In this document: piece by piece, positions 1 to 64,000 of the stretch
Numbering within the stretch: position 1 is the stretch's first letter
Layout: every line of letters begins with the position of its first letter
DNA from: Deltaproteobacteria bacterium
GTDB lineage: Bacteria > Myxococcota_A > Polyangia > JAAYKL01
Length of the DNA: 64,000 nucleotides
Direction: 5' to 3'
NCBI GenBank assembly: GCA_016935665.1
Contig: JAFGQN010000148.1
Span: 69,384 to 133,383 of the forward strand
The notes under the pieces: model-generated
What the model was told of the DNA's origin: nothing
What the model saw: the letters and a program-made list of their open reading frames with translations, nothing else
The model's database searches: none
Program-made: the position numbers and the translations under genes

Positions 1-2
1 AG

Positions 3-104
3 AGAGTGGTTACGCGCGGGCAATACAGTCTGAAAGACGGCGACAAGGTAAGGGTGTACAGCGACGATAAGGGAACACTGGACACGGCGGAGGCTGCGCA
101 ATGA
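3..104 (+). CDS. C-terminal end of a periplasmic adaptor (membrane-fusion) subunit of an RND efflux system; partial, 5' end lies outside the window
   Basis: The frame is open from the window edge and ends ...RVVTRGQYSLKDGDKVRVYSDDKGTLDTAEAAQ*. Its TGA overlaps the ATG of the downstream RND permease (ATGA), the usual MFP-to-permease operon arrangement. Confidence 0.4.
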   Translation, partial: RVVTRGQYSLKDGDKVRVYSDDKGTLDTAEAAQ

Positions 105-3100
105 GTCTCTCCACGTTATCGGTGCGCCGCGGCGTTACCTTTGGCATGCTGTTTTTGCTCATCTTTTTGTTTGGCGTGTATTCGCTCTCCCGGCTGCAGC
201 TGGATTTGTATCCGGAGATGACGTTTCCCGCAGTACTCATCATGACCAATTATACCGGCGCCAGCCCTGAAGACGTGGAAAATCTGGTGACGCGTCCCAT
301 CGAGGAAGGTGTGGCGACTGTAAAAGGTATCGAGAAAATTTCCTCGCAGTCCAAACAGGGCGCATCCATTGTGACTGTGGAATTCGGCTGGGACAAGGAT
401 ATGGACCAGGCCGAGACCGATGTGCGTCGCAAAATGGATATGGTGACCCAGTTACCGGACGATGCCACGGTGCCCATTATTGTGGCCATGGATCCGGCCA
501 TGCAGCCGGTAGTGATGCTGACAGTAAACGGTGAGTATTCGCTGGTGAAACTGAAAGAACTGGCCGAGAACAATGTGTGCGAGAGGATTGAACGACTGGA
601 TGGGGTGGCGGCCTGCGACGCCATGGGCGGGATGGACCGGGAGATTCGGGTGTCGCTGAGGCCCGACAGCCTTGCCGCGTATGGGGTGGATGTTCAAACC
701 ATTATGACCGCCATTGGGATGGGCAATATTCAGGAGCCTGGTGGCGCCATTGACCAGGGCACACGCTCGTTCAATATTCAGACCACAGGCAAGTATCAGT
801 CGGTTGAGGAAGTGAAAAATGTGGTCATCGCCCAGCGCATGACGCAGGCGGGAAAGTCATCGCCCCTGTACCTGCATCAGGTGGCCGATGTGATGGACAT
901 GTTTTCCGAGGAAACACAGACCATCGAGGTGGATGGACGGCCGTCGGTATGGATAATTGTTCGAAAACAATCCGGTTTCAACACGGTAAAAGCCGCCGAC
1001 GCCACTATGGCGGAAATTGCGCGCATTAGGGTCGAAAGGGGGGACAGTCTCTCCTTTGGGGTGCTGTTTAACCAGGCCGATTTCATAAATGCATCCATTG
1101 GCAATCTGTCCACCACTGCGTTCATGGCTATTGGCATTTCTTTTTTGGTGCTGCTCTTCTTTTTAAGAAATCTTCGCAGTGCGCTTATTGTGTCCACTGC
1201 GATTCCGCTTTCGGTAGTGGCCACGTTTGCTGTGATGAATCAGATGAAAATGACACTGAATGTCATATCCATGGCGGGATTGGCGCTGTCGGTAGGAATG
1301 CTGGTGGACAATGCCATTGTGGTGCTGGACAATGTGTTTCGGCACCGTCAGCAGGGGATGCCCATTCGGGAAGCGGCCGTACAGGGTGCCAGGGAGGTAT
1401 CCATGGCGGTGACAGCGTCCACTCTGACCACGGTGGCTGTGTTTTTGCCCATTCTGTTTGTCCCAGGCATTGCCGGCGTCATTTTTAAGGACATGGCGGT
1501 CACCATTTGCTTTGCACTCAGCGTATCGCTCATTGTGGCCATCAGTTTTATCCCGCTGGCGGCATCAAGATTGCTGGCGTTCAAAAAGAAAAACGGAAAA
1601 AGCGAGCGGAAGGATGCCACACGGCGCATCGAAGGCCCTTATGGTCGGTTCCTCGCACATGCGCTGTCGAGACGGTGGATTGTCATGCTGGGCCTTGGCG
1701 CGTTGATTGGAACGACTGCAATGGTGGCTACCACCATGCCCACGGATTTCATGGCCCGCAACGATCACTCCATGGTGTTCGCGAAAATTAAAGCGCCGGT
1801 GGGCAGCAATCTTGAAGAGACAACGCGATACACCCACGAAGCCGTTGCCGCGGTGGAAGAGGCGATTGTGTTGAAGGATCGCAAACTCATTGCCGCGGAA
1901 ATTGGGACTGGAGACGGTTTTACCGCGCTCTTTTCAGAGGGGGTTCACTCCGCCACGTTGCGTATTCCCCTCTCGTCGGTATCGGCGCGGGACACATCAC
2001 AGGCAGAATATGAAGCCAGACTGCGTGAACAATTGTCGGAAATACCCGATTTGGAGTTCTCGGTGGAACAGCCCAATCCCACCGGTGGCAGCGGGGATAT
2101 GGAAATCAATATTCGGGGACATGATCTCGACGAGTTGCGACGTGTGGGGCGCGAACTGACAGATATGCTGGCCGCATTGCCCGAGATGGCGCAGGTGGAT
2201 TTTTCCTTTTCAGATCCCACGCCACAGGTGAACGTGGTGTTTGAACGGGACAAAATGGCGCGCATGGGTATTTCCACCGCAGCAGTGGGGTCGGCGGTGG
2301 CGACTTTTTTTCTTGGCAAGACAGCGGCGTTTTTTTCAGATGGTGACAATGAATACAAAATTTATGTGCGGTTTGAAAAACGCTATCGTCAGGATGTGCG
2401 GGAACTGGAACGGATGCCCGTCCCAACGCCCGCCGGGAAGACAGTGCCACTTTGGAACATTGCCAGTATTACCTTTGGTCCAGGGCCGGTGACCATTTCC
2501 AGAAAGAATCAGCAGCGGATGGTCACCATCGCCTGCTCGTTAAAGGATACATACATCGGCAAAGACGGCAAGCCCCATGGCAAGGATTTGGGCGCCTCCA
2601 TTGCCCGTGTGCAAAAGCGGCTGAATGCCTACAACTGGCCCGATGAAATGGGATTTGAAGTGGGCGGCACAGCGGAAGACTTTATTGAATCGTTTATCGC
2701 GCTGGGATTCGCGTTAATGGTGTCGGTGCTGCTGGTGTATATGGTGATGGCCAGCCAGTTTGAGTCATTTAGAGAGCCGTTTATCATTCTGTTTACAGTG
2801 CCGCTGGCGCTCATTGGAGTGGTGCTTATCTTTTCCATCACAGGCAACAACCTCGATGTGTCTGCCCTCATTGGCGTGATTATGCTGGTGGGCATCGTGG
2901 TGAATAACGGCATTGTGATGGTGGATGCCGCCAATCAGCGCCGCAATGATGGTTTGGATCGCAAAGCGGCGGTGGTATCTGCCGCACAAACGCGTTTGCG
3001 GCCGGTGCTGATGACCAGCTTTACTACGATTTGCTCCATGATTCCTCTGGCGATGGGCATCGGTGAAGGATCGGAGTCGTGGAAAGGGATGGCTCAGTCG

Positions 3101-3202
3101 GTGGTGGGGGGCATGAGTACCGCCACATTGCTGACGCTGGTGGTGGTACCCACGTTTTACACCTTTTTTGCACGAAAAAAAGCAAAGGCGTCAGCACGAT
3201 GA
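101..3202 (+). CDS. RND efflux transporter permease subunit (AcrB/HAE-type), 1033 aa
   Basis: The N-terminus MSLSTLSVRRGVTFGMLFLLIFLFGVYS...LDLYPEMTFPAVLIMTNYTGASPEDVENLVTRPIEE is the canonical RND start. The length and the 12-TM/two-large-loop organisation are typical, and several hydrophobic C-terminal helices are visible. Confidence 0.85.
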   Translation: MSLSTLSVRRGVTFGMLFLLIFLFGVYSLSRLQLDLYPEMTFPAVLIMTNYTGASPEDVENLVTRPIEEGVATVKGIEKISSQSKQGASIVTVEFGWDKDMDQAETDVRRKMDMVTQLPDDATVPIIVAMDPAMQPVVMLTVNGEYSLVKLKELAENNVCERIERLDGVAACDAMGGMDREIRVSLRPDSLAAYGVDVQTIMTAIGMGNIQEPGGAIDQGTRSFNIQTTGKYQSVEEVKNVVIAQRMTQAGKSSPLYLHQVADVMDMFSEETQTIEVDGRPSVWIIVRKQSGFNTVKAADATMAEIARIRVERGDSLSFGVLFNQADFINASIGNLSTTAFMAIGISFLVLLFFLRNLRSALIVSTAIPLSVVATFAVMNQMKMTLNVISMAGLALSVGMLVDNAIVVLDNVFRHRQQGMPIREAAVQGAREVSMAVTASTLTTVAVFLPILFVPGIAGVIFKDMAVTICFALSVSLIVAISFIPLAASRLLAFKKKNGKSERKDATRRIEGPYGRFLAHALSRRWIVMLGLGALIGTTAMVATTMPTDFMARNDHSMVFAKIKAPVGSNLEETTRYTHEAVAAVEEAIVLKDRKLIAAEIGTGDGFTALFSEGVHSATLRIPLSSVSARDTSQAEYEARLREQLSEIPDLEFSVEQPNPTGGSGDMEINIRGHDLDELRRVGRELTDMLAALPEMAQVDFSFSDPTPQVNVVFERDKMARMGISTAAVGSAVATFFLGKTAAFFSDGDNEYKIYVRFEKRYRQDVRELERMPVPTPAGKTVPLWNIASITFGPGPVTISRKNQQRMVTIACSLKDTYIGKDGKPHGKDLGASIARVQKRLNAYNWPDEMGFEVGGTAEDFIESFIALGFALMVSVLLVYMVMASQFESFREPFIILFTVPLALIGVVLIFSITGNNLDVSALIGVIMLVGIVVNNGIVMVDAANQRRNDGLDRKAAVVSAAQTRLRPVLMTSFTTICSMIPLAMGIGEGSESWKGMAQSVVGGMSTATLLTLVVVPTFYTFFARKKAKASAR

Positions 3203-3384
3203 CGTTCTCTTATTTGCCAGACGGCACGCAGACGGTGACTCTGGTTGAAGCGCTCCGGTTGGCCAGTGAACGCAATCTGACGCTGAAGCAGATGCAGCGG
3301 TCAGCGACCAGAGCACAGGCGCAGTTGAAACAGGCGCGCTCTGAGTCTGTTGGAAAGTGTGGGGAATCGCCCCATGGATGGTAG
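3199..3384 (+). pseudogene. Truncated outer-membrane-factor (TolC/OprM-family) gene; only the first 62 codons remain
   Basis: The ATG overlaps the RND stop (ATGA). The product MTFSYLPDGTQTVTLVEALRLASERNLTLKQMQRSATRAQAQLKQARSE matches the conserved OMF N-terminal motif (L-x-L-x-E-A-x-x-x-A-x-x-N-N-x-D-L). The frame hits TAG after 62 aa, whereas OMFs are about 450 aa. Confidence 0.6.
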
Positions 3385-3407
3385 TGACGCAGGTCGCACA
3401 GGAGCTG

Positions 3408-3992
3408 CTATTTTTCCATATTCGGCGCGGTAATAACCGGGGGATACATCTGGCTGAAGGTGCCAGGAAGTGTGAGCGGATCCGAGAAGAACAATATCGC
3501 CACCAGCCCAAGGAACGCCAGCAGAATCAGGATGATGGCGGCCGCCAGCGTTATCGCTTTGGGCTCTGCAATGACTAATGTGTCATCGTTTGGCTGATTC
3601 GCCTGAATGAGAGTGATGTTCTTTGTATAGTCCATGATGCGAATACGGGTACTGTCCACCACAGCGTCGAATGCGGGAGCCCACCCATCCAGGTGAATAC
3701 GCCAGCGCGTGTTTTTTTCAATCTCTTCAACGATATGCGCTGGCCACCAGTGTCCTTCCCATTCCGCTGCCACATTGTCTCCCACCTGGAAATCCGTCAC
3801 CTGTGCGGGCATGGGAGGGTCGAGAAAGTGGTGGTGTTGGCCGCAATGAGCACAGCGCATTTCATGCTCCATCTCAAGTGCGTAGAGTGGCATGCCGCAA
3901 TTGTCGCACGGCAACTGGTGTGGTTCGGAGTGAAATCCCATTGGCTGGGACTGCGGATTTGAATCCGTGGATTCATGTGTTTCAAACGCCAT
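3408..3992 (-). CDS. Membrane-anchored protein with an N-terminal C4 zinc ribbon and a Tudor/Agenet-like beta-barrel (WEGHWW motif); paralogue of 5141..5911
   Basis: The start MAFETHE... is preceded by AAGGGGGAA 7 nt upstream. A zinc ribbon (CDNCGMP...x15...CAHCGQ) is followed by GDNVAAEWEGHWWPAHIVEEIEKNTRWRIHLDGWAPAFDAVVDSTRIRI and one TM helix (AITLAAAIILILLAFLGLVAILFF). Confidence 0.6.
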   Translation of the reverse strand: MAFETHESTDSNPQSQPMGFHSEPHQLPCDNCGMPLYALEMEHEMRCAHCGQHHHFLDPPMPAQVTDFQVGDNVAAEWEGHWWPAHIVEEIEKNTRWRIHLDGWAPAFDAVVDSTRIRIMDYTKNITLIQANQPNDDTLVIAEPKAITLAAAIILILLAFLGLVAILFFSDPLTLPGTFSQMYPPVITAPNMEK

Positions 3993-4134
3993 GATATTCC
4001 CCCTTGATGCAACGTCTAAAACTGTTTGGGGCACATTCCCCAATTAAAAAATTAATCACCTCAGTCGATGGTGTCACATGGGTCAACGCAGACGTCTCAG
4101 GGTGAAATTAAACCTGGGTTTCCAATACCTTGTT

Positions 4135-4977
4135 TTAGTGGGTGGCAGACTGAAACAGCTCGTTCAAAAAGGTTTGCAGTGCCTGCGAGATTTTTGCACG
4201 AGAAACTGTAACCACATCATTGTGGCCACCAGGCAACTCCACGAATGTTTTGGGGCCAGGGGCCGCTTCAAAGAGTTGGCGGCCATGGGAAAACGGAATG
4301 GTTTTATCGTCTAGTCCGTGAAAAAAAAGGACCGGCTGCTGAATGGATTTAATGTGTTTCAGATTGGGGTACTCATATTTTGAGAGAAGCCGAATGGGCA
4401 AAAATGGGTATGCGGCCTGTCCCGCGTCGGGAACTGCGGTAAAAGTGGACATCAGAATCAATCCCGCGAAACGAACTCGGGATGCCAGATGAGTAGCTAC
4501 ACCGCCTCCCAGCGAACGGCCGAATATAACGATGCGTTCGGGGGCGATTTGCCGTTGTTCCCTGAGCAGGTCCCACGCCGCGGTCACATCTTCAACAGTT
4601 CCTTTTTCCGATGGACTTCCCTCGCTCTTTCCGTATCCCCGGTAATCAAATATGAAAACGTTGACATGCAGTTCATGGAACAGGGTCAACAATTGCTCGC
4701 GCCCGGAGATATTGCCGGCGTTGCCGTGGCAAAAGAGGATTGTCGGTGCATCGTCGTCGCCTTTTAAAAACCATCCATGCAGAGCCGTATTGTCTTTTGC
4801 GCGAAATGCAATGTCTTCAAATGGAATTCCCCAGTCATCGGGGGTGGCCACAATATCAGAGGTCGGATGATAGACCATGTCGGCTTGTTTGATGTAAATG
4901 GCAACACACAAAAAGAGGTACACCGATACAATGATGATTGGAATCCAGAACATCATTTTTTTAAACATCTTTTTCAT
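4135..4977 (-). CDS. Membrane-anchored alpha/beta-hydrolase (serine hydrolase, GxSxG)
   Basis: An N-terminal TM helix is followed by HGNAGN (oxyanion-hole region) and the GRSLGG nucleophile elbow, then a downstream Asp/His region (FFHGLDD...GGHND). Confidence 0.75.
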   Translation of the reverse strand: MKKMFKKMMFWIPIIIVSVYLFLCVAIYIKQADMVYHPTSDIVATPDDWGIPFEDIAFRAKDNTALHGWFLKGDDDAPTILFCHGNAGNISGREQLLTLFHELHVNVFIFDYRGYGKSEGSPSEKGTVEDVTAAWDLLREQRQIAPERIVIFGRSLGGGVATHLASRVRFAGLILMSTFTAVPDAGQAAYPFLPIRLLSKYEYPNLKHIKSIQQPVLFFHGLDDKTIPFSHGRQLFEAAPGPKTFVELPGGHNDVVTVSRAKISQALQTFLNELFQSATH

Positions 4978-5140
4978 GATTTCACCAACCCCTTATTTAC
5001 CTTCGGAACCCAATTTTTGCAAGTAGTGGCACAGCAAGCAGTGACCCGGGTTTTGCATGCCAAACGCATGCAGGATCCCTCCTTTACACCCGACGGGGCA
5101 ATCCATTTATTATCTGAGGCGAAATTGGTTGAAAGCTGAG

Positions 5141-5911
5141 TTATTTTACGAGGCGTATTCTGGAGCGGGGAACCACTTCATCAAATCGTTCGCCCCAGCG
5201 GTAGTATCTGACCGTGATGTCGCCCGATTGGGTATCCACTTTGAGGGCTGTTCCTTCGTACCAGTTGGTCCCCCATTTGATGTGCACTTTCTGTCCCGGA
5301 GGCACAGGTGTTTTTGCTGTTACCAAATGTTCGGAAACAGGGCCGGTGACAATTCCGGGGGGATTCATTTGAATGGTGGCATCGGGCGGATTTAAGGGTT
5401 CGGGCACCAGCCACAATACAGCAAATCCCAAAATGGCCACCAACACCAGTGCCGCTGCGGCCACAGACGACATTTCGCGGGTCTCCGTTGTTGGCTGTGG
5501 CTCTCGCGCGGTCTGTTCATCCGTCACAGGCGTGACCTGTGGATTGTCGGTAATTGCGCGGATACGAGGTGGGGTTACAACGTCATCAAACGCCGGAGCC
5601 CAGCCTTCAAAATGAATGCGCCACTGCTGCTGTGGAAGCACCTCTTCCACCACATGGGCCGACCACCAGTGCCCCTCCCATTCCACGGCGACTCTGTCCC
5701 CCGCATGAAACTCCGGATTCAGAGTAGGGGCAGGCGGTGGCAAAAAGTGGTGACGCTGACCGCAAAACGAACAAATCAAATCGTCTGTACCTGAGTTGGG
5801 AAGCAGCGGCATACCGCAGTTGGCACAAGGTGGCTGATGCGCATCCAGATGTTTCGCTGCCTGTTCCGCAAGTAACATTGATTCCCGAAAGGTTGGTGTT
5901 TCAAACGTCAT
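5141..5911 (-). CDS. Membrane-anchored zinc-ribbon protein with two Tudor-like domains (one cytoplasmic, one beyond the TM helix); paralogue of 3408..3992
   Basis: The start MTFETPTF is preceded by AAAGGGGGG 6 nt upstream, the same start context as the paralogue. It contains CANCGMP...CSFCGQ, then GDRVAVEWEGHWWSAHVVEEV...WRIHFEGWAPAFDDVVTPPRIRAI, a TM helix (AAAALVLVAILGFAVLWLV) and a second Tudor-like unit (QKVHIKWGTNWYEGTALKV...ITVRYYRWGERFDEVVPRSRIRLV). Confidence 0.6.
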   Translation of the reverse strand: MTFETPTFRESMLLAEQAAKHLDAHQPPCANCGMPLLPNSGTDDLICSFCGQRHHFLPPPAPTLNPEFHAGDRVAVEWEGHWWSAHVVEEVLPQQQWRIHFEGWAPAFDDVVTPPRIRAITDNPQVTPVTDEQTAREPQPTTETREMSSVAAAALVLVAILGFAVLWLVPEPLNPPDATIQMNPPGIVTGPVSEHLVTAKTPVPPGQKVHIKWGTNWYEGTALKVDTQSGDITVRYYRWGERFDEVVPRSRIRLVK

Positions 5912-6081
5912 TGTTACCCCCCTTTGTCCGACGTTCAAGGGTTTGGGCGGGGCTGTAACCCTTTATCAATTTAATCACCTGCAAATTTATTGTCACATGG
6001 GTTAATCGACGCGACGTGGGTCAAAATGTGCACAGAAAATTATGGCAAACTGAAGGAGAAAAGGGAGAGGGAAGCGTTGTT

Positions 6082-8004
6082 TTACAGTTTGTCTTTTACA
6101 GCGTCCACGACCGCGGCTACGGATTCCTTTGGGCTTTGCTGTTCTGTATCAACGACCAAATCCGGGTTCACGGGTGGCTCGTAGGCAGCTGAAACGCCGG
6201 TGAAGTTGGGAATTTCTCCCTTGTCCGCCTTGGCGTACAGGCCGTCCTTGTCTCGCTTGCGACATTCATCAATGCTGCAGTTTACGTGAACCTCTGTGAA
6301 CGCGCCGTCGGGCATCAGCGCCCGTGCGAAATCCCGCATCTCTTTTCGCGGTGAAATCAGCGAGCAAATGACCACCTGTCCAGCATCGCTGGCCAGACGG
6401 GCCATATGCGCGATTCGGCGAACGCTCTCGCGTCTGTCTCTTTCGCTGAAGCCCAGGTCACCGCAGATACCGTGTCTGGCCACGTCGCCATCCAGATTGA
6501 AAACCTGTTTGCCCTGTTCAAACAACGTCTGCGCGACGCCCCTGGCAATCGTGGACTTCCCGGAACGAACATGACCGGTCAGCCAGATAACGTGTCCTTT
6601 GTGACCGTTTCGCGCTTCGCGCTCGGCGCGAGTCACCGTCACGTTTTCTTTGATGATATTCATGGACGCGCCAGTGAACATCAAATCATCCCGATTGGAC
6701 TCGGTGCGTGAGGACGCGTATCGTACCATTCCCGCCGCAACAGTAAGATTGTTGGCCGGATCGATTAAAATGAAACTGCCTGTTTCGCGATTGTTTTTGT
6801 AGGGATCAAGAAACAGAGGCATCGCCGTCTCGATGACCACACGACCAATCTCATTGAGTTTCAACGTGTCTGCTTCCTTGTTTCGGTGCAGCGTGTTGAC
6901 ATCAATCAGATAGCGCAATTCACGGATATACCCCTGAACGTTGCGTGATGTGTGTTGCACGATATACGGCGTTCCGGAATCCAGCGGTCGTTGGTCATCC
7001 ATCCAGCACAGGGTTGCTTCAAATTTATTTTCCACCCGTGGCAGGTTGTTCTTTCGAACGATCATTTCGCCGCGACTAATATCGATTTCGTCTTCCAGTG
7101 TCAAAACAACCGACTCGCCTGCCACAGCTTCCTGCTGATTGCCATCAAAGGAAACAATTTCCTTGATTTTAGAAGTCTTCCTGGAAGGCAGCGCCACAAT
7201 CTCTTCGCCCACGGCAATGGTGCCCGATGGGATGCGTCCCGAGAATCCGCGGAAGTTGAGGTGTGGACGAACCACATACTGAACCGGGAAACGAAAATCG
7301 ATGAGATTGTGATCAGACGAAATGACCACGTTTTCCAGATGATGCATGACGGTGGGGCCCGTATACCACGGGGTTCGCTCAGAACGATCTACCACATTGT
7401 CGCCATCCAATGCGGAAATGGGGACAAAAATCATGTCCGGAATATCGAGCTTGGTCGCAAACGCTGTAAAATCTTTGACGATTTTGTCGTAGACGCCTTT
7501 GTCAAAATCTACCAAATCCATTTTGTTCACGCACACCAGCACGTGGGGGATGCCCAGCAGCGACGCGATAAATCCGTGTCGTTTGGACTGGGTAAGAACG
7601 CCAAGCCGTGCGTCGATTAGAATAATCGCCAAATCCGCGGTGGAGGCTCCTGTCACCATATTTCGGGTGTATTGCTCATGCCCGGGGGTGTCGGCGATAA
7701 TGAATTTTCGCTTTGGGGTGGCAAAATAGCGATAGGCCACGTCAATGGTGATTCCCTGTTCACGCTCAGACCGCAGACCGTCGGTCAGAAGCGCCAGGTT
7801 GACCCCTTCTTCACCGCGCAGTTTGCTCGATTCTTCGAGCGCGTCCATCTGATCCTGGAATATGGCTTTGGAGTCAAACAGGAGCCGGCCAATCAGCGTG
7901 CTTTTTCCATCGTCAACACTGCCGGCAGTGGTAAAACGAAGCAGCTCCTTGTTCAGATATTCTTCAACATCGTAGTTACTTGTATTTTCAATTTTTGTAT
8001 TCAT
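6082..8004 (-). CDS. cysNC: Bifunctional sulfate adenylyltransferase subunit 1 / adenylylsulfate kinase (CysN-CysC fusion)
   Basis: The N-terminus has the GTPase motifs of CysN (GSVDDGKSTLIGRLL, DTPGHEQYTRNM, NKMDL). The C-terminal roughly 190 aa are APS kinase (LTGHVRSGKSTIA P-loop, ...NFTGVSAAYEPP). Confidence 0.9.
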   Translation of the reverse strand: MNTKIENTSNYDVEEYLNKELLRFTTAGSVDDGKSTLIGRLLFDSKAIFQDQMDALEESSKLRGEEGVNLALLTDGLRSEREQGITIDVAYRYFATPKRKFIIADTPGHEQYTRNMVTGASTADLAIILIDARLGVLTQSKRHGFIASLLGIPHVLVCVNKMDLVDFDKGVYDKIVKDFTAFATKLDIPDMIFVPISALDGDNVVDRSERTPWYTGPTVMHHLENVVISSDHNLIDFRFPVQYVVRPHLNFRGFSGRIPSGTIAVGEEIVALPSRKTSKIKEIVSFDGNQQEAVAGESVVLTLEDEIDISRGEMIVRKNNLPRVENKFEATLCWMDDQRPLDSGTPYIVQHTSRNVQGYIRELRYLIDVNTLHRNKEADTLKLNEIGRVVIETAMPLFLDPYKNNRETGSFILIDPANNLTVAAGMVRYASSRTESNRDDLMFTGASMNIIKENVTVTRAEREARNGHKGHVIWLTGHVRSGKSTIARGVAQTLFEQGKQVFNLDGDVARHGICGDLGFSERDRRESVRRIAHMARLASDAGQVVICSLISPRKEMRDFARALMPDGAFTEVHVNCSIDECRKRDKDGLYAKADKGEIPNFTGVSAAYEPPVNPDLVVDTEQQSPKESVAAVVDAVKDKL

Positions 8005-8019
8005 GGTATTGCCGCCCGT

Positions 8020-8910
8020 TTAGAAGTAACCCTGTTTTTTGCGATCTTCCATCGCAGCCTCTGTTCGTTTGTCATCCGCCCGTGTTCCGCGTTCCGTGGT
8101 TCGCGTGGCAGCCACTTCCCATATGATGTCGCGCACTGTGTCAGCGCGTGATTCCACTGCGCCTGTGCAGGTCATGTCGCCGATGGTTCTGAATCGAACC
8201 ACTTTTTCGGCGACTTCTTCGTGGGGATGTCGCTCCATAATATCGGACGCGAAATAGATGACTTCGTCTCTCTCAAAGACGTTACGTTTGTGGCTGAAAT
8301 ACAGGGAGGGCATGGGAATGTTCTCCAGCTCAATGTACTGCCAAACGTCCAGCTCTGTCCAGTTGCTGATGGGGAACACGCGGAAGTGCTCCCCTTTCTT
8401 TTTCTGACCGTTAAAAATGTTCCAGAGTTCGGGACGCTGATTCTTGGGATCCCATTGGCCAAAGCTGTTTCTGAATGAAAAGAAACGTTCTTTGGCGCGG
8501 GCTTTTTCTTCGTCGCGCCGTGCGCCACCAAGGGCCGCATCAAACTTAAACTCATTAATCGCATCGAGCAGCGTCGTGGTTTGAAGCGCATTTCGGCTGG
8601 CCCCGATTCCCGTCTCTTCCACGACACGGCCGGCATCGATGGACGCCTGTACTGTTCGCACGATGAGATTGGCGCCAATTTCCTTCAGGTACTCATCCCG
8701 GTAATCCAGAGTTTCCTGGAAATTATGCCCGGTATCGATATGCATCAGAGGGAACGGGATTTTTCCTGGGTGAAACGCTTTGCGGGCAAGGTGCGCCATA
8801 CAGATGGAATCCTTCCCTCCAGAAAAAAGAAGGACAGGTCTTTCCGCTTGAGCAGCCACTTCCCGAATAACGTAGATTGCTTCAGATTCCAGTTGTTTCA
8901 AGTGATTCAT
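8020..8910 (-). CDS. cysD: Sulfate adenylyltransferase subunit 2 (CysD)
   Basis: LLFSGGKDSICMAHLARKAF (PP-loop), ...ARRDEEKARAKERFFSFRNSFGQWDPKNQRPELWNIFNGQ..., and the C-terminus ...KRQGYF is nearly identical in pattern to E. coli CysD. It lies 16 bp upstream of cysNC on the same strand. Confidence 0.9.
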   Translation of the reverse strand: MNHLKQLESEAIYVIREVAAQAERPVLLFSGGKDSICMAHLARKAFHPGKIPFPLMHIDTGHNFQETLDYRDEYLKEIGANLIVRTVQASIDAGRVVEETGIGASRNALQTTTLLDAINEFKFDAALGGARRDEEKARAKERFFSFRNSFGQWDPKNQRPELWNIFNGQKKKGEHFRVFPISNWTELDVWQYIELENIPMPSLYFSHKRNVFERDEVIYFASDIMERHPHEEVAEKVVRFRTIGDMTCTGAVESRADTVRDIIWEVAATRTTERGTRADDKRTEAAMEDRKKQGYF

Positions 8911-9196
8911 CAGTTGTTCCTTTTGACGAATGATTTCGTTTGTTTCTCCTGTGCGCCAGCGGCGCGGATTTCATGAGGAAAAGAGAGGTACATTTTCAGG
9001 GTTTCACTAACACTTATCATCCCGAGTGTACAGATTTTCCTGACATTTTTTGTGACCGATTACTTCAATCATATCCGCACAGTGCCCGTCTGCCGACATA
9101 TTGGGGGGGAAAAATTTATTTAACCATAAAAGCGCGTTGTCACTTAATCTGAAGTCAAACCAGTTATAAAAAAAATGGTTTAAGTAATGCATTTTC

Positions 9197-9224
9197 TTGA
9201 CCGAATTTTTGTTTTGAGTATTGT
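9197..9224 (+). promoter_or_regulatory. Candidate sigma70-type promoter for tRNA-Gly
   Basis: TTGACC (9197-9202), a 16-nt spacer, then TATTGT (9219-9224), about 17 nt upstream of the tRNA 5' end. Confidence 0.35.
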
Positions 9225-9241
9225 AACAGCATTCAAATTCG

Positions 9242-9313
9242 GCGGGATTAACTCAGCGGTAGAGTGTTAGCTTCCCAAGCTGAAAGTCGCGAGTTCGAAT
9301 CTCGTATCCCGCT
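9242..9313 (+). tRNA. tRNA-Gly (anticodon CCC)
   Basis: I folded a cloverleaf by hand: acceptor GCGGGAT/ATCCCGC, D-stem ACTC/GAGT, anticodon stem TTAGC/GCTGA with loop TTCCCAA (CCC at positions 34-36), and T-arm GCGAG-TTCGAAT-CTCGT. CCA is not encoded. Confidence 0.8.
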
Positions 9314-9321
9314 CACATAAA

Positions 9322-9356
9322 AAAGGGCTGTCCAACCGGGCGGCCCTTTTTATTTG
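9322..9356 (+). terminator. Rho-independent terminator candidate after the tRNA
   Basis: AAAAAGGGC-loop-GCCCTTTTTATTT: a GC stem flanked by an A-tract and a T-tract directly downstream of the tRNA. Confidence 0.4.
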
Positions 9357-9687
9357 AATGGGATTTCGAATGCAGCAACCGACTGCGAGTTCGATTTCTT
9401 CGGCTGTTCAAAAGACATAGTGATTACCACCGTGCTGATGAAACTGCATTTATCGACGTTCAACGCATATCGCACTTTTTCAGTTTGGCGTCCATTGCAC
9501 ACGACACGTTACATGCGTCTCAGTAAGTGCACTGCTGAAAGTCCCATGGTTCTTCCTCTGTGTCCATACTGGTTATTTCAAAGCATGCGGTCTGCCATTG
9601 CTCAAGCGCCATGCATGCGTCAATTCGCTCCCAGGGTATCATGGACTGAGGCAGGATTTAAGCACAATGCATTTTGTGTCAGGCAGC

Positions 9688-10158
9688 TCAATACAGAGAG
9701 CTGGCGGAAATGCCGCCGGCGGTTTGGGAAAGATACGGGGAGACGCCCACAAATCGAAAGGTGGGCACTCTTTTTTTCTGACGTTCACGTTCTTCGGCGA
9801 CGGCTTCCAGTTTGCGCGTGTTCACACCGTATCCGATTGCACCGATAGGAATCAGCGGCAGGCAGACAAAAGCAGCGCCTGCGGAATATGTCATCCAGTT
9901 TCCCTGCAGTAACACCGCGCCCAGAGTAAATCCGATTGCGCCCAGTACCGTACCGCTGATGCCAATGTCTCTGATGACCGAAAACACGCGCTGCTTTTTG
10001 GCCAGCTTTCGCTGCATATGATCGGCGAACGTAGTTGAGCTGTTGTCGTTTGTCAGATAGTCGTCGTACTCGGCGCTATCCTTGTGTTTTTCACGAATCA
10101 ATGATTTGAGGGGCTCTAGTGCGGGCATTGTGCCAACAGATTGCTGTTGTCGTAACAT
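9688..10158 (-). CDS. Small hypothetical membrane protein (two predicted TM helices)
   Basis: This ORF is the one with good length. It has Gly-zipper TM segments (ISGTVLGAIGFTLGAVLL; AAFVCLPLIPIGAIGYGV). An internal Met was chosen as start (MLRQQQ...); the start is uncertain and there is no recognisable family. Confidence 0.3.
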   Translation of the reverse strand: MLRQQQSVGTMPALEPLKSLIREKHKDSAEYDDYLTNDNSSTTFADHMQRKLAKKQRVFSVIRDIGISGTVLGAIGFTLGAVLLQGNWMTYSAGAAFVCLPLIPIGAIGYGVNTRKLEAVAEERERQKKRVPTFRFVGVSPYLSQTAGGISASSLY

Positions 10159-10735
10159 ACCGATATTATGTGTTTTTATTTTGACGGTAATCGATTTGTG
10201 ATTGCGATAATGCAACTTGTTGATGGATTTGTGCTGTAATATTGAGACGCAGTAGCGTCTATGCAACGTGGGTTGCGGATGGCATGCAGGATTTAAGTTG
10301 AAGTTATTGGTATTATGGGGAATGCGTCATTTTGTATTTGGTTTCGTGATAAATGGCGTGTGTCAAGGGTTGGTAAAATGATGGCAAGGCGAGCGGGCCT
10401 ACGTCCCAAAGGCCCAGATCCGGGTAATTATTTTCTGCATGGCATCGCGAACCGGAACGCCTGTTTCATTTTCGCAGACACGGCAAACGGACATACGAAT
10501 CAGTCGGGGAGATGAAGCGAGTCGGAGAGAGGGAAACCGGAATCGTTTATGTACAATACATTGACGTGGCAAATGAATCCGGAACCGCGAAGCGAATCAG
10601 ACTGACAAAGATGGTACTGAATGACGAGACACGGAACGGCGACAAAGAGCTGTCACAAACATTGGAAAAAGGAAGGCAGGCGCCACAAAAATTTTCGATT
10701 TATACAGGAGTCGCTGGGGAATCGAAATCGCGTTT

Positions 10736-11188
10736 TTGCGCCTGACCAGTCATCTGAATTCGGAAATCAATACGCTCGGATATCCGAAAGCGGCGCTGTT
10801 CGGATTTTGCGTGGCGATGGTCGCCTACACGATACATGCGGTACTTAAAGCGGCATTGAGCAGCGTGAATAGCGTTGAAAAAATCGAAAATGAAGTGTCG
10901 GGATATTACATCGCGGATGAAATCTCCAACGTGTACGGTGGAATGATGATTGCGATTCCGCATTCAATAGTCGGCCCAGTGGAGATCTTCGTCGATTTGT
11001 TGACCGGTGAGGCACATCAGCCAGGAGAGGCGTTTCGCTTTCCGGCGATAGCCATCGTTGGCAACCTGATGGGGGGCAGCGTTTTTGTCGCAGCATTGAA
11101 TTATACACAAATTCGGTGCACTCAGTCCAATGACCCTTCCGGGCCGGTTCAAAGAAGCACGGGGAGTGACCCAAAAAATGAACCGTAA
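10736..11188 (+). CDS. Hypothetical 3-TM membrane protein
   Basis: A 150-aa ORF with three hydrophobic segments. It is convergent with hflC. The coding signal is weak, and the preceding 500 bp have overlapping ORFs in all three frames. Confidence 0.25.
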   Translation: MRLTSHLNSEINTLGYPKAALFGFCVAMVAYTIHAVLKAALSSVNSVEKIENEVSGYYIADEISNVYGGMMIAIPHSIVGPVEIFVDLLTGEAHQPGEAFRFPAIAIVGNLMGGSVFVAALNYTQIRCTQSNDPSGPVQRSTGSDPKNEP

Positions 11189-11287
11189 ATACAAAGAGGA
11201 ATTTCGCTTTAAAATCAAACCCCCGTCAAACGAAATGCAGCATGCCATTGGCAATACGCCTGCAATGTCCAATTTCGTTCTGTGACT

Positions 11288-12244
11288 TCAGTTGGTTGGT
11301 TCGGCATGTTTAATGTATCGATAGAAATCGCTGTCCGTCGTGAGCAGTAAAACGGACTTTGCATTCGCGCTGTCTTTATAGCTTTCAAGGGTCTGCAAAA
11401 AGGAATAGAATTCCGGATTCTGATTGTATGCAGCGCCATATATGCGCGTTGCTTCCGCATCGGCAACACCTTGTACTTCCTGTACCTGACGATAAGCGGT
11501 TGAACGAATATCGCGCAATTCCTTTTCCATGGTACCCAGAATCTCCGCACTGCGTCCCTCACCCTCGGAACGGAACTGGGCGGCTATTCGTTTTCGCTCC
11601 GAAATCATCCGCTGATACACTTTTAATCGCACGCTTTCCACATAATCCAGTCGCTTGATGCGTACGTCTACGAGTTCAATGCCATACTGCGGAATAATCC
11701 GGCGCGCCTCGTTCAATATTGTTCGCGTAATTTCCTCCCTGCCGCGTGCAATCTCTTGTTTTAGCGCTGCTTCCTGTTCTTTGGGAATGTCCTTTAGCGC
11801 ATCGTCTTTGGGTACAACCCAGGATGCACTGCGAACCAGCTCCACCAGTTCACTGCTGGATACCTGGTCGCGCACCACAGAATCGATGATGTCGTTCAAA
11901 CGAGACTGAGCACCTGTTTCGCTGGCAACATTCTCCAGGAATTTTTTGGCATCCACTATTCTCCAACGCGCTGTTGTGTCCACCCAAATGAACTCCCGAC
12001 CCTTGGTGGGAATCTGGTTGGGATCGCCATCCCAGATTAAAAGACGTTGCTCAAATCGCAACACCTCCTGTACAAAAGGCATTTTTATATGCAGCCCCGG
12101 ACTGGTAATCGGTTCCCCTACCGTTCGACCAAATTCTACAACGATCGCCTGCTGGCCCTCTTCGACGGTGTAAAGCGTGTTATACAAAACAATAACACCA
12201 GCGATCAGAAATCCGGCCAGAGCTAATTTCATGGTGTTTTTCAT
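11288..12244 (-). CDS. hflC: Protease modulator HflC (SPFH/band-7 family)
   Basis: An N-terminal TM helix is followed by the SPFH domain (IVVEFGRTVGEPITSPGLHIKMPFVQEV) and a coiled-coil C-terminus. Its start overlaps the hflK stop (ATGA). Confidence 0.85.
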   Translation of the reverse strand: MKNTMKLALAGFLIAGVIVLYNTLYTVEEGQQAIVVEFGRTVGEPITSPGLHIKMPFVQEVLRFEQRLLIWDGDPNQIPTKGREFIWVDTTARWRIVDAKKFLENVASETGAQSRLNDIIDSVVRDQVSSSELVELVRSASWVVPKDDALKDIPKEQEAALKQEIARGREEITRTILNEARRIIPQYGIELVDVRIKRLDYVESVRLKVYQRMISERKRIAAQFRSEGEGRSAEILGTMEKELRDIRSTAYRQVQEVQGVADAEATRIYGAAYNQNPEFYSFLQTLESYKDSANAKSVLLLTTDSDFYRYIKHAEPTN

Positions 12245-13302
12245 GGTTGTACCCTTTCCGCTGGTTTTGCAGTTCTGATTTGTCCACTTGACTCCAGCGA
12301 AAATGTCGGCACCATCGCCTTCTGGTCCTTATCAAAGATATAAAGCTGTTTCATCCCTTTTAAAAAACGATTCATTGCTTCCAGATACAGGCGTCGTCGG
12401 GTCACAGTCGGTGCGCCCTTGTATTCAGCGAGAATGGCGCTGAACCGCGTCGCTTCGCCTTCTGCCCGATTGACGCGTTCAAGGGCATAGCCTTCCGCTT
12501 CGCTGATACTTTGCGCTGCCACACCTCTCGCTTTTGGTATTTCCCGATTCGCACGCTCCTGTGCTTTATTGATAGTCTGTTCCTTATCCTGTCTGGATTC
12601 GTTCACTTCATTGAATGCGGGCTTTACCGTATCGGGAGGGGTCACATCCTGCAGTTCCACCGTAACCAGGCGGACACCAGTATCGTATTCGTTGAGCACT
12701 TTTTGAATTTCCATTTTTGCCTCTGTCGCCACCGCGACACGTCCCGTGGTCAGGACATCGCTGCCAAGTCGATTTCCCACCGCTCGTCTCATAATTGCTT
12801 CCGATGTGTCGCGAATGGTTTTGGGTGTATTGCGTACATGAAACAAATATCGTACAGGGTCTTCAATTCGGTATTGAATGATCCACTGAACGTCAATCAC
12901 ATTTAGATCTCCAGTGAGCATCAGAGATTCGTCTTTAAACGAATCGCTCGAATCGTAGCGGGTTTTCTCACCCGGAGTCGATGATACGGTTCTAAAACCA
13001 AATTCCTCTTTTAGAACGCGTGCGGTGGGCACCAGTTTTACTGTTTCGATACCAAACGGCATCTTAAAATGCAATCCAGGGTCAGCAGAGCGCATCACCT
13101 TTCCAAAACGTTGAACAATACCTGTTTCCTCAGGTTGAACTGTGAACCAGCAGGTCCACGCAAATACGAATATAAATACCACAGCAATTATAAGTAAAAC
13201 GATTCGTTTACCTTTGAACCTTTGAATTGTATCCCGCGCCAGCTGTAATGCGTCATCTATTTCCAACGGTATACTGCCATGGTTGTCGTTTTCATCGTCC
13301 AT
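12241..13302 (-). CDS. hflK: Protease modulator HflK (SPFH/band-7 family)
   Basis: A TM helix is followed by QPEETGIVQRFGKVMRSADPGLHFKMPFGIETV and a long coiled-coil region. It is paired with hflC. Confidence 0.85.
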   Translation of the reverse strand: MDDENDNHGSIPLEIDDALQLARDTIQRFKGKRIVLLIIAVVFIFVFAWTCWFTVQPEETGIVQRFGKVMRSADPGLHFKMPFGIETVKLVPTARVLKEEFGFRTVSSTPGEKTRYDSSDSFKDESLMLTGDLNVIDVQWIIQYRIEDPVRYLFHVRNTPKTIRDTSEAIMRRAVGNRLGSDVLTTGRVAVATEAKMEIQKVLNEYDTGVRLVTVELQDVTPPDTVKPAFNEVNESRQDKEQTINKAQERANREIPKARGVAAQSISEAEGYALERVNRAEGEATRFSAILAEYKGAPTVTRRRLYLEAMNRFLKGMKQLYIFDKDQKAMVPTFSLESSGQIRTAKPAERVQP

Positions 13303-13338
13303 TCTCTGCCTCCATCGTCCCTGGTGTCGGGCTCAGTT

Positions 13339-13530
13339 TCAGTTGTCTGCTGGTTTGATTCTTTGTTTCGATACGGTTGACCATCTGGACGCACGATATA
13401 CCGGGCATTTTTCCAGGTCTGCGGTTACCAGCGGCACAAGCGCCACAAACGTCCTCCAGCTGTCATAGTAATAGCCGGCTCCAGCAATGGCGATTCCAAC
13501 TATCAAAAGTGTTATTCGAATAGATACCAC
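13339..13530 (-). CDS. Small membrane protein (63 aa) upstream of hflK
   Basis: One clear TM helix (ITLLIVGIAIAGAGYYY). It is short and has no family assignment. Confidence 0.25.
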   Translation of the reverse strand: MVSIRITLLIVGIAIAGAGYYYDSWRTFVALVPLVTADLEKCPVYRASRWSTVSKQRIKPADN

Positions 13531-14563
13531 CGGGGTTTATTTCATTACATTCTCCCCGTTTTGTGATGTACATGCAGTTGTGATTGCAACTGTCATGCCA
13601 GAGGCTTGACGTGCAAACCGCGTTTTTGTCGCAACCAAAAAAGAAAGAATGAATAAGAGACAAATGGTTGCCCCGCCACCTATCAGTCAAAACAATACGA
13701 ATTGATTTGTAAGATGACGAATCTGTTTGCTGCGGCTTTTGCGGCGCTCTTCAATCTTGCAGAGCTGGATACCAATCCTGCTGAACAAGACTGCGGTAAC
13801 CATCGTTTTTTTAACCCCAATTAGATAGCAAACCCTCGATTACCTCACGAATCAGCATAGCTTCGTCAACTACCGGAATCAGTTGTTGCAATATAGAAGA
13901 TTGATCCATTTGTTGTACCTGTTGACGTCACAGTTATTGCATCCGCGACGCGAATGCCAATAGTCCAATGTGTTTTAAATGGCGTCTGCAACATACAGAC
14001 CAATATGATGAAAATTGGCTGCTTGTTGGTACAGATTCTGCATAATTGGCATAGAGGATCATTCCTGTTCAATGACACACGAATCCAGGGAGACCATATA
14101 CACGCGAAATCGGGGCATACATCTTTGGGAAAGCAGTTTAAGTGTGATGTTACCGGCAATGATAAACGAAAGTTGGAGAAAATGAGCGGACGAAGCTGTA
14201 TTAACCTGGACCATAGAAGAGACAATGCTTCGATTCGAATATGCCATATGTGTGGTGAAATTCTGAATTATTTAGTGCCTGAAAAGCAGTGCAGCCAGGA
14301 CGAGCACAAGGAAAAGCGAAAACATCAGAACATGTACTGTTGCGATTGTGGCGCATACCTGCCCGAAACACTTCATTAGTACGTTATGTGGTAGCGTATG
14401 AAATACAATATGTTCAGGAAATTTCCGCGAAGAAGTTCCACTTTTAGCCAGGTCCCACATTCAACATACTGTTGATGCGGTGGTTCCCGAAGAAGAAAAA
14501 AAACCGAGTCGAATCAGACTTGCTGCAGCAGCCTTTGACAGAATCAAAAAGTAACCTGGTATT

Positions 14564-14974
14564 TCATATTATTAATTCTTTTACGGAAAAAATCTTCTGC
14601 GCACGCGCTTTTTGATTTTGTATAAGTTTTTTCACAATGGGGATGATTTCCTTTACATAGGTGTCCAGGCTCCCAATGAATTTGGGTCTGAGGCGTATAG
14701 CGAGTTTGATTGTGGCCTCACTGTCTTCTGAATGCAGGATAATGATTGCCGCATCTCGAATGAGTTCAGAAAGTGAAAGCAGGTTTTCAATATCGCTTTT
14801 GCAAACGCCCAGCATGATGATGATTTGGGGATTGTTGAATAGTCTCAGTCTTGCCGAAAACGAGTCAAAATCAGAATACATCTCCAATCCGTGATCTGGT
14901 TCCAGTGTTACAGTCAATTGTTCGAGGATACTTTGTCGTTCAATGATCGATTCTGGAGCAAAAAGATAATTCAT
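14564..14974 (-). CDS. Hypothetical protein with a degenerate receiver-like (CheY-fold) appearance, inside an AT-rich island
   Basis: MNYLFAPESII...IIIMLGV...AIIILHSEDSEATIKLAIRLRPKFIGS shows alternating beta/alpha periodicity reminiscent of REC, but the phospho-acceptor Asp is not evident. Confidence 0.25.
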   Translation of the reverse strand: MNYLFAPESIIERQSILEQLTVTLEPDHGLEMYSDFDSFSARLRLFNNPQIIIMLGVCKSDIENLLSLSELIRDAAIIILHSEDSEATIKLAIRLRPKFIGSLDTYVKEIIPIVKKLIQNQKARAQKIFSVKELII

Positions 14975-15850
14975 GATGTTCGTTTTCCGGGAACGAATCC
15001 CAAGGGTTGCATGTGCAGATGGGAGTCTTGCAATTATCAAACCATAATCTTATCAAATAGCGCAATTAAACATCTCCACAATGCTGATACGGATCCTTCA
15101 TTATCAGACCGAGGAAGGCAAACGCGCCGTCCCCAAACCGTTGAAACGGGATTGAATCATCGGTTGCAGTCCACAGTTCCCTTTGGGGGAAAAATTCGAT
15201 GTGCCGAGGTGTTTGACGCTGAACGTACCTGCCTTACGAGAATAATGAACCACGTCGATGGAAATGTAACAAGCGCCATCTCCCTATCCGGATTATCGCG
15301 CGCCCGATTCTGTGCGCTTTTAAAAAATCATGGAATGACGTCATACATTCGGTCTCAATAGCGATATTTTTTCTCGAGACAGTTGTCAAAAGTATGATTG
15401 AACAGGATTCCAATCTCGGTCAGTAAGACACCGCGATTAAATAAGATGGTGTGAACTGGAATACTTCCGACTTTATTCAGCTGATTTGTGGCATGGATAC
15501 TGCAGTAAATCTGCTTCATCAATGTGGTATTTCCATTTTCGATGACATTCGTATACCAGCAAGACTGCATGCTGTGAAACAGGAGACATTGTGCAATTTC
15601 AAACTGTTGGAGTTTTTTTTCCGGGTTCAATGCTAATTGTTGCTTTGCTGGTTTTGGCAGGAACGAAATTCTGCACTGTAAAACGACATACAATGGCAAT
15701 CGTCGGGCGGTTTGTCTGATTTGTAAGCACGGTCCCGAACACATTACACAATTGAGAGGTCGATTGAACTGACAGCTGACAATTGTCACAAACGCAGAAT
15801 CAGCGGTTAGAGTTCAGTGAGATTCAAAAGGATATGTATAACATTTTTAT

Positions 15851-18346
15851 ATGGAGGCTCGTTTGAAAAAAACCATGACTGATGCTTTTAACATTACACC
15901 GACAGCGATAGAACTTGGTCACTCGGTAAAAGAAAGCGCTTCGTTCAATGAAAAGAACAATGTGCAAAATATTGCAGATCGTCGTCCCCGGTCAAGTTTA
16001 CAAAGGACTTCTCCAGGGCTGTCAAATTCTGCATCACAAATGACCAGAATTCACAGAATTGCTGTGCTCGGCAATTACCTGCCAAGACAATGTGGAATAG
16101 CAACATTTACACAACATTTAAGCGATGCCATCTGTACTGAATTCCCAATTCTCAACTGCTCCGTACTTGCCATGAACGATTCTGGTAAACGGTATGCGTA
16201 TCCCGACAGGGTTCGGTTTGAAATTGAAGCGGCCGAAATATCTTCATATCACCGCGCTGCTGATTTTCTAAATGTGGGTGATGTTGATTTGGTGTCTGTA
16301 CAACATGAGTATGGGATATTTGGTGGCAAAGAAGGCTCTCACGTGCTGGCGATGCTAAGAGAATTGCGAATGCCAATTGTTACGACGCTGCACACTGTGC
16401 TTTCCCATCCCAGCAAACAACAGCGTCTGGTTATGGATGAAATAACACGAATCTCCGAGCGACTGGTAGTGATGAGTGTACATGGTGCAACGCTGCTTCA
16501 GGAAGTTCATGGCGTGTCGGATGAAAAGATAGATGTGATCCCGCATGGAATTCCAAACCTGCCCGATAGTATGCGCAGTAAAACCCAGCTTGGCGTCGAG
16601 GGGAAACAGGTTATTCTTACTTTCGGATTGCTCGCTCCCGACAAAGGAATCGAAAATGTCATTGACGCTCTACCCGAAATTTTAAAACAATATCCGCGAT
16701 CCCTTTACATTATTTTAGGTGTCACGCATCCACATGAAAAAGAAAAAAATGGTGAAGCATACCGCGTAATGCTTGAAAATAGGGCGGTAAAGCTGGGTGT
16801 GGATGCCAACGTTGTGTTTCATAATCGCTTTGTAAGTCAGACAGAGCTTAACAGCTTTCTGTCTGCTGCTGACATTTACATTACACCTTATCTCAATCCG
16901 GAGCAGATTACCTCCGGAACACTCGCATATGCACTGGGTGTCGGCAAGGCGGTTATCTCCACCCCCTATTCGTATGCTCGTGAACTTTTGGCGGAAGGAC
17001 GCGGGGTTCTTGTCCCATGGCCGAAGGATGATCCCAGAGGTATCTCAAATGCGGTAATAGGCATACTAGGTGACAAAAAGCAGCGTGCCACATATAGAAA
17101 ACTGGGAGCTGCCTACGGTCAAAATATGCGCTGGCCGAATGTGGCGCGTGCATACATACGGAGCTTTGACAAGGCTCTGGAAAATACGGCACTTCATCTT
17201 CGAGCGTCCTTTCATGTCCAGACACTTGCGGACCGACCAATTGGATTACCAGAGATTAACCTGGATCATCTGATGCAGTTGAGTGATGACACGGGAATTC
17301 TTCAGCATGCAGTATTTAATACGCCGCGTTACGATGACGGATACTGTCTTGATGACAATGCCCGCGCGTTTCTACTGACATCGCTTATCGAGGAGACCGG
17401 TGTGTGGAGTGGGAAAAGGACTCGCGCACTCGCTTCACGATATTTGGCGTTTATCGCCCATGCCTTCGAAAAAAGCACCGGCAGATTTAAAAATTTTATG
17501 TCCTATTCCAGACAATGGGCAGACGGATCCGGTTCGGAGGATAGCCATGGACGTGCCCTATGGGCGCTCGGTTCGGTGATTAAACACTCTGAATCCAAGG
17601 GACGTCGAAATCTCGCTGACGCACTGTTTCACGATGCGTTACCCATTATAACAAGCTTCACCAGTCCAAGGGCATGGGCGTACGCACTTTTAGGCATGGA
17701 CGAGTATCTGTGTGTTTTCGGTGGCGACCGCGATGTACAATCGCTTTACAGACAAATCTCCGAGAAACTCTTTGATCTTTACAAAAGAACGAGCACGCCA
17801 GAGTGGCCATGGTTCGAGGACCGGGCCACCTATTGCAATGCGAGAATGTCGCAGGCGCTTCTGCTTTGCGGCGCCAGAATGGAGAATTCGGCGATGATTG
17901 CATCGGGGCTCAAGTCACTTGAGTGGCTTTCAGAAATTCAGACATCGCACCAGGGAGAGGGATGGTTTACGCCAATCGGCTCAAATGGGTTTTATCCCAA
18001 AGGCGGAATCAGAGCGGCCTTCGACGAGCAGCCAGTCGAAGTCTATGCCATGATTTCTGCCTGTCTGGTAGCGCAAAGTATAACTGGAGAAGGACATTGG
18101 ATAAAAAGAGCACACAACGCGTTCAACTGGTTTTTGGGACAGAATCGGTTGCAGCAATCCCTCTATGATGCAGCAACCGGCGGATGTCGCGATGGGCTGC
18201 ATGCCGATCGTCCCAATGAGAATCAAGGTGCGGAGTCGACCCTTTCTTTCCTTATGGCGCTTTGTGAAATGCGGGCTGCTACCCTCGTCTTGCAACCTGG
18301 CAATAACGAATTGACCCTTTCGAATCCTGCGGAGACTAAATCATGA
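15851..18346 (+). CDS. Glycosyltransferase family 4 enzyme fused to a C-terminal glycosidase-like domain of about 370 aa (probable true start at ATG 16040)
   Basis: From MTRIHRIAVLGNYLPRQCGIATFTQHL onwards the sequence is a typical GT4, ending with the C-terminal EX7E-region motif ...YITPYLNPEQITSGTLAYALGVGKAVISTP. The C-terminal domain (EDSHGRALWALG..., WPWFEDRATYCNARM...) looks like an (alpha/alpha)6-barrel glycoside-hydrolase fold. The first 63 codons are low-complexity and may not be translated. Confidence 0.7.
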   Translation: MEARLKKTMTDAFNITPTAIELGHSVKESASFNEKNNVQNIADRRPRSSLQRTSPGLSNSASQMTRIHRIAVLGNYLPRQCGIATFTQHLSDAICTEFPILNCSVLAMNDSGKRYAYPDRVRFEIEAAEISSYHRAADFLNVGDVDLVSVQHEYGIFGGKEGSHVLAMLRELRMPIVTTLHTVLSHPSKQQRLVMDEITRISERLVVMSVHGATLLQEVHGVSDEKIDVIPHGIPNLPDSMRSKTQLGVEGKQVILTFGLLAPDKGIENVIDALPEILKQYPRSLYIILGVTHPHEKEKNGEAYRVMLENRAVKLGVDANVVFHNRFVSQTELNSFLSAADIYITPYLNPEQITSGTLAYALGVGKAVISTPYSYARELLAEGRGVLVPWPKDDPRGISNAVIGILGDKKQRATYRKLGAAYGQNMRWPNVARAYIRSFDKALENTALHLRASFHVQTLADRPIGLPEINLDHLMQLSDDTGILQHAVFNTPRYDDGYCLDDNARAFLLTSLIEETGVWSGKRTRALASRYLAFIAHAFEKSTGRFKNFMSYSRQWADGSGSEDSHGRALWALGSVIKHSESKGRRNLADALFHDALPIITSFTSPRAWAYALLGMDEYLCVFGGDRDVQSLYRQISEKLFDLYKRTSTPEWPWFEDRATYCNARMSQALLLCGARMENSAMIASGLKSLEWLSEIQTSHQGEGWFTPIGSNGFYPKGGIRAAFDEQPVEVYAMISACLVAQSITGEGHWIKRAHNAFNWFLGQNRLQQSLYDAATGGCRDGLHADRPNENQGAESTLSFLMALCEMRAATLVLQPGNNELTLSNPAETKS

Positions 18347-19311
18347 CCAGTCCAAAAAATACATTATACCCCAAACTGTTTCATCGACATCAGGCGAATC
18401 CGATTCTGACTGCAGCAGACTGGCCCTACCCGGTGCATACCGTATTTAATCCCGGTGCAACACTGCTTGGGGATGGCACCACTTTATTGTTATGTCGGGT
18501 CGAAGACCACCGAGGTCATTCCCACTTATGCGCTGCGCGCTCGGCCAATGGTATAGACGGTTGGGTCATTGATTCCGAACCAACATTTCTTCCGGATATT
18601 GCAAATCATCCCGAAGAGATATGGGGCGTGGAAGATCCTCGCATCACATATATTGAGGAATTGAATAAATATGCTGTCGTGTACACCGCTTTTAGCAAAG
18701 GGGGGCCCTGTGTGGCACTCGCCATGACAGAGGACTTTCGCAGTTTTCACCGTTTGGGGGAAATCATGACACCCGACGACAAGGACGCAGCGCTGATTCC
18801 CAAACGCATCGATGGCCACTTTTCGCTGATACATCGGCCGGCATATCATGCCACCGCACACATATGGATCACCTCATCGGTTGATTTACAGAACTGGGGG
18901 ACTCACAAATTGCTTCTGAAAGCGCGCAAGGGAGCGTGGTGGGATGCCAATAAGATAGGTCTTTCGCCGCCTTTAATTGAGACGGCACGAGGGTGGTTGA
19001 TGATCTACCACGGCGTGCGGACCACGGCTGCTGGTGCACTTTACAGACTTGGTGTGGCGCTGCTTGCACTCGATGATCCCCAAAAGTGTCTCCTTCGCGG
19101 TGACGCCTGGATTTTTGGACCGGAAACACCTTACGAATGCCATGGTGATGTCGACAACGTTGTTTTTGCCTGCGGTCACACCATTGGTGCAAATGGAGAT
19201 ACGCTCAATCTGTACTACGGTGCTGCCGATTCGTGCATCGCACTGGCAACCGGGAGTATTTCGGAATTGCTGGCGTGGCTGGATGTGCATGGTTCACCGG
19301 AGATTCATTGA
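18343..19311 (+). CDS. GH130-family glycoside phosphorylase / beta-mannoside-active 5-bladed propeller (DUF377)
   Basis: FNPGATLLGDG, WGVEDPRITYIEELNKYAVVYTAF and DAALIPKRIDGHFSLIHRP are the hallmark GH130 blocks (FNPG, EDPR). It overlaps the GT4 stop (ATGA). Confidence 0.65.
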   Translation: MTSPKNTLYPKLFHRHQANPILTAADWPYPVHTVFNPGATLLGDGTTLLLCRVEDHRGHSHLCAARSANGIDGWVIDSEPTFLPDIANHPEEIWGVEDPRITYIEELNKYAVVYTAFSKGGPCVALAMTEDFRSFHRLGEIMTPDDKDAALIPKRIDGHFSLIHRPAYHATAHIWITSSVDLQNWGTHKLLLKARKGAWWDANKIGLSPPLIETARGWLMIYHGVRTTAAGALYRLGVALLALDDPQKCLLRGDAWIFGPETPYECHGDVDNVVFACGHTIGANGDTLNLYYGAADSCIALATGSISELLAWLDVHGSPEIH

Positions 19312-19622
19312 TGCACAGTACCAGAGAATTTTCTTTTCGAAAATTCAAACTCGCGCAACAGGATATGGCTTCCGCGTTCAATGGGTGTGACAATACGCCC
19401 AAAGAAGCGATTACCATGGGAATTGCGACTATTCCTTGGGCAAAGGAAATTGCCCTTATTGCCACTGGATCCCACAAGGCCGTAATTGTTCACCGTCTAC
19501 TGAATACACCATCGTCACAGGAAGTTCCAGCGTCCTATCTTCGGAAACATAACCGCACCACGGTCTATCTTGACGAGAGTGCCGTAAAAACGTCAATGAA
19601 GTCAAATTCATCGCAATTGTAA
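19311..19622 (+). pseudogene. nagB: C-terminal fragment of a glucosamine-6-phosphate deaminase (NagB) / 6-phosphogluconolactonase-family gene
   Basis: ...AITMGIATIPWAKEIALIATGSHKAVIVHRLLNTPSSQEVPASYLRKHNRTTVYLDESAV aligns with the last roughly 70 aa of NagB (B. subtilis ...LTMGMGTIL...ISGKSKAEAVRKLLEG...FPASALHLHSDVTVLIDREAA). The N-terminal roughly 190 aa of the fold are absent. Its ATG overlaps the GH130 stop. Confidence 0.55.
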
Positions 19623-19701
19623 TTGGCTCGAAATCTGCACAGCTTAGTTGTGTCAAAGATCACTGACGGACATTGGTGATTTCTAAAAATGGGGAGCAAT
19701 C

Positions 19702-19992
19702 ATGAGCTATGATATGAACAACGCCATTGAAAATACTGAGGCAGAAAAACGATATGCAGTTACGTATGAAATTCATCATACGACAATGGACTTGCATGAA
19801 GCTCTCGTCTTATACCGGGAGCTCGTGAGTGATTATCCAGAAAGTAAAGAGGCTCGCGACTCAAGGCAGCAAATCCACAATATAGAAAAGCTGCTGATAC
19901 CCACGATAACACAATTCGATAGACAGTCAGACCTGGTTCGATTTTATTTCAATCACACCACCCCCCTGAATCGGAAGCCTGTTTCAAATTGA
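19702..19992 (+). CDS. Hypothetical small protein (96 aa) immediately upstream of the B12-radical-SAM gene
   Basis: A strong SD (GGGGAG) lies 8 nt before the ATG. There are no recognisable motifs, and it sits 40 bp upstream of the radical-SAM ORF. Confidence 0.4.
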   Translation: MSYDMNNAIENTEAEKRYAVTYEIHHTTMDLHEALVLYRELVSDYPESKEARDSRQQIHNIEKLLIPTITQFDRQSDLVRFYFNHTTPLNRKPVSN

Positions 19993-20033
19993 TACCGTTT
20001 ACCGAGAAGTTCAACGAATAAGGTTGCTTAAAC

Positions 20034-21635
20034 ATGAGAATTTTAATGCCATTGCAGAATAGAAACGAAATACAAAGAAAATCGAAACAGGAAGAACCCA
20101 ACGATGCAGCCTGTGAAGCGACCACCGATATCCTCACTAAACCGCGTTTGTATCTTATCAACCCTTCGAACCCGCAGGTTTCGATGATAAACACAGGGGA
20201 AAGTCGTTGGAATCGCTACCGCGTCTGGAAGCCGCTTGGTTTGATGATCATTGCCGGACTGACCCCTGAAGACTGGGATGTCACTGTAATTGACGAAAAC
20301 CTAAGTGTTCCCGAATACGCATCAATGCCGAGGCCGAATCTCGTCGGCATCACTGCCTTCACTTCACAGGCACATCGTGCGTATTCACTCTCCTCTCATT
20401 TTCGAAGCAATGGCGTGCCAGTTGTGATTGGCGGTATTCACGCGTCAATGTGCACAACGGAAGCATTGGAATATGCAGATAGTGTCGTATCAGGGGAGGC
20501 GGAGAGTGTCTGGTCCAGGGTACTGGCTGATTCTCTTGCTGGTCAGTTGAAGCCGCTGTATGAAGGAGGATTCGCCGAATTGACAGAGATGGTTCCGGCT
20601 CGGCATGACCTTCTGCGGAACAAATACGCCTTTGGCGCAGTTCAAACAACACGCGGCTGTCCACTGCAGTGCAGCTTTTGCAGCGTTACTGCGTTTAATG
20701 GCGCACGTTTTCGCCAGCATCCAATAGAGCATGTTGTCAGTGAGTTAAAAAATATTCCGGAAGACCTGGTGTTGATTGTTGACGATAACCTTATCGGTAC
20801 ACGCATTGACCATAGTGAGCGGGCAAAGACGCTTTTTCGCGCAATGATCGTTGCTGATCTTAAAAAGCAATGGATTGCACCGGTCACCATCAATGTTGCC
20901 AATGATGATGAGCTTCCTGGGTTGGCTACTGCTGCAGGGGGCAGGGGAGTTTTTATTGGTTTCGAATCTCCCGATCCCAGCACAAGCAAAGAGTTGGCCC
21001 GGAAAAACAACCTTTGCCGACGAAAGGATTTAAAAGAAGCTGTTCAAACAATCCAGAAACACGGCATTCTGGTCGTGGGTTCCTTCATCATTTGTCTCGA
21101 CGGTGACACGCCGGGAATTGGAAAGCGCATCGCCGATACGGCGGAACGATATGGTGTCGATTTTGCAAATGTATTGTTTCTTACGCCTCTTCCTGAAACC
21201 AAATTATGGGAAATAATGGTGGCGCAATATCGTGTACCACTTTGCAATTTTCCCAGCGATTGGCGTTACTTCACCTTGACGTTTCCAGTTGCCCGTTTTT
21301 TGGGATTCAGTGCAAAAGAAGCTGTGAACGAAATGATGGTCTGCTCCAAACGGTTCTATTCGATTCCGCGGATATTGAGGCGTCTGTGCCGTCATCTGTG
21401 GCGTGGACAAAAAGTTGCGTTTGGCTTCGTCGGGGGCATGTCATTTCGAAAAAATATTCCAATAGAACGACGGCAACTCACTGCTTTCCTGATGCAATCT
21501 GACGATAACGTTTCTTCTGTGAACCCCAATACAACAGAAGCTTCTGGACGTCGTAACTCTACAAGCGAGAACCGAACCCAACAACAAAGTGCTCAACATT
21601 TTGCATCCGAAAATGTTGAGCGGACAAATATGTGA
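20034..21635 (+). CDS. B12-binding-domain radical SAM enzyme (class B radical-SAM methyltransferase-like)
   Basis: An N-terminal Rossmann-like cobalamin-binding domain (LVGITAFTSQAHRAYSLSSHFRSNGVPVVIGGIHAS) is followed by the radical-SAM core with the CPLQCSFC (CxxxCxxC) cluster motif. The real start is possibly at an internal Met. Confidence 0.75.
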   Translation: MRILMPLQNRNEIQRKSKQEEPNDAACEATTDILTKPRLYLINPSNPQVSMINTGESRWNRYRVWKPLGLMIIAGLTPEDWDVTVIDENLSVPEYASMPRPNLVGITAFTSQAHRAYSLSSHFRSNGVPVVIGGIHASMCTTEALEYADSVVSGEAESVWSRVLADSLAGQLKPLYEGGFAELTEMVPARHDLLRNKYAFGAVQTTRGCPLQCSFCSVTAFNGARFRQHPIEHVVSELKNIPEDLVLIVDDNLIGTRIDHSERAKTLFRAMIVADLKKQWIAPVTINVANDDELPGLATAAGGRGVFIGFESPDPSTSKELARKNNLCRRKDLKEAVQTIQKHGILVVGSFIICLDGDTPGIGKRIADTAERYGVDFANVLFLTPLPETKLWEIMVAQYRVPLCNFPSDWRYFTLTFPVARFLGFSAKEAVNEMMVCSKRFYSIPRILRRLCRHLWRGQKVAFGFVGGMSFRKNIPIERRQLTAFLMQSDDNVSSVNPNTTEASGRRNSTSENRTQQQSAQHFASENVERTNM

Positions 21636-21961
21636 CAACAGCAGCCCGTCACGAAGGGAAAGGCATAAAAATGAACGAAATACAACACTCTGCGAATAAA
21701 GATTCGAGCAGCAATGGTCTTAGGCGTATATCAGTATGGACATATTTCAGGCTGGTTATGGCACTTCTATGTGTTATCCTGGCAGGTGTTCTGGTGATTC
21801 AAAACGCGGTAGCGGTTCGAATGCGGATTCTTTTTTGGGATTTGGAACTGTCCATGGCGGTTGTACTGTTTTTCAGCGTAGTAGTTGGCGTGGCAATAGG
21901 AATATTCTTTTGTGCATGGCTTCTATGGAAACGACAGCATGGAAATGCCGGAGGAAAGTGA
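21632..21961 (+). CDS. Small inner-membrane protein, LapA/YciS-like (DUF1049-like)
   Basis: Two TM helices and RILFWDLELSMAVVLFFSVVVGVAIG resemble the LapA domain. Its start overlaps the radical-SAM stop (ATGTGA). Confidence 0.4.
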   Translation: MTTAARHEGKGIKMNEIQHSANKDSSSNGLRRISVWTYFRLVMALLCVILAGVLVIQNAVAVRMRILFWDLELSMAVVLFFSVVVGVAIGIFFCAWLLWKRQHGNAGGK

Positions 21962-22226
21962 TGAGTGCGCCAAATTTGCTCTGGTGGGCTTGGCATTTAT
22001 GTACTTCGGCCAGCCGCTTCGGCAGTAAGGAAAAGCAGATTTATTTGTGTCTCAATCATCGAATTCAACTCGACCTTTATTCTGTGTGCCTCTTTTTTGA
22101 GACGCTGGATGACCAATTAAGGAGTTGTCAACATTCATGCCAACACTTTTTGAATGAACAGTTTAAACGGAAGCAGGGTATAGATATTGCTATAACTGCA
22201 GAGCAGTTAATGGAATAAAAGATCAG

Positions 22227-23231
22227 ATGAAAGAGCATGGAATCATGAACCCCAAAAAAGAGATTACAGCCATCGTGATCAATCCAACCGCGCGAGACGG
22301 TCAGACCGGAAAAAACTGGCCATTGACGGAAAGAATCCTCCGGGAACACGAGATAAAATTTGACACGTTCGAAATGGGGGCTGACAGCAACATCGTTGCG
22401 ACGGTCAAAGAGATCGCCAAGGCCGGTTATGGACGTATCGTTGGCGCGGGGGGGGATGGTACTCAGAATGCCGTCATCAACGGAATAATGCGATCCGACG
22501 TGGAAGTGCGCCCGGAATACGGTATTCTTCCGTTCGGTACGGCGAATGACACTGGAAAATCCTTCGGACTTTCCGTGCAGGAGTGGAGCGAAAGGGAACT
22601 GCACATGTGCGCCAGAGCGCTGGTCGCAGGAACGAAGTACAATCTTGACCTGGGCCTTGTGAATGGACACAGATATTTTGCCAGTTCCCTGACCATTGGC
22701 TTCGACGCGGTTGTACTTCGGGACAGGAATGCAAACAGACACGAGCGAATGGTGATGCGCAGTGGCATTGAAAGCTATCTGCCGAGTCTGTTTGGGAATT
22801 TGATTAAGGAATACAAACAGCCGAACGTTCGCATTCGGGCAGATGGTGTGGCGCTTGATCATTCTCACCTGTTCAATCTTGTCGTGGAGAACGTCAGAAT
22901 TTATGCAGGAGGTTTCATTTTGAGCAAAAATATTCGAAGTAACGATGGGTTACTTGACGCGTTTTTGTATTCGAACCCAGAAGCCTACACATCGGAAATC
23001 GGAACCCAGGTGCTGAAAAAGCTCCTTCGACTTGATCCCACCGGTTTATCCACCGAATTTGTCGATATTGCCGTACAAAACGGCGACCATAGAAAAGCCC
23101 GAAGTATCGATATACAAATCGCTGCAAAATTACCATCGCTGGTCGATGGGGAAGAGTACCGGGAAGACAACCATTTCAAAGTAGAATGCATCAGGCACGC
23201 ATTACAATTGATCATTCCTTACGAGTTTTAA
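22227..23231 (+). CDS. Lipid kinase of the diacylglycerol-kinase catalytic-domain family (YegS/BmrU-like)
   Basis: The GAGGDGTQNAVING motif (GGDGT) and the overall DAGK_cat organisation are present. Confidence 0.7.
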   Translation: MKEHGIMNPKKEITAIVINPTARDGQTGKNWPLTERILREHEIKFDTFEMGADSNIVATVKEIAKAGYGRIVGAGGDGTQNAVINGIMRSDVEVRPEYGILPFGTANDTGKSFGLSVQEWSERELHMCARALVAGTKYNLDLGLVNGHRYFASSLTIGFDAVVLRDRNANRHERMVMRSGIESYLPSLFGNLIKEYKQPNVRIRADGVALDHSHLFNLVVENVRIYAGGFILSKNIRSNDGLLDAFLYSNPEAYTSEIGTQVLKKLLRLDPTGLSTEFVDIAVQNGDHRKARSIDIQIAAKLPSLVDGEEYREDNHFKVECIRHALQLIIPYEF

Positions 23232-23288
23232 ACGAGTATTGTGTCTATATCGTGTGTCCGGGACCGTTCGCGCAATGGCAAAAACGAG

Positions 23289-23708
23289 TCAATTATTCGT
23301 GGGAACAGGCAGATTCTTCGATTTGGCGCTATCCAGTAGCTCGCGCACCATGGTGGCAAGATGGCCCATCTGAACCGGCTTTAACATAAGCTCTTTAATC
23401 CCCAATGTGCGCGCTTTGCTTTCGTCTATTGTGCTGCAGTAACCGGTGCACAGAATTATTGGCATATCTGGGCGGATTTCAAGGATTTGCCTGGCCAGAT
23501 TCTCACCAGTCATCTGCGGCATGGTCTGGTCCGTTATGACAATATCAAATCGATTCGGTTCGTCTGTAAACATTGCCAGCGCCGTTACCCCGTCAGCGAC
23601 GGTGGTCACCTTGTATCCCAGTTGTTCCAATGCGGTTTTTCCCAGTATAGTGAGCATTTCCTCATCGTCCGCAAAAAGAATCCTTCGATTTACAATCTGG
23701 CGACGCAT
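23289..23708 (-). CDS. Stand-alone response-regulator receiver domain protein (CheY-like)
   Basis: ILFADDEEM...FDIVITDQTMPQMTG...PIILCTGY...LMLKPV: the acidic pocket, the phospho-Asp and the conserved Thr/Lys positions are all present. Confidence 0.7.
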   Translation of the reverse strand: MRRQIVNRRILFADDEEMLTILGKTALEQLGYKVTTVADGVTALAMFTDEPNRFDIVITDQTMPQMTGENLARQILEIRPDMPIILCTGYCSTIDESKARTLGIKELMLKPVQMGHLATMVRELLDSAKSKNLPVPTNN

Positions 23709-23841
23709 CTAAACTGGAGGTCCTTCGTGAACACGTTTGCTCGTATCAATACTGGATGCACTACGGTGAATGCTGGATGCTGCAGGAGGACACGATTGTC
23801 ACTTCGCAGAGGGGACGGTAACAGCGCATTGGATCTATCCA

Positions 23842-24732
23842 CTATTGGTTTGATGCGTAGGATTCCGGTTCAATGATGATTTCGACGCGTCGATTATTAG
23901 CTCGTCCTTCGGGACTGTCGTTATTCGCGATGGGTTGCTCCTCGCCACGGCCACGGGCCAGAATGCGATCGGATTGGTAGTCTCGCTGCACAAGATAATT
24001 GCGAACCGCATCTGCGCGGCGCTGGGACAAGTCCATGTTGTCGTCGTTCGAACCCTGTGAGTCGGTATGTCCTTCCACGATAAGATGACGTTCACGGGTC
24101 GTGAGAAGCACCTTGACCACAGCGTCCAGACGGGTTCTGGCATCGGGCAATAAATCTGATTTTCCGGATCTGAAAAGCACGCTTCCAGACAGAGTGATCA
24201 CCGTTCCCCGGGATTCATTCTTAACCTGGGCAAGTTTGGCCAATGACGCGATTGCATCTGCCGCTTGCTGTTGCGCCAGAAGTCGCGCTTTTTTCTCCGC
24301 AGCCAGTTCCTCCTTCTTCAGTTCGCCATTCTGTTGTGACGCTAACAGATCTTCGCGTGTCTGATTCAGGTTTTGCTGAGACGCCTCGAGAGCATCGTTC
24401 TGCTCTTTACGGTAATCGCTATTCGCCTGAGATTGGTTTTTCTTCTCGGCGATGATGGAGGCAGTTGCCTCAGCCACCTGTATCTTACGTTCCGCAATAT
24501 AGGCAAGATCCCGCGTCATATACGATTCCGGATTTTCCTTAAAGGACTCTTCCGCCTCTGCGAGCGCCAGCTCTGCCACGTGCAGCTCCGCTGGTGCTAC
24601 CCGGGCTGTTTCCCCCGCAATAGCGCGCCGATAGGCTTCGCGAGCGTTTGAGAGTTCCTTTGGGATGGCTGCTGCGCAGCTGATGCAAAATGCAGCGCAG
24701 GCAACAGTAATTAAAATTCTATTTCTTTTCAT
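23842..24732 (-). CDS. OmpA-family peptidoglycan-binding lipoprotein with N-terminal DUF4398-like and coiled-coil regions
   Basis: A signal plus lipobox (ITVACAAFCISCAA) is followed by a Gln/Glu-rich coiled coil. The C-terminal OmpA_C domain carries ...NMDLSQRRADAVRNYL...NRRVEII. Confidence 0.8.
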   Translation of the reverse strand: MKRNRILITVACAAFCISCAAAIPKELSNAREAYRRAIAGETARVAPAELHVAELALAEAEESFKENPESYMTRDLAYIAERKIQVAEATASIIAEKKNQSQANSDYRKEQNDALEASQQNLNQTREDLLASQQNGELKKEELAAEKKARLLAQQQAADAIASLAKLAQVKNESRGTVITLSGSVLFRSGKSDLLPDARTRLDAVVKVLLTTRERHLIVEGHTDSQGSNDDNMDLSQRRADAVRNYLVQRDYQSDRILARGRGEEQPIANNDSPEGRANNRRVEIIIEPESYASNQ

Positions 24733-24773
24733 TTGATGAATCCTTTCATGTGACCGTTTGGTATTGCGTACCG

Positions 24774-25094
24774 TTACTGGTTGCTTTCTCTGAATTCACG
24801 TACACGTTTCACTGCGGCTTCGGCTTCCGTTTTTTCCGCATCCTCGCGGGAAAGCAGGAGTGCCAGTTCTGCGTCCGCCTTTGACCGAAGCAGCATCGAG
24901 TCAGCCATCCCCTTTTCGTCTTTTTCAGCCAACTCCCTGGCATGTGCCAGCTCCTCTTTTGCCAACTGCAGATGCAGCGAAGCGTTTGGCACGTCAGCCG
25001 CGCCGACCTCCTCAGCGGCGCGAATCCCCGACGTCGACGCCTCTGTTTTCAATGGCGCGCTTGCGCAACCAGCGGTGATTGCGATAATCGCCAT
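24774..25094 (-). CDS. Small lipoprotein (DUF4398-like helical protein) upstream of the OmpA-family gene
   Basis: Signal/lipobox MAIIAITAGCASAP followed by a helical, Ala/Glu-rich sequence. The start codon is ambiguous (alternative Met at 25226). Confidence 0.4.
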   Translation of the reverse strand: MAIIAITAGCASAPLKTEASTSGIRAAEEVGAADVPNASLHLQLAKEELAHARELAEKDEKGMADSMLLRSKADAELALLLSREDAEKTEAEAAVKRVREFRESNQ

Positions 25095-25595
25095 CACCAG
25101 AATTTTAAAGAGAATAGCATCAGAAAATGTGACTACTTTGGGAGAATCAATTTCAGATAAAGTACATGCCTTGACGTTGAGCAAAACGGCCCATCTGCCC
25201 GGCTGTGGTTTCCAGATAACCACCATGTTGGGAAAAGGGTTTGGTGAATAGCGGGATATGAAGATATTGTGTAGCGCCTTCCAATTCAATAACGGAATTC
25301 CAAAAAATTGGCAGGAGGTTTCCATGCGCCCTGAGCCAATCGATTCGCTCTTTGCCTCGACTTACCAGAAACGGTTTTATTTGCTTCTGCAGTACAGTAT
25401 CCCCCCCGACCCAAACGCCACATTCCCATTGTTTAAAGACCAGGAGTTCGCCACTATTTAAAACAACACCAATTTTGTGGATTTGTAGTACGATAGAGCC
25501 TTAACAGAAAGGTGGTCCGCCGTCTGGTGGATATAACACCTCGGTATATGAAAAAAATCGTCCATGGCACTCTCAGGTGTACGCGTAAAGGAGCA

Positions 25596-27602
25596 ACGAT
25601 GAAATACCTGGCACTACTGTCATTTAATCTTATCTGGCTTGTCGGATGTTCACAGAACAATTCCAATACATCTGCAAGCGACGGGGACACCGACAGCGAT
25701 ACGGATACGGATTCAGATACGGACTCGGATGCGGACTCAGATACGGACACAGATTCGGATGCCGACACCGACACCGATTCGGACTCCGACGCCGATACGG
25801 ACTCGGACGCCGATTCGGACACCGACACCGATTCGAACACCGACAGCGATACGGATACCATACCCGTGGACACGTCGGCACTGGCGTCGTGCAGAGGGCT
25901 TGTCGCGGTCCCCGATTCGGGCGGCGTGTATGTGGGTTGGCGCTTCAAAGCCACCGACCCCACCGATCTTGCGTTCAACGTGTATCGCGATGGGACAAAA
26001 GTGAACAGCGAGCCGCTTTCGGGAGCAACCAATATTCTGGACGCCGACGGCAGCGCCGGGGACAGTTACACGATTCGTCCGGTTCTTGACGGAGAAGAAC
26101 AGGAGGCATCCCCTGCCAAAAAAGCGCTTACCCAAACGTATGTGCGCATTCCTCTGGCACCGGGCACCACCCAGGCGGGTCGTCTGGTGGGGACGGCAGA
26201 CTTGAACGGCGATTGCGAATATGATTTTGTGGTCAAACGTTCCAACGATGACCAGGATGTCACCCAGACCGCCGACCAGAGTCCCGCCACGATTGAGGAA
26301 ACCATCAAGCTGGAAGCGTACACTCACGATGGCAAATTTCTATGGCGACGGGATCTTGGATACAACGTGGAGACCGGCGTCTGGTTCTCGCCATTCTTTG
26401 TGTATGACCTCAATGGCGATGGCAAGGCGGAAATCGCGCTCAAGGCCAGTGAAGTGGGGGAGGATCTCGAAGGCGGCGAAGGTGATTTGAACAACGATGG
26501 CCAAACCGACTATCGCGCCGACAACGGCGAAGTATATATGCATCAGTATCCCGATATTGAGTTTCTCGAAGTGTGGGATGGTGAAACCGGCATCACCATT
26601 GCTCGAACGCCGTGGATTAGTGTGACGCCCTGGGGCTCCGATGGCTATCGATACGGGAGGAACATGATTGCGCCCGCCTATCTGGATGGCAACGATGGCA
26701 ATGCATCGATTATCGCCATGCGCGGCGGCAACACTCGCACAATAATTGAAGCGTTTGACCTGGTGGGCGATGAGCTGGTCCGCAGATGGGATGCCACCCG
26801 CTCTCCCAACGGTGGCAATTACGGCCACAACGTGCGCATTGGCGACATTGACGATGACGGTAAACAGGAGCTGCTCTACTTTACAGTGGCATTCGACGAC
26901 AACGGTGACGAACTGTGGAACACGCAGCAGGCCCACGGGGATCGCTTTTATCTGACTGACATCAATCCCGACCGTCCCGGGATGGAACTGTTTTATGTGC
27001 ACGAGTTTTCGGATGTGTACGACAGCCCCATTGACCTTCGCGCTGCCGAAAGCGGCGAAAAGCTGTGGGGGCCTGGGGGCGACTGGGGCGATGTGGGACG
27101 CGGTCTTGCGGCCAATATCGATGCCGACAGCCCCGGCTACGAGATGTGGGCCAGCGGCAGCGATGACCTGTACAGTTCAACCGGAGAAGTCATCGGCAAA
27201 GCCCCGAACGCCAACAACATGTCTATCTGGTGGGACAGCGATTTGGAGCACGAACATCTGGACGGCACATCCATCACCAAACCAGGGGGACAGGTGAACG
27301 CCCCCAACACTCAGGGATGCCGGCCCGGCAATCGCAACGCGCCCATGGGGTCGGGCGATGTATTGGGTGATTGGCGCGAAGAAGTGTGGTACATCTGTGA
27401 CAACAACAGCGAACTGCGCGTTTATACCACCACTGACGTCACCAATGTGCGGATGTACACGCCCATGCAGAATCCCGAATATCGCATGGGCGTGGCGGTT
27501 GAAACCCAGGGTTACATGCAGGCCCCTCAAACCGGCTTTTACGTTGGCAGCGACATGGCGCCCCCACCCGCGCCCTACATCCATATTCCCCCAGGCACCT
27601 GA
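25596..27602 (+). CDS. Secreted lipoprotein with a poly-(Asp-Thr/Ser) linker and a beta-propeller; probable rhamnogalacturonan lyase (PL11, YesW-like)
   Basis: An AGGAG SD precedes MKYLALLSFNLIWLVGCSQ (lipobox), then about 55 aa of D-T/D-S repeats. Repeated calcium-binding FG-GAP-like blades (YDLNGDGKAEIAL, GDIDDDGKQELLY, ADLNGDCEYDFVV) and the overall size match PL11 rhamnogalacturonan lyases. Confidence 0.5.
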   Translation, partial: TMKYLALLSFNLIWLVGCSQNNSNTSASDGDTDSDTDTDSDTDSDADSDTDTDSDADTDTDSDSDADTDSDADSDTDTDSNTDSDTDTIPVDTSALASCRGLVAVPDSGGVYVGWRFKATDPTDLAFNVYRDGTKVNSEPLSGATNILDADGSAGDSYTIRPVLDGEEQEASPAKKALTQTYVRIPLAPGTTQAGRLVGTADLNGDCEYDFVVKRSNDDQDVTQTADQSPATIEETIKLEAYTHDGKFLWRRDLGYNVETGVWFSPFFVYDLNGDGKAEIALKASEVGEDLEGGEGDLNNDGQTDYRADNGEVYMHQYPDIEFLEVWDGETGITIARTPWISVTPWGSDGYRYGRNMIAPAYLDGNDGNASIIAMRGGNTRTIIEAFDLVGDELVRRWDATRSPNGGNYGHNVRIGDIDDDGKQELLYFTVAFDDNGDELWNTQQAHGDRFYLTDINPDRPGMELFYVHEFSDVYDSPIDLRAAESGEKLWGPGGDWGDVGRGLAANIDADSPGYEMWASGSDDLYSSTGEVIGKAPNANNMSIWWDSDLEHEHLDGTSITKPGGQVNAPNTQGCRPGNRNAPMGSGDVLGDWREEVWYICDNNSELRVYTTTDVTNVRMYTPMQNPEYRMGVAVETQGYMQAPQTGFYVGSDMAPPPAPYIHIPPGT

Positions 27603-27841
27603 TTTATCTCTCGGTTTTGCTTTATAGCGGGGATTTCCACTATTGTCCCTGGCGCTGAAAAGCAAAACAGATGTCATTGCTGGAAACGCCAGCAAAGTTA
27701 TCAAGACGTTAAATGCAAGGGGCTTTGAAGATATTTATGTTGATGACGGCACGACAATGCAGGCGTTACTCAAGGCGGATTTAGTTGACGAAATGCGCAT
27801 CTTATGTGGTATGGTCACGTTAATTTCCGGAGGTTGGAACA

Positions 27842-28960
27842 TTGTTTGTTTTTTTAATTACATTACTCCTTGGGGGATGCGGGGGTACCAAACTCCTGAG
27901 TGCAGATACAGATACGCCTGTGACGCATCATACCGATGGGGGAGTTGGCACTGGCACCGATGCGGATACGGGAACCAGCGAAAATTCCGGCGCGGATTCC
28001 AGTAGCGACACTGGAACGAAACCCGGCCCAGACACTGGCCCAGATACCGGCCCAGAAGCGGGTACGGATTCAGGAACGGCACAACCCATTCATGTGGAGG
28101 CCAAAGAGTGGACCGGTGATGCGCGCATTATCGCCATTGGCGACAATCATGCCGATCTTTCCCAGGCACAGCGGGCGTTGCAGATAGCCCAGGTTATTAA
28201 CGAAAATCTGGTCTGGATAGGCAAAGACACCATTGTGGTTCAAACCGGAGACGTGATTGATCGGGGTACCGAAGAGCGGGAAGTTATCGATTTTTACGAA
28301 CGCCTTCGACCGGAAGCCGCCGCTGCCGGGGGACAGATTATCAACATGAACGGCAATCATGAAATTATGACTGCACAGGGGGACTATCGCTACATGCAGG
28401 AAAACGCCTGTGCGGCGTTCTCCTCCCTGCCCGGACTGGACACGTCCAATCCTGCGTTTGAAAATCTGACCAGCGATTGCAAAAAGCGCGCTGCGGCCTT
28501 TTGGCCAGGGGGCCCCTACGCCAAAATCATCGCCGACTGGCCCATGGTGGTGGTACTGGATAAAACTGTTTTTGTTCATGGCGGTCTTCATCAGAAACAC
28601 ATTGACTATGGTATCGACAAAATCAACGAAATGACCCGAGCATGGCTGCTGGGAGAGGGAGAACTCGATACCGACATGGTGGGGGGCGGCACTGCCGTAT
28701 ATTCTGTGGACTGGGATCGCACATACAGCAGCAACACGCTGCTGCCGGAAGAGACCATTTGCGCAGCCGCCAAAAACGTGCTCGATCAACTGGGCGCAGA
28801 CCGAATGGTAATGGGGCATACTGTTCAAACCCGTATCATCGGATTCTGCGACGGCAGGATTGTCCGAATCGACGTTGGTATGGCAGAATATTACGGTGGA
28901 AATATCGAAGTACTCGAAATCATCGACGGTCGGGTGACAGTGCTGGTTGATACGTTGTAA
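27842..28960 (+). CDS. Calcineurin-like metallophosphoesterase lipoprotein (PPP-family phosphatase-like)
   Basis: Lipobox LLLGGCGG and an acidic T/D/G-rich linker. The metallophosphoesterase motifs are IAIGDNHAD, GDVIDRG and GNHE. Confidence 0.7.
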   Translation: MFVFLITLLLGGCGGTKLLSADTDTPVTHHTDGGVGTGTDADTGTSENSGADSSSDTGTKPGPDTGPDTGPEAGTDSGTAQPIHVEAKEWTGDARIIAIGDNHADLSQAQRALQIAQVINENLVWIGKDTIVVQTGDVIDRGTEEREVIDFYERLRPEAAAAGGQIINMNGNHEIMTAQGDYRYMQENACAAFSSLPGLDTSNPAFENLTSDCKKRAAAFWPGGPYAKIIADWPMVVVLDKTVFVHGGLHQKHIDYGIDKINEMTRAWLLGEGELDTDMVGGGTAVYSVDWDRTYSSNTLLPEETICAAAKNVLDQLGADRMVMGHTVQTRIIGFCDGRIVRIDVGMAEYYGGNIEVLEIIDGRVTVLVDTL

Positions 28961-28994
28961 CGCGAATCAATGACGACAGCCTGAACGGTTTCCC

Positions 28995-30767
28995 CTATTC
29001 AACAATAACAACCAGGGGTTCAGAAATGATTTCAAGGTTGAGGCCGCCGGGGTAGTAGTACGATGTGGCGTGACCAAAGCCCATTACCTGCAGTCCGACC
29101 GGCGCATCTGCTTCGAGGTAATGTTTGCCGTCGCCGGCGGGGCCTGATGTGAGGGGGACTCTATATATCAGCCATCCCGAGTTGTCGATGGGGGCGCCGG
29201 TGACGGTGAGGGCGGCGCCGTCCAGTTGGATTGTGGTGGTGCTTTGCGCCAATATGTCGATGTAATTCTGTTCGTACGAGATTGGGGCCAGAAATGAATA
29301 GTCCATTCTGAACTGTGCCGGGGTGACCATGGCTGAAACGCTCGGCTCTGTACCCGACATGTAGGATACAGCCATGAAGGGATGATTTTCATCCTGCGCG
29401 GTTACCGTAAACGGTGTGGTGCTTTCCACTTCGGCCACCTGCCCGGCATTAAGTGAAGTTGGCGCCCCCGTTGGGACTGTGGCGCCGTAGGTGAGCACCG
29501 TGCCGTCCACACTGCCCACCAGACGCACCCGGTGGGCGACCGCAACTCCTGTTGGACCGGTGGGCGGCGCAATCAGATAATGATGTCCCAGCGCTTCTGC
29601 CGGTAGAACCGATTCTTCCACGTGGTCGGCACTGGAACCGAATTCCAGAATGGGACTCAGGCCGATGACCTGAACGCTTTTGTAATTCAGATTCGCGTCA
29701 CTGCCGGGATTGGCGGCGTCCAGTCCCACCACCGCGCTGCCGGATAAATCCGCGTGGTCCATTCCGGATGCGCCCGCAGCGCCCAGCAGCTGGACCACAT
29801 CGCCCGCGTTCATGGTGTATTCCACCACTTCACCTGCAGCTGTGGCTGCAACGCCTGTGCCCGCAGCAATCCCGCCGGTGAGCTGGACGCGCACAAGCGT
29901 GTTGTCCTGTGTGGCGGTAATGGCAATTGCCCCTGGCGCATCGCCCCAGGCGCCGCCGTTTTCACCGCCGTAGGTAAACACGCGATAAGAGCCCGTCAGT
30001 GCCGTGCTCGGCAGCAGCAGCGAGGCATCGTTGGTGACCGAAAGACATTGCGTGGGCGTCTGGGTGGACGTCTCCATGCTGTCAATGCATCCGACCGGTT
30101 CCGGATCCAGCTGGTATTCCAGGGGACTGAACTGCCACACGGTAACGGGCGTGCTGCTGGTTAAATGATAGGCCCCGGCGTTCTGTCGCACCGACGCAGT
30201 TGCCCGGTCGCCCGATGTATTGGGATTGGTAAACTGAGTGCCTTTTAAACTTTCCACCCAGGGCAGCACAATGGCGCGCAATTCACCAGCAGGCACGGTT
30301 GTGGCAATGGGCTGCGTCAACGCACCGCCAGTGACCTGCACCGCGGCATCCTGACTGCGGTTGTTGGCCACCACCACTGCAAACTCAAAGCCTTCGCTGG
30401 TCTCATAATTGTACCAAACCTGGTTGTAGGTCACCGTCGGCCAAAAATCGCATCCCTCATAAGTGCGATGCTCGGCCGCCATCTCGCAGGTGAGCACATC
30501 CGAATCTGTCCCGGAATCTGTCGAACCAACAGTATTGGTGTCGTTGTTGTGCGATGGCGTATCCGTATCCTGGCCGGTGTCAGTTGCGGTATCCGCCGTA
30601 TCACCGGTGGCACTGTTTGACGAGGTATCCCCATTTAGCGTTGAGGTATCACCGTCACCTGATTTTCCCCCATCGGAATCGCTGCATCCGGCAACAGCCA
30701 TAACAGCCGCCATTACAACCAGAACGCCAGAAAGAAAACGGCTACGAAAATTCATTGTGCAAATCAT
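28995..30767 (-). CDS. Secreted lipoprotein with an acidic Ser/Thr/Asp-rich linker and a large beta-rich (possibly beta-helix) domain; function unknown
   Basis: An AGGAGG SD precedes MICTMNFRS...MAVAGCSDSDGGKSGDGDTS (lipobox), then a long Gly/Thr/Ala-rich repetitive beta sequence. There is no catalytic motif I can name. Confidence 0.5.
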   Translation of the reverse strand: MICTMNFRSRFLSGVLVVMAAVMAVAGCSDSDGGKSGDGDTSTLNGDTSSNSATGDTADTATDTGQDTDTPSHNNDTNTVGSTDSGTDSDVLTCEMAAEHRTYEGCDFWPTVTYNQVWYNYETSEGFEFAVVVANNRSQDAAVQVTGGALTQPIATTVPAGELRAIVLPWVESLKGTQFTNPNTSGDRATASVRQNAGAYHLTSSTPVTVWQFSPLEYQLDPEPVGCIDSMETSTQTPTQCLSVTNDASLLLPSTALTGSYRVFTYGGENGGAWGDAPGAIAITATQDNTLVRVQLTGGIAAGTGVAATAAGEVVEYTMNAGDVVQLLGAAGASGMDHADLSGSAVVGLDAANPGSDANLNYKSVQVIGLSPILEFGSSADHVEESVLPAEALGHHYLIAPPTGPTGVAVAHRVRLVGSVDGTVLTYGATVPTGAPTSLNAGQVAEVESTTPFTVTAQDENHPFMAVSYMSGTEPSVSAMVTPAQFRMDYSFLAPISYEQNYIDILAQSTTTIQLDGAALTVTGAPIDNSGWLIYRVPLTSGPAGDGKHYLEADAPVGLQVMGFGHATSYYYPGGLNLEIISEPLVVIVE

Positions 30768-31020
30768 GAACACCTCCTGTGTCATCTCGTTCAATGTGAT
30801 AACAGTATAAAGCTGTATGCTTATTTCGCCACCAGTTTATCTGGGATTGCATATGGGCGCAAATAAACATCGCTGAGGCAGTGCGCCGAAATCCGTCGTT
30901 TTGTGACAGTGTTTTGGGTGGTTTGTATGAGGGGGAAATGGGATTTCCATGGCGGGGAAGATTTAGGGATTAAATCTCCACCCCTTTTAAGGTGGGTCCT
31001 TGCCGCAAAAAAAAATCAGT

Positions 31021-32133
31021 TTACGGGAGGTAGTCCTTTATTGCCTTGTACCAGGTGTCCGCCATCCATTTGTAGCCAGTGTCATTGGGATGAACCTGCA
31101 TGGCATCCATCTGATTGGTGGGGAATCCGGTGAAGTGATCGACAAGGAATACGTGCTTCCCATTGGCCGCTTTCGCATCAACTATTCCTGGAATGGCGGC
31201 GTTAAAGGTATCGACGTCGGATGCCCGCATGGGAAGCGGTATGATTTGAGCAACAAATATATATGCATCCGGCACGTTTGAAATGATGTCATCAATCAAT
31301 TTGTCCAATCGCTGCGGCGCACCATTGGGATTGCCGTTCATGTCATTGGTGCCAATATGCAGCAATACGATATGCGGTGGGTCATCCATTGCCGGGCTTG
31401 GAAGCAGCCCATTTATCTGTTCTATTGTCCATCCGCTGTGGCCCTGATGATTTCGAGGAAATGCCTTTCCGTTGTAATCACCACTTCGTCCGTCTGCCTC
31501 ACCACCCACAAATGTGATATTCCTGCTGTCATCAACTGCGAGGCAAAACAGCGGGTAGCGATACCCATCGTTTTGACTCGAACTCATACCAAATGTAATG
31601 GAATCACCAAATGGAAGGATTTTACAGGGCGCGCCATCGGTCGGGCAAGGTCCATCGGAATCGCCATCGGAATCGCCATCCGTGTCCCCATCGGAATCGC
31701 CATCCGTGTCCCCATCGGAGTCGCCGTCGCTGTCACTGTCGCCGTCCGACCCCATATCGCAGCACATGTCGCCCGCATCAGCACCTTCGCAAAGGCCATC
31801 CACCTCAACCGCGCCATTGTATCTCGAGCAGTCGGAGTGGCACTCATTGGGCGCCTCGCACGGTGCAATGTCGCTGTCCGAATCGCTATCGCTGTCCGAA
31901 TCGGAATCCCCATCCGAGTCGGAATCGCCGTCGGTGTCCGAATCACCATCGGTATCTGAATCGCCGTCGGTGTCGCCGTCGGAGTCGCTGTCGCCATCCG
32001 AATCGCCATCGCTGTCACTGTCGGAATCGGCATCGGTATCTGATGTCGATTCACTGCCCCCGCATGCCGTCATTTGTACTACAATCAATGACAAACAAAT
32101 TGCCAGTAGATACCGCATAAAAAACGTATTCAT
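31021..32133 (-). CDS. SGNH/GDSL hydrolase lipoprotein (possible rhamnogalacturonan/carbohydrate acetylesterase) with two poly-(Asp-Ser/Gly) tracts flanking a Cys-rich module
   Basis: The lipobox VVQMTACGG is followed by about 60 aa of DSDGDSD repeats, a Cys-rich module (CEAPNECHSDCSRYNGAVEVDGLCEGADAGDMCCD), a second DSDGD tract, and then SGNH blocks (FGDSITFG ... GTND ... VHPNDTGY). Confidence 0.6.
   Translation of the reverse strand: MNTFFMRYLLAICLSLIVVQMTACGGSESTSDTDADSDSDSDGDSDGDSDSDGDTDGDSDTDGDSDTDGDSDSDGDSDSDSDSDSDSDIAPCEAPNECHSDCSRYNGAVEVDGLCEGADAGDMCCDMGSDGDSDSDGDSDGDTDGDSDGDTDGDSDGDSDGPCPTDGAPCKILPFGDSITFGMSSSQNDGYRYPLFCLAVDDSRNITFVGGEADGRSGDYNGKAFPRNHQGHSGWTIEQINGLLPSPAMDDPPHIVLLHIGTNDMNGNPNGAPQRLDKLIDDIISNVPDAYIFVAQIIPLPMRASDVDTFNAAIPGIVDAKAANGKHVFLVDHFTGFPTNQMDAMQVHPNDTGYKWMADTWYKAIKDYLP
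31665..31730. repeat. 24-bp tandem DNA repeat (x2.3) inside the acidic-linker coding region of 31021..32133
   Basis: catcggaatcgccatccgtgtccc occurs identically at 31665-31688 and 31689-31712, followed by a partial third copy. Confidence 0.85.
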
Positions 32134-32662
32134 TCCATCCTCCCGTGTTTTTTTTACACTTGCCGTTGGATAACCGAAATCAAGTAAGAGAGCCCCTCCA
32201 AATTACAACCTGGCTCAAAATAATATTTTTAATTGCTCTGAATACAGCTGTTTTCCTCAAAAGAAACAAAACAGATAAAAATATGATTGAATCACGCATT
32301 TTGAAGGTTCGAGTCAGTATTTTCTACATTCCACTCATCTGCAGTTTCCAGTGTTCCCGCTCCCAAAAGCGCCTGGCGCCAATACCGCTCACCGGCTGGT
32401 CTGCGAGTTTACTGGGGTTCAGGTCTGTGCCTGTTTTAACGACGTCACCGCCATTTTCAATTTCACTTCGGGCGCGTCGTTGAGCAGCATCTCGCGAAAG
32501 AGCGGCACTTTGTACACATAGTCATTGCCTTCTCTACCCCCAACAAAGTCTCGGGGTATTTCGAACATGTTGAAATCATTAGTGTTTGAAAAATAATCCA
32601 GAAATTTTGCAACAAAATCTCAAAACGGCCGAATAGAGGGGGCTCAATTGGAGGGAGCTCAC

Positions 32663-33628
32663 ATGAGAATGATTCGCTGGCATAACAGAGATTTTGTTCA
32701 TTTTATAACCAACAGAACGCAGCACGAGATGTTCTTTTTGCTGCCTACGCCCAAAATCAACAGCCTCATACTGTTTTGGCTGACCAGGGCCAAACAGAAA
32801 AAGGGGCAGCATATTGAACTGTTTTCATTTGTGTTTATGGCCAACCATTATCACATGCTTTTACGTGACCCCATGGGGGAGCTGCCGGAATTCATCGGAT
32901 ATTTTCAGGGGAATCTCGCCAAAGCAGTAAATAAGGAAATTGGACGTCGCGGTACGTTTTGGAGTCGGGAATATGATGATGTGATTGTGGATGGCGAGGA
33001 AGCATTCATTAATCGGTTTCAGTATATCGCAGCCAATCCCGTAGTTGCCGGTCTGGTGGAGACGCCCGCGGATTGGGGCGGAGTCAGCTCCGTTCCCTTC
33101 GCTCTTTCGCAACGCCCTGTGGAGGGAAAGGGCTTGAATGTGACAGATTACGGGAACGCCACCCGTCATAACCGCGAAGCCAATGAAAAAGACTTTGAGG
33201 AGAGTTACGAATTTCTGCTATCTGCATTGCCAATGCTGGCTGAAAAATCCGACGCCGAGCTACAGGAATTCCTGCGTTCTGCAATTGACACAGCCCCTCA
33301 AAGCGTAAACAAACAACTGCCAGATGGCCCGCCCATGGGCATGAAGAAAATCATGATGCAGTCTCCACTCGATAGCCCCAGCGCACCAGCTGGCAGTCCG
33401 CGGTTCAAATTTTTAACGCATTGCAAAGAACGAAAAAAAGAACTGATTGGATTATATCGGGAATTTGTATCTCAATACCGAAAGTGTACACAGGTGCTGA
33501 TGGCGTATTTTTGTAAAGCACCTGCTGCATTTGCCAGTTCAATGAAAAAAATTACAGGGAAGGCGCCCATAATCATTTGGCCGCCGGGATGCTACGTGCC
33601 ATCGAGACATGAGCCAATTGCAGAGTAA
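32663..33628 (+). mobile_element. REP-associated tyrosine transposase (RAYT; IS200/IS605-like Y1 HUH transposase) with a long C-terminal extension
   Basis: A GGAGGG SD precedes MRMIRWHN.... The HUH motif (MANHYHML), GTFWSREYDDVIV and the RAYT signature YIAANPVVAGLVETPADWGGVSS (compare YIHLNPVRAGLVEHPEDYPWSS) are present. About 170 extra C-terminal residues have no match. Confidence 0.8.
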
Positions 33629-33834
33629 AGAGATTCAAAATTAAAAATTGAGTATTCAAGCTGGAGATTCCAGAGAGGTACAGATGCGTGCTTTTTCATG
33701 CGGATTGTCAATAGAGGAATATCTATCTGGAGAAAGATTGCCCCAAAACGCGTTGGCCAACAATTTAACCATGATAGCGCGCTCCCCCGATTGAAATACC
33801 GCGCCCATTTTTTTTTCAGGAAGACACAACACAG

Positions 33835-34006
33835 AAAATTCATAGCAATTTCAATACATTCGAAATAGCCCGCGAGTTTACTAGGGAAAATTCATAGCAA
33901 TTTCAATACATTCGAAATAGCCCGCGAGTTTACTAGGGAAAATTCATCGCAATTTCAATACATTCGAAATAGCCCGCGAGTTTACTAGGCCCGCGAGTTT
34001 ACTAGG
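33835..34006. repeat. 52-bp direct tandem repeat, 3 full copies plus a partial one
   Basis: The unit aaaattcatagcaatttcaatacattcgaaatagcccgcgagtttactaggg lies at 33835-33886, 33887-33938 and 33939-33989 (1-2 mismatches), then cccgcgagtttactagg again. Confidence 0.9.
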
Positions 34007-34016
34007 TTTTAGGACT

Positions 34017-34300
34017 AGGCACGCTACGTCTCAGATACAGTCCTGCCTGGCGGAGGAGACGTAGCATGCAACGTCTCAGATACAGTACTGCCTGGCGCAG
34101 GAGACGTTGCATGCAACGTCTCTACCAATGGGGGCGACGATGAATAGCGACTCAGTATATCGAACAAGTCCTGTTGCGTTCTGTCGTAGAGACGTAGCAT
34201 GCAACGTCTCAGATACAGTACTGCCCGGCGGAGGAGACGTAGCATGCAACGTCTTAGATACAGTCCTGCCCGGCGCAGGAGACGTAGCATGCTACGTCTC
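34017..34300. repeat. REP-like palindromic repeat array: 45-bp units (x4 plus partials), each carrying the hairpin GAGACGT-AGCATGCA-ACGTCTC
   Basis: Units lie at 34025-34069, 34070-34114, 34202-34246 and 34247-34291, interrupted by about 70 bp of unique sequence. The stems carry compensatory-looking variants (gtagcatgca / gttgcatgca / gtagcatgct). Confidence 0.85.
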
Positions 34301-34519
34301 TACAGATGAAACATCATGTGGGCAACGAATAAGATTCGCAGGCATGGGGTCACGCTTCAACGTAATCCGGGCGAGGATTGTTGCGCGGTTTTACCGCGGC
34401 AGTGCCGAGTATGTGCAATAAACTGTCCGGGCCGCCGGAAATCGAGCGTCGGGGGGCATCCGACCACTGCCCGGTAACAGTGCAATCTGATTTTTAAATA
34501 TGTCTATAGAGATAAACGG

Positions 34520-34845
34520 GCATCCGCCGGGCCTTGAAACCAACCGGAATATGCTGCTGGAGCAGGCAATGGGACCTTTGCTCCGCCTTTTGCATGCTGC
34601 TGGAGGAGAATCTGGACCCGTACATCAGCTGGAACATGCTCCTGGAGGGGGAATTGGGACCTTGAAATCAACCGGAACATGCGCCTGGAGGGAGAATTGG
34701 GACCTCGAAACCAACTGGGACATGCTCGGACAGGGGAAAAAAGTGGTTTGGCCTTTGGAGATATTCCTCCTGGAGCGTGTGATGAGGGCTCGAAGGGATC
34801 TGATTTATATCCCTGGAGGGGAAAAATTTGGTTTGGGGCTTTAAG
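34520..34845. repeat. Third family of degenerate tandem repeats of about 45 bp (core aaccggaacatgcNcctggagggagaattgggaccttg)
   Basis: At least four diverged copies between about 34536 and 34760. The ORF 34500..34844 is a translation artefact of these repeats. Confidence 0.5.
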
Positions 34846-34929
34846 AGGGCGGGCATGGGGGAGAGATTTGGATAAAGGAGAGATTTTGACATGTGTTTTG
34901 AGTGACGGGGGAAGCGCTTCAGAGGTGCA

Positions 34930-35709
34930 TCACACGGCTTGGGCGTTTTCGTCGTCACTGGAATCCGGGGTGTCGGATGCTTCCGGGGCGGCTGTTTTGG
35001 TGCGGGACTGTTTGGCCTCGGTGGTGCGCAGGGGCTGGAGGATGCGGGTGCGCATGTCCTTTGGGAAATTGTAATCCAGCTCCAGCAGGGCGGCAAGGGC
35101 GTTAACGGTGCGAATCCAGCGGTAGCGGGCCTGCTGCAGGTCTCTGGCGGTCACCCGAACTGCTGCGGATTCCTCCTGGAACTGTGCCCGTTTGCGTTCT
35201 GCCGCGCCCAGTTTACGGCCGGATTCCAGCCATTCGGTGAAGAGGTCGTACATGGTTTTGGCGCCAATGGAGACATCCTTGAGCAGGGCCTCAATCTCGG
35301 GGGTCAGCTTTTCCCTGGCCACTTCCACATTGGCGGACTCGGCCAGAAACGATCGCTGAACGCCCATCAACCCTTCGGGCATCAGCACATCGCGCGCTTC
35401 CAAAAGCTGGCTCTTCCTGGGTTCTTCGGACACCGCCGCCATGGCGGTAAACAGACCGTGCAGGGACCGGAATTTGTCATCGTGATCACCGTCGAGCGTC
35501 TGCGTCTGATCGGTCAGGGCCTTTAACTTCTCGCCGATATTGTCGCTGGCCACCATCATTCGCATCACCTCGTTGTGCGAATCGACGATGATGGGGACAA
35601 TGCCGGCGGTCACTGGACATCCTTCCAGCAGTGGCCGGTCCTGCGTGTCATCCGACCACGGTCCGGAAATGGCCAGCATGGTTGAGGCATCAAATGATTT
35701 GTAGGACAT
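34930..35709 (-). CDS. Hypothetical cytoplasmic protein (about 259 aa), helical, acidic C-terminus
   Basis: An AAGGAG SD precedes MSYKSFDASTML. It has no signal peptide and no recognisable family. Confidence 0.45.
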   Translation of the reverse strand: MSYKSFDASTMLAISGPWSDDTQDRPLLEGCPVTAGIVPIIVDSHNEVMRMMVASDNIGEKLKALTDQTQTLDGDHDDKFRSLHGLFTAMAAVSEEPRKSQLLEARDVLMPEGLMGVQRSFLAESANVEVAREKLTPEIEALLKDVSIGAKTMYDLFTEWLESGRKLGAAERKRAQFQEESAAVRVTARDLQQARYRWIRTVNALAALLELDYNFPKDMRTRILQPLRTTEAKQSRTKTAAPEASDTPDSSDDENAQAV

Positions 35710-35998
35710 TGCTTCTCCTTTCCCGCGCCCAAACGGCTCGCCCCCACCGAACATCGCTGCGGCGCAACTAAAGTAACAAAAAAGATTCTCGATAAATGAA
35801 CGATAAACGATTCGATGCGGTCGGCACAAGGAAAAAACATGGAAAACCTTAAAATTCTGATTTTACAGAAAATGACACCTGTGCGGATACTGAGAACGGT
35901 GAAACGCCAGACAGGGTGGGGAACAAACGGGTTTGATGATCCATTCCGGACGGATCTTCAGGACGATGCCGGTGTGTTTTTTAATATGGAACCGCTGG

Positions 35999-36373
35999 CT
36001 ACCTTGCCGCGATGCATTCGATTTCGACGAGGACATCGCGGGGCAGGCGACGGACTTCCACCGCGGCCCGGGCGGGTTTGTGTCCGTCGAACAGGCGGTC
36101 GTACACTTCGTTCATTTCGGAGAATGTATTCATGTCCTGCAAAAATACAGTGGTTTTCAGCACGTTTGATTTTGAAAATCCCGCCTCTTTGAGCACCGCA
36201 AATAAATTTTGCAATACCTGTGTGGTTTGCTCTTTAATCCCCCCCGGAACAACGGCCATCGTCTGGGGATGCAATGGTATCTGGCCGCTGCAAAACAGCA
36301 TATCGTTATGCAGTACGGCCTGCGAATAGGGGCCGATGGCTGCGGGAGCGTCCGTTGTATCGATGTATTTCAT
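35999..36373 (-). CDS. ridA: RidA/YjgF-family reactive-intermediate (enamine/imine) deaminase
   Basis: [20 protein letters not shown]...LFCSGQIP... and the C-terminus ...[25 protein letters not shown] are characteristic of the YjgF/chorismate-mutase-like fold. Confidence 0.75.
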
Positions 36374-36534
36374 TTTTTTATATCCTTGTTTGTTTCGATC
36401 ACGTTGAGCCGGTGTTTTGTTCATGGACCCGTTTCCACAATTCAATTTAATGCCATAACGCATTTTTGCAGTCGATAGATACGTTTTGATTGCAAAAATT
36501 ATGATTGGCGATCACCTGGCAATAATCGTTTTGT

Positions 36535-39474
36535 CTACCACACGGCCATCATGAGTGCATTCGGTGGAGAATCGCCTGCGAGGCTCAGAGTGATTTTGCC
36601 ATTTTCCGCAACACATTTTTCAAGGGATACCGATTGCAGTGAATTGGCGGCAATGCCTTTCAAATCGGCGATGCGTTGCTGACCGCATTGAACCTGGATG
36701 GCCGCCATGGGCTTCGGAAACTGAAAATGGAGTGTCGATGCTGTTTGTGTGCGCTGTTGCAAAATTGTTCCTTTTCGCAGGGAGACGCGTTTTTGCAGTT
36801 TGGCGATGTGCACATCCGTTTGTCTGGTTCTCATTGCGTCGATGGATTCCAATAAAGATAGTCCCTGGGGGATGGGGTTTTCCATCGCCATTTGGACAAC
36901 AAGCTCATTGATGACCTGGGAACCACCGATACTCGCCAATGCTTCGGCCAATTCCTCGCGCCGCGCTACAAAAGGTTCGCCTCTTAAGTATCTGGAGATG
37001 GGTTCGATGGCGGCACGGCATTTCAACCTGGCAAGCGCTGCCGCCGCGTCCTGACGCAACAGGTAATTGCCGAGCAGATCCATCAGCAGGGTCTCGGCCT
37101 CTTTTGCGTTGTTTGTTCCAAGCAGTTCAATGGCCTCCAGGCGTATGGCGGGGGCGGCTTTTTGAGCGGCAGCGATGTCCATGACATTCTGGATGGCGGT
37201 CTTGTCGTGCAATGACAAACGCGTGAGTTGCGCACGTGTCCAGGCCGCGCTCAAAGGATCCAACCCCGTGTCGGATTGGGACAACCCCCGCAGCTGCAAA
37301 AGCGTGTCTGCGGGTAATTGTGCGGCCATCGCCGACCACAGCCATCCGAGGCATACCGGATCGGAAACGCGGTCAAACGGAATGGGTGGAAGCCCACTGT
37401 GCCATCGCTCAAATATCAGTTCTGCCGCCTTGCGACGCACCACCTCCGGTGTGTCGTTGGACAAAAAGGGATACAATTCGGCGACAACGGATGTGTCGCC
37501 GCCCAGCGCCCGCTGAACGATTGGAGGCCAGCTTTGCAGACCGCCGTCCGCAGATACCGGGCGAAGCTCGGCTTTGGCATGGGATGCTTCCCATGTGACT
37601 ATTTTTTTCTTCAGGAGCTGTACCAATTGCGGGTGCTGATCGGCCACCGAGATGGTTTCCCCCGGATCGGCCCTGAGATCATACAGGCGAACAAGGCCTG
37701 AGGATTTGTCCCAAATCAATTTGTGGGAATCGAACAACACCATGCGTCTATCGTGCAGTTGAGAGAAAGCCGCCTTTTTCCGGGTGTCCGTTCCCATTAT
37801 CAGGCCGGACAGATTGTTGGACCGCACTCTGGGCGGCACTGGAATATCGACGATGGACAAAACCGTGCCCAGAATATCCACCAGATTTACCGGTTCCTTA
37901 ACAATATTATGGGGGACGCCGGGGACGTGAATCAGCAGTGGCACGCGCACCTGTTCATCGTAAAGTGTGGTGCCGTGGTATTTGCCGCCATGGTCGTTGA
38001 ATTCCTCACCGTGATCGGCGGCGACAACAATGATGGCGTCCGGATAATGGGTATCCGCGTAATCGAGCAACCGCTTGATGTGCTGGTCCGCCGTATGGAT
38101 TTCACAGTCGTAGCGTTGCTCATCGGAATTTCCAAAACGGGTGCATTCTTTTTTGTATGGTTCGTGGGGCTCAAACAGATGCACCCACACAAAAGGGGGG
38201 GCATCGTCGCCACTCACTTTTTCGAGAAACTCAATGGCCTGATTGATTTTCTGTTCTGCGGTAAACCGATATTCCATTTTCAAATAGCCAAAGCCGAACC
38301 CTTTTTTCTCCAGAGGTTTGAATTTGGTACGGTCGATAAAAAAGACGGACCGGGTAAAAAAGCCGCCGGTGCGATAGTGAAAGCGGCGCATAATTTCCGG
38401 CCACGTTTCCTGGTCGGCGGTGACATCCGGGATGTCGAACAGAGGTTTTATATATTTGCCGGTGATAAACGACGTTACGGCATATGACGTGTGGGGTAGC
38501 GCCGTATATGCACGTTTAAAAACGGTGGACTTCGATGCCAGCGCGTTGAGCGCCGGGGCGACAGCGGTGTCGGTGATATTTCCCGGCTCTATGCGGTCAT
38601 ATCGCATGGCATCCACGGTGATAAACAATACCGGAGCGCCAGGATGTTTCAGTTGTTTCTGCTCGGTGGCGTCTCCAACGGATGTCATCTCTTTTTCCGG
38701 CCGTAAATCGAGCAGCCTTTCATGTGGGGGAGGGACCAGTTTTTGCGAGAGGTGCACCACATCGGCGGCCGCAGCGGTTTTTTCCGTGATGACAAATCGA
38801 ATGTTCTGGGTGTTCCGTATCTGTTGCAGCGAGATGAGTCCACCCACTATAAATCCCACTGACAACGTGATGGCGCCGATGACAACGATAGAGGTGGCGG
38901 ACTTTTTCCAGACGAGCTGCCATGCAAAAGTGAACAGGAGCCATGAAAAAAACGTCAGCGCAATGTGAAAGGGGGCGTACAGGCGCACCAGCACAGTGAA
39001 ATCCGCAACCACCAGCAATAGACCTGTCACCGCACAACCCATCGCCAGCAATCGTTGTTTAAATATGCCGGAGATGGTGGCGCTCTTCGCGATAACGAGG
39101 CCGGTCACTGCAGCGGCAATCAGTCCCAATACAATGACAATGGCCTTCCGTCCAGGAATCGCTGACGCCTGAGGGCCTTCGGTCAGCAGCCACAGCAGTG
39201 TGACGAATACCGGCGAAAAGAGCAGGGCGGTGAACCACGGTTTGAATTTATGTCTTACACGGGAAATGCCGGCAGTGGCCGCAAATCCCGATACCGTGGC
39301 GAAAATGGCGCCCATCCCGCAAACCGCGGTGGACATATACAGCGCACGGAACATTTCGGAAGTGTCAAAAAACATATCGCGGGCGTTCAGGCACAGCGAG
39401 GCGCAGTCCAAAAGGCCCAGCAAGACGCCACTGACGCTTCCCGCCAGCAGCCATTGAATTAGTCTGTTTTTCAT
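36535..39474 (-). CDS. Polytopic membrane protein with an alkaline-phosphatase-superfamily (sulfatase/phosphoethanolamine-transferase-like) domain and C-terminal HEAT-like repeats
   Basis: About 8 N-terminal TM helices, then VLFITVDAMRYDR, HLFEPHEPY and VAADHGEEFNDHGGKYHG (metal/nucleophile-site blocks of the sulfatase fold). The C-terminal roughly 250 aa are helical repeats. Its start overlaps the recG stop by 4 bp. Confidence 0.65.
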   Translation of the reverse strand: MKNRLIQWLLAGSVSGVLLGLLDCASLCLNARDMFFDTSEMFRALYMSTAVCGMGAIFATVSGFAATAGISRVRHKFKPWFTALLFSPVFVTLLWLLTEGPQASAIPGRKAIVIVLGLIAAAVTGLVIAKSATISGIFKQRLLAMGCAVTGLLLVVADFTVLVRLYAPFHIALTFFSWLLFTFAWQLVWKKSATSIVVIGAITLSVGFIVGGLISLQQIRNTQNIRFVITEKTAAAADVVHLSQKLVPPPHERLLDLRPEKEMTSVGDATEQKQLKHPGAPVLFITVDAMRYDRIEPGNITDTAVAPALNALASKSTVFKRAYTALPHTSYAVTSFITGKYIKPLFDIPDVTADQETWPEIMRRFHYRTGGFFTRSVFFIDRTKFKPLEKKGFGFGYLKMEYRFTAEQKINQAIEFLEKVSGDDAPPFVWVHLFEPHEPYKKECTRFGNSDEQRYDCEIHTADQHIKRLLDYADTHYPDAIIVVAADHGEEFNDHGGKYHGTTLYDEQVRVPLLIHVPGVPHNIVKEPVNLVDILGTVLSIVDIPVPPRVRSNNLSGLIMGTDTRKKAAFSQLHDRRMVLFDSHKLIWDKSSGLVRLYDLRADPGETISVADQHPQLVQLLKKKIVTWEASHAKAELRPVSADGGLQSWPPIVQRALGGDTSVVAELYPFLSNDTPEVVRRKAAELIFERWHSGLPPIPFDRVSDPVCLGWLWSAMAAQLPADTLLQLRGLSQSDTGLDPLSAAWTRAQLTRLSLHDKTAIQNVMDIAAAQKAAPAIRLEAIELLGTNNAKEAETLLMDLLGNYLLRQDAAAALARLKCRAAIEPISRYLRGEPFVARREELAEALASIGGSQVINELVVQMAMENPIPQGLSLLESIDAMRTRQTDVHIAKLQKRVSLRKGTILQQRTQTASTLHFQFPKPMAAIQVQCGQQRIADLKGIAANSLQSVSLEKCVAENGKITLSLAGDSPPNALMMAVW

Positions 39475-41909
39475 CCGGATTCTTCTCCCACCGGTCCTTC
39501 GCCGGCCAGTATTCGTCTTCGCAGTTCGGCTCCCAAAGGCGCGTATTTGTCACAGGTCAGCAATGGAGATTCATTAAGTATTTTTTGTGCGTCGCTCCTC
39601 GCGGCACTGAGCAAATCCATGTCCCGTTTCAGATTTCCAAAGCGGAATCCGGGCAATCCCGCCTGGCGTTTGCCGTATAATTCACCAGGACCTCGTATCT
39701 GCAAATCCTGTTCGGCAATAAAAAAACCGTCGTTGGATTCACAAAGGGTCAAAATGCGGCGACGACTCTCGTCTGTTGATGGAGCTCCCACAACAAAACA
39801 ATGACTTTGTTTGTCTCCCCGACCGACGCGTCCGCGCAACTGATGCAGCTGGGCCAGTCCAAATCGTTCGCATCCTTCGATTATCATGGTGGTGGCGTTG
39901 GGAACGTTCACGCCCACTTCGATGACCGTGGTGCATACCAGCACGCCAAGCGCATTGGTTGCAAAACGTTCCATTATGGCATCCCGTTGTTCCACAGGCA
40001 AACGTCCGTGGAGCAACCCAACCCGGTGTGTTCCAAAATGATCGGCGTAAAAGGCAAACGCATTTTCCGCGTCACTCACGTCCAGCACTTCGCTCTGTTC
40101 AATAATGGGACACACCACATACACCTGTTCGCCACGAGACAACGTGTCCGCAATGTGATGCAACACATCTGAACGATTCTCCATTGAGACAAACGATGTG
40201 TGAACATTGGATCGTCCCGGTGGCAATTCATCAAGCACAGAGATGTCTAAATCGCCGTGAATCGTCAGTGCCAGCGAGCGGGGAATGGGTGTGGCGGTCA
40301 TGACCAGCAGGTGGGGCGCTTTTCCCGCTTTGGCTTTTCCCTGCAGGCCCAGACGCTGGGATACGCCAAAACGGTGTTGCTCGTCCACAATCGCCAGCCC
40401 CAGGTTGGCGAAAGTCACCGATTCGCTGATAAGCGCATGCGTGCCGATGGCCACCTGTATTCGGCCGTTGGCGGTTCGTTCCAAAAATTTTTTCCGGGCG
40501 CTGGAACGGGCGCTGCCCATGTGCAACGCGGCGTCAATTCCGATGTGCCGAAGGGCAGGGTAGAGTGTGCGCATGTGCTGTTCTGCCAGAATTTCGGTGG
40601 GCGCCATGAGAGCCGCCTGGTAGCCCGCTTCGACGCAGGCAATAATGGCTGCCAACGCCACCATGGTTTTTCCCGAACCCACGTCACCCTGCAGCAACCG
40701 TCGCATGGGAACCGGTCGCGCCATATCCATTTGTATCTCGTGCGTGACACGACGTTGGGCATTGGTGGGGAGAAAATCCAGCATTTGTGCCGCGCGCGAC
40801 GGGAGATTCTCATGGGACAACACAGCGGGAGCGCCGTGGCGCGTTTCACTGGCTTTTCGCAAACCGAGCGCCAATTGAATAAACAGAAATTCATCGTACG
40901 CCAGCCGTCGATGGGCCGGTGACGAGCCGTTCACCCATGCATCCAACTTTGAAATTTCCACATCATCAGGAGGAATATGCACCAGTCGCAAAGCATCCGC
41001 CAGCGGGATGAGCTGGTGTTGCCGTATCAGTGCAGCGGGAACGGGATCTGTGAGGAATTCATTCACATTGGCCAGTGCACTGTGGATTGCCTTTTCAATG
41101 GTTGCCCCCGGGATGCCGGGAATGTCCGGGTACACAGGTAAAATCCTGTCCATTGACTTGTTTGACTCGTCCTCCGTGGCCACTGCTGGATGGGCCATTT
41201 GCAGCGAATTGCGGTAATTCCCCACCAGACCGGCCATTTTCAGTTTCTGGCCTTTCACAAAGCGCGATGTGTTGGGACGTTTATTGGAAAACCACATTCC
41301 CACAATGCGGTCATCGCCGTCGCGTATCTCCACCTGCATAATGCGTTTCCAGGGTTTTCCAAATACCGAGACTTTTTCAATGATCCCTTCGGTAAGCGCA
41401 CGCATTCCCGGCTTTAGAGATGAAATCGGCGTCACGTTGCGCCGATCTTCGTAACGTCTGGGGAGCAGGAAAAGGATCTCCACTGGTGTGTCGATGCCGT
41501 AGGCCATGAGTCGCTCAGCGCTTTTGGGACCGATGCCCTTGAGCGCCAGCAGTTCGGATTTGACCTCGGTTTTGATGGTGGGACCTTTGAGTTCCGGCGA
41601 CACTGGCTCACTGATATTTGTGCGGATTTCATTTGCAGCAACACCTGCATCCGCCAATTCGATTGAAAGACCGGTAAGATATCGTTGCGCGCGGGCAAGA
41701 ATCACTTTTCGGTTCATCCCCGTGAACGTTTCGGGATTACCAATCGCTTCGATACATGCCGCCAGCTTTTTTTCGTCTGTCCCTTTTACCATTGTCAGCG
41801 ATTTCAGATGGTGTGGCGTGTCCGGTAACTGGGCCGGATCTTCACCACCAATCAGCGCCGACGCTATGGATATTTTTAATCGTGTTATGCTTTGGAAAAT
41901 ATCGGTCAT
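39471..41909 (-). CDS. recG: ATP-dependent DNA helicase RecG
   Basis: Helicase motifs GDVGSGKT, DEQHRFGV, TATPIPRS and LHQLRGRVGRG are present, with an N-terminal wedge-domain region. Confidence 0.9.
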   Translation of the reverse strand: MTDIFQSITRLKISIASALIGGEDPAQLPDTPHHLKSLTMVKGTDEKKLAACIEAIGNPETFTGMNRKVILARAQRYLTGLSIELADAGVAANEIRTNISEPVSPELKGPTIKTEVKSELLALKGIGPKSAERLMAYGIDTPVEILFLLPRRYEDRRNVTPISSLKPGMRALTEGIIEKVSVFGKPWKRIMQVEIRDGDDRIVGMWFSNKRPNTSRFVKGQKLKMAGLVGNYRNSLQMAHPAVATEDESNKSMDRILPVYPDIPGIPGATIEKAIHSALANVNEFLTDPVPAALIRQHQLIPLADALRLVHIPPDDVEISKLDAWVNGSSPAHRRLAYDEFLFIQLALGLRKASETRHGAPAVLSHENLPSRAAQMLDFLPTNAQRRVTHEIQMDMARPVPMRRLLQGDVGSGKTMVALAAIIACVEAGYQAALMAPTEILAEQHMRTLYPALRHIGIDAALHMGSARSSARKKFLERTANGRIQVAIGTHALISESVTFANLGLAIVDEQHRFGVSQRLGLQGKAKAGKAPHLLVMTATPIPRSLALTIHGDLDISVLDELPPGRSNVHTSFVSMENRSDVLHHIADTLSRGEQVYVVCPIIEQSEVLDVSDAENAFAFYADHFGTHRVGLLHGRLPVEQRDAIMERFATNALGVLVCTTVIEVGVNVPNATTMIIEGCERFGLAQLHQLRGRVGRGDKQSHCFVVGAPSTDESRRRILTLCESNDGFFIAEQDLQIRGPGELYGKRQAGLPGFRFGNLKRDMDLLSAARSDAQKILNESPLLTCDKYAPLGAELRRRILAGEGPVGEESG

Positions 41910-41935
41910 CGGGAAGGCGTGATCTGTGGGGATGT

Positions 41936-42409
41936 CTAAAATTCAACGTCGATTATTTCAACGACGCGATTTCCACCGGGAGTACGAATAGTGACCTCAT
42001 CGCCCACCTCCCGGCCGATGAGCGCCCTGGCAATGGGCGAACTGATGGATACGGTCCCCTGGTCAATATTCGATTCATCATCTCCCACGATGCGATACGT
42101 GGTTTCCTCGCCGTTGTCTGCATTTTCCATAGTCACTTTGGCGCCAAATACCACCTTGCTCCCTGAAAGTCTGGAAACATCAATGACCTCGGCGCGAGAG
42201 ATGCGATCTTCCAGATACTCAATTCGTCCGGCGATGAGTGACTGCTGCTCTTTAGCGGCATGATATTCCGCGTTTTCCGACAAATCCCCGTGGGCACGCG
42301 CTTCTTCAATGGCCTTAACGTTGGCCGGGCGTTTCACTGACCGCAGTTCTTTTAACTCTTCTTCCAGCTTCTTTTTGCCTTCCAATGTCATTGGATATTT
42401 ATCCATGAA
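41936..42409 (-). CDS. greA: Transcription elongation factor GreA
   Basis: MDKYPMTLEGKKKLEEELKELRSVKRPANVKAIEEARAHGDLSENAEYHAAKEQQ is near-identical in pattern to E. coli GreA. The C-terminal FKBP-like domain is present. Confidence 0.9.
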   Translation of the reverse strand, partial: FMDKYPMTLEGKKKLEEELKELRSVKRPANVKAIEEARAHGDLSENAEYHAAKEQQSLIAGRIEYLEDRISRAEVIDVSRLSGSKVVFGAKVTMENADNGEETTYRIVGDDESNIDQGTVSISSPIARALIGREVGDEVTIRTPGGNRVVEIIDVEF

Positions 42410-42903
42410 AACCTCCTGTCCAAATTTCGTGGGACTTATAACAGATAATGGCCAAATGGTACAGGGGACAAGCTCGATTTGATCATGATGGGGGACAAGT
42501 GCCACAGGACGCCAATGAGAGACACGGGTTGTTGATTAAAAGTATTTCAAATTTTGTCTTCATTGTAGCATGGAAATAATCGGTGGTTTTGTTATGCTGG
42601 GCATTTGAGGTGGACAACTATCAGAGTATTATTCTCCAATTATTCCATGATGTTTATTAATTCCGAGGCGAAACACCAGGGCCCCATCTTTATTTCCAGA
42701 CAACTGTTTGGGTATACTGATATTTTGCATTGATGGTGTAAATCATTGAAAACTAAAAACATTTTAATTCGGTTCGACTCACCAGGAGGGTTTTTTTTTT
42801 CCACCTCTTTAAGTACCGATTAACCACTACGACTTAGATTGAGTGCTGGCTGGACTTGAGTCGCCAGTTTGAGCAGCCAATTGTGCGAGGTAGCAATTTG
42901 ATA

Positions 42904-43932
42904 ATGAATCCGAATTTATATCTGTCCAAACCCGGTGTACGAATTCCTGAAGATCGTTATGACAATGATCGAATTGTTGATTTGGTGAAACAGAATTACC
43001 GAGGGAATCGCGTCGCGTGGGTGGCCATAGAAGCGGCGATTCGAAAAATTCTGGGAAAATGCAATACAAAGGTCCGGTATCTGGATTTTGACCGGAACTC
43101 ACGAGTCGCTGGATATGCGGCCGATGCGGCAAGGGATTGTCTCAGCAAAAACAACGCTACTCTCAATGATGTGGATCTTGTTATTTTTGGCGGCGTTGCC
43201 AGACAATACTTTGAACCGGCCACCGCCATGGAGGTTTGCACAAACCTGGGGATAACCGAAACCCATGCATTCGATGTCACCAGTGCCTGTGTGGGACATC
43301 TCGAATCCGTGCAGACCGCCTGTGGTTATCTGAGCATGCATACCGATTATCGCACTGCGCTCGTGGTCACCGCTGAGTTGACGCAGGAGTTTCTGTCGTT
43401 TGATATTCAGTCTCTTTCGGACCTCCAGTACAAGGCCGCCGGTTTAACCATTGGAAATGGCGCTGCAGCGTTCCTGATAAGCAAAAATCCGTGGCCAGGA
43501 GGATGCATGCGTATTGTATCCACCGATACGTACTCAATGCCCGCGCACTGGGATCTGTGCCAGGTGCCCATACGCGGGACCTTCAGTTCATCCTCAACGG
43601 AGTTAATGAAGTTGCATAAACACATTATTCCCAGACTTAAGGTGGTTTTGGAGAAACTGGGATGGGATCCCAACGATGTTGCTCACTACTGTTTTCATCA
43701 GCCCAGCGAGTTCATGACGCAAAAGGTGCTGGCAAAAGTGGGCGCAGATCTCGATAAGGGTGTGTACACACATCATATCTATGGCAACAACGCCAGTGCC
43801 ACCATCGGAATTGTTTTGGACTATTTGCTGTCCCAAAAAGAACTGTCTTCGGGAGAGAAGCTAATGCTGGGCAGTGCTGCATCCGGATTTACGATGGCGA
43901 CCATTTCTGGTATATGGGAAAAAAAAGGATGA
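42904..43932 (+). CDS. 3-oxoacyl-ACP synthase III (FabH)-like thiolase-fold condensing enzyme
   Basis: AFDVTSACVGHLESVQTA (active-site Cys in the FabH context AFD-x-x-x-AC-x-G), and C-terminal His/Asn blocks (HQPSEFMT..., GNNASATIGIVLDYLL). The start codon is uncertain (42856 or 42904). Confidence 0.65.
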   Translation: MNPNLYLSKPGVRIPEDRYDNDRIVDLVKQNYRGNRVAWVAIEAAIRKILGKCNTKVRYLDFDRNSRVAGYAADAARDCLSKNNATLNDVDLVIFGGVARQYFEPATAMEVCTNLGITETHAFDVTSACVGHLESVQTACGYLSMHTDYRTALVVTAELTQEFLSFDIQSLSDLQYKAAGLTIGNGAAAFLISKNPWPGGCMRIVSTDTYSMPAHWDLCQVPIRGTFSSSSTELMKLHKHIIPRLKVVLEKLGWDPNDVAHYCFHQPSEFMTQKVLAKVGADLDKGVYTHHIYGNNASATIGIVLDYLLSQKELSSGEKLMLGSAASGFTMATISGIWEKKG

Positions 43933-44024
43933 GATAGCCGGGAAATTTGCCGTGCATACCAAATTTGTCGGCTTAACACAGAATCAAATGTTTTAATTTT
44001 GGAAACAAACAAGAAGAGGGCCAT

Positions 44025-44861
44025 ATGACGACCTGGAATAAGAAAAAATTATTGAAATCCGTATTTATCTGCGCATTGGCGTTACTATCTCTGCTGTTGG
44101 TGTGTTGTGGCGCTGGGCCGGAAGATGGTGAGAGCAGTGGGGATTCCGACAGTGATGGAGACGGGGATGGCGACGGCGACGGTGATGTAGACCAGATTGA
44201 AGAAGTTGGCGATTTAGAGGGCAGAACATTCGTGTTGGATGAAATTGAGATTACCAAGTGGATGTCACCCGCGGGGCTCGGAAAAGAGTTGGGATCATCT
44301 GTTCCGCCCATGGCGTTTCAAATTACAAGTGCGAAGGATGGCAAACTGACCGCATTGCTCGGAATTGTTGACGGTGACAAGCAGGACAAATGCAATCCGA
44401 CTGTGGAGATGACAGGAACCATCGATGAAGATCCCGATTTTGGCGATAAAGTAAAATTCGAATTAGGTCCCAAAGATTTCGAGGCCATTTTAACCTACCC
44501 GGGACCAGAACCTGGCGATGACGATTTAGTTGTGGTGGCCACTATTCGCGATTTGCAATTAGTTGGTTACCTCAAGGAAGGCGCAACGATCTACGAAGGC
44601 GAAGGGCGAGAATATAATCTTATCGCCACTGTGGATTTCAGGCATATTGCACATCTGTTTTCCGGACAGGTCGACGACCCGGATGGGGATAATCTATGTG
44701 AACAGATGAGTGACCTTTATTCTGGTGTGAAGTGTGAAGCATGTCCCGATGATGATGAGGAGTATTGCGTCACTCTCAAAGGCGCCCAGATCTCAGCAAC
44801 AGCCGTGGCTGGCCTTGACATTAAAGAGGTTGACAAGGTTGGCGACGGGTGTGTGGAATAG
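44025..44861 (+). CDS. Acidic lipoprotein of unknown function (poly-Asp-Gly/Ser linker)
   Basis: Signal/lipobox LSLLLVCCGAG, then [20 protein letters not shown]. The remainder is very acidic with paired Cys and no known motif. Confidence 0.5.
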   Translation: MTTWNKKKLLKSVFICALALLSLLLVCCGAGPEDGESSGDSDSDGDGDGDGDGDVDQIEEVGDLEGRTFVLDEIEITKWMSPAGLGKELGSSVPPMAFQITSAKDGKLTALLGIVDGDKQDKCNPTVEMTGTIDEDPDFGDKVKFELGPKDFEAILTYPGPEPGDDDLVVVATIRDLQLVGYLKEGATIYEGEGREYNLIATVDFRHIAHLFSGQVDDPDGDNLCEQMSDLYSGVKCEACPDDDEEYCVTLKGAQISATAVAGLDIKEVDKVGDGCVE

Positions 44862-44954
44862 CGCGTTTTTAAGCAATCGGTAAAAAGTATTACAACATAA
44901 GTTTTACAACATAGTAATTGAGACGGACTGGCCAGATGGGAGAAAAGAATCTGC

Positions 44955-45968
44955 ATGGGTAAGTTTAACGGTTTTTTTGTTTTCACCACTTTGCTGTTGA
45001 TTGTTGGCGGCGGCTGTTTTGAGATTGTCGAGCCAAAGGCGAATATTCCGGAAAATGTCGAAACCGATAATGTCAGCACGTCCGGGGAAGCAGCATGCGA
45101 TTGTTCAGCAGATGATATGTCAAAGCGAGTGTTTCGATTTATCGAGTTGAACGTGGTTGAGCCGCCCCGCTTGCGAAAAACGATTGATGACCTCTGGTCC
45201 CATGAGCTGAATAATTTTCTTTTGAATGTATTGTTTATAGTAGATGACACCAAAAAATCGGGAGAAAAAAAAGGTGGTTTTTCACAGTTGTCGCTCACTG
45301 TTGGGCCTGGGTGGCGTACACCGGTGGAAGCTGACGAATTGTTTTGGACCTCTGAAAAAGAAGTCGATGAATTGTGTCTTGTGGATGATGATTTAAATCA
45401 GAAAGTGGATGTCACTTCGTTTGACGCGGCGGAGTGCACGTTTGTGAACAGCGATCTTAAAACACTTTATTTTCACATGGGCCACAAAGGAAATCCACTC
45501 ATGTGCGCCCCGCTTCTCAAACAACCCAATGCGACGCCATTGCATGATTTACGTGTGACTTTTCGGTTGAATGAGGATTGCACAGAGCTGAAGGATGGTT
45601 TTTTGAGTGGGTGTATTCCAATATCAGATGCGAATAAAATGTGTATGTGTGGCACAACCGGCGTGTGCGTTCGCGATGGCAACGAAGCGGACGAGCCGTT
45701 CCCGGATGAAATGGGGGAAGATGGGGATGAAACCTGGCCACTGAGTGACTCGCAGGAAAAAGCACTGCTCACATATTGCGTGAATGCCTGCGGCAAGGCA
45801 ACTGATTCGTCATGGTCATCTTACAGAGCTCTGATGGAGTTTGGATCGGATGAACCCACATGTGAAACTCAGAGTGGAGAACCGGGATACCGATTGACTG
45901 CCCGTTTTAAAGCGGAGGAAGTGACAAAACAATATTCCAGCGATCAGACTGTGTGTGAGGAAAATTAA
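44955..45968 (+). CDS. Cysteine-rich lipoprotein of unknown function
   Basis: Signal/lipobox LLLIVGGGC and about 20 Cys spread over 337 aa. No known motif. Confidence 0.45.
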   Translation: MGKFNGFFVFTTLLLIVGGGCFEIVEPKANIPENVETDNVSTSGEAACDCSADDMSKRVFRFIELNVVEPPRLRKTIDDLWSHELNNFLLNVLFIVDDTKKSGEKKGGFSQLSLTVGPGWRTPVEADELFWTSEKEVDELCLVDDDLNQKVDVTSFDAAECTFVNSDLKTLYFHMGHKGNPLMCAPLLKQPNATPLHDLRVTFRLNEDCTELKDGFLSGCIPISDANKMCMCGTTGVCVRDGNEADEPFPDEMGEDGDETWPLSDSQEKALLTYCVNACGKATDSSWSSYRALMEFGSDEPTCETQSGEPGYRLTARFKAEEVTKQYSSDQTVCEEN

Positions 45969-45980
45969 GGGCGGAGCCGT

Positions 45981-47480
45981 ATGATGAGTTGTAAATGCGA
46001 TATCTTTCCTCAGCGGTTTCCAGGGGGCTTCACGAGCGCGGTTCTGGTTGTAATCGGATGTGCCATTGCTTCATCTGGATTTGCCGGAGGAATTTCGGTT
46101 GGGGATCAGGGCGCTGTGGCTGCGGGACGGAGCGGCGCTTTTGTGGCAAAGGCCGATGACCCTTCTGCCATTGAATACAATCCGGCGGGTTTGACGGGGC
46201 TAAAAGGGTGGAACATTTATCTTTCAAATCGGTTTGCATACGCCAGCGAGCGGTATAAACGAGCGACCATTTGGGACTATGATAACGCCGAAATCCATCC
46301 TTTTGGAGAAGTATCCAATCAGAAACCGTGGCAGCTGTTGGGGCCCATGCTGGCGTTAACAACGGATTTTGGATTAAAGGACTGGTCGTTTGCAATTGGC
46401 GCTTATGCACCCGCCGGAATCTCGTCTCAGGAGTTTCCCAGGGACGGCGGACAGCGATACATGCTAACATATCGCGACACAAAAATTCTCTACTATAATG
46501 CAAGTGTCGCCTGGAAACTCAGCGATGTTTTTGGGGTTGGGCTGAGCCTTCAGTGGGTGGATTTGGCTCAGCTGGATTTGCGCCTCGCTGTAAATGGCGA
46601 CGTAAACCCGGCCGCTGTTTCACCCATCTCCCATTTTTTTGATATGGAAGCACGTGTACAAGGAGCGGATCACATCGGCGTGTCGGGAATATTGGGAATG
46701 TGGTACCGTCCATCGCCATCGTTTCAAATGGCATTTTCCAGCCGATTTATCCCCACAAAACTTGAAGCCGATGCCACATTAACATTGGTACCTCTGGATG
46801 AAGACAATAATGGTTCTGTTTCAACACAGAGAAATGGCACGTCGGCCAATGATGTTGTGTTTTCGATGACGTTGCCAATGGAATTTCGCGCTGGGTTTCG
46901 TTACATTCATTTGCGCGGCCAGCAGGAGCTATTTGATGTGGAACTGGATTTTCGGTATGAGCTTTGGTCGCAGATGGAAAGCTATCGGGTAGACGGCACC
47001 GGAATGTCTGCATCAATTGACGGGATTTCAGAGCCGGTGTCAGTGGGGTTGATAGTGGTTCCGAAGAATTGGAAAAATACATTCAGTGTTCGTTTGGGGG
47101 GTGATTTTAATGCCATTGAGAATCGTTTGAAGTTGCGCGCAGGAACGTTTTGGGAAACGGCCGCCGCTCCAAACGAATACGCGTATGTGGATTTTTTGGC
47201 ATCCACCCGAATCGGTGCAAGCTTGGGGGCATCAGTGATTTTGGGGAAATTTGAAATGGCGCTCTCGTATACATACGTGATTGAGGTACCCGTCAAGGTG
47301 CATGAGACGGACGGGAAGATATATCAACAGGTTCCAGGAAGTCGCTGTAAAGGACCCGACTACGACGATCCCACTTTCTGCGATGCGAATTATCAGGGAC
47401 AGCCGTCTGCGACTGTAAATGGCGGTACATATACAAACACTTATCATTTCACATCACTGGCATTGTCCTACAGGTTTTAA
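45981..47480 (+). CDS. FadL/TodX-family outer-membrane hydrophobic-compound transport protein
   Basis: The N-terminal hatch motif GRSGAFVAKADDPSAIEYNPAGL (compare FadL [23 protein letters not shown]) and the C-terminal ...SLALSYRF (aromatic terminal residue of a beta-barrel) are present. Confidence 0.7.
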   Translation: MMSCKCDIFPQRFPGGFTSAVLVVIGCAIASSGFAGGISVGDQGAVAAGRSGAFVAKADDPSAIEYNPAGLTGLKGWNIYLSNRFAYASERYKRATIWDYDNAEIHPFGEVSNQKPWQLLGPMLALTTDFGLKDWSFAIGAYAPAGISSQEFPRDGGQRYMLTYRDTKILYYNASVAWKLSDVFGVGLSLQWVDLAQLDLRLAVNGDVNPAAVSPISHFFDMEARVQGADHIGVSGILGMWYRPSPSFQMAFSSRFIPTKLEADATLTLVPLDEDNNGSVSTQRNGTSANDVVFSMTLPMEFRAGFRYIHLRGQQELFDVELDFRYELWSQMESYRVDGTGMSASIDGISEPVSVGLIVVPKNWKNTFSVRLGGDFNAIENRLKLRAGTFWETAAAPNEYAYVDFLASTRIGASLGASVILGKFEMALSYTYVIEVPVKVHETDGKIYQQVPGSRCKGPDYDDPTFCDANYQGQPSATVNGGTYTNTYHFTSLALSYRF

Positions 47481-47491
47481 TGGATTTGGAA

Positions 47492-49144
47492 ATGAAACGG
47501 ATTTTGAAATATTTATTGTGTACACAGATTCTGGCTTTTGTCCCTGCAGGTGTAACGGCAGGCGTATTCGATGAGGCGGTATCTGGCGGTGATGTCAGTA
47601 CCACATCTGACTCTGCTTCATTTGAAGACACTGCGACGTCCGAATCCGATGCCGAATCCGATGTCGGGGACGATAGCCCTGTTGTTGTGGCAAGTCCGTT
47701 GCAATTTGATTTCAACGGATATGTCAGAGGCGATGTGTTTGCTGGAAAGATGCCGGGCTATTCTCAGACAGAATTAAAAAACGGGTATGGCGAACTCGCT
47801 TTAAAATTGCGTGTTTCAAAAGGATCCTACGGGGATGCTTTTGGGGAAGTCCGTTTCAAAGGCGGCTACCTCAACGATGGCCATTATCTGGGACAACCAT
47901 CAGATGTGGATGCATACGGACAACCCACCCAGGTGGACAGCGCCTCCGAAGATGCCGGGGAAATGGGCGCATCTGTGCAATTGAGAGAAGCCTACGTAAA
48001 CGCATATTTCGGTCGACTGGAAGTGCGTTTGGGACATCAGATTGTGCTTTGGGGACGTGCGGATGGCATTAACCCAACGAACAACATCACGCCCATCGAT
48101 ATACGGGTACGCTCCCCCGAAGAGGACGAACGTCGCCTCGCCAACACAGGTCTGCGCATCAAGCTCGATTTGTCGCCGCTGCGTATCGAAGGCATTTGGA
48201 TGCCATTTTACGCACCGTCCGTGGTGCCTCAAATTATTCTTGGGGACGCCTTGCGATTTGCAGAGCCGGATTATCCGGATTTGGATTTGACCAATGGACT
48301 ATTTGCCGGGAAGATTCACCTCATTTTTCCGGCGATTGAAATGTCTGTCTCTTATTTGAATGGATATTCTTTGACTCCCGGCATCAGATATGTGAAAAAC
48401 AATTTTTCAGCTGAATACTATGACGAAGTTTACGATTCGATTCTGAACCGGACCAAAACAGTGTCACTGAATCGAACTGCTTTTCGGCATCAGGTGATTG
48501 GCTTCGATTTTTCAACCACTTTGGGAAGTTTTATGGGCCTTCGCGGTGAAGTGGCGTTTCGCTACCCTGAAAAGCAGAATGAAGAGACGTTGAAACGGCT
48601 TCATATCCCCAATCCCGAGTTGCATTACGTTTTGGGTGTGGATAAGGAGTTTGGGAATCTTATGGTTGTCGCTCAATATATTGGGCGGTATGTCCTGAAT
48701 TGGAAAGACCTGCCCAAAGCCCGTGACTTTCAAGATGATGACATCGAAGACAGGATAGACGCTCTGAACGCCAAACCTGAGTTTGAAAACCTGGAAGAAA
48801 CAGTTGACTTTAACATTCATGAAGAACTTGTAAACTACGTGGCCAATAGAGAGTTGGTAAAAATCAACCACATGATCCACAACCAGAATTATGAAATTCA
48901 GCACGGCGTTTCGCTGCGATTGAGTTATTCGGCTCTGCACGACACACTCACGCTGGTGGCTTTTGGGATGTTGAATTTCACAACGCAGGAATATGTTTTT
49001 TATCCAAAAATACAATACAAACTCACAGATGCCATGGAGCTCTCGTTGGGAGCAGAGCTTTACTTTGGACCAGAGGAATCGCTGTTTGGAATGATCGATG
49101 AAACCATGAGCGCCGGATATACGGAATTGAAGATATCTTTTTAA
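47492..49144 (+). CDS. Putative outer-membrane beta-barrel protein (DUF1302-like?) adjacent to the MMPL transporter
   Basis: A signal peptide (MKRILKYLLCTQILAFVPAGVTAG), alternating amphipathic beta-strands and a C-terminal ...ELKISF. Alternative ATG at 47480 overlaps the FadL stop. Confidence 0.45.
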   Translation: MKRILKYLLCTQILAFVPAGVTAGVFDEAVSGGDVSTTSDSASFEDTATSESDAESDVGDDSPVVVASPLQFDFNGYVRGDVFAGKMPGYSQTELKNGYGELALKLRVSKGSYGDAFGEVRFKGGYLNDGHYLGQPSDVDAYGQPTQVDSASEDAGEMGASVQLREAYVNAYFGRLEVRLGHQIVLWGRADGINPTNNITPIDIRVRSPEEDERRLANTGLRIKLDLSPLRIEGIWMPFYAPSVVPQIILGDALRFAEPDYPDLDLTNGLFAGKIHLIFPAIEMSVSYLNGYSLTPGIRYVKNNFSAEYYDEVYDSILNRTKTVSLNRTAFRHQVIGFDFSTTLGSFMGLRGEVAFRYPEKQNEETLKRLHIPNPELHYVLGVDKEFGNLMVVAQYIGRYVLNWKDLPKARDFQDDDIEDRIDALNAKPEFENLEETVDFNIHEELVNYVANRELVKINHMIHNQNYEIQHGVSLRLSYSALHDTLTLVAFGMLNFTTQEYVFYPKIQYKLTDAMELSLGAELYFGPEESLFGMIDETMSAGYTELKISF

Positions 49145-49156
49145 GGGGAAACTCGA

Positions 49157-51469
49157 ATGAAGAATAATACTAAACTCGCCGACATTGTAATCAAGTATCC
49201 CTGGCCGTTCATTCTGATTTTTGTTGCTGCAACTGTGTTGGCGGCATACCAGTTGCCGAGGGTGGAACTCGACACGGAGATGAAAAACCAACTGCCGGTC
49301 GATTTGCCCACCCGAAAGAATCTGACAAAAATTGAGAAACTGTTCGGTGGCACAGACATGATCATGATCGTTTTGTCCGCTGACGATATCCTGGATGCGG
49401 CGGTGGCGAAACGCGTAAAGGAGATGTCGAAAAAATTTACGCGCATCAAAGAGTTTGACCGGGTGATCAGTCTTTTTACCGCAAAATCCATTAGCGCGGA
49501 ATATGGCGAGTTAATGGTCGAGCAGTCGGTGCCTCGCATTCCAAAAACAGAGAAATCCCGCGAAAAATTACGTGAGAAGCTGAAGAAAAACGAGTTGGTC
49601 TATGGCAATATTGTGTCCAAAGACTTCAAACATACGGTTCTGATTGGTTTTTTGGCGACGGACGCATCTGACGAAGTTGTTGTTTCGAAGCTCGAAGAAA
49701 TCATCGCCCAAACCCCTGGCCCCGGAAAAGCGCTGATTGGCGGAATGCCGATGACGCGTGTAAAACTTTCAAAGGACATCCGAAAAGACATGTCTCGATT
49801 TCTTCCGGTGGGGCTGGTTCTGATGTTCATCTTTCTCTGGGCATGTTTCCGCGAGGGCCGAAGCGTTTTGATGCCATTTGTTATGACAGTCATGGCAATC
49901 GCCATAGCTTTGGGGTTGCTCTCATTCCTTGGGTGGAAAATACACACGGTTACTGTGTTGCTTCCAGTTATTCTGCTGGCTGTTGCTAATGATTACGGCA
50001 TCCATATCATGGCCCACTATCAATCCGATAAAGCGAGGCATATCGGTTGGTCTTCAAAACAACTGGCGCATTCCGCTATCGCCAGTTTGAATCAGCCCAT
50101 TCTTGCAAGTGGCATAACCACTATTGTTGGATTATTGTGTCTGTTGTCTCATATCATTATACCAGCGGAACAATTGGGCGTTCTCGCAGCAATCGGCGTG
50201 GCATTTGCTGTTGTTGGCAGCCTTGTATTTATACCGGCAGTCATCGCTGTACTTCCGAAACCCAAATTTAAAATTTCAAAAAAAGACAAAGGCCGCGACG
50301 TATCAACCGCGATGACACGACTTCTCGAATTCATGGGAAACAGCGTCGTCAGGAAACCAGGGGCCATTTTAGTTTCCACAGTGGTATTGATGCTCACATT
50401 CGCAGTCGGTTCTTTTTTCATCGTTGTGGACAGCAATCCGATGAGTTTCTACAAGAAAAACGACCCCATCTGGCAGGCAACCAACATGCTGAACAAACAT
50501 TTTGGCGGTTGGGCCGGCATTTCCATTGTTGCAGAAGGTGATATTAAAGATCCCAAAATAATGAAGGAAATTGATGCACTGGAAAAACATTTGAAAAAGC
50601 ACCCGCTGGTGGGAACAACGTCTTCTATCGCAGCTGTGGTTCGAGGAATTAATCAGGTGATGAACGAAGACAACCCTAAAGAAAACCGAGTTCCAGATAC
50701 GAAACAGCTGATTGCTCAATATTTTCTGTTGTATTCATTGAGTGGAGACATTGACGATTTCGATAAGATGGTCGACTTCAAGTATCGACATGCGCAAATC
50801 ATGGCACAGGTCAAAGATAGCGGGACAGCAGCCGCAACGGATGTTGTGGCGTATACGCGCCAATACATAGAATCCCGACCCGGTTCTCCTTTTCGTATGA
50901 TTGGCGGTTTGCTGGATGTCATCACCAATATGGTGGATTATATTGTTCGGGGGCAACTTCTGAGTCTGTTTCTCTCCATCCTGTTATGTGGTGTACTTGT
51001 TGCAATCCTTATGCGATCTCTGATTGCCGGATTAATTGCAATGGTCCCATTAGGTATCGCAGTTTCCATTCTATTTGGGTTAATGGGATTTTTGGGAATA
51101 GAATTGAATCTAATTACAGCAATGCTGTCTTCTATCATGATCGGTGTCGGAATTGACTACACAATCCATTTTCTATGGCGATATCGCGATGAAAGGAAGA
51201 CGGCGATGCCTGCAGAAGCAGTAAAATCGACATTGCACTCCGCTGGACGGGGGATTTTGTTCAATGGATTCTCTGTGGTGGTTGGCTTTGTTGTTTTACT
51301 ATTGTCCCAATTTTTCCCAGTTCAGTTTTTCGGCCTGTTGGTAGTAGTCTCGATTCTATCCTGTTTGGTGGGAGCTCTTGTTATATTGCCAGCGGTCGTC
51401 ATTGTGTTTAAACCGAGGTTCCTGGAACCCAAAAAAAGCGAATTTGAATCAGCAGAAGAGGCGGCTTAA
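49157..51469 (+). CDS. MMPL/RND-superfamily exporter (two 6-TM sterol-sensing-like bundles; HpnN-like lipid exporter family)
   Basis: 770 aa. TM1 is followed by a periplasmic domain and a TM2-6 bundle (ILLAVANDYGIHIMAHY), then a duplicated second half (MLSSIMIGVGIDYTIHFLWRY). This is typical MMPL topology. Confidence 0.7.
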   Translation: MKNNTKLADIVIKYPWPFILIFVAATVLAAYQLPRVELDTEMKNQLPVDLPTRKNLTKIEKLFGGTDMIMIVLSADDILDAAVAKRVKEMSKKFTRIKEFDRVISLFTAKSISAEYGELMVEQSVPRIPKTEKSREKLREKLKKNELVYGNIVSKDFKHTVLIGFLATDASDEVVVSKLEEIIAQTPGPGKALIGGMPMTRVKLSKDIRKDMSRFLPVGLVLMFIFLWACFREGRSVLMPFVMTVMAIAIALGLLSFLGWKIHTVTVLLPVILLAVANDYGIHIMAHYQSDKARHIGWSSKQLAHSAIASLNQPILASGITTIVGLLCLLSHIIIPAEQLGVLAAIGVAFAVVGSLVFIPAVIAVLPKPKFKISKKDKGRDVSTAMTRLLEFMGNSVVRKPGAILVSTVVLMLTFAVGSFFIVVDSNPMSFYKKNDPIWQATNMLNKHFGGWAGISIVAEGDIKDPKIMKEIDALEKHLKKHPLVGTTSSIAAVVRGINQVMNEDNPKENRVPDTKQLIAQYFLLYSLSGDIDDFDKMVDFKYRHAQIMAQVKDSGTAAATDVVAYTRQYIESRPGSPFRMIGGLLDVITNMVDYIVRGQLLSLFLSILLCGVLVAILMRSLIAGLIAMVPLGIAVSILFGLMGFLGIELNLITAMLSSIMIGVGIDYTIHFLWRYRDERKTAMPAEAVKSTLHSAGRGILFNGFSVVVGFVVLLLSQFFPVQFFGLLVVVSILSCLVGALVILPAVVIVFKPRFLEPKKSEFESAEEAA

Positions 51470-51508
51470 TCATGAGTCATCTCTGCGATTCCGGTAAGGA
51501 GGAAAAAA

Positions 51509-52333
51509 ATGAAAGGTAAACTTTTAGCTACTCCCAAAATAGTCACCGTGGCCATAACTGTCGGATTGATAACATCGGTTTATTTGAGCAGCGGTATAAG
51601 CGCCGATTTGTCGGGAATGGACATTATGCAAAAAGCCAATGCCGCTCGTCAGTTGAATGGCTCCGAAGCGGTGATGACGCTTACAATCAAAAATTCAAAA
51701 GGGGAAAAAAGAGTTCGAAAAATTGCCACCGTTACCAAACTTTTTGACAAAGGAAAAACCGAAAAACGAGTTTATCGTTTTCTGTCACCTGCGGATGTAA
51801 AAGGAACCGGCGTATTGACCTTTGACTACGAAACAAAGGGCGACGATATGTGGATTTATCTGCCTGCATTGCGAAAAACCCGTCGTATCGTTACTTCTGA
51901 AAGAGCAAAAAGTTTTATGGGAAGTGAGTTCTCATATGCAGATATGAACACGCCAACTTTGTCGGACTACAAATTCAAAGTGCTTAAAGACGAGAGTGTT
52001 GATGGTGCAAAATGCTGGAAAATTGAAGTTATGCCCAAAAATGACAAAGTGGCTGAAGACGAAGGATATTCCAAAAAATATGTTTGGGTGGCGCAAAATG
52101 AATTCACCATTCGAAAAGCAGAATATTTTGATCTTGATGGCGAACTCCTGAAGATGCTTCACAGCAAGAATATCGAGCTTGTAGACAAAGCACAGAAGCG
52201 ATATCGTTCCAAATATATGGAAATGACAAACAAGCAGAATGGTCGCCAATCCATTTTCGAAATAGAAAAGATTGAAAATGTACCTGACACCAAGGATTCT
52301 TATTTCACTACAAGCTATTTAGAACGCCCTTAA
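51509..52333 (+). CDS. LolA-like outer-membrane lipoprotein-sorting-family protein (frequent partner of MMPL exporters)
   Basis: A signal peptide, then DMWIYLPALRKTRRIVTSERAKSFMGSEFSYADM, which matches the conserved core of the LolA-like family. Confidence 0.6.
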   Translation: MKGKLLATPKIVTVAITVGLITSVYLSSGISADLSGMDIMQKANAARQLNGSEAVMTLTIKNSKGEKRVRKIATVTKLFDKGKTEKRVYRFLSPADVKGTGVLTFDYETKGDDMWIYLPALRKTRRIVTSERAKSFMGSEFSYADMNTPTLSDYKFKVLKDESVDGAKCWKIEVMPKNDKVAEDEGYSKKYVWVAQNEFTIRKAEYFDLDGELLKMLHSKNIELVDKAQKRYRSKYMEMTNKQNGRQSIFEIEKIENVPDTKDSYFTTSYLERP

Positions 52334-52403
52334 TTATAAAGGAAATTTGATGATATGATCGATTGAGGTCACATCTGGGTGATCCCAAAGAAAGGATTCA
52401 AAA

Positions 52404-54080
52404 ATGAACAAGTCTTTATTCCTTTTAATCTGGCTGAGTGCGGTTCTTGCCATGGCTCACTTGTCAGGTTGTGGTGGAGATGACGGTGCGATATCCTCTG
52501 ACGGCGATAGCGACTCGGATAGCGACGGCGATTCGGATGGGGACTCGGATAGCGACAGTGATGCCGATAGCGATTCTGACTCCGACAGCGATAGCGATTC
52601 GGATAGTGATGGCGATAGCGATTCGGACGGTGATGGCGATGATTGTGAGTATACGTGTAGCAATCATTGCGCGTCCATTAACGGAATTCCCATGTCTGGA
52701 GAATGCCCGGGGGAACAGAAATGTTGTGATCTCGGTGATTCTGATGCGGATTCTGACTCCGATGGCGATTCTGATTCAGACGGTGATTCTGATTCTGATT
52801 CTGACTCTGATGGCGACAGTGACGGCGATGCAGAGGGGGATTTCGTTATCGACAAATCAACGTCCAGCAAAATTCCAACTGTCGGTATTGTGAAATGGTC
52901 TCTGGAAGGTGTCAGCAAAATCGACGAGGCGACAATTGAGTTTGGTCAGGATAATAAATATGGAATGGAAGCGCCGGTTGACCTGGAGGAAGCAAATTAT
53001 CGAACTGTGCTTTTAGGGATGAAATCAGAGACGGACTATCATTTTCGTATCGTGGCTAAAAGTGGCGGAAAAACCTATACCAGCTCAGATCAAACGCTGA
53101 AAACCGGTCCAACACTAAGTCTGGAAAAACCAAGAATTGATGTGAAACAAGCCGGCAAAACGAATGACGGGTTTCTTGTTCTTGCATCATACTCCGGTGG
53201 TATGGGTGGACAAAATCCCCAGGGACTTATTTTCGACAATGATGGTGATTTGGTTTGGTTTTATCAGGCAAAAACACTGGTCGACAGTACACGCGCCCGC
53301 TTGAGTTACGATGGCAAGTGGATGGCGGTCGTGCCTGTCAATAATGGCGGTAATGCCGGAAGTATTGCTCTGTGCTCAATTGATGGAGAAGAAACCAAGC
53401 AGTTTAATCTGACCGGCGCGGCTCATGATTTGACACCTACGGATGATAATACATTTGTATTTTTGGAGTATTCAGCCGGTGGTGGTGGCGGTATGATGGG
53501 GATGTCCAGTGCTTGCGCAAAGGCTGTTGAAGTTGATTTGGATGGAAAAACCAATCTGATTTTTGATTCTGCTCAGGTATGGACCAATGATTGTCATGGG
53601 AACGCATTGCGCTACTCGGAGGATGACGGTCTTTTCACCATGTCAGAGTATAATCACAACGAAATTGCCGCTTTTGATAAACAGGGAAAATTAAAATGGG
53701 TTACAAAAAATAATGGCCTCTGGCAGGCGCAGCATGGTCATCATCTTGTTGACGGCAACCATCTGTTGGTTTTCAATAACGGAGGAAATTTGGGGCAAAT
53801 GAATTCTACCAGCATAGCGTTGGAATTCACGGTGGATGGTAGTGGCAATCTCACAAAGGTTTTTGAATATTCGGTCAATGGTTTAGGAACACCGACTTTG
53901 GGAGATATACAGCGACTGCCGAATGGTAATACTCTGGTATCTTACAGCAACTCGGCAATTATTCACGAGGTGGATTCCAGCGGTAGTCTGGTCCGTAGCT
54001 GGGATTTTGGGAAGACAGCGTTTGGATATGTGGTCTGGCGTCCCACTCTCTATGGTCCACCAATCGATTTGAGCATGTAG
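52404..54080 (+). CDS. Lipoprotein with two poly-(Asp-Ser) tracts flanking a Cys-rich module, and a C-terminal beta-propeller resembling arylsulfotransferase (ASST)-family domains
   Basis: Lipobox MAHLSGCGG, then about 50 aa of DSDSDG repeats, [29 protein letters not shown], a second DSD tract, and a propeller with [22 protein letters not shown] (HH-D...NGN blocks as in ASST). Confidence 0.45.
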
Positions 54081-54409
54081 TTACTTTGATTCGTCGCCCC
54101 ACCTTTGGTCAATGAAAATGCAATTCTATAAAATTATTCAGTAAATATCTGGTGGGATGGATGAAACATGTCCTTGCCAGTCTATTTTCAAGATACTCCA
54201 TGTTGAGTGATTTGGAAAATCTTTCATTTTGGTGAAATGATGGTAATGTTTGTACTGGCGGGGACAAATACCCTGTTAAATGAAATTGAAAAGATAGTGC
54301 GCCCAATGGCGTTTTTTCAACCTATTCATGATTGGGAACTCCACCAGTTGAATAAGCAATGTTTGAACAACACACCATACGTGTGATCTCAGTAAAGGAG
54401 ATACAATAA

Positions 54410-55579
54410 ATGACCATATTAAATCGATTATTGATGGTACTTATGGCAGTTTCGCTGCTCGTTTTTCTTGGGATAGGGTGTGGATCTGGCCCAGATGCTG
54501 GGGACAGCGACGTCGATGGTGATTCCGATACGGATGGAGACAGTGATATGGATGGAGACAGTGATATGGATGGAGACAGTGATACGGATGGAGACAGTGA
54601 TACGGATGGAGACGGTGATTCTGATGGTGATGCTCCGAAGACGTGTGATTCTTTTGAAATGGATGAAGATACCATCGTTTTGAAACTAACAGATGACCAG
54701 AATTATAGTTTCTGGAATGAGATTGATATTGAGTCGACATCTGTAAATGCGCGATCTGAAATTATTTTCGATTGGAGTGACCTCAAAGAGGATATGCTGG
54801 GGCGTCCGATGAAACCCGATGAAGATGTTCAGGCGATTCTTGTCTCCGTATGGAAGCATTCTGAGGAAGAAGTCAAAGAATTGATTAATGATGATACCTG
54901 GACAATGAAAAATATTTATCCTCCAGGACGTTTGGTAACAGATGGTTCGCAAACCTCAGCAGAGTATTTCAAGCTGGACACTACGTCCGGTTCTCCCGTT
55001 CCTCTGGAGGATTTAGAAGACTTTATTGATCCAGCAAAGTATGACCCCGAAAAAACAGCCTACACTGTAATGGTTCAAAGTAGCGTCAATCCTGCGAAAG
55101 ATATACGAATGCTGGCAATGTTCAGTGTGGACAAAGACGAAACAAACGATACGGTGAAAATTCATAACGATTCCACAACGCTCGATTACGAGGCTACGTT
55201 GGATGAATTTGAATCCATTGCAATACCCATGGGGACATCAAATATTAAAGTGGACTGGACTAACGGCCCTGTAATGAACGCCATGGGCTTCTATTTCGTA
55301 CCAGAGAACATCCACCGCGTTATGGTTGCATACTACGAAGATGAGACCCTGGAAGATTTGGAGAACAATTTCTTACGCCTGGAAGATATGGCAGAGAGAA
55401 TCTGGCAGGTGGACCATGAACTGGGTTTTTATGAGAATCTTTCCAATCTTGTTGATAAGGATGGGAATTCTTTTAGAGGAATTGGTTCGGAAGGTTTGTA
55501 TGTGCTAACTCTGATCTGCACTGGATGTGCAAATCCTGCCCCATTATTTCTTACTGTACTGGAACCCTGTGAAGAATAA
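54410..55579 (+). CDS. Acidic lipoprotein of unknown function with a (DSDxDG)n linker
   Basis: Lipobox VFLGIGCGSG, then GDSDVDGDSDTDGDSDMDGDSDMDGDSDTDGDSDTDGDGDSDGD. The globular remainder is acidic with no known motif. Confidence 0.5.
   Translation: MTILNRLLMVLMAVSLLVFLGIGCGSGPDAGDSDVDGDSDTDGDSDMDGDSDMDGDSDTDGDSDTDGDGDSDGDAPKTCDSFEMDEDTIVLKLTDDQNYSFWNEIDIESTSVNARSEIIFDWSDLKEDMLGRPMKPDEDVQAILVSVWKHSEEEVKELINDDTWTMKNIYPPGRLVTDGSQTSAEYFKLDTTSGSPVPLEDLEDFIDPAKYDPEKTAYTVMVQSSVNPAKDIRMLAMFSVDKDETNDTVKIHNDSTTLDYEATLDEFESIAIPMGTSNIKVDWTNGPVMNAMGFYFVPENIHRVMVAYYEDETLEDLENNFLRLEDMAERIWQVDHELGFYENLSNLVDKDGNSFRGIGSEGLYVLTLICTGCANPAPLFLTVLEPCEE
54515..54622. repeat. 18-bp near-perfect tandem DNA repeat (x5-6) encoding the DGDSDM/T linker
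   Basis: gatggagacagtgata[t/c]g at 54533-54550, 54551-54568, 54569-54586 and 54587-54604, flanked by diverged copies. Confidence 0.9.
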
Positions 55580-55625
55580 TATGGTCGCCAGCATTTTTTG
55601 AGAAGGAGACGAGAAGGAGACTGCT

Positions 55626-56219
55626 ATGAGAAAAATGTCACACATTTCCTATTTCAGCGTGTTTGTGTTATCCTTGACACTTGCAATTTGCGTCACCATT
55701 TCTGGACAGGCGGATAGTGCACCTCCCAAAACGAAAACCGTTGCTGGGAAATCTCTGAAGCTTCTCGGCACCGCACTTCGGGAGTTTCTGTTTATAGATA
55801 TTTATAAACTGAGTGCTTACTCTGAAAGCGGTGATTGCAAACAAAGTTCAGTGATTTATAATTCGGAAATAAAGTTGTTGGTTTTGGCAATGAAGAAGAC
55901 CATTCCCAAAGAGCGCCTTGTCTCTACTTTAAAAGAGACGTTTATGGACAATCTGCCACAGGGAAAAGACAATTCGGAACTGAAGGGTAAGATTGAAACC
56001 TTTTTGTCGTATTTTAGCAACGATATTAAAAAAGGCAGTTATGTGGAAATTTTGTATCTTCCCGGGCGTGGCACGATGTTGAAGCAAAACGGCGCACAAC
56101 TGGGCCAGGTGACTAAAGGTAAAGGTTTTGCCGATCTTGTTTGGCGATCGTATTTTGGTCCCAACACATGTTGTCCTGGATTGAAATCTGACATTCTGAA
56201 AGAATGTAAATCAGAGTAA
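55626..56219 (+). CDS. Chalcone-isomerase-like (CHI-fold, fatty-acid-binding type) secreted protein
   Basis: A signal peptide, then LKLLGTALREFLFIDIYKLSAY, which matches the CHI-like signature (G-T-G-x-R-x-x-x-F-x-x-I-x-x-Y-x-x-A-L-Y). Confidence 0.55.
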   Translation: MRKMSHISYFSVFVLSLTLAICVTISGQADSAPPKTKTVAGKSLKLLGTALREFLFIDIYKLSAYSESGDCKQSSVIYNSEIKLLVLAMKKTIPKERLVSTLKETFMDNLPQGKDNSELKGKIETFLSYFSNDIKKGSYVEILYLPGRGTMLKQNGAQLGQVTKGKGFADLVWRSYFGPNTCCPGLKSDILKECKSE

Positions 56220-56268
56220 ATAGTAATAGATCAGCTGAGTATCATTGGTAACGGTTTTCCTGAAACCA

Positions 56269-57909
56269 CTACATAAGATGCAATGCCAGCCTTTGTTTTA
56301 AATCTTCCTTTTCAAACGGTTTGTAAATCATTTCGTTAATTCCCTCTCGCAAATATTCCTGTTCTGTTGAAGTGGATGATTGCGTTGTGATGAGTAGAAT
56401 TGGGAGTTGCTCTTTATTGTATACCTTCCGGATACGATGTGTGAGTTCCAATCCTGAAACATTGGGCATATTCAAGTCTGTTATGATAAGGTCGGGCTTG
56501 TCGGATGCGATTTCCTCCAACGCGGTTTCAGGAAACTCAAAGAGCTGAAAGTTGTATCCTTCTGTCGCTAAAACATTTTTGTAAATTGCCAGCATCATCC
56601 GTGAATCGTCAATAGCCCAAATTTTTTTCGTTTCATTGGTGACGGCATGCTCCGGCTGCATCGTACTTTGACTGATGGTCTGAACATCACTGATATATCC
56701 ATTATCTTTGAGAAGTTCAACAAAGACGGCTCTTGTATCCACGGGGGCTTTGGTTGAGAGGTATTCAATGGCGAGGTTCCGGAAGACCGGGTTTTTAAAT
56801 AAGCTTAAAAACACATTGGTGGATTCACTGACAATGAATACTTCGACAAAGCGCGCTGCAAGGACATCATCCTGAGAAATCAAGTTGTTTAATCCTGTTT
56901 CAAGTATTTCGTTGAAATTATTATTAATTGCTTTGGCAGCCATTAAAGAGACATGCTCCACCGGGTCCTGCAGTCCTGCCACGAGAGACATGGCGCCTTT
57001 AATAATTGGAAGTTGGCCCAGAACTTCATATGCCGCGAAACGTACATTTGGATTTTCGGGCATATCTTTGAGAAGGCGCCGCACCGGCAGAATGGCGCTT
57101 TCATCGCCAATACTTCCCAATACGTTCAACGTGTGAATCTGCAGGTCGGGATCGGATTGTTTTAGATTTTCAAGTAAAATGGGAACCGCCTTGGGACCGA
57201 TTTCTATCAGTTTGCTTTTTGCATAATTCCTAAGATATGCATGGTGGGAAAGCATGGTGTCATTGAGTTTTTGCAACGCCAGTTTGTTTTGACTGGAAGC
57301 GAATAAATTTAAAATAAGAACATCTATTCCCGTATCGCTTCCCATGCGTTCCGCCAGTTTTTGAATGGCATTTGTGTTGCCGATTGCGCCCAATGCTTCT
57401 ACTGCAGCAACGATGAGTTCTCGATTTCCCGCATAGAGAAAGTCAGCGATTTCACTAACTGCATCTATTGCAAAAAGTTCTCCCAGCACTTTCATTGCGC
57501 TTTTTTGAATGGCAATTATGCCGTTATTTCGTAGCAAATTTATAAGTGGATCGATGGCTTCATCGAGCATCAGCTCTCCGCAAAGCTCGATGAAAAAGGT
57601 TTTCTCCCTGTATTTGTCGTTTGTCAGAGTTGCCAGCAGAACTTCCGGGTTATCTGCCAGTTTTTGTTTTGCAACCCGTTTTAGCGGCTCCACACTATCG
57701 AGCAACTGAGGGCTATATCCGATTAGGTCGGCAAAAAAGGCCCCGGCTTCCTCATGAGCAACCCGGCTGAGTTCAAAAACCGCCCGCCTTTGCCCGTCAT
57801 CGTCGAGTCTGGGGAACTCCTGCAGAATAATTCGTGTCTTGACGGGGTCGAGCTTTTTAAAACACTGAAGGAGTTCTTCGATATATTCACCATTATCGAT
57901 TTTGGGCAT
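56269..57909 (-). CDS. HEAT-repeat protein with a C-terminal response-regulator receiver domain (chemotaxis-cluster associated)
   Basis: N-terminal PBS-lyase-type HEAT repeats (AIDPLINLLRNNG..., AVEALGAIGN...). The C-terminal REC has KKIWAIDDS...DLIITDLNMPNVSG...PILLITT...IYKPF. Confidence 0.65.
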   Translation of the reverse strand: MPKIDNGEYIEELLQCFKKLDPVKTRIILQEFPRLDDDGQRRAVFELSRVAHEEAGAFFADLIGYSPQLLDSVEPLKRVAKQKLADNPEVLLATLTNDKYREKTFFIELCGELMLDEAIDPLINLLRNNGIIAIQKSAMKVLGELFAIDAVSEIADFLYAGNRELIVAAVEALGAIGNTNAIQKLAERMGSDTGIDVLILNLFASSQNKLALQKLNDTMLSHHAYLRNYAKSKLIEIGPKAVPILLENLKQSDPDLQIHTLNVLGSIGDESAILPVRRLLKDMPENPNVRFAAYEVLGQLPIIKGAMSLVAGLQDPVEHVSLMAAKAINNNFNEILETGLNNLISQDDVLAARFVEVFIVSESTNVFLSLFKNPVFRNLAIEYLSTKAPVDTRAVFVELLKDNGYISDVQTISQSTMQPEHAVTNETKKIWAIDDSRMMLAIYKNVLATEGYNFQLFEFPETALEEIASDKPDLIITDLNMPNVSGLELTHRIRKVYNKEQLPILLITTQSSTSTEQEYLREGINEMIYKPFEKEDLKQRLALHLM

Positions 57910-57936
57910 TTGCTCTCCGTCGTTACAAAAAAAGCA

Positions 57937-58770
57937 TCACAGACGCTGATAGTAAATATTTCCGTGAAATTGCTTTTTTTCAAATGGCACATCCATTCCC
58001 ACCAGAGATTCAGTTGATCCAATTACAAGATAACCTCCTGCCGGGAGTTTTTGCGCAATATTGCTAAACAGCCGCTGCTTGTTCTCTTTCGAAAAATAAA
58101 ACGCAACATTTCTGCAGAAAATCACGTCCTGCACCGGAATAGTGGCAGTGCCTGAAAGCAAATTCAGGTGATGAAACGCAACGATACCGCGAAGATCTTC
58201 ATTGACGCGCCACAAATTATCCACCGGAACAAAATGCCTTTTCAATCTGGCGCCAGTCAAACCGCGAGATAGCTCTACCCTACCATACAGAGCCCTGCTG
58301 GCAATTTCCAGTGCGGCATGAGAAATATCAGTGCCGATAATTCGCAAGTCATGATTGTAGAAGTTGCCGAGCAATTCCTTGAGTATCATAGCGATGCTGT
58401 AAACCTCCTGACCGGTGGAAGACGCTGCGCTCCATATTTTCACGCAGGGACGATTACTGTCCATTTGCTTTTCGAGAATATCCGGCAGTAGCTTATGGGC
58501 CAACAGTTCGAATGGTTTGTGATCTCTGAAAAAATATGTCTCGTTGGTCGTGATGGAATCAATAATCTTATGTTTTAATTTTCCCGAACGCTCTCTATAT
58601 GCCTTGTCAATCAACTGTGCATATGACGACACTCCTTCAATTGGCAGAATGGGGCCCAATCGGCTTTCCACCAGATATGATTTGCTGTCATCCAGCACGA
58701 TGCCGCAGTTTTTTTCCACAAACTCTATAACAACGGCAAGGTCTGTTGAATGTACTTTATTCACGTTCAC
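57937..58770 (-). CDS. cheR: Chemotaxis protein methyltransferase CheR
   Basis: TNETYFFRDHKPFELL (CheR N-terminal domain) and VKIWSAASSTGQEVYSIAMIL (SAM-binding region). The probable GTG start overlaps the cheB stop (GTGA). Confidence 0.8.
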   Translation of the reverse strand: MNVNKVHSTDLAVVIEFVEKNCGIVLDDSKSYLVESRLGPILPIEGVSSYAQLIDKAYRERSGKLKHKIIDSITTNETYFFRDHKPFELLAHKLLPDILEKQMDSNRPCVKIWSAASSTGQEVYSIAMILKELLGNFYNHDLRIIGTDISHAALEIASRALYGRVELSRGLTGARLKRHFVPVDNLWRVNEDLRGIVAFHHLNLLSGTATIPVQDVIFCRNVAFYFSKENKQRLFSNIAQKLPAGGYLVIGSTESLVGMDVPFEKKQFHGNIYYQRL

Positions 58771-59834
58771 TTCATCGCCTTCAGGATTGCTGCATGCAGC
58801 GTATCGATGGGCATTACATAATCCACAACACCTTCTTCGATAGCCTTGGCCGGCATTCCAAATACTACACACGTTTCTTTGTTTTGCGCGACTGTGACAG
58901 CGCCACGCAGTTTCATTGACTTCATACCGGCTGCGCCATCATACCCCATTCCTGTCAGAATCACTCCTACCGCGGATGCTCCAAACTCCTTTGCAACAGA
59001 TCGAAACAAATAGTCGACAGATGGGCGACAGTTGTGTTCGGGATCATCGTTTGTGAGTTCAATCCGATGTGTTCCAGCGATTTGTCCTGGCGCCACCCTC
59101 ATGTGCATCCCGCCTTTGGCAATGTACACTGTTCCGGCGTGAAGGGGCATCCCGTCCTGAGCCTCAACCACCTTCAATGCACATTTTTTGTTGAGAGACT
59201 CCGCCAGCTGTCCTGTGAAAGCTGCAGGCATGTGGATGGTGATTAATACTGGGACGCCAATGTTTTGAGGAAGATTTGTCAGTAATGTGGTCAACGCCTT
59301 GGGGCCACCAGTGGAAGCGCCAATGGCGACTATTTTTGGTTTTTGACCCGAGGCGGCTGCAGAATGTATTCTTTTGAAATTGGTTTTCTGCTTCGCTTCC
59401 GATATCTCATTCGTTTTTACCGCACCACCAGCTTTCAGCCGTGTTCGTAAGGCATCGAGTATTGGAACAAGCTGTGTCTTAAGGCTTTCAACATTTTGCT
59501 CAATATTGTATCCATCTGGTTTGGCAATGGCATCAATGGCTCCCTGTTCCATTGCCTGAATTGCTATTTGCGCACCTTCCGGAGTGTGCGCGCTTATCAT
59601 GACGTATTCGGAATGCAGTCCCAGCGATTGCATCTTATCCATCACTTCGAGTCCGTTCATGTCCGGCATTTCGAAGTCCAGCGTTACAACATCCGGCGGA
59701 TTGGCTTTCGCTTTTTTTAGAGCCAGAGCACCATTGGGTGCGGTTTGAATATCTGTAATTTCAGGGAAAGAAGACAGGACATTCTGCAATATTTTTCTGT
59801 AAACCGCGGTATCATCAACTATGAGCCATCGCAT
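58767..59834 (-). CDS. cheB: Chemotaxis response regulator protein-glutamate methylesterase CheB
   Basis: N-terminal REC (LIVDDTAVYR...VVTLDFEMPDMNG) followed by the methylesterase domain (IVAIGASTGGPKAL ... HMP). Confidence 0.85.
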   Translation of the reverse strand: MRWLIVDDTAVYRKILQNVLSSFPEITDIQTAPNGALALKKAKANPPDVVTLDFEMPDMNGLEVMDKMQSLGLHSEYVMISAHTPEGAQIAIQAMEQGAIDAIAKPDGYNIEQNVESLKTQLVPILDALRTRLKAGGAVKTNEISEAKQKTNFKRIHSAAASGQKPKIVAIGASTGGPKALTTLLTNLPQNIGVPVLITIHMPAAFTGQLAESLNKKCALKVVEAQDGMPLHAGTVYIAKGGMHMRVAPGQIAGTHRIELTNDDPEHNCRPSVDYLFRSVAKEFGASAVGVILTGMGYDGAAGMKSMKLRGAVTVAQNKETCVVFGMPAKAIEEGVVDYVMPIDTLHAAILKAMK

Positions 59835-59852
59835 GTCGGTTCCTGTGCGCTT

Positions 59853-61778
59853 TCAGGTCAAATGCGCGAGGGAGTCGTTAAGTTTTGATTCTGTCCGCTC
59901 AAGATCTTCGGCGAAATGATGCAAATTGGCAGACGTTTTTTTTATCTGAGTTGTATCTCTGGTTACTTCCTTCACTGTGTGTGTCATACGGTCAGCTGAT
60001 TCAGACAATTCTTTCATGGCCTTTGTTACGTTTGACAAATCGGTACTGCTGCCAGCCAGATTTTTGGAAATATCTCGTGTTGTAATCGTCTGTTCTTCGG
60101 TAGCGGCGGCAATTGAATCAACGAAATTGTCCACTTCTTTCATTATCAAAGCTATATCTCGAATTCTTTGGATAGTGTGATGCGTCGCTGTTTGAATCGC
60201 TTCAATTTTCAAGCGAATGTCAGATGTGGCCGTATTCGTCTGTTGTGCCAGTTCTTTGACTTCACCTGCCACAACAGCGAATCCTTTTCCCGCTTCCCCG
60301 GCTCTGGCCGCTTCAATGGTGGCGTTCAGTGCGAGCAGTTTTGTCTGTTCGGCAATTTCAACAATGGTCTCGGTGACATTGCTGATTTGCACGGCAGCAT
60401 TTTCCAGTTGGGTCACTTCCTGCGATGCTTCATCCACGGCATTGACCGCGTTGCTTGTCACAGAACGCGCCTGCTCCGCGTTGTTGGCGATCTTGCCTAC
60501 CGTGGCGGTCATTTCTTCTGACGCCGCAGACACCGATGAAATGCCGGATTGAGATTTTGCTGTTGATTCCGAAATCCGTTGAATCAGGCTGGCCAGCTTA
60601 TGAGTGTGTTCCGTTACAAGAGTAATCTTTCGCTCTATGGCGATTGCCTGTTGTTCTGCGCTTATTGACGAATCTGTCAGTGTATGTGCCATGCGCTGTA
60701 CAGTTTGGGCGGTCTGATTCACATTCTGTCTGATTCGGTGCTGCTGCGTTTCGTCAATAATGACCAGCACTGTTCCATTCACGTCGCCATCACGGGACCA
60801 CAATGGCGTGGCAATCGCGTGAACATCGAGTCGATTCTCAAATATCTGAATCTCCTGGCGTCCAATGGTCGTCATCTGTGTGGCACGCACACGACTAAGG
60901 GGATTGTCTTTGTCGTCCCAGTTTGGCATGGATGCATACTCGGTGATTTTGACATGACCCAGTCGGTTCGAGTCAAATTTGAATATGCGGCAGCCTTCAC
61001 GGTTTGCATACCTGATTCTGGACTCGGAGTCGACAATACACAGCGGCAGTGGAATCGAATCAACAAAGTCTGATTGTGATTCCAGCGCATCGCATACGGC
61101 GTTCGAAATATTGGCCCAGCTACCTTTTAATTGGGCGCCATTTGAGTCTTTTTGTTGCAGCAAAATTTCGTCGATTTCAGTAGGAAAGGAAAGGTTGGAC
61201 ACCAACTCATGAATCTGATTCTGCAGGGATTTCAATGCCTGTCCCAACACGTCACGTGGGCTGTCCACAGGAATTGTGTCATCAATTTTTCCAGTTGCGA
61301 GATTTGTCACTGCATCCGTTTTCTGCAGCATATTTTGCTGGATTCTGGATAGTGCGTTTTGAATGCTGGACATGTGGGGCAACGCGTCATTCAACGTAAT
61401 TTCGAAATTGGATTCGCCATTTGCAATGCGACCCAGATATTTGTCAATCAGCTCTAATTGTTCGTCGAGCGCAACGCGTGGTTTTTCTTTTGGTTCACTG
61501 TCAGTGAGTATATCGGCGTCATCAGCTGTTTGCGTAACGCCAATTTGGGGAAGCGAATCGTTTCGGTTGTCGTTGGACAATGATTCGTTTGCTGCCTCAT
61601 TGGTCAAATTCTGTGCAACCTTCCTGTTGACTGAAGCGGATTTGGCAGACGCATTCCTTTTACGACCAGTTGTTGCTTTGCGATTTTTCCCTGGTTTTGT
61701 CTGGGACGTGTTGGTGAGTGCTGTGCCGGAAACGGTTTGTGACGCCTCGTTGTTTTCTGGTTCCGCAGTGTCATTCAT
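59853..61778 (-). CDS. Soluble methyl-accepting chemotaxis protein with a PAS-like sensor domain and a low-complexity N-terminus
   Basis: The MCP signalling domain ([39 protein letters not shown]) is present. The middle region is PAS-like. The N-terminal 150 aa are polar/low-complexity and no TM segments are evident. Confidence 0.8.
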
Positions 61779-61807
61779 ATTTTCCCCCGCATTTTTTCGT
61801 TATGGTC

Positions 61808-62260
61808 TTACGCGTCCTTTGACAAGAGCTTGTCCATATCGAGTATGGCGACCAAATCCTCTTCGAGCTTGTACACTCCAGTAAAATACTTTCCCATTGC
61901 ATCATTCATGTGAGGCGGAGAGGGCAGAATTTCGTCCTGGTTGGCAGGGATAATGTCTTCGACGTTGTCGACCAGCAATCCAATCTGTTCCCCTTTGGAG
62001 TTCACCACAACATTGTTCATGCGCTTTGAAATCTCTGACGGTTCCATATGGAATTTTTTTCGCATATCCACAATCGTTACAATCTGGCCGCGCAGATTAA
62101 TAACGCCCCTGACATACTCCGGTGCCGAATATACAGTCGTAATTTCCATGTTCTTGTTGATTTCCTGAACATTGTCGATGGTGATGCCGCAATAGGTTTC
62201 CCCAACCTGAAAAATCACGATTTCGCAGGTGGTGTTTGGAATATGAGATGACGCGCTCAT
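61808..62260 (-). CDS. cheW: Chemotaxis coupling protein CheW
   Basis: A single CheW-like domain of 150 aa (VRGVINLRGQIVTIVDMRKKF). Confidence 0.8.
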   Translation of the reverse strand: MSASSHIPNTTCEIVIFQVGETYCGITIDNVQEINKNMEITTVYSAPEYVRGVINLRGQIVTIVDMRKKFHMEPSEISKRMNNVVVNSKGEQIGLLVDNVEDIIPANQDEILPSPPHMNDAMGKYFTGVYKLEEDLVAILDMDKLLSKDA

Positions 62261-62285
62261 TGTTGTTCTCTCCTTGTCATCGCAA

Positions 62286-64000
62286 TTAATTGCCTCGTCC
62301 GTGATTCAGGAAATGGACACTCTGTTCCAGAATCTGATCGCGATCCAGTTTTATCAGATAGGCATCAATGCCCACTTCCCTGCTGCGATTCTCAGCGACT
62401 TCTCCCATCACAGACGTGACGGCGATTGCAGGAATATGTGCATAGGCAGAATCGGCCCGCATCCGTTCCACCAAACCAAAGCCGTCCAGGTTGGGCATTT
62501 CAATATCGGTGAGTACCAAATCCACGTGATGTTGTTTCAACACGTCCAATGCCGCCAGTCCATCCTCCGCAGTGAGTACATGGAAACCCGCCTGTTCAAC
62601 GGTGTTTTTTATCTGATTCATAAAAAAGCGGGAGTCTTCAACCACCAGAATCTGTGGCACCGCCGGATCTGTTCCTTCGTCACGTGGTTGCACATCAATG
62701 TTGTCTATCTGCGAGGCTTTCAGTTTTCGTGTGGATTTTTGAACCCAATCAGGAACGGTCTCCGTTACAATAGAATGAATGTCCAGTAGAAGGGTAATCC
62801 GATCCTGTATAATGGCTGAACCAAACACGCCCGGCGAACGGTGCGTAATTTCATCAATGGTAATATCTGCATCGATGGTATCCACAATGGCGGAACACAT
62901 TATACCCGCTTCCCGCCCTGCGATTTTAGATACAACAACAAAGATATGATCACTGCTGGTGCATATGGGGTCAACAGAAACAACCTCTTCAATCGAGAAC
63001 AACATCAGGCTGCCACCGCGATACTTAATGGTGCGCTTGCCAGCGACGTTTTGAATGGTTTTTCGTGATACTTTTTCAACGCGTTCCACGAGGCCCAGGG
63101 GAATCGCGAGCACATCGTTTTTTGCGTTCTCCACAAGAAGTAGACTTTGCCGGTCCGTGTTTGCTGTTTCCTGGGTCTCATCATCCCGATGTTTGCGCAG
63201 TTCCGCGTCGGTGGTATCCATCAACTCCATGACCTGACTTATCCCCACCACGTCGAGGATGAGTGCGGCACGGCCATTGCCAAGAACGGTGGCGCCGGCA
63301 TAGCTTCTGCAATCGCTTAAATGCCGCCCCAACGGTTTTACCACGATTTCCTCCGAGTCCAGAAGCGTGTCAACGATAATGCCGTAATTGAATTCCCCTG
63401 CGGACACAACGGCGATATTGACTGCGCTGAGTGGATGCGTTCGCCGTTCAGAACCTGCCGACTTTTCAAGGGGAGTTGCTGTTGAACTTCGCCTGTCTTT
63501 AGGTCTTTCAAGCACACCCTGGCGTTGATCCGGGAACACTTCTCCTGTCTGGGGATGAACCACCTGTTTGTGAGGAATCCCCAACACATTGCGCAAATCA
63601 ATCAGTGGAAGCAAATCACCGCGAAGTCGCATCACGTTGACAGAGCCCAGCTTTTCGATGGTGCTGGCAACTTTGGCGGCTGGAATGCGTTGCAGCTCCA
63701 GCAGATTCATCTGTGGGATGGCAAAGTGCTCTCCACCCACTTCCACCATGAGACTGGGTAAAATGGCCAACGTCAGCGGTAGCTTGACCCGAATAGTCGT
63801 CCCTTTGCCAAGTTCTGACTCCAAATCCACAACGCCCCCAATGTTGGAGAGATTGGAACTGACCACATCCATCCCCACGCCGCGACCGGAAATCTCGGTC
63901 ACTTCTTTGGCTGTTGAAAAACCAGGCTTGAAAATAAGGCGCAGGATAGATTGCTCCGGCATGGCGTACAATTCCTGAGGGGTGTACAAACCCATTGTCA
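62286..64000 (-). CDS. cheA: Chemotaxis histidine kinase CheA fused to a C-terminal receiver domain (CheA-CheY hybrid); partial, 5' end outside the window
   Basis: HATPase_c (GRGVGMDVV...GKGTTIRVKLPLTLA), then a CheW-like domain, then REC (ILVVEDSRF...VLTDIEMPNLDG...KLDR). The frame remains open to the window edge. Confidence 0.8.
   Translation of the reverse strand, partial: TMGLYTPQELYAMPEQSILRLIFKPGFSTAKEVTEISGRGVGMDVVSSNLSNIGGVVDLESELGKGTTIRVKLPLTLAILPSLMVEVGGEHFAIPQMNLLELQRIPAAKVASTIEKLGSVNVMRLRGDLLPLIDLRNVLGIPHKQVVHPQTGEVFPDQRQGVLERPKDRRSSTATPLEKSAGSERRTHPLSAVNIAVVSAGEFNYGIIVDTLLDSEEIVVKPLGRHLSDCRSYAGATVLGNGRAALILDVVGISQVMELMDTTDAELRKHRDDETQETANTDRQSLLLVENAKNDVLAIPLGLVERVEKVSRKTIQNVAGKRTIKYRGGSLMLFSIEEVVSVDPICTSSDHIFVVVSKIAGREAGIMCSAIVDTIDADITIDEITHRSPGVFGSAIIQDRITLLLDIHSIVTETVPDWVQKSTRKLKASQIDNIDVQPRDEGTDPAVPQILVVEDSRFFMNQIKNTVEQAGFHVLTAEDGLAALDVLKQHHVDLVLTDIEMPNLDGFGLVERMRADSAYAHIPAIAVTSVMGEVAENRSREVGIDAYLIKLDRDQILEQSVHFLNHGRGN

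Follow-up and report, generated by a model that had tools for sequence, protein, structure and literature searches.

Long and short zinc-ribbon proteins with predicted Tudor/chromo-barrels and a single membrane helix on either side of a hydrolase gene in a Polyangia-lineage genome

Two look-alike genes on the same strand bracket the gene of a membrane hydrolase, which raises the question of what the two proteins are and whether the three genes belong together. In the window, i.e., the whole stretch of 64,000 nucleotides that was analysed, the three genes occupy the following positions:

5141..5911, minus strand: gene A, long form, 256 aa (open reading frame and sequence; AF2 model mc4d223ca7793)
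4135..4977, minus strand: hydrolase gene, 280 aa (open reading frame and sequence)
3408..3992, minus strand: gene B, short form, 194 aa (open reading frame and sequence; AF2 model m03a53aa1ccfb)

Gene A encodes, in this order, a zinc ribbon (ZnR), a first Tudor unit, a transmembrane (TM) helix and a second Tudor unit. The order in gene B is the same up to the helix, which is followed by a 25-residue tail (…FSQMYPPVITAPNMEK) without the second barrel. The start of gene A was placed at the ATG (MTFET) lying 7 nt 3' of AAAGGGGGG, while the list of open reading frames carries the gene further, to a TTG at 5938. Gene B starts with MAFET, preceded by AAGGGGG, and a strong Shine-Dalgarno sequence is present separately for each gene.

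The two proteins share 42% identity across 200 residues (E 1e-46). Direct repeats between the genes keep a constant spacing of 1919 nt, in one register, from an upstream element to the Tudor core, where the DNA is 76% identical over 74 nt. The likeness of A and B is far beyond chance. An earlier note on this DNA had described the bracketing pair, a common start context ATG(A/G)CGTTTGAAACAC and a shared block GD.VA.EWEGHWW.AH..EE…WRIH..GWAPAFD.VV…RIR. The coordinates and the A/B identity confirm the pair, the start context was read correctly, and the block was seen in both proteins. Since the junctions of the locus were recovered in two independent Logan assemblies (L005 and L008), the locus is not an assembler-specific artefact.

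The upstream element precedes both genes:

5972..6005, minus strand: upstream element of gene A, TTAACCCATGTGACA-N13-GGTGATTA (alignments, promoter scan, motif count)
4053..4086, minus strand: upstream element of gene B, TTGACCCATGTGACA-N13-GGTGATTA (alignments, motif count)

The family-specific motif upstream of both genes, TGTGAC-N14-TGATTA, occurs twice in the 64 kb, compared to 0.05 expected occurrences. The copy of gene A is sigma-70-like (GTGACA-17-TAAATT), with a promoter scan match at 5996..5968. Judged from these motifs, the element is probably a promoter or an operator, and A and B would then be transcribed as separate units, probably under common regulation.

The protein encoded between them is an alpha/beta-hydrolase by its Pfam scores, which exceed the cut-offs (Abhydrolase_1, 69.6 bits against 25.8; Hydrolase_4, 65 bits against 27), and by its GxSxG nucleophile elbow, GRSLGG. 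It also carries an N-terminal TM helix, an HGNAGN motif and a C-terminal Asp (HGLDD) and His (GGHND), the latter two assigned by inspection. The best matches among PDB sequences reached only E 1e-11. More than 7,891 homologues were found at E<=1e-30, thousands of them at 45–62% identity, and the nearest relative (62% identical, locus L016) has no Tudor gene nearby. Compared with COG1073-type membrane hydrolases (relatives are labelled 'FrsA/DUF1100 family'), the protein has the same anchor and motifs and nothing distinctive.

It had been proposed that the trio is a self-contained module; the ZnR/Tudor pair would then regulate or localise the hydrolase. Such a module would suit three membrane-anchored products encoded on one strand within 2.5 kb, a gap between A and the hydrolase gene without a convincing terminator, and an arrangement that is real in two assemblies. 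Comparison with other loci speaks against it. In about 11 related loci with a solitary family gene (L001, L003, L006, L007, L011–L015, L017 and L018), neither a second family copy nor the hydrolase was found within up to 8 kb. A tblastn search with the hydrolase gave no match in L001–L015, and no hydrolase is among the genes called in L017 and L018. Gene contexts vary from locus to locus, and clustering of the neighbours yielded no conserved neighbour across the family loci that would suggest a partner. Because it was found next to family genes here only, the hydrolase is not part of a conserved module. Its ubiquity, the unrelated context of its closest relative and the separate conserved element upstream of gene B point the same way, and the module is regarded as highly improbable. 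Annotation should not link the function of the hydrolase to the genes beside it.

The surroundings of the hydrolase gene offer another reading of the arrangement. The G+C content of the hydrolase region is 0.48, compared to 0.53–0.55 in the flanks, and the block coincides, as the earlier note had stated, with a truncated outer-membrane-factor (OMF) gene, which lies next to B:

3184..3342, plus strand: OMF (OEP/TolC-like) remnant (tblastn of the L007 OEP)

The remnant corresponds to residues 63–115 of the 496-aa OEP of L007 (53% identity, E 5e-10), and the rest of the OEP was not found by tblastn elsewhere in the window. In L003, cysD-cysNC is followed by the long form; in L007, an intact RND gene and then the OEP gene are convergent on the long form. 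Flanks of both kinds are present in the window, with the hydrolase gene, gene B and the OEP stump between them. A local rearrangement fits the lower G+C of the hydrolase region and the destroyed OMF gene. Such an event may have brought the hydrolase and a B-type gene to the downstream side of A, at the cost of the neighbouring OMF gene.

With the hydrolase set apart, the question is reduced to the nature of A and B. The domain carrying the shared block was located as follows:

5555..5710, minus strand: A Tudor/chromo-barrel 1, predicted cytoplasmic, residues 68-119 (AF2, profile, cage positions)
5150..5302, minus strand: A Tudor/chromo-barrel 2, predicted extracytoplasmic, residues 204-254 (AF2, Pfam and PDB matches, cage positions)
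3636..3791, minus strand: B Tudor/chromo-barrel, predicted cytoplasmic, residues 68-119

Sequence profiles and models both support the assignment of this domain to the Tudor/Agenet/chromo-barrels, as had been suggested from its shape. In comparison with PDB sequences, the family profile matched the chromo-barrel of MRG15 at E 3e-5, PHF20L1 at 4e-4 and Eaf3 at 8e-4; the barrel of B and MRG15 share 26% identity in an alignment of 58 residues. The window proteins themselves remain just under the Pfam cut-off (MSL3_chromo-like, 26.5 against 28 bits), while relatives found by the family profile clear the Agenet, Tudor-knot and MSL3_chromo-like cut-offs. The AF2 models predict a five-stranded SH3-like beta-barrel, with pLDDT values of 80–87 for the first and 80–91 for the second barrel of A, and of 90–96 across residues 30-120 of B. 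The second Tudor-like unit that had been noticed in the upstream copy is present: it matches the first unit of B at E 3e-4, gives weak Pfam matches to Tudor-knot and Agenet below the threshold, and has PHF20 Tudor matches in the PDB.

The aromatic residues of these barrels deserve separate consideration. Residues H21, Y26, Y46, W49 and W53 of MRG15 align with W78, W83, F101, W104 and F108 in barrel 1 of A. In the order of the chain, an aromatic residue occupies the five positions of barrel 1 in 47, 47, 45, 47 and 44 of 47 relatives, and those of barrel 2 in 35, 41, 41, 40 and 34 of 42 relatives; a conserved Asp comes after them. According to the alignment and the models, these residues would form an aromatic cage at the barrel's open end, almost invariant in barrel 1. 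In B, Leu replaces the Phe/Tyr of the third position. Barrel 1 is acidic: its net charge is -4.7 in A and -5.3 in B, and the median pI across the family is 5.2.

The N-terminal zinc-binding motif precedes barrel 1 in both proteins:

5750..5827, minus strand: A zinc ribbon, C29-x2-C32-x14-C47-x2-C50…H54 (invariant Cys/His, Pfam and PDB matches)
3831..3908, minus strand: B zinc ribbon, C29, C32, C47, C50 and H54 (invariant columns; pLDDT ~90)

A C4 ribbon had been recognised earlier and is present in both proteins; the spacing given for it, x15/17, had to be corrected to C-x2-C-x14-C-x2-C in both. All 47 aligned relatives retain the four Cys and H54. Generic zinc-ribbon models of Pfam matched up to 26 of 29 members, a number reached by Zn_ribbon_3 (best E 1e-5, mostly under the cut-off), and the nearest PDB sequence was RNA polymerase subunit P/Rpo12 (RpoP; E 6e-4). 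The model of B predicts two CxxC knuckles with hairpins at 35-38, 44-47 and 53-55 (pLDDT ~90). The sequence motif is thus supported as a generic zinc ribbon, about neutral in net charge. A linker of ~15 residues (PP.P) joins it to the barrel, against which it is packed.

Each protein has one hydrophobic helix:

5408..5467, minus strand: A TM helix, residues 149-168 (AF2 helix; hydropathy and positive-inside statistics)
3486..3548, minus strand: B TM helix, residues 149-169 (hydropathy; AF2 model)

Over 56 family members, 133 K+R were counted on the N side of the helix and 61 on the C side, compared to 50 and 82 D+E, respectively, and no signal peptide was detected in these members. The charge distribution points to an N-in/C-out topology, which would place the second unit of A outside the cytoplasm, across the membrane from the first as previously claimed. 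The linkers to the membrane comprise 25–35 residues of low model confidence.

Many anti-sigma factors are likewise built from a zinc domain in the cytoplasm, one TM helix and a domain outside the cytoplasm, and the earlier note had drawn this parallel with anti-sigma factors and sensors. The ribbon would then sequester a sigma factor, or A and B would be a one-component signalling device; a family-specific upstream element would suit control by a dedicated regulator. The ZAS anti-sigma factors (RsrA, RslA, ChrR) resemble A and B in their cytoplasmic zinc part and, where membrane-bound, in the single TM helix with an outer domain. They differ in the HxxxCxxC motif, the helical anti-sigma domain and the adjacent sigma gene, all absent here: the alignments contain a four-Cys ribbon without HxxxCxxC, and no zf-HC2, RskA or other anti-sigma match was obtained from Pfam or NCBIfam. 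No Sigma70 gene was present among the called genes of L001, L003, L005–L008, L017 and L018. A tblastn search with E. coli RpoE gave one distant match, ~2.4 kb away, in L013 only; no conserved sigma neighbour emerged. The usual ECF promoter is of the GGAAC…CGT type, and the upstream element is more sigma-70- than ECF-type. An anti-sigma or related signalling role is considered very unlikely.

Other ligands for the same domains were also weighed, namely that ribbon and barrel bind nucleic acid as a membrane tether, or that the barrels bind lipid head-groups. For nucleic acid, an acidic barrel 1 (pI about 5, net charge -5) beside a neutral ribbon is unfavourable, and the ribbon gave weak matches of a generic kind, at E 6e-4 to 0.02. 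The top structural matches of the barrel are peptide readers, which argues against a non-peptide ligand in general, and the long, low-confidence linkers do not imply contact with head-groups. A nucleic acid or lipid ligand is therefore rated as unlikely.

The distribution of the family was examined with its profile, which retrieved 1,236 representatives at E<=1e-3; the layout was counted among the best 150. Of these 150, 56 have an N-terminal ribbon together with a TM helix, with one outer barrel in 39, two or more in 10 and none in 7. Members with the layout all come from uncultured Polyangia-type MAGs. Ten full-length homologues of A (253–258 aa) share its layout. No family in Pfam or NCBIfam covers the architecture of A and B, in agreement with the earlier note, which had not recognised it as a described family. 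Further relatives carry signal peptide or lipoprotein features.

Gene B requires a separate assessment. The pair had been attributed to a duplication around the hydrolase, and B could also be a decaying, functionless duplicate of A truncated by the OMF deletion. B ends exactly where the second barrel of A begins, its stop and the end of the OMF remnant are about 65 nt apart, it is a singleton at 90% identity among 5.8 billion proteins, and one of its cage positions is Leu, all of which would be expected of decay. Against this, short forms of 203 and 206 aa (P0135 and P0136) exist in other metagenomes at separate loci, with a tail related to that of B; the tail motif F.QMYPP.ITA is close in P0135 and weaker in P0136. 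B keeps every residue that is invariant across the 47 relatives, together with its Shine-Dalgarno sequence and upstream element, and its model folds with high confidence, as given above.

In bootstrap trees, B groups with the short forms of other metagenomes: the clade of B, P0135 and P0136 was recovered in 131 of 200 bootstraps, and the pairing of B with A alone in only 0–1 of 200. An origin of B as a local duplicate of A was rejected on this basis, and so was an accidental truncation, other genomes having short forms that end in a related tail. Decay of B is regarded as very improbable. When the cytoplasmic part alone was used, support for the B-type clade dropped to 18 of 200 bootstraps, and the age of the A/B split is uncertain for this reason.

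The explanation that we favour, with a somewhat better than even chance as a whole, is that A and B are long and short paralogues of an unnamed single-pass inner-membrane family with a reader role. Three known systems bear on that role. Bacterial chromo-like domains (Kaur, Iyer, Subramanian and Aravind 2018, PMC5906684) have been described as secreted peptide binders from which the chromatin readers of eukaryotes are likely to descend; for those with cages, peptides in murein or matrix were proposed as ligands. They have in common with the present family the SH3-fold barrel, the Royal-family likeness, the aromatic cage, an arrangement in 2–6 tandem repeats and an occurrence in delta-proteobacterial and other Gram-negative lineages. 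The outer barrel of A and the relatives with signal peptide or lipoprotein features fit the same description. In contrast to it, the best-conserved barrel here is predicted to be cytoplasmic, N-terminal to the TM helix and right after the ribbon, with barrels on both sides of the membrane; a secreted or periplasmic location is predicted for the second barrel of A only. What appears new, provided that the predicted topology holds, is a highly conserved, fully caged cytoplasmic barrel beside a zinc ribbon, with sister barrels outside.

The second system, and the nearest analogue, is the GltJ type of Myxococcus xanthus and other bacteria, whose ZnR-linker-GYF-TM switch was proposed to pass information between cytoplasm and envelope (Attia et al. 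2024, PMC11135422). GltJ is likewise a myxobacterial membrane protein in which an N-terminal cytoplasmic ribbon and a eukaryote-type peptide-recognition domain precede a membrane-associated or extracytoplasmic part. The resemblance concerns design only: the recognition domain is GYF and not Tudor/chromo, with no GYF match found here, the linker has about 95 flexible residues compared to ~15, and neither gliding-motility nor Mgl genes accompany the family genes. GltJ chains were absent from the PDB sequence matches, and the ribbons have no detectable similarity.

The third system comprises the eukaryotic Royal-family readers (MRG15/Eaf3, PHF20, TDRD3 and the plant Agenet proteins ADCP1/AGDP1), which agree with the family in fold and in the five cage positions. 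They are soluble nuclear or cytoplasmic proteins that bind methylated histone or Sm/PIWI tails, whereas A and B are predicted to be membrane-tethered and are bacterial. The host organism is not known to have such methylated substrates.

By analogy with these systems, A and B may be adaptors or 'readers' that span the membrane. With the help of the zinc ribbon, the cytoplasmic barrel, acidic and caged, would bind a cationic peptide of a cytoplasmic partner, possibly with methylated Lys/Arg, and the outer barrel a comparable ligand in the periplasm, peptidoglycan or matrix. A would thereby be a bitopic adaptor reading cationic peptides on both membrane faces and coupling the two compartments, much as the ZnR-GYF part of GltJ links cytoplasmic partners to the envelope machine. 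B, which keeps the cytoplasmic reader and the anchor, might compete for the partner or pre-assemble it without envelope input.

The most specific version of this proposal, a membrane-tethered intracellular reader of modified (methylated) Lys/Arg in Polyangia-type myxobacteria, made of a true Royal-family barrel with its cage complete and of a like domain in the periplasm, is unlikely. If true, it would mean that Royal-family barrels had become peptide readers of the cytoplasm in bacteria and not, as put forward in PMC5906684, first in the ancestral eukaryote, and that an unrecognised route of protein-methylation-dependent signalling across the bacterial inner membrane exists, with B as a built-in modulator. 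Confirmation of topology and ligand class would make the family a bacterial case of a Royal-family reader inside the cell and, besides the ZnR-GYF of GltJ, a second design for myxobacterial linkers between envelope and cytoplasm.

With the window proteins narrowly missing the Pfam cut-offs, the family merits its own name and profile; one of its relatives is labelled 'agenet domain-containing protein' by NCBI.

Three genes on the minus strand fill positions 3408..5938 of the window, as read from its ORFs and sequence:

5911 (ATG) to 5141 (stop), minus strand: gene A, 256 aa, beginning MTFET, with its start 7 nt downstream of AAAGGGGGG
4135..4977, minus strand: alpha/beta-hydrolase gene, 280 aa
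3992 (ATG) to 3408, minus strand: gene B, 194 aa, beginning MAFET

All sequence motifs that the earlier note had listed for A and B were found. Its C4 zinc ribbon is also present, but the spacing given there (x15/17) was wrong and reads C-x2-C-x14-C-x2-C in both proteins. A and B are 39–42% identical as proteins (42% across 200 residues, E 1e-46), and the barrel of B is also matched by the C-terminal unit of A (E 3e-4). Their DNA similarity is collinear: every repeat is offset by 1919 nt, across a stretch that runs from the upstream element to the barrel core and includes it, with 76% identity over 74 nt in the core. The junctions of the window were recovered in two Logan contigs of run SRR13394437 (L005 and L008), which cover cysNC-A-hydrolase and hydrolase-B-outer-membrane factor (OMF) stump-RND. 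A 'Deltaproteobacteria bacterium' MAG protein at NCBI (JXR76_19795) is identical to B.

Against Pfam, A and B gave only sub-threshold matches, to MSL3_chromo-like (26.5 bits, cut-off 28), Tudor_4, Tudor-knot, Agenet and various zinc-ribbon models, and no NCBIfam model matched them. The Tudor/Agenet/SH3-like fold suspected from the sequence is supported. A profile of 11 close homologues searched against PDB matched the MRG15 chromo-barrel at E 3e-5, followed by PHF20L1 and then Eaf3 and PHF20. The AF2 model of A contains two five-stranded barrels (pLDDT 80–91) and a helix at 149–168, and its Foldseek neighbours are tandem Agenet, SETDB1, 53BP1 and FMRP Tudor domains (best E 3e-5). For B, a model based on 47 sequences has pLDDT 90–96 across residues 30–120.

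The aligned MRG15 cage positions were W78, W83, F101, W104 and F108. These positions are aromatic in 44–47 of 47 relatives for barrel 1 and in 34–41 of 42 for barrel 2, and a conserved Asp follows each cage. Barrel 1 is acidic, with a net charge of about -5 in both A and B; the family median pI is 5.2. The ribbon has five invariant residues, its four Cys and a His placed four positions beyond the last of them. The ribbon type is generic, its nearest PDB sequence being RpoP (E 6e-4). Long forms (homologues P0003–P0010) also carry a conserved RAIDY.PGD(S/T)II.PP motif in the linker between barrel 1 and the TM helix, which is degenerate in A (residues 119–135, window about 5507..5557) and in B. 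This motif could act as a self-ligand or as a site for a partner.

The family is real and unnamed. A word-indexed search of 5.8 billion proteins found 10 for A and one for B, which had pointed to a tiny family. This view was dropped after a profile search run exhaustively against 1.84 billion representatives yielded 1,236 at E<=1e-3, of which 282 reach E<=1e-10 and 36 reach E<=1e-30; the apparent rarity is thus partly due to the search method. Among the best 150 of the 1,236 together with the close set, 56 members have the ribbon-barrel-helix layout, with one outer barrel in 39, two or more in 10 and none in 7. Two cytoplasmic barrels occur in a few members, such as P0149 and P0153, and P0143 apparently has no TM helix. 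Distant GC-rich Polyangiaceae relatives carry two outer barrels (L013 7971..8807, L014 7938..8819, L012 7878..8840). Many of the remaining matches are signal-peptide or lipoprotein chains of 2–5 barrels, and such relatives pass the Pfam cut-offs for Agenet, Tudor-knot and MSL3_chromo-like; in P0171, four barrels are fused to ankyrin repeats.

The genome records in which members occur bear the titles of Polyangia, Polyangiaceae or 'Deltaproteobacteria' MAGs, several of them Zodletone spring bins. A metagenome scan added one further, partial locus only (L015). One relative is named 'agenet domain-containing protein' at NCBI, and the literature search found no paper on a protein combining zinc ribbon, Tudor domain and TM helix.

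No signal peptide was found in ribbon-barrel-helix family members. Across the 56 members with N-terminal ribbon and helix, there are 133 K+R and 50 D+E in the 15 residues preceding the helix, compared with 61 K+R and 82 D+E in the 15 that follow it. Under the positive-inside rule, these counts predict a cytoplasmic position for the ribbon and barrel 1 and an outside one for barrel 2.

The surroundings of the three genes include the following features:

6082..8910, minus strand: cysD (296 aa, PAPS_reduct type) and fused cysN-cysC (640 aa, GTPase and APS kinase), directly upstream of A
3184..3342 (ORF to 3384), plus strand: remnant of an OMF (OEP/TolC-like) gene, about 53 codons; compare 794..2284 of locus L007

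The two copies around the hydrolase had been proposed to form a self-contained module. This did not hold up: when the window and loci L001–L015 were searched by tblastn, the hydrolase turned up only in the window and in the two Logan contigs that duplicate it. Comparing the ORFs of 11 loci (L017 and L018 included) and of 30 kb of the window with one another by BLAST likewise found no neighbour conserved family-wide, only the synteny of close relatives. The hydrolase is an ordinary one, with more than 7,891 homologues at E<=1e-30, and its nearest relative (62% identical) is flanked by a cNMP-binding protein and a sulfatase; the 'trio' is a local accident. G+C of the hydrolase stretch (4001..5000) is 0.48, compared with 0.53–0.56 in the flanks, consistent with a separate origin of this gene. 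A and the hydrolase gene are separated by 163 nt, within which lies a palindrome, TGCATGC-GTTTG-GCATGCA (5054..5072, minus strand), with no T-run behind it; it might terminate the transcript of A.

In locus L003, cysD-cysNC is followed by a long form, matching the window, and the pair also precedes the long form in L005. In L007, the long form and a gene for a 496-aa OEP converge, and an RND gene similar to window 101..3202 comes after the OEP gene. The neighbours of the short forms in L017 and L018 are unrelated. In the P0005/P0010 clade (L001 6863..7757, L006 657..1571), a 57-aa 2x[4Fe-4S] ferredoxin lies upstream of the family gene, which is also preceded by a 222–228-aa protein without clear family; this pair is close-relative synteny and is absent elsewhere.

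The OMF truncation noticed at the A/hydrolase/B block is real. Downstream of the RND transporter gene (101..3202), only OEP residues 63–115 remain; the signal peptide and residues 116–496 are absent, and no other OMF parts were found anywhere in the 64-kb window. With only about 53 codons left, the efflux pump is without its adjacent outer-membrane partner.

B ends at the point that corresponds to the start of the second barrel of A, and only about 65 nt separate it from the OMF stump; B was therefore first thought to have been cut by the deletion that removed the OMF gene. This was dropped when the exhaustive HMM search returned short forms at other loci. P0135 (203 aa) and P0136 (206 aa) are laid out like B, and P0135 has the same tail (ending …FPNTFGQMYPPAITATPME, compared with …LPGTFSQMYPPVITAPNMEK in B); the end of P0136 resembles both weakly. 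In the NJ tree, B, P0135 and P0136 form a clade sister to A, P0003 and P0004, recovered in 131/200 bootstraps with all shared columns and in 18/200 with the cytoplasmic part only. A recent tandem duplication of A was rejected, given the protein identity of 39–42% and the pairing of B with A alone in only 0–1/200 bootstraps. The metagenome of P0135 is also the source of the long forms P0003 and P0010, on another contig, so long and short forms predate the window genome. Elsewhere the two forms are not neighbours.

The simplest account, we infer, is a rearrangement. In the ancestral order, cysNC would have been followed by A, and A would have faced OEP and RND convergently. The arrival of a hydrolase and of a B-type gene would then have disrupted this order, and the OEP gene would have been lost for the most part.

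The results show how the proteins are built, that the cage is conserved, that barrel 1 is acidic and that the family has no constant partner gene; this descriptive part of the explanation is very probably correct. In Royal-family domains, a cage with a neighbouring acidic residue binds a peptide by its methyl-ammonium or guanidinium group. Kaur et al. (PMC5906684) describe the bacterial chromo-like domains as consistently secreted, and proposed that their ligands are peptides of this kind in murein or matrix. An A-type protein could therefore be a bitopic adaptor that reads cationic peptides on both sides of the inner membrane, and the short form would bind the cytoplasmic partner without envelope input. 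Taken alone, this mechanism is a tentative suggestion.

The barrels of A and B belong to the known bacterial chromo-like class, from which the family differs by its cytoplasmic, ribbon-linked barrel and its two-sided arrangement. The nearest characterised design to the proposed two-faced adaptor is GltJ of Myxococcus, whose N-terminal zinc ribbon (ZnR) and GYF domain bind MglB and AglZ, switching an envelope machine; according to its authors, ZnR-GYF modules are common ahead of membrane receptor parts (PMC11135422). The A and B proteins are outside the ZnR-GYF class. The likeness to an anti-sigma factor layout, also suggested earlier, failed on every point tested.

All long and short genes of the subfamily share an upstream element about 55 nt from the ATG, with the consensus TGACCCATGTGACA-N13/14-(G)GTGATTA(A/C)(A/T)T, after which AAGGGGG follows. 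Its copies, and the only Rfam match, are:

5972..6005 (A) and 4053..4086 (B), minus strand: upstream element, TGACCCATGTGACA-N13/14-GGTGATTA
L001 7926–7950, L003 3894–3919, L006 1772–1796, L017 3151–3176, L018 2078–2103: upstream element in other loci
9242..9314, plus strand: tRNA-Gly (CCC), the sole Rfam match at gathering threshold in the window

At the same threshold, no leader RNA family was found upstream of A or B. The only two occurrences of the pattern TGTGAC-N12-18-TGATTA in the 64-kb window lie upstream of A and of B (expected 0.05; 0/100 shuffles). Each related locus covering the upstream region has one element, always before the family gene, and it is kept before long and short genes despite only 35–50% protein identity.

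We read the element as the family's own putative promoter, possibly with an operator, since both halves hold GTGA(C/T) about two helical turns apart. A sigma-70 scan of the copy of A gave GTGACA-17-TAAATT. If the element is a promoter, A and B would be separate, probably co-regulated transcription units. A sigma-54 reading (TGTGAC…TTGCA in A) was rejected for its wrong spacing and the lack of TTGC in B.

The start peptide M-(T/A)-(F/L)-E-(T/S) is kept throughout the close subfamily. The first five codons, ATG (A/G)CG TTT GAA AC (5897..5911 and 3978..3992, minus strand), are conserved at the nucleotide level, synonymous sites included, in A, B, L001, L003 and L005; translation initiation or an N-terminal signal could be the cause.

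Follow-up and report, generated by a model that had tools for sequence, protein, structure and literature searches.

A small six-cysteine module in the acidic tethers of two myxococcal lipoproteins and its few relatives

The 64 kb stretch of DNA analysed here (the window) encodes two lipoproteins in which a small module with six cysteine residues interrupts an acidic repeat tract, and this module very probably represents a real domain family that has been shuffled between different proteins. The family appears to be very rare, unnamed and confined to relatives of Polyangia-like Myxococcota.

Two modules in unrelated lipoproteins

A six-frame pattern search of the window finds exactly two in-frame C..C..C..C..CC clusters (31759..31860 on the minus strand and 52644..52727 on the plus strand), and a search with the family HMM finds no third copy of the module within the same 64 kb. 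The sequence-only reading of this DNA had described a small cysteine-rich unit set between acidic repeats in two unrelated lipoproteins, and these points stand: the unit is real, with six cysteines in about 30–37 residues, (D-S/G/T)n tracts bracket it on both sides in both proteins (Table 1), and the hosts are an SGNH/GDSL hydrolase and an arylsulfotransferase (ASST)-like protein, each with a lipobox-type cysteine. The accompanying statement that the cysteine spacing is the same in both must be corrected; the 'x2/4' and 'x5/6' intervals given for it are miscounts. The first module (M1) has the spacing C-x5-C-x3-C-x12-C-x8-CC and the second (M2) C-x3-C-x3-C-x11-C-x5-CC, and the two spacings are therefore alike but not identical.

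The SGNH host matches PF13472 with 55.6 bits (cut-off, 32.9) and has its GDS block in ..ILPFGDSITFG..; the top solved relative of the domain is 2vpt (E-value, 5e-28), a CE3 esterase from C. thermocellum, followed by the acetyl esterase 5b5s/5b5l. The ASST-like host is up to 65 % identical to its orthologues, and the nearest relatives of both host enzymes come from Polyangia. Read by eye from the translations against the pattern L-[ASTVI]-[GAS]-C, the lipobox is canonical in the ASST-like protein (HLSGC), and that of the SGNH protein (QMTAC) has an atypical methionine at position −3. For the first acidic tract of the SGNH protein the sole matches are to low-complexity SD-repeat regions in MSCRAMM models, far under the cut-offs of these. 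Both proteins share one layout, namely lipobox, long acidic tract, module and a second tract whose length is nearly constant (31–32 aa) despite only 34–37 % identity, with three indels, between M1 and M2. A recent duplication is ruled out, the DNA of the two modules being alignable only at the codon level.

Table 1. Features of the two genes that carry the module
Feature	Position in window	Strand	Basis
Signal peptide and lipobox-like Cys (MNTFFMRYLLAICLSLIVVQMTAC), SGNH lipoprotein	32062..32133	−	Translation, sequence pattern only
Acidic tract 1, SGNH lipoprotein; 58 aa of (D-S/G/T) repeats, aa 31–88	31870..32043	−	
Module M1, aa 92–128, CEAPNECHSDCSRYNGAVEVDGLCEGADAGDMCCDMG; spacing 5,3,12,8,0; net charge −8	31750..31860	−	
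Acidic tract 2, SGNH lipoprotein; 32 aa, aa 129–160	31654..31749	−	
SGNH/GDSL esterase domain, CE3-like, aa 161–370 and stop	31021..31653	−	PF13472, E=1.2e-14
Signal peptide and canonical lipobox (..AHLSGC), ASST-like lipoprotein	52404..52472	+	Translation
Acidic tract 1, ASST-like lipoprotein; 47 aa of (D-S/G/A) repeats, aa 32–78	52497..52637	+	
Module M2, aa 81–111; spacing 3,3,11,5,0; net charge −3; divergent member	52644..52736	+	
Acidic tract 2, ASST-like lipoprotein; 31 aa, aa 112–142	52737..52829	+	
Weak fn3-like segment, then ASST-like domain	52830..54080	+	PF05935, E=2.6e-9; PF14269, E=5e-8; fn3, E=0.035

A rare family of shuffled modules

A profile built from the two window modules, as the sequence-only reading had suggested, does recover further copies. 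When it was searched against 1.84 billion (1.84e9) representative proteins, five matches were found at E≤1e-3, of which three are true: P0241 (E-value, 1.9e-13), P0242 (2e-10) and P0245 (1.7e-6), the last with three tandem copies. These three outside carriers hold five modules, which together with M1 and M2 makes seven. They comprise a CE15 glucuronoyl esterase lipoprotein (PF22244; E-value, 1.9e-64), its neighbour lipoprotein, and a fragment with the three tandem copies; P0241 and the CE15 gene adjoin on one contig, and the C-terminal domain of P0241 has no match in Pfam or the PDB.

M1 is 68–71 % identical to the two outside modules labelled L002, but only 34–37 % identical to M2 of its own genome, and a profile of the outside sequences alone gives it 64.6 bits; as judged by sequence, its similarity to the outside modules is clearly beyond chance. 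M2 scores 10.9–12.1 bits against outside-only profiles (P ~1e-5 per comparison), only three to four of 3000 shuffles with fixed cysteines reach this score, and hhalign to a module profile from which M2 was left out yields 87.6 % (E-value, 3.5e-6). The place of M2 in the family is thus marginal on sequence alone, and the identical architectural context adds support.

The module is present in none of 120 SGNH and none of 120 ASST-like host orthologues searched with repeats removed, and it therefore behaves as a shuffled cassette, in agreement with the earlier proposal that it moves between different enzymes. It is found on at least four different protein backbones, whose C-terminal domains differ (CE3-like SGNH, ASST-like, CE15 and the unmatched domain of P0241). 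The expectation that acidic sequence always flanks it also survives, since every copy lies within an acidic low-complexity linker, after the lipobox. A word-indexed search with the two-module alignment gave no candidate with three 5-mers in common, the module being too short for this method. In metagenome contigs a five-module alignment gave 44 pattern matches, none of which was confirmed by tblastn. A degenerate DNA pattern for GA[VI][EQ][VA]xGxCx[GA]..CCD revealed no real copy in 185,579 genomes and none in JGI contigs; two matches in the genomes carry in-frame stops and are therefore attributed to chance. Since this pattern demands a GGC glycine codon and an M1- or P0245-type core, absence here is partial evidence only.

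Sequence, predicted fold and selection

The modules are about 31–41 residues long and have a conserved core of six invariant cysteines with G-A-[VI]-E-[VA]-x-G-x-C-x-G...C-C-D-[MLT]. The P0245 copies share CE[YF]xC with M2, have C-x5-C between the second and third cysteines and have lost CxxxC. All copies are anionic (net charge −3 to −9), with 4–10 Asp or Glu residues per module, and conserved acidic positions are found after the first cysteine (E), in strand 2 (E) and after the CC pair (D). There are only one or two aromatic residues in each module and their positions are not conserved; the conserved residues other than cysteine (Gly, alternating Val/Ile, Met) appear to serve structure rather than ligand contact. 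Searches of Pfam, NCBIfam and PDB sequences with the module returned nothing above threshold, in line with the sequence-only reading, which could match the unit to no named family.

The module fold is confidently predicted to consist of three short β-strands. The AF2 model of M1 from the seven-sequence alignment (pLDDT 89.9, pTM 0.63) places them at residues 10–12, 22–24 and 36–39, with the second cysteine in strand 1 and the CC pair in strand 3; there is a three-residue helical turn at 15–17 and no helix of four or more residues. A model from only two sequences was unusable (pLDDT 54.7). Foldseek found no match in the PDB and one meaningless match in BFVD. Purifying selection acts on the M1-type copies (dN/dS 0.15–0.24, with dS near or past saturation) and reaches surface positions including the E after the first cysteine, the E in strand 2 and the D-M after CC.

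Similarity of M2 to cis-defensins

The cysteine framework of the module (C..C..C..GxC..CC) is defensin-like in its sequence pattern, a feature that the sequence-only reading did not mention, and a sub-threshold similarity of M2 would link the family to the cis-defensins of myxobacteria. Myxobacteria have already been proposed as the source of eukaryotic cis-defensins. Against a profile of ancient invertebrate-type (AITD) cis-defensins, whose reference alignment was validated against PDB entries for micasin, MGD-1, plectasin and others, M2 gives 84 % by hhalign (E-value, 7.5e-6) over 21 columns. With HMMER it scores 13.0 bits, which none of 3000 shuffles with fixed cysteines reaches, and the match covers the helix and γ-core region of fungal and invertebrate AITDs (CHNHCKSIKG..GYC). 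The match of M2 to the module profile extends over 28 columns, including CCDxG, and is slightly above that to the AITDs. For the M1-type and P0245-type modules the corresponding hhalign value is 0.2 % and the shuffle tests are not significant; a Pfam AtDEF-like match (E-value, 0.22) lies under its cut-off, and M2 alone has no match in the PDB. The comparison with small disulfide-rich domains that had been recommended brought up no named family above threshold in Pfam or the PDB, and M2 is about as close to fungal and invertebrate cis-defensins as it is to the M1-type modules.

Trans-defensins are known from animals only (PMC11561630, PMC8819291), and a common origin of cis- and trans-defensins is debated (Zhou, Gao and Zhu 2019, as cited in PMC8819291). 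We regard it as decidedly unlikely that the module is a bacterial trans-defensin architecture derived from myxobacterial cis-defensin stock, with M2 as a surviving intermediate. Such an origin would appeal to the strand that holds CC, from which two disulfides would point opposite ways, to the three strands and to the C-C-C-C-CC framework, and M2 would be intermediate in joining a CxxHCxSIxG..GxC core to a terminal CC.

Possible roles of the module

We tentatively favour, by analogy, the view that the module is an accessory of the tether of surface-exposed polysaccharide-active enzymes and serves binding or targeting. The mini-domain, which is strongly acidic, would fold autonomously, locked by its disulfides, and a cassette of acidic tract, module and acidic tract of about 31 aa has very probably been shuffled among different exported lipoproteins, entering their N-terminal tethers. 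On such a flexible polyanionic tether the module could hold a CE3-like acetyl esterase or a CE15 glucuronoyl esterase at its substrate or at a cell-surface partner, in a manner comparable to targeting by small CBMs or dockerin-type modules in other CAZymes. A binding role is favoured by the surrounding CAZymes: 3.4 kb from the SGNH gene is encoded a PL11 rhamnogalacturonan lyase, again a lipoprotein and with an acidic tether of similar kind, the SGNH host itself is CE3-like, and P0241 lies beside a CE15 gene. The sequence-only reading had suggested carbohydrate or metal binding, or a sorting tag; an aromatic platform of the kind found in small CBMs is not conserved. We note that the scarcity of aromatic residues, none of them at conserved positions, counts against binding, as do the ASST-like carrier, which is not among the recognised CAZymes, and the unmatched C-terminal domain of P0241. 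The negative charge of the modules would furthermore be repulsive to glucuronoxylan or pectin, which are anionic, except where Ca2+ forms a bridge. Unrelated cysteine-rich modules stand at the corresponding point of the tether in some ASST-like orthologues, and these fit a generic structural role equally well.

A purely structural role, in which a protease-resistant disulfide knot or rigid spacer with no specific ligand interrupts a disordered polyanionic tether and would set its reach or stiffness or limit its degradation, is somewhat unlikely. It accords with the mostly structural nature of the conserved residues (six Cys, three Gly and alternating hydrophobics), with the absence of a conserved aromatic surface, with the nearly constant length of the second tract, and with the other small cysteine-rich modules (Stig1/MXAN_6577-like or of the CGNGxIxPGExC type) found at this point of the tether in 6 of 79 ASST-like orthologues; two more of these orthologues have at least four tether cysteines and no recognisable module. 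However, three of the five acidic-tether lipoproteins in the window lack the module, and none of 104 SGNH orthologue tethers contains a cysteine-rich insert, so that a knot is no general requirement; purifying selection also extends to the surface, and the three tandem copies of P0245 suggest avidity rather than spacing. The acidity of the module could alternatively make it a node for Ca2+ or other metals, which together with the (D-x)n tracts would chelate divalent cations and either stiffen the tether or bridge it to anionic polymers or LPS. We consider this very improbable: the number and conserved positions of the Asp and Glu residues and the Asp-rich repeat flanks are as such a node would have them, but there is no match to TSP3, EF-hand, dockerin or any other known Ca2+-binding motif, and the acidity may merely reflect compositional drift with the linker.

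Other explanations concern the origin of the module. M1 and M2 could belong to two families, M2 being an independently acquired defensin-like insert with a framework that has converged in a similar linker. The contrast between the lower M2 score (10.9 bits) and that of M1 with outside-only profiles, the confinement of the AITD signal to M2, and the low identity, indels and lack of any trace of recent duplication in the DNA all point this way. Nevertheless we think it unlikely, given that M2 matches the module profile over more columns than the AITD profile, shares CE[YF]xC with the P0245 copies, has a score that few shuffles equal, and sits in a protein of the same layout as that of M1. It is quite unlikely, too, that the module derives from myxobacterial cis-defensins and serves as an effector or inhibitor of the defensin type, displayed on the lipoprotein or released from it by proteolysis, and aimed at competitors or prey (through binding to precursors of the cell wall, for instance) or at an enzyme that it would inhibit. 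The match of M2 to the AITDs and the Polyangia affinities of the hosts are consistent with it, bacterial cis-defensins being almost restricted to myxobacteria and actinobacteria (PMC11561630, PMC8819291). On the other hand, all modules are anionic, in contrast to the 80 % of bacterial defensins that are cationic (PMC8819291), every copy has CC in place of the defining CxC, and the P0245 copies have lost CxxxC. The M1-type and P0245-type modules have no AITD signal, the model has no helix of four or more residues, and the module is internal to enzymes, with no evident processing sites, rather than a stand-alone precursor of 30–130 aa.

Implications

An undescribed family of mini-domains is hereby added to the repertoire of small disulfide-rich modules, and in uncultured Myxococcota such cassettes, together with their polyanionic linkers, have evidently been shuffled among enzymes that are surface lipoproteins and degrade plant polysaccharides. 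Should the module bind a substrate or partner, it would rank with the smallest targeting modules known from bacteria and would offer a compact scaffold that is stable to acid. If it has a trans-defensin-like fold derived from cis-defensins, this would be the first such fold of the trans type from outside the animals, would provide direct sequence evidence on the common origin of the two classes and would bear on the source of defensins. The extreme rarity of the family, with three other carriers in 1.84 billion proteins, limits its general importance.

Comparison with known small disulfide-rich domains

The canonical spacing of β-defensins is C-x(4-8)-C-x(3-5)-C-x(9-13)-C-x(4-7)-CC, and these trans-defensins form a three-stranded antiparallel sheet with the connectivity C1–C5, C2–C4 and C3–C6. 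The module resembles them in the cysteine order C-C-C-C-CC, the terminal CC, which is the hallmark of the β-defensin type, similar loops and a glycine two residues before the fourth cysteine, and the three short strands predicted for M1 resemble theirs; all seven modules have this order, the CC and the GxC. Outside the above ranges are loop 1 of M2 and P0245 (3), loop 4 of the M1-type modules and one P0245 copy, P0245c (8–10), and loop 3 of P0245c (14). At the sequence level the module finds no Pfam defensin_beta match, hhalign gives less than 1 %, and 340 of 3000 shuffles reach the score of M2; β-defensins are also cationic, in contrast to the module. With reference alignments that serve as leads only, hhalign gives at most 3.5 % against β-, α- and plant defensins and thionins.

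Similarity to the cis-defensins (plectasin, micasin, MGD-1 and their myxobacterial relatives) extends to the six cysteines and the GxC γ-core motif, and M2 shares C-x-N-H-C-x-S-I-x-G...G-x-C with them. The pattern published for cis-defensins, C-x(2,18)-C-x3-C-x(2,12)-C-x(4,17)-C-x-C (PMC11561630), is matched by M1 and M2 in its first four cysteines, but all seven modules end in CC rather than CxC, and the three P0245 modules depart further in their C-x5-C. The taxonomic setting is alike, bacterial cis-defensins being concentrated in myxobacteria (PMC11561630, PMC8819291). The module differs in its terminal CC, its anionic charge and its lack of a predicted helix of at least four residues; where cis-defensins have an α-helix with CxxxC that is tied to the last strand, the predicted M1 model has only the turn at 15–17, and the second cysteine lies in the strand at 10–12. 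Cis-defensins are moreover stand-alone secreted peptides, whereas the module is embedded in enzyme tethers.

The top match of an unbiased PDB profile search is crambin (E-value, 0.031; 17.6 bits), which is under significance and aligned through the segment CSRYNGAIQVPGLCEGDDA. Circularly permuted crambin scores 22–25 bits, viscotoxin and phoratoxin 5–9 bits and the purothionins about 0, and after permutation the N-terminal CC of crambin sits eight residues after C40, as in the M1-type modules. A permuted-thionin profile finds nothing in M1, there is no Pfam thionin (PF00321) match, and the cysteine order is reversed or permuted relative to the native CC-C-C-C-C; a relationship would presuppose that the chain was circularly permuted, that helix 1 was lost and that one cysteine moved, and thionins are plant proteins. 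The idea was not adopted and is kept as a lead, the score rising for crambin but neither convincingly across the family nor for M1. The WAP four-disulfide core (PF00095), which needs eight cysteines and at least 20.8 bits, was likewise rejected for a module with six cysteines, of which M2 reaches 15.5 bits over 11 residues.

The Stig1/MXAN_6577-like and CGNGxIxPGExC modules of the ASST-like orthologues differ in sequence and cysteine patterns, and their linkers are rich in Gly, Ser and Thr rather than Asp, but they are alike in position, following the lipobox or linker and preceding the catalytic domain. CBM1, CBM10/fungal dockerin and the hevein-type CBM18 are small disulfide-rich modules placed between linkers on polysaccharide-active enzymes, and known small CBMs bind through aromatic platforms. 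None of the seven modules matches a known small CBM or dockerin in Pfam at E≤10, and they differ from CBM1, CBM10 and CBM18 in cysteine patterns, in strong acidity and in having no conserved aromatic binding face. By analogy, however, the module would resemble all three in its size, its disulfides, its placement in low-complexity linkers, the diversity of its hosts and its occasional occurrence in tandem.

Two lipoproteins with a six-cysteine module

The six-cysteine module is carried by an SGNH lipoprotein (module M1) and an arylsulfotransferase-like (ASST-like) lipoprotein (M2); a six-frame regular-expression search of the window gives these two copies and no others, and so does the family HMM. 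Both peptides quoted in the sequence-only reading are present in the translations of these ORFs, and the acidic bracketing it described holds for each module (see table). The identical cysteine spacing that it claimed was a slight miscount, the loop lengths being 5,3,12,8,0 in M1 and 3,3,11,5,0 in M2, similar but unequal. The M1 host matches PF13472 (E=1.2e-14), and the closest solved structures to its SGNH domain are 2vpt (E=5e-28) and the acetyl esterases 5b5s and 5b5l, which we take to be CE3 carbohydrate esterases; the M2 host matches PF05935/PF14269. Tethers of D-x-D repeats occur in five lipoproteins of the window, two of which have the module.

Coordinates and properties of the module carriers, their neighbours and related loci
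Feature	Position	Strand	Length	Description
SGNH lipoprotein	31021..32133	-	370 aa	Signal peptide ..QMTAC, 58-aa (D-S/G/T) tract, M1, 32-aa acidic tract, SGNH domain
M1	31750..31860	-		CEAPNECHSDCSRYNGAVEVDGLCEGADAGDMCCDMG
ASST-like lipoprotein	52404..54080	+	558 aa	Lipobox ..HLSGC, 47-aa acidic tract, M2, 31-aa acidic tract, arylsulfotransferase-like domain
M2	52644..52736	+	31 aa	
Rhamnogalacturonan lyase family 11 (PL11) lipoprotein	25512..27602	+	696 aa	PF21348 (E=1.3e-105), PF18370; near-N-terminal (D-T/S-D/A) acidic tract
Probable lipoprotein	28995..30794	-	599 aa	Thr/Asp/Ser-rich tether; IgGFc-binding domain PF17517 (E=5.7e-53)
IS200-like ORF	32648..33628	+	326 aa	Y1 transposase domain PF01797 (E=7.5e-6, above cut-off)
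Repeat-tether protein	44025..44861	+		D-S/D-M/D-G repeats; no module or recognisable domain
Repeat-tether protein	54410..55579	+		As preceding; lipobox-like ..GIGCG
Co-directional cluster	45981..52333	+		FadL/TodX-like outer-membrane protein, DUF1302, MMPL/RND-type transporter, LolA-like protein
Acidic-tract regions	31357..32173, 52438..52918			Overlapping ORFs of 84-200 aa, in alternative frames and on the opposite strand, e.g. 31357..31959 (+), 31598..32173 (+), 52438..52893 (+)
tRNA-Gly(CCC)	9242..9314	+		Sole RNA gene detected in the window
P0241	L002 1262..2512		416 aa	Lipoprotein; module WCEAPLECHHDCSRYNGAIQVPGLCEGDDASDMCCDMS; second six-Cys region, aa 64-108, PECAVDETRCEGTLIQQCSEGQWRDFNDCAIDGMQCGVRQGTAICY
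P0242	L002		601 aa	Probable lipoprotein; D-S/D-T tracts flank module on both sides; CE15 glucuronoyl esterase domain PF22244 (E=1.9e-64)
P0245			160 aa	Fragment; three tandem modules, VDT repeats as joints
nSTAND1 NTPase, then 506-aa protein	L002 4529..10008	-	1320 aa (NTPase)	WD40 repeats in the NTPase; faint TIR_2 match in the 506-aa protein
P0121	L007 (Logan contig of SRR13394437) 1623..3023			Closest ASST-like orthologue; short tether without repeats or module

We note that the PL11 lyase gene lies near the SGNH gene and encodes a similar style of tether without the cysteine module, and that the IS200-like ORF is divergent from the SGNH gene, about 0.5 kb from its start. The cluster at 45981..52333 is directly upstream of the ASST-like gene and co-directional with it, and its gene order recurs on a Logan contig from SRR13394437. 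The ORFs overlapping the acidic tracts were rejected as genes, being repetitive translations (SPSESPS.., RNRHRNRH..) and by-products of GAY-AGY/TCN repeat DNA.

Sequence character and predicted fold

Searches of Pfam, NCBIfam and PDB families gave no match to the module at threshold, in keeping with the earlier judgement that it could not be assigned to a named family. Six cysteines, three glycines and the aspartate after CC are invariant among the seven modules now available, within a core of G-A-[VI]-E-[VA]-x-G-x-C-x-G...CCD[MLT]. All copies are anionic (net -3 to -9, with at most two basic residues), and the one or two aromatic residues per module are not conserved. AF2 performed poorly with two sequences (pLDDT 54.7) and confidently with the seven-module alignment (pLDDT 89.9, pTM 0.63), giving three short strands at residues 10-12 (which holds C2), 22-24 (V-E-V) and 36-39 (M-C-C-D), with helical content restricted to two 3-residue turns. 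Between subtypes C2 is moved by two residues (5,3 versus 3,5) at constant C1-C3 distance, which is consistent with placing C2 in a strand and not in a CxxxC helix.

Further copies and rarity

An HMM built from the two instances, as had been proposed, was run exhaustively with HMMER against 1.84 billion representative proteins and gave five matches at E<=1e-3, three of them real new carriers (P0241, P0242 and P0245). The others, P0243 (judged by its own sequence) and P0244 (of mollusc source, with 35 short N-terminal partial matches), are spurious eukaryotic repeats. The P0241 and P0242 genes are adjacent and convergent on a single 11.2-kb ENA contig (L002), which also encodes what looks like an NLR-like pair. 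Upstream of its module P0241 has a second, different six-cysteine region, for which the Bubble protein family of fungi (PF09227) gives a weak match below threshold (E=0.022).

Profiles built solely from the three outside sequences score M1 at 64.6 bits, and M2 more weakly at 10.9-12.1 bits, a score reached by 3-4 of 3000 cysteine-fixed shuffles; hhalign aligns M2 with the module profile over 28 columns, including CCDLG (87.6% probability, E=3.5e-6). Weighing these comparisons, M2 is probably a divergent member of the family, and its being non-homologous to M1 is unlikely. When a degenerate DNA pattern for the core was run against 185,579 species-representative genomes and against JGI metagenome contigs, it gave no real match, and the family is thus very rare. 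The module is shown to be a real, rare and modular six-cysteine unit, predicted from the AF2 model to fold independently.

Probable exchange between backbones

The suggestion that the module moves as a cassette is supported. Orthologue searches for both host enzymes (top identities 59% and 65%) recovered 240 proteins from Polyangia, Sorangium and 'Deltaproteobacteria' MAGs, none of which carries it, and M1 is 68-71% identical to the P0241 and P0242 modules, from another organism and on other backbones, versus 34-37% to M2 in its own genome. The DNA has no sign of a recent M1/M2 duplication. M1-type modules have dN/dS of 0.15-0.24, with dS near saturation, and are under purifying selection. A repeated architecture runs from the lipobox through a long acidic tract to the module, and on through about 31 aa of acidic tract to the enzyme; in every case the module is shown to lie in an acidic tether on an exported lipoprotein.

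The tethers of SGNH orthologues are rich in Gly, Ser and Ala, and 0 of 104 have at least four cysteines. Eight of 79 ASST-like orthologues reach that number, and six of these have recognisable small cysteine-rich modules in the position of M2 and unrelated to it: a Stig1/MXAN_6577-like module in P0129 and P0154, and a six-cysteine CGNGxI[DE]PGE[DQ]C.. type (also CGNGxIxPGExC), for which an NCBIfam match was not found, in P0131, P0134, P0136 and P0143. We note that P0121 (65% identity) and the window organism stem from one sequencing run, so related lineages co-occur in the SRR13394437 sample.

Possible function

After export the six cysteines would form three disulfides, and the module, set in a flexible polyanionic tether, may help the enzyme as an accessory unit for binding or targeting, a reading that we advance tentatively. 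Two types of xylan-side-chain esterase, CE3-like and CE15, are among the carriers, the PL11 lyase lipoprotein with its similar tether is encoded nearby, and tandem copies, of which P0245 has three, are frequent among CBMs and dockerin-type modules. Against binding, a conserved aromatic face is absent, the charge of the module would repel anionic polysaccharides without Ca2+, and the same tether slot is filled by unrelated cysteine-rich modules in orthologues. A ligand-free structural knot is a less likely alternative, and both a defensin-type effector or inhibitor and a Ca2+-binding node are improbable. The family, a mini-domain that had no name before, has its cysteines in a defensin-like framework and belongs to the small disulfide-rich extracellular modules. 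Since it is very rare and its role putative, its interest is moderate only.

Relationship to thionins and defensins

In an unbiased PDB search with the family profile, crambin comes first (E=0.031). Its circularly permuted form reaches 22-25 bits, but other thionins reach at most 9 bits, and M1 itself gives no signal with permuted thionins.

The bacterial defensins described so far are cis-defensins, most of them cationic, that occur as stand-alone peptides, chiefly in myxobacteria and actinobacteria (PMC11561630, PMC8819291). M1 and M2 match the first four cysteines of the CS-alpha-beta pattern published for cis-defensins (PMC11561630), but every module copy ends in CC rather than CxC, and CxxxC is broken in the P0245 copies. 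Likeness to the ancient invertebrate-type defensins (AITDs) is confined to M2, in which a 13-residue core aligns with plectasin CHNHCKSIKG..GYC (hhalign 84%, E=7.5e-6; 13.0 bits, reached by 0 of 3000 shuffles), using a reference alignment validated on PDB micasin, MGD-1, eurocin, plectasin and sapecin; the M1/P0245-type profile gives nothing against AITDs (0.2%, hhalign).

Beta-defensins have their cysteines in the order C-C-C-C-CC, ending in CC, and carry a GxC ahead of C4. The module has all three features, and its three AF2-predicted strands are compatible with this layout, but hhalign and shuffle tests found no sequence signal between modules and beta-defensins. Beta-defensins are trans-defensins; the cis and trans classes are defined in PMC11561630. 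A further reading, built on sub-threshold similarities and a putative disulfide map, is that the module would have a trans-defensin-type fold that arose in bacteria from the cis-defensins of myxobacteria, M2 being the intermediate; we regard this derivation as improbable, but if true it would be of real interest.

Follow-up and report, generated by a model that had tools for sequence, protein, structure and literature searches.

A tandem array of a widespread REP palindrome beside a Y1 gene that is probably not its partner

Palindromic repeats next to the gene of a Y1 HuH protein raise the question of whether the two belong together, as REPs and their RAYT, or have only come to lie side by side. 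We address this question for a 64-kb stretch of DNA from a deltaproteobacterial MAG (64,000 nucleotides, referred to here as the window), in which a repeat array spanning positions 34010-34303 occupies intergenic DNA with convergent genes on either side and adjoins a Y1 gene. The original prediction took array and gene together for a complete REP/RAYT system, likened the repeats to the paired REPs of BIMEs and implied that their consensus was new.

The array consists of five copies of the 22-nt palindrome GAGACGTWGCATGCWACGTCTC (P1-P5) and one degenerate copy (P0), and the predicted repeat units built on inverted repeats are therefore real. The full cores start at 34056 (P1), 34101 (P2), 34189 (P3), 34234 (P4) and 34279 (P5), and consecutive cores are joined by 23-nt linkers, giving the period of 45 reported by TRF. 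P0 is additionally supported by inverted-repeat matches, being 78% complementary to P4, with further 14-nt pairs at 93%. When the 64-kb window was searched with GAGACGTWGCATGCWACGTCTC at up to three mismatches, 10 strand-matches were obtained against 0 expected, all of them in the array, and no other copy was found elsewhere in the window. The four copies of the linker AGATACAGTMCTGCCYGGCGSAG lie on the same strand as direct repeats and vary at three sites (C/T/G, A/T/C, A/C/G and C/C/C), the last of which is the only one to alternate. The alternating flank types that had been proposed are thus not borne out, the supposed second type (A..C..C) being absent.

Cores and linkers fall into two clusters, P0-L1-P1-L2-P2 (cluster A) and P3-L3-P4-L4-P5 (cluster B), which are direct copies of each other, 90% identical at an offset of 178 nt. 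The interval between them, previously described as about 70 bp of unique sequence, measures 66 nt between the cores of P2 and P3 and 60 nt when counted between feet; this 60-nt segment may represent a repeat unit that has decayed. It shows a 32-nt complementarity to the Y1 gene, within the 5′ part of the latter, which was judged to be due to chance; about two matches of such quality are expected in 2.9 kb by our estimate. The trinucleotides GTA and TAC, which extend the palindrome to 28 nt, occur at cluster edges only, with TAC located 3′ of P2 and P5 and GTA 5′ of P3. As a result, P3 has only a GTAG foot, P2 and P5 have only a CTAC foot, P1 and P4 have none and no core has both, so that it is each three-core cluster, taken whole, that is double-footed. 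The array is therefore made up of two direct copies of a REPIN-like unit of roughly 118 nt, comprising three cores and two 23-nt linkers with feet at the outer ends only (Table 1). The classification of the units as REP-type palindromes is supported, and the feet at the cluster edges are of the GTAG/CTAC kind typical of RAYT-associated REPs. The ORF that had been set aside as spurious, MLRLLRRAGLYL... (MLRLLRR...), does exist at 34024-34290 on the minus strand, where it overlaps the array.

Table 1 Features of the repeat array and of the neighbouring Y1 gene (positions in the window; hairpin energies calculated as DNA).
Feature	Position	Strand	Evidence or remark
Left TIR of the Y1 gene	32538..32576	+	Inverted-repeat search; core TTTCGAACATGTTGAAAT conserved upstream of homologues
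Y1 HuH protein, 321 aa, NHYH ... FWSREYDD ... YIAANP, TIRYT type	32663..33628	+	Pfam, NCBIfam, BLASTP, alignment
Right TIR, three 52-nt tandem units and an extra 17-nt end copy	33834..34007	+	TRF, inverted repeats
P0, degenerate leftmost core	34010..34032		Right half gcacgcTACGTCTC recognisable, left half decayed
Linker L1 AGATACAGTCCTGCCTGGCGGAG	34033..34055	+	Linker search; no structure of its own (z = -0.03)
Core P1, A..A centre (A·A mismatch), footless	34056..34077		-6.2 kcal/mol, 7-bp stem
Linker L2 AGATACAGTACTGCCTGGCGCAG	34078..34100	+	Linker search
Core P2, T..A centre, perfect palindrome, 3′ foot CTAC; right end of cluster A	34101..34125		-8.9 kcal/mol
60-nt inter-cluster segment, unique in the window	34126..34185		Joined to the array by TRF at 68% matches
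Core P3, A..A centre, 5′ foot GTAG; left end of cluster B	34186..34210		Motif search, inverted repeats
Linker L3 AGATACAGTACTGCCCGGCGGAG	34211..34233	+	Linker search
Core P4, A..A centre, last base C>T, footless; weakest hairpin	34234..34255		-4.6 kcal/mol
Linker L4 AGATACAGTCCTGCCCGGCGCAG	34256..34278	+	Linker search
Core P5, A..T centre, perfect palindrome, 3′ foot CTAC; right end of cluster B	34279..34303		-8.3 kcal/mol

An independent assembly of run SRR13394437 in Logan matches the window exactly over 34196-38709, which confirms cluster B (34196-34303) base for base; cluster A, the 60-nt segment and the copy numbers over 33864-34195 are those of the MAG assembly alone. This Logan contig breaks inside P3, and another from the same run ends at 33863, in the first of the 52-nt repeats at the right terminal inverted repeat (TIR) of the Y1 gene, indicating that short-read assembly breaks at both arrays.

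The window has two further repeat-like sequences. The sequence at 55920-55941 (GTCTCTAC ... GAGACGT) is not a copy of the palindrome and represents a short chance hairpin inside an ORF of at least 150 aa (55626-56219). Between the REP array and a 259-aa ORF, positions 34520-34739 hold a separate array of four diverged tandem repeats of roughly 43 nt (61-80% identity; consensus ...GGGACCTTGAAAYCAACYGGAACATGC.CCTGGAGG...), with a period that is not a multiple of 3 and no match in Rfam.

All cores in the window are predicted to form stable stem-loops (-4.6 to -8.9 kcal/mol, z = -2.8 to -5.0), as compared with -11.3 kcal/mol for the canonical 28-mer. Only the T..A and A..T centres are self-complementary. 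P2 and P5, which have these centres, form 9-bp stems, whereas P1, P3 and P4, with their A·A mismatch, are left with stems of 6-7 bp (-4.6 to -6.3 kcal/mol). The proposal that the core variants preserve pairing consequently applies to P2 and P5, in which the changes are compensatory, but not to the A..A form of the majority, in which the two centre bases are unpaired. On a larger scale, cluster B (34186-34303) folds as a whole into one hairpin of 118 nt, with P3 paired to P5 and the feet at the base (-39.2 kcal/mol, z = -9.05), and the whole array region gives a folding z of -8.6 against shuffled sequence. A simple scan found no promoter-like or terminator-like site in the array or flanking it.

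The palindrome is a catalogued REP. Supplementary file 2 of Quentin et al. (2018, PMC6006769) contains exactly this 28-mer, GTAGAGACGTTGCATGCAACGTCTCTAC, as a REP of TnpA_Y1 subclass 2.4 under entry CyspE01 ACK69880.1; a literature search with the palindrome as text found nothing relevant, and the sequence occurs in that supplementary file. The implied novelty of the consensus is thereby withdrawn. The 22-nt core in the window is identical to the corresponding part of the published 28-mer, and the 25-nt copies at the cluster edges equal it minus one foot. Subclass 2.4, which is the RAYT group 4 of Bertels, is associated with ‘double foot’ REPs that have a 5′ GTAG and a 3′ CTAC, and is unique in having REPs inserted in frame within the tnpA_REP gene, between the HuH and Tyr motifs (PMC6006769). 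RAYT group 4 has been reported in 17 bacterial classes (Bertels et al. 2017, PMC5581495).

In a scan of one genome per species, GAGACGTWGCATGCWACGTCTC was found in at least 120 loci from about 11 phyla, with taxonomy taken from record titles. The hosts among the matches listed include Cyanobacteria, Bacteroidota, Chloroflexota, Desulfuromonadales, Fibrobacterota, Patescibacteria, Melainabacteria, Acidobacteriota, Actinomycetota (Rubrobacter and Thermoleophilia), Gammaproteobacteria, Ignavibacteria and Chlorobiota, and Gemmatimonadota. REPs are usually lineage-specific, which makes it notable that a 28-nt palindrome is kept letter for letter across about 11 phyla. Apart from GTA...TAC, the flanks of the listed genome copies are unrelated. 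The original prediction had held that a motif confined to this locus would be a local tandem duplication and not a dispersed REP family. The array is indeed the sole locus in the 64-kb window, and none was found in about 46 kb of related MAG loci, but the motif is dispersed in many other genomes and so is not a one-off.

Among the matches listed, both feet are present in 100 of 127 copies, and the centre reads T..A in 97 copies and A..T in 31, with no mixed copy among the 128. Independent variation of the two centre positions would predict about 47 mixed copies; this count ignores kinship, and the perfect covariation may alternatively reflect descent from two master copies. The A·A mismatch seen in three of the five window copies is thus found in none of the 128 listed elsewhere, and the asymmetric A..A form is rare, occurring at 32 loci in the whole JGI metagenome collection. 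Partial copies are enriched roughly threefold within 150 nt of full copies (0.93 versus 0.31 half-site hexamers per kb). The 45-nt composite junction had no match in the JGI metagenomes, and the 45-nt unit is therefore not demonstrably mobile. A scan of viral contigs found the palindrome in four contigs only, so that phages are not an obvious vehicle.

Two of the loci from the genome scan, L002 (position 480, a Geobacteraceae MAG) and L071 (position 1863, a Desulfuromonadaceae MAG), have similar palindrome flanks on both sides (...GATGGCTAAGCAAAAA.GCCAAA.G.AAGGCG...), which suggests that the copy is conserved at an orthologous site across species. In the metagenome Ga0272440 (loci L131, L135, L136, L138, L149, L151, L154, L157, L160 and L161), a palindrome with an A..A centre forms the middle of a larger repeat that is dispersed over about 8 of 11 palindrome-bearing contigs in both orientations (...GAAAATAACATGCTCATTTTT...GTCGTGTA[pal]TACAGTACAATTACCTCAAAACG...), resembling a MITE built around a REP.

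Genes for subclass-2.4 RAYTs accompany the palindrome elsewhere. Among the roughly 150 loci fetched, 12 stop-to-stop reading-frame segments in 11 palindrome-bearing loci match a subclass-2.4 RAYT, with the palindrome located inside the segment or flanking it. In L057, a 188-aa ORF (MPNHVHGI ... WQPRFYDH ... YIRNNP) has the palindrome upstream, inside, where it encodes VETLHATSL, and downstream. A REPtron in L143 (8677-10800) contains 14 palindrome copies at a period of about 126 nt around a subclass-2.4 RAYT ORF that starts near 10008; its centres are mixed, including T..A, A..T and hybrid forms. In L075 (2462-2730), an array with a 45-nt period, made of the 22-nt core and a 23-nt linker TGTTTRTCTGTTGTTGTTCCTTT, lies within a subclass-2.4 RAYT gene and is partly masked as N. 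Its internal cores are footless and end in ...CTT, the foot is found at the array end only and the hybrid centres include T..T. The L075 array and that of the window share the same architecture, with linkers unrelated in sequence. In the 64-kb window itself, tblastn detected no subclass-2.4 RAYT.

The Y1 protein beside the window array belongs to a different family. Its start on record is the ATG at 32663. It gives a weak match to Pfam Y1_Tnp and matches the NCBIfam RAYT equivalog REP_Tyr_transpos over its full length at 64 bits, below the cut-off of 80, and in a BLASTP comparison with the subclass-2.4 RAYT of L057 the HuH motif alone aligns. We found 42 database relatives, of which those named come mostly from Deltaproteobacteria MAGs; none is encoded in the palindrome loci among the 120 matches listed. 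In an alignment of 15 relatives, N-H-x-H, FW.RE(Y) and Y...N.V are invariant or nearly so and are followed by a conserved C-terminal domain. The ‘WQ’ residues that have been linked to GTAG recognition (Quentin et al. 2018, PMC6006769) read ‘WS’ at the corresponding position in this protein. Its motifs (NHYH and Y...NP) and length recall subclasses 2.1 and 2.3 of Quentin, for both of which ‘no REP’ is reported (PMC6006769).

The gene is instead bracketed by inverted repeats of its own, with arms of about 39 nt that are 77-81% complementary. The right arm lies within each of three perfect 52-nt units (33834-33989), with a last end copy at 33993-34007. Homologous arms were found in L122 (4520-4558 and 5902-5958), L125 (606-643 and 1949-1986) and L128 (353-379 and 1497-1523), and the left TIR core is also present in L127 (17-33). 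The sequence of this core is TTYCGAAnnnnYTGAAA, and in five family members it precedes the start codon by 85-113 nt. L122 additionally has an 18-nt tandem duplication at the end of its right TIR. Seven homologue loci (41-72% identity) were found to lack the palindrome, as well as REP-like hairpins in the vicinity of the gene. As judged by its sequence organization, the Y1 gene with its TIRs of about 39 nt is a TIRtron/TIRYT arrangement, and the relatives that share the TIR core look like a coherent TIRYT family in uncultured bacteria. The motif GGGGWSAS, which the TIRs of one TIRYT group have in common, was sought by eye on alignment A1 and showed no consistent fit, the G/C-run column not being conserved (GGGG in the window, TACCC or TCCCC in the others). 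Because this Y1 family is a different one with inverted repeats of its own, palindrome and adjacent gene are probably not one system.

Several further observations concern this gene and its surroundings. The right-end sequence GCGAGTTTACTGGGG has an additional direct copy upstream at 32403-32417, making five copies in the window against 0.17 expected. The related MAG GCA_016934495.1 encodes at least two paralogues of the window Y1 family (P0003 and P0005) and a second Y1 gene (L125, 3347-4342), which is subclass-2.1-like with a weak Bac_DnaA_C match and is located on the other strand at a distance of 1.6 kb from the gene for P0005. Upstream in the window, 31021-32133 on the minus strand encodes a GDSL lipase whose N-terminal half is composed of long D-S-D-G-D/T repeats, with several spurious overlapping ORFs on both strands. 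A possible synteny of this lipase with that in L122 was considered and rejected; the two lipases are not similar, and we therefore make no argument for vertical inheritance.

How, then, did the palindromes come to lie here? That the array is the REP set of the Y1 protein encoded beside it, which as cognate RAYT would recognize and multiply the GTAG-footed hairpins in a REPtron, is the reading that the location itself invites: the array begins 2-11 nt beyond the right TIR of the gene, and no other Y1 gene lies in the 64-kb window. The HuH and Tyr motifs of the protein are also intact, its match to the RAYT profile, though below the cut-off, covers the full length, and the action of TIRYTs on GTAG repeats was left open by Di Nocera et al. 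(2013, PMC3733652). We nevertheless regard this reading as unlikely. The palindromes lie on one side of the gene only, the TIRs that the Y1 family does conserve stand at a fixed distance from the gene, and the seven homologue loci contain no palindrome and, near the gene, no REP-like hairpin. Where a partner gene can be recognized elsewhere, it is a subclass-2.4 RAYT, which the Y1 protein resembles only at HuH; no relative of the Y1 protein appears in the 120 listed palindrome loci, and ‘WS’ replaces the GTAG-linked ‘WQ’. The complete REP/RAYT system of the original prediction is accordingly not supported. In a variant of the idea, a TIR-type Y1 enzyme, as distinct from a classical RAYT, would act on foreign GTAG palindromes, and the 52-nt and 45-nt stutter would be the footprint of cleavage and rejoining at hairpins. 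The right TIR is also tandemly amplified, so that one local process, possibly involving the Y1 enzyme, could have shaped both arrays. This proposal, which we hold to be distinctly unlikely, would provide the first link between a TIRYT and GTAG REPs, together with a sequence-level trace of REP cluster growth.

The array might also be what is left of the variable loop in a subclass-2.4 RAYT gene that has decayed, given that such genes have in-frame REP insertions between HuH and Tyr. A gene of this kind in L075 offers a parallel in its 45-nt array of the same core with a 23-nt linker; the period of 45 is divisible by 3, and cluster B translates as RDVACNVS..., in the frame used in RAYT genes. 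However, a profile of 11 RAYTs run against the six-frame translation of 33501-35000 matched the palindrome-encoded peptide only, with no HuH, WQ or Y...NNP remnant on either side, the two clusters are in different frames (P1 and P3 lie 133 nt apart) and the linkers are unrelated to those of L075, making this origin very improbable. A structured small-RNA gene or array, for instance one related to the Rfam family whalefall-1, appears more improbable again. The whalefall-1 consensus, AGAG-stem-CUC, does align to P2 and P5, but it scores 17.9 bits against a gathering score of 37 and covers 23 of 56 model positions (23-45), and no promoter-like or terminator-like site flanks the array. The Rfam search gave sub-threshold matches only, to whalefall-1 and to miRNA families, and the palindrome alone explains the former, which weighs against a small RNA. 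The hairpin of whalefall-1 (RF01762, loop CuUG) aligns with the double-foot REP at 34101-34123 and 34279-34301, and whalefall-1 may itself be a REP of the double-foot superfamily and not an sRNA. The local tandem duplication of a chance palindrome unrelated to any REP family would account for the single locus in the window and for the absence of the composite unit from the JGI metagenomes, but it is refuted by the identical 22-28-nt palindrome at 120 or more loci elsewhere and in the published REP, and can hardly be entertained. A CRISPR array was ruled out, the ‘spacers’ being near-identical.

The explanation that we consider likely is that the array is a locally amplified cluster of the known and widespread REP GTAGAGACGTWGCATGCWACGTCTCTAC, and that the adjoining Y1 gene is not its cognate. 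A REP or REP pair would have been brought in by a subclass-2.4 RAYT that acted in trans, either from another place in the genome or in an ancestor, and would then have multiplied by slippage or by unequal exchange between neighbouring palindromes, as the pattern of repeats in the DNA suggests. Exchange at the palindromic centre could combine the left part of a copy with an A..T centre and the right part of one with a T..A centre and so produce the hybrid A..A form, and unequal exchange would propagate core-linker units without feet, leaving footless internal copies. We infer local amplification from the tandem arrays of L143 and L075, the enrichment of partial copies and the rarity of the A..A form. 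A simple single-step tandem duplication did not reproduce the boundaries of the linkers. If the array acts at all, it would do so, as other REP clusters located between convergent genes suggest, in the form of hairpin or cruciform DNA, by extruding hairpins when single-stranded, or as a hairpin at the 3′ end of an RNA. The adjacency of the Y1 gene would then represent the juxtaposition of two hairpin-rich repeat systems, although a distance of 2-11 nt from the right TIR is striking for a coincidence and speaks against the locally amplified REP.

This assignment is of modest consequence: a deltaproteobacterial MAG joins the hosts of a REP family already catalogued, and a ‘REP plus RAYT’ pairing that looked attractive, but lacks support, is corrected. 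It also carries a caution, in that a Y1 gene beside GTAG palindromes is not automatically their transposase, and that subclass and flank conservation should be checked. For the REP/RAYT field, points of interest are the recurrence of arrays of a footless 22-nt core and a 23-nt linker in two unrelated contexts, a palindrome with a covarying centre in about 11 phyla and a small family of Y1 proteins of about 320 aa with a conserved TIR core.

The array and the neighbouring gene can be compared with several known systems. With the double-foot REPs of subclass 2.4 and RAYT group 4 (PMC6006769, PMC5581495), it shares the core, the hairpin with a 4-nt loop and the intergenic setting between convergent genes; in contrast to them, it has no subclass-2.4 RAYT nearby, its internal copies have lost both feet, its copies are crowded together at a 45-nt period and not dispersed, and three of the five contain the A·A mismatch. 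Like REPINs (Bertels and Rainey 2011, PMC3116915), each cluster has a REP at either boundary, and the two can pair into a long hairpin with feet at the base. Unlike REPINs, the clusters have a third core in the spacer, and only two copies, adjacent to each other, are present in the 64-kb window. The BIMEs of E. coli are regular REP arrays with short conserved linkers, and in this respect the window array is similar to them. In BIMEs, however, Y and Z REPs alternate and are joined by specific linkers, so that REP orientation and linker type alternate, whereas the cores in the window are self-symmetric and their four linkers are of one type. Since these linkers are all direct repeats and no orientation alternates, the analogy with BIMEs fails, and with it the proposed pairing of REPs. 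As to a REPtron, the window contains no RAYT of the matching subclass, its REPs are one-sided and the homologues of its Y1 gene are without REPs. The Y1 gene itself is closest to the TIRtron/TIRYT systems (Di Nocera et al. 2013, PMC3733652), in which the gene is likewise flanked by inverted repeats of about 39 nt and not by REPs, and with which it shares a long C-terminal extension and an occurrence in delta-proteobacteria. It differs from TIRYTs in that its C-terminal part has no Bac_DnaA_C/HTH match and its right TIR is triplicated. TIRYTs probably correspond to subclass 2.1, as suggested by Quentin et al. (2018, PMC6006769), and the length and NHYH motif of the neighbouring Y1 protein also recall subclass 2.3.

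Follow-up and report, generated by a model that had tools for sequence, protein, structure and literature searches.

Among the closest described systems are the AmeABCD-type cassettes, which comprise a DUF1302 barrel, a DUF1329 protein, a Ycf48/BNR propeller and an HAE3 RND pump. Examples are AmeABCD of Castellaniella, Sama_1588-1591 of Shewanella, PP_0765/0766 together with PP_2018/2019 of P. putida and a cassette on a plasmid of Aromatoleum EbN1 (L083). DUF1302/DUF1329 families are cofit with an RND pump (10.1101/072470), and a barrel-carrier complex has been predicted for them with high confidence (ipTM 0.84; PMC13499233). In oral Bacteroidota such as P. gingivalis (PG1175-81) and Prevotella, operons are arranged as TetR-(ABC-ABC)-MMPL-'OM lipoprotein-sorting protein'-DUF1302 and are induced 13- to 220-fold under iron or hemin limitation (PMC10434189, PMC10470040). 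Aryl-polyene and flexirubin clusters encode MMPL/RND and LolA/LolB-like proteins, and their product is localised to the outer membrane (PMC8253772, PMC11885536).

The window, i.e. the whole stretch of 64,000 nucleotides analysed here, contains a cluster of ten tightly spaced plus-strand genes (13.3 kb, positions 42904–56219) whose probable role is the synthesis and export of an unusual, perhaps sulfated, membrane lipid. The original prediction had described a single module of four tightly spaced plus-strand genes at 45981–52333. These genes are present, but the description missed the ten-gene extent of the cluster and the OleA-like condensing enzyme at its start. The four encode a FadL/TodX-family outer-membrane hydrophobe channel (45981–47480, 499 aa), a DUF1302-family outer-membrane β-barrel (47480–49144, 554 aa), an HAE3-like MMPL/RND inner-membrane transporter (49157–51469, 770 aa) and a LolA-like periplasmic carrier (51509–52333, 274 aa). 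The reported TAATG overlap of the first two is real, with the stop codon at 47478–47480 and the ATG at 47480, although the NCBI gene call places the barrel start at the ATG at 47492, giving 550 aa. The gaps between barrel and MMPL gene and between MMPL and LolA-like gene are 12 bp and 39 bp, respectively.

Of 58 evaluable loci, 46 have barrel, MMPL and LolA-like genes on the same strand in a stretch of at most 6 kb, and 43 of these keep this order. The trio spans about 20 differently labelled lineages with many phylum labels, and is also found in Haliovirga, Prevotella and A. baumannii; it is widespread and uncharacterised. Dozens of genomes show the three genes in the same order, which is more than chance. 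The typical trio locus, however, has a TetR gene and no FadL gene. The four closest relatives (L002, L003 and L085/L086) have all four genes in the window's order, and FadL is attached to the trio only in close relatives, with MMPL proteins at least 63% identical. The predicted gene order therefore holds across many lineages for the trio, whereas FadL is joined to it in close relatives only.

Elsewhere, the FadL gene goes without the trio, together with lipB and a KAS III/sulfotransferase set, and does not belong to a single module with the other three. The lipB gene (44955–45968) encodes a Cys-rich lipoprotein with ten invariant cysteines and no match in Pfam, belonging to a rare family with 45 matching clusters (E≤1e-3) in a set of 1.84 billion representatives. 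At eight loci, lipB immediately precedes a FadL homologue. Four of these have no trio nearby, and there the FadL-lipB pair adjoins OleA-like KAS III, sulfotransferase and ASST-like genes. FadL is thus tightly partnered with lipB and not with the trio, and the four genes are two separate conserved units, the trio and FadL with its small lipoprotein, which are joined here within the ten-gene cluster. The FadL assignment itself is sound (Toluene_X, E 1.3e-18, 67 bits against a cut-off of 29.7 in Pfam). The protein begins with a signal peptide, contains an NPAGL motif and ends in Phe, and its AF2 model (pLDDT 88.3) retrieves E. coli FadL as top Foldseek match (E 1.5e-24, TM 0.77–0.80), followed by CymD, TbuX and TodX.

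The first gene of the cluster (42904–43932) codes for an OleA-like KAS III, a condensing enzyme of the thiolase fold matching ACP_syn_III_C and ACP_syn_III in Pfam. Its best solved relatives are chains of 3ROW, 3S21 and 4KTI (E 1e-17), which we take to be OleA of X. campestris. The residues Cys (TSAC), His (FHQPS) and Asn (GNNAS) as well as the equivalent of OleA Glu117 (YFEPATA) are conserved. In L085, L088 and L089, orthologues with 47–62% identity have a sulfotransferase or FadL gene as neighbour. A sulfotransferase gene abuts the KAS III gene at five loci (L003, L034, L070, L088, L089), ATP sulfurylase and APS kinase genes lie downstream of the trio at three (L023, L034, L070), and an APS kinase gene is found within the L085 cluster. 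The window encodes cysNC and cysD, a point in favour of such a biosynthetic link; no sulfotransferase, PHP phosphatase or APS kinase gene lies within its cluster, a point against the proposed function.

The lipA gene (44025–44861) encodes an acidic, Cys-rich lipoprotein of unassigned fold with signal peptide, Cys and a D/S/G-rich linker. It has no match in Pfam or NCBIfam, and is kept with the cluster at five loci (L002, L003, L004, L009, L085) and weakly in L090. Downstream of the trio, a putative ASST-like (arylsulfotransferase-family) β-propeller lipoprotein (52404–54080) carries an LSGC lipobox and a long Ser/Asp linker; this assignment leans on Pfam scores that exceed their cut-offs but are modest (PF05935, 37 bits; PF14269, 33 bits), a point against the functional reading of the cluster. 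Two ASST-like paralogues occupy this place in L002 and L003. After a gap of 329 bp, which includes a hairpin with T-run at 54299–54320, lipC (54410–55579) codes for a further acidic lipoprotein of unassigned fold with lipobox and D/S-rich linker, whose domain matches are confined to its repeat region. It is kept in L002, L003, L004 and, in two copies, L009. The cluster ends with a gene for a secreted chalcone-isomerase-like protein (55626–56219; PF16036, Chalcone_3, E 7.6e-23) with a signal peptide. This gene has the same position in L002 and L003, and in L090 (53% identity) it adjoins FadL, DUF1302 and PF17131 genes.

The second barrel, correctly recognised as an outer-membrane protein ending in Phe, matches PF06980 (DUF1302) with partial profile coverage (E 1.6e-10, 41 bits against a cut-off of 23.2), and the domain is present in all 120 barrel homologues listed. 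The AF2 model (pLDDT 80.6) displays an outer-membrane barrel of about 18–20 strands, and its fold matches are generic (Occ/porin, TM 0.5–0.6).

The transporter belongs to the MMPL/RND proteins as predicted (PF03176, E 3.4e-43). Its hydropathy profile indicates about 12 transmembrane segments and two periplasmic loops of about 170–180 aa, and two Asp-Tyr pairs, D279/Y280 and D667/Y668, vary little or not at all among 14 homologues. It is set apart from HAE1 pumps, aligning marginally (E 6e-4) with the AcrB-type pump of the same window, and no HAE1 chain is among its PDB matches. No MFP or TolC-type gene was detected in the cluster by Pfam and NCBIfam scans. Among NCBIfam models, HAE3 (TIGR00921, E 9.8e-91) fits best, with 305 bits and hence under the cut-off of 352. 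The original prediction had labelled the pump HpnN-like and suggested a lipid, hopanoid or pigment as cargo; an HpnN-type exporter would carry a hopanoid, or a sterol or carotenoid. The HAE3 family includes HpnN (PMC6394551), and HpnN (5KHN, E 7.5e-15) is indeed the best-scoring solved RND protein. However, MmpL4 and MmpL5 score about equally, and the nearest relatives are RND proteins of DUF1302/DUF1329 (AmeABCD-type) cassettes, with far higher scores of 201–216 bits at 25–26% identity. Scores with the HpnN and actII models are far under their cut-offs: the HpnN models give 120 and 82 bits against 752 and 1100, and the HpnN and BstA equivalog models together 64–120 bits against 750–1400. Moreover, no shc, hpn or crt gene was seen among the window ORFs scanned, and HpnN is reported to operate without barrel or LolA-like partners (PMC6394551). 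Membership in the HpnN type is effectively refuted.

The LolA-like assignment is well founded (PF17131 LolA_like/TP_0789-like, E 7.5e-56), with an additional partial match to DUF1329 in Pfam. It is a 'LolA3'-type carrier that starts with a signal sequence but lacks a lipobox Cys; structures of relatives are available in 9TP6 (P. gingivalis LolA3, E 8e-39), 3BK5 and 4Z48. That such proteins habitually accompany these exporters is borne out by the recurrence of the trio. One might propose that the LolA-like protein ferries the cluster's own acidic lipoproteins, which the DUF1302 barrel then exposes at the surface: four lipoproteins with long acidic linkers (lipA, lipB, ASST-like, lipC) are encoded around the trio, and PF17131 proteins go by the PGAP name 'outer membrane lipoprotein-sorting protein'. 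Such a sorting route is very unlikely. Lipoprotein extraction is the task of LolCDE, and we know of no RND pump that performs it; the majority of trio loci have no neighbouring lipoprotein genes. Deletion of lolA3 in F. johnsoniae caused no lipoprotein-related phenotype (PMC11885536). LolA3-PG does not pair with LolB: it possesses a hydrophobic groove and binds LolB only very weakly (PMC13103446), which argues for a dedicated role beyond the Lol pathway.

A TetR gene, typically between the barrel and MMPL genes, is present in 48 of 67 loci but in none of the other 14, which include the window. These TetR-less loci form two separate MMPL clades with the same accessory set of KAS III, ASST-like, sulfotransferase or PAPS genes and FadL (FadL, 6/14 versus 0/67 in the others; ASST-like, 11/14 versus 4/67; KAS III, 8/14 versus 1/67). 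The two clades differ in the subfamily of their KAS III enzymes, and those of clade B2 lack the OleA Glu, which counts against lipid export. Most trio loci have TetR and no biosynthetic genes, an observation that fits inducible efflux. The trio might thus expel exogenous, membrane-dissolved toxicants as proposed for AmeABCD, a cassette that makes cells more tolerant of monoterpenes and lets them accumulate less Nile Red (PMC6394551), with a TetR gene as in substrate-induced efflux operons and the neighbours being passengers. For the window this is doubtful, as its clade lacks TetR and the cluster genes are tightly packed on a single strand. Moreover, passengers would not recur, whereas the same biosynthetic and sulfation genes accompany the trio in two independent MMPL clades and are therefore not chance neighbours.

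The gene identities, folds, conservation and co-occurrence described above are established. We regard the original idea, a conduit carrying a hydrophobic molecule from inner to outer membrane, as the most plausible function, and infer a proton-driven export of an endogenous, head-to-head-condensed and probably sulfated lipid. In the cytoplasm, the OleA-like KAS III would join two acyl chains head to head, and in relatives the product would probably be O-sulfated via PAPS and sulfotransferase. The HAE3-like pump, with its conserved Asp-Tyr relay, would lift the lipid from the inner membrane using the proton gradient, the soluble PF17131 protein may carry it through the periplasm and the DUF1302 barrel could act as acceptor at the outer membrane. 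FadL and lipB might mediate passage between outer-membrane bilayer and exterior, while outside the cytoplasm the chalcone-isomerase-like protein, lipA, lipC and the ASST-like lipoprotein may act on the lipid by binding or modifying it. Cargo, hand-over order, sulfation in the window genome and direction of FadL traffic are the presumptive elements of this scheme. We assign a probability of roughly 0.5 to the proposal as a whole, i.e. that the ten-gene cluster produces a hydrophobic lipid of the envelope and transports it from inner to outer membrane or cell surface.

To our knowledge, every characterised FadL/TodX protein is an importer and none an exporter, which speaks against lipid export and, together with the match to E. 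coli FadL, for uptake. FadL and lipB could import external hydrophobic or sulfated aromatics, the ASST-like lipoproteins transferring or removing sulfate in the periplasm and the trio serving as periplasmic overflow valve or as an aid in substrate handling. ASSTs act upon external phenolic sulfates, and the canonical Aromatoleum cassette lies amid β-oxidation-type genes. P. putida requires DUF1302/DUF1329 genes to grow on Tween 20 and on fatty esters (10.1101/2020.07.04.188060), and ameB is required for growth on monoterpenes (PMC6394551). However, the cluster contains no catabolic enzymes, its conserved partners are anabolic (condensing enzyme, PAPS-dependent sulfotransferase, ATP sulfurylase, APS kinase) and RND pumps drive substrates outward, so that uptake is unlikely compared with the export of an endogenous lipid.

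Comparison with known systems shows that the AmeABCD-type cassettes share with the window the PF06980 outer-membrane barrel, a LolA-superfamily periplasmic protein, the MMPL/HAE3 pump and the lack of MFP and TolC, and the window pump is closer to their RND proteins than to any solved one. They differ in gene order, in possessing a Ycf48/BNR gene and in their catabolic rather than biosynthetic context. Moreover, their DUF1329 carrier has about 420–450 aa and aligns with the short PF17131 protein of the window only at E 1e-8 over 124 aa, and the likeness of the window barrel to canonical Aromatoleum DUF1302 is limited to one local motif (E 2e-6). The oral Bacteroidota operons encode the same three protein families with the same PGAP names, PG1175-81 including LolA3-PG/PGN0947 of PDB entry 9TP6. 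Unlike the window, they have TetR and two ABC ATPase genes and no KAS III, FadL or ASST genes, and their MMPL is only about 23% identical. Since these operons respond to iron or hemin limitation, the cargo of the trio family is not uniform, which weighs against the lipid reading. Aryl-polyene and flexirubin clusters follow the same logic of lipid biosynthesis with dedicated RND and LolA-fold export genes, but use type II PKS-like enzymes instead of a lone OleA-like KAS III and LolA2/LolB2 instead of a LolA3-type protein, and neither a DUF1302 barrel nor a FadL gene has been reported for them. The closest systems for the KAS III are OleA of the OleABCD olefin pathway, with which it shares the catalytic residues and the OleA-specific Glu at low overall similarity and in a window lacking oleB, oleC and oleD, and the head-to-head pyrone/resorcinol ketosynthases PpyS, MxnB/CorB and DarB. 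Finally, the hopanoid exporter HpnN and the lipid and siderophore exporters MmpL3/4/5/8 have weak sequence similarity to the window pump (at most 57 bits, membership cut-offs unreached) and no DUF1302 barrel or PF17131 partner, but share its MMPL fold, small periplasmic domains and Asp-Tyr proton-relay pairs. They export endogenous lipids, as proposed for the window pump, and a functional analogue is provided by MmpL8 with the sulfotransferase Stf0 in sulfolipid-1 of M. tuberculosis.

The four consecutive genes grouped by the original prediction as an envelope lipid-trafficking module are present on the plus strand, encoding a FadL-like porin (45981–47480), a second outer-membrane (OM) barrel (47480–49144), an MMPL-type RND exporter (49157–51469) and a LolA-like protein (51509–52333). 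The FadL stop codon overlaps with the next ATG as TAATG, and the NCBI start call for the barrel gene lies 12 nt downstream of this ATG. All four protein types are upheld by Pfam and NCBIfam, and RefSeq already carries annotations for the components. FadL covers positions 3–399 of the 421-residue Toluene_X profile of Pfam (PF03349; E 1.3e-18, 67.1 bits against a cut-off of 29.7). Since direct PDB sequence searches with the FadL and barrel proteins returned no match, fold prediction was needed. The AF2 model of FadL (pLDDT 88.3) displays the FadL/TodX fold, a 14-strand barrel with an N-terminal hatch, and includes the N-terminal short helices and an NPAGL motif; its top fold match is solved E. 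coli FadL (E 1.5e-24, TM 0.77–0.80), followed by CymD, TbuX and TodX. The second barrel shows a partial match to DUF1302 (PF06980; E 1.6e-10, 41 bits against a cut-off of 23.2; profile positions 97–218 of 541), a family pre-annotated on every one of its listed homologues. Its AF2 model (pLDDT 80.6) is an OM barrel of about 18–20 strands with only generic porin/Occ matches, in agreement with the published DUF1302 fold (PMC13499233); a signal peptide is present and the chain ends in an aromatic residue (...KISF).

The exporter belongs to the MMPL family (PF03176, Pfam; E 3.4e-43). Its best NCBIfam model is HAE3 (TIGR00921; 304.9 bits, E 9.8e-91, under the cut-off of 351.9), and its homologues carry the HAE3 name in JGI. 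The hydropathy profile resolves 12 transmembrane segments arranged as 1 + 5 + 1 + 5, with periplasmic loops at residues 34–212 and 425–592, and the Asp-Tyr pairs D279/Y280 and D667/Y668 are invariant or nearly so in 14 diverse homologues. By bit score, the measure used for all pump affinities here, the solved proteins closest to it are HpnN, MmpL5 and MmpL4 (about 55–57 bits). The original prediction had called the pump HpnN-like, and hopanoid export is one of the rival functions. However, the HpnN model TIGR03480 scores 119.7 against a cut-off of 751.85 and the HpnN model NF052374 81.5 against 1100, and a search for hopanoid genes (shc/hpn) found none among the window ORFs scanned, so that this reading was discarded. 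An assignment to the HAE1 multidrug pumps was likewise rejected, since the MMPL protein aligns just marginally with the AcrB-type pump of the window itself. The latter, a full-length HAE1 RND protein unrelated to the MMPL protein (ACR_tran E 2e-239), is located at the window edge (101–3202), and any partner genes would fall beyond it.

Higher scores were obtained with pumps encoded next to DUF1302 genes. The MMPL protein scores 201 bits (24.7% identity) against the RND protein of a plasmid cassette of Aromatoleum EbN1 (Ycf48-MMPL-DUF1302-DUF1329) and 216 bits against an MMPL protein of A. baumannii whose gene is followed by PF17131-like and DUF1302-like genes. In combination with one motif common to the barrel and canonical DUF1302 (E 2e-6) and an alignment of the LolA-like carrier with DUF1329 (E 1e-8), these scores indicate that the trio of barrel, pump and carrier is distantly related to the AmeABCD-type cassette and simpler in make-up. 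Both have a DUF1302 barrel with an adjacent HAE3-like RND pump. However, AmeABCD contains a full-length DUF1329 protein (about 420–450 residues), whereas the window carrier is a PF17131 protein of 274 residues that matches DUF1329 over a 57-residue stretch only (37.8 bits). The Ycf48/BNR (COG4447) propeller gene of AmeABCD is absent from the window cluster, where the sole propeller is an arylsulfotransferase (ASST)-like protein. A complex of barrel and carrier has been predicted for the cassette with an ipTM of 0.84 (PMC13499233). AmeABCD-type cassettes have been linked to monoterpene tolerance (PMC6394551), alongside which efflux of exogenous toxicants has to be considered as a rival function of the trio, and to growth on fatty esters (10.1101/2020.07.04.188060), alongside which uptake and processing of hydrophobic or sulfated substrates has to be considered. 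From cofitness it has also been proposed that the cassette exports a cell-wall component (10.1101/072470).

For the LolA-like protein, dedicated lipoprotein sorting is a further alternative. The protein is a clear PF17131 member (E 7.5e-56, 189.1 bits against a cut-off of 30) related to the solved structures 9TP6 (E 8e-39), 3BK5 (3.5e-32) and 4Z48 (3.8e-23), and it carries a signal sequence without a lipobox. P. gingivalis LolA3 (9TP6) has a hydrophobic groove, yet binds LolB very weakly (PMC13103446), and deletion of lolA3 in F. johnsoniae gave no phenotype (PMC11885536). Among the matches returned for the window protein there was no canonical LolA family or solved canonical LolA chain, and its gene neighbours an RND pump, not lolCDE. 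The neighbouring pump goes unmentioned in the LolA3 papers (PMC13103446, PMC11885536). Previous reports on P. gingivalis and P. intermedia have shown that TetR-ABC-MMPL-LolA-like-hypothetical operons rank with the genes whose induction under iron or hemin limitation is strongest (PMC10434189, PMC10470040); judged from the copy in Prevotella nigrescens, the 'hypothetical' gene encodes a DUF1302 barrel. In this Prevotella locus (L093, 1424–10398) the genes form a TetR-ABC-ABC-MMPL-LolA3-like-DUF1302 operon, comparable to PG1175-81 of P. gingivalis.

A scan for MMPL relatives with one genome per species returned 80 loci, in which ORF clustering placed the barrel family 68 times and the LolA-like family 60 times. 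In loci with sufficient flanking DNA, the trio lies on one strand within 6 kb in at least 46 of 58, and in the order barrel, MMPL, LolA-like in at least 43 of 58, both counts being lower bounds because an overlap filter dropped some ORFs. The record titles of the loci cover Myxococcota, KSB1, Aminicenantes, Ignavibacteria, Leptospirales, Spirochaetales, Fibrobacterota, Latescibacteria, Calditrichia, Bacteroidota, Rhodothermaceae, Halanaerobiales and others, and the trio is detectable in A. baumannii. There (L092, 6001–10244) the order is permuted to MMPL, PF17131-like, DUF1302-like barrel, and the genes carry no annotation in the record used. Three Halanaerobiales MAGs labelled as diderm Firmicutes (L033, L055, L077) likewise have the trio rearranged, to MMPL-LolA-barrel or to LolA-barrel-MMPL-TetR. 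The trio is also present in several MAGs labelled 'Eubacteriales', which suggests that these carriers are mislabelled or belong to diderm lineages. A TetR gene is found in about 48 loci, typically between barrel and pump, and FadL is absent from all loci of this type.

Thus, as regards the proposed four-gene unit, the order barrel-MMPL-LolA proved to be conserved, whereas FadL pairs instead with the lipoprotein gene lipB (44955–45968), also where the trio is missing. Neighbourhoods were compared for FadL homologues 42–57% identical to the window protein. In five of them (L084, L085, L087, L088, L089) a lipB homologue (32–36% identity, E 1e-46 to 1e-62) is situated directly upstream of FadL, and in all of these except L085 no trio occurs within 9–10 kb of the pair. 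Since lipB precedes FadL even without the trio, the four genes are two modules, a lipB-FadL pair and a barrel-MMPL-LolA trio, joined in the lineage of the window. LipB is Cys-rich, with ten invariant Cys residues, belongs to no Pfam family and is seldom found (45 clusters at E ≤ 1e-3 among 1.84 billion representatives). Possibly it serves FadL as an accessory or cap protein. In two of the trio-less loci (L088, 5006–10482; L089, 4980–13371) a compact, conserved cluster encodes a polysaccharide deacetylase, an OleA-like KAS III (47% identical to the window enzyme), a sulfotransferase, a PHP-domain protein, lipB and FadL, and looks like a self-contained sulfated-metabolite module; the opposite strand carries a metallophosphoesterase gene in L088 and two ASST-like genes in L089. 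In a further locus (L090, 7142–13228), CHI-like, lipA-like, FadL, DUF1302 and PF17131 genes occur together with no adjacent MMPL gene, so that the genes for barrel and carrier need not accompany that for the pump.

In the window, the unit is larger than four genes and comprises ten plus-strand genes (42904–56219), bounded by greA on the minus strand and a convergent chemotaxis cluster. Their order is KAS III-like, lipA (44025–44861), lipB, FadL, barrel, MMPL, LolA-like, ASST-like, lipC (54410–55579) and CHI-like, the eighth gene encoding an ASST-like β-propeller lipoprotein and the tenth a secreted chalcone-isomerase-like (CHI-like) protein. All ten genes are kept in order in two other loci, L002 and L003, with MMPL identities of 81% and 77%, respectively. 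The window comes from an NCBI MAG labelled 'Deltaproteobacteria bacterium', and the nearest relatives are Zodletone MAGs and Myxococcota/Polyangiaceae MAGs. Promoter and terminator scans performed no better than on shuffled sequence. Between the ASST-like gene and lipC lies a 329-bp gap (54081–54409), which is the site of a second ASST paralogue in L002 and L003 and contains a hairpin with a T-run at 54299–54320. Given this hairpin and the strong RBS of lipC, a separate transcript for lipC and the CHI-like gene is possible. According to hhalign, LipA, LipB, LipC, the CHI-like protein, a TPR protein and f16, an unannotated conserved ORF family, share no homology beyond signal peptides. In several lipoproteins the lipobox is followed by a long linker of Asp/Ser/Gly repeats (44100–44200, 52490–52830, 54490–54630), with a further one near 31900–32050 (minus strand) on a GDSL lipase (31021–32133). 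Matches to MSCRAMM proteins (SdrC/ClfA) and TrAA12, including those of the lipase, arise from these linkers and were rejected as spurious.

The converging chemotaxis-type cluster (56269–63995, minus strand) encodes a HEAT-repeat response regulator together with CheR and CheB, a PAS-MCP, and a CheW/REC/HATPase protein truncated where the window ends. Elsewhere, a stretch with a glycosyltransferase, a GH130 phosphorylase, a B12-binding radical SAM enzyme and a DAG-kinase-like lipid kinase (15851–23231) may be another envelope or lipid-related locus. A Sulfatase+HEAT protein (36535–39474) has a 4-nt overlap with recG, an IS200-like Y1 transposase gene lies in a low-GC stretch (32648–33628, about 45%), and an Rfam scan of the window found a single tRNA (9242–9313) and nothing else.

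In a neighbour-joining tree of the MMPL proteins, two separate clades are without TetR, B1 (the window, L002–L005, L007 and L009) and B2 (L023, L026, L029, L034, L054, L069 and L070, from KSB1, Fibrobacterota and others). When the ORFs of all loci were searched with HMMs, FadL-family genes were found in 6 of the 14 B1 and B2 loci compared with none of the 67 other loci, ASST-like genes in 11 compared with 4, KAS III in 8 compared with 1, and sulfotransferase (4/14) and metallophosphoesterase (5/14) genes exclusively in B1 and B2. TetR showed the opposite distribution (0/14 and 48/67). A typical B2 locus reads FadL, ASST, KAS III, sulfotransferase, f16, TPR protein, followed by barrel, MMPL, LolA-like, ATP sulfurylase, APS kinase, glycosyltransferase and ASST. 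In L085, a metagenomic relative of the window (MMPL 63% identical), an APS kinase gene is located within the cluster between lipA and lipB, and in L003 a sulfotransferase gene lies immediately 5' of the KAS III gene. That two MMPL clades carry the same set of accessory genes speaks for a functional connection and against chance adjacency.

Clues to the cargo come from the condensing enzyme, for which conclusions are based on ORF clustering and in-frame searches. Its closest solved relatives are the 3ROW/3S21/4KTI series (E 1e-17) of X. campestris OleA. The Cys-His-Asn residues and the Glu base (Glu117 in X. campestris), whose roles are described in the OleA literature, are kept in the alignment to 3ROW (C in TSAC, E in YFEPATA, H in FHQPS, N in GNNAS). 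At the Glu position the window enzyme reads YFEPATA and OleA YLEPSTA; FabH has Phe in place of this head-to-head-specific Glu. The Glu is absent from the B2 enzymes, and hence the chemistry need not match between the two clades. No α/β-hydrolase, AMP-ligase-like or SDR genes corresponding to oleB, oleC and oleD are present in the ten-gene cluster. A KAS III-like gene next to a Haliovirga trio is no orthologue (24% identity, Glu and His missing) and was not counted.

As for sulfation, the sulfotransferase of L003 most closely resembles 2Z6V and 2ZQ5 (E 2e-6), which are Stf-type enzymes of mycobacteria. Among PHP proteins there are pAp phosphatases, as would suit a pathway that consumes PAPS. 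The window cluster contains no sulfotransferase gene; about 35 kb upstream of it, cysNC and cysD (6082–8910, minus strand) encode PAPS synthesis with a CysN-APS kinase fusion. The ASST-like protein matches PF05935 (37.0 against a cut-off of 24.2) and PF14269 (33.1 against 27) in Pfam, and a PDB search returned weak matches only, 9KF6 and 9KF4 ('Sulfotransferase'). Literature searches on PF17131, HAE3 with LolA, TP0789 and sulfotransferase-FadL clusters found no functional study of the arrangement, and the repeated coupling of the trio to sulfation and condensing-enzyme genes is undescribed as far as the searchable literature shows.

From these data we infer a mechanism in which two acyl chains would be condensed in the cytoplasm and the product probably sulfated. 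The MMPL protein would extract the lipid from the inner membrane, driven by protons, and the PF17131 protein would carry it through the periplasm to the DUF1302 barrel. From there the lipid might move laterally via FadL with LipB, whereas the ASST-like, LipA, LipC and CHI-like proteins might handle it outside the cytoplasm. More generally, we consider it possible, with a probability of roughly three in ten, that the trio is a previously unrecognised, general trans-envelope lipid exporter of diderms that works without MFP/TolC, ranging from Myxococcota to Bacteroidota, Spirochaetes, Fusobacteriota, diderm Firmicutes and A. baumannii, and that it was recruited in two lineages together with FadL-lipB to bring a new class of sulfated, head-to-head-condensed lipids to the cell surface. 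Such delivery would parallel, in diderms, the export of mycobacterial sulfolipid by MmpL8.

In conclusion, the arrangement seen in the original prediction is confirmed and its interpretation partly supported: it belongs to a known kind, and the trio is very widespread, pathogens included. If the trio were a self-contained inner-membrane-to-OM conveyor, this would assign a function to three widespread 'dark' families (DUF1302, PF17131/LolA3 and the non-HpnN HAE3 pumps), members of which are abundant or strongly regulated proteins in P. gingivalis, Prevotella, T. pallidum and A. baumannii. Such a conveyor would represent a fourth lipid route to the OM, beside the Lpt, Lol and Mla/AsmA-type systems. 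The recurrent link of OleA-like enzymes with sulfation suggests that a sulfated envelope lipid not described so far is present in uncultured bacteria (Myxococcota-like, KSB1 and Fibrobacterota), and the FadL-lipB pairing provides a concrete handle on whether FadL channels can export as well as import.
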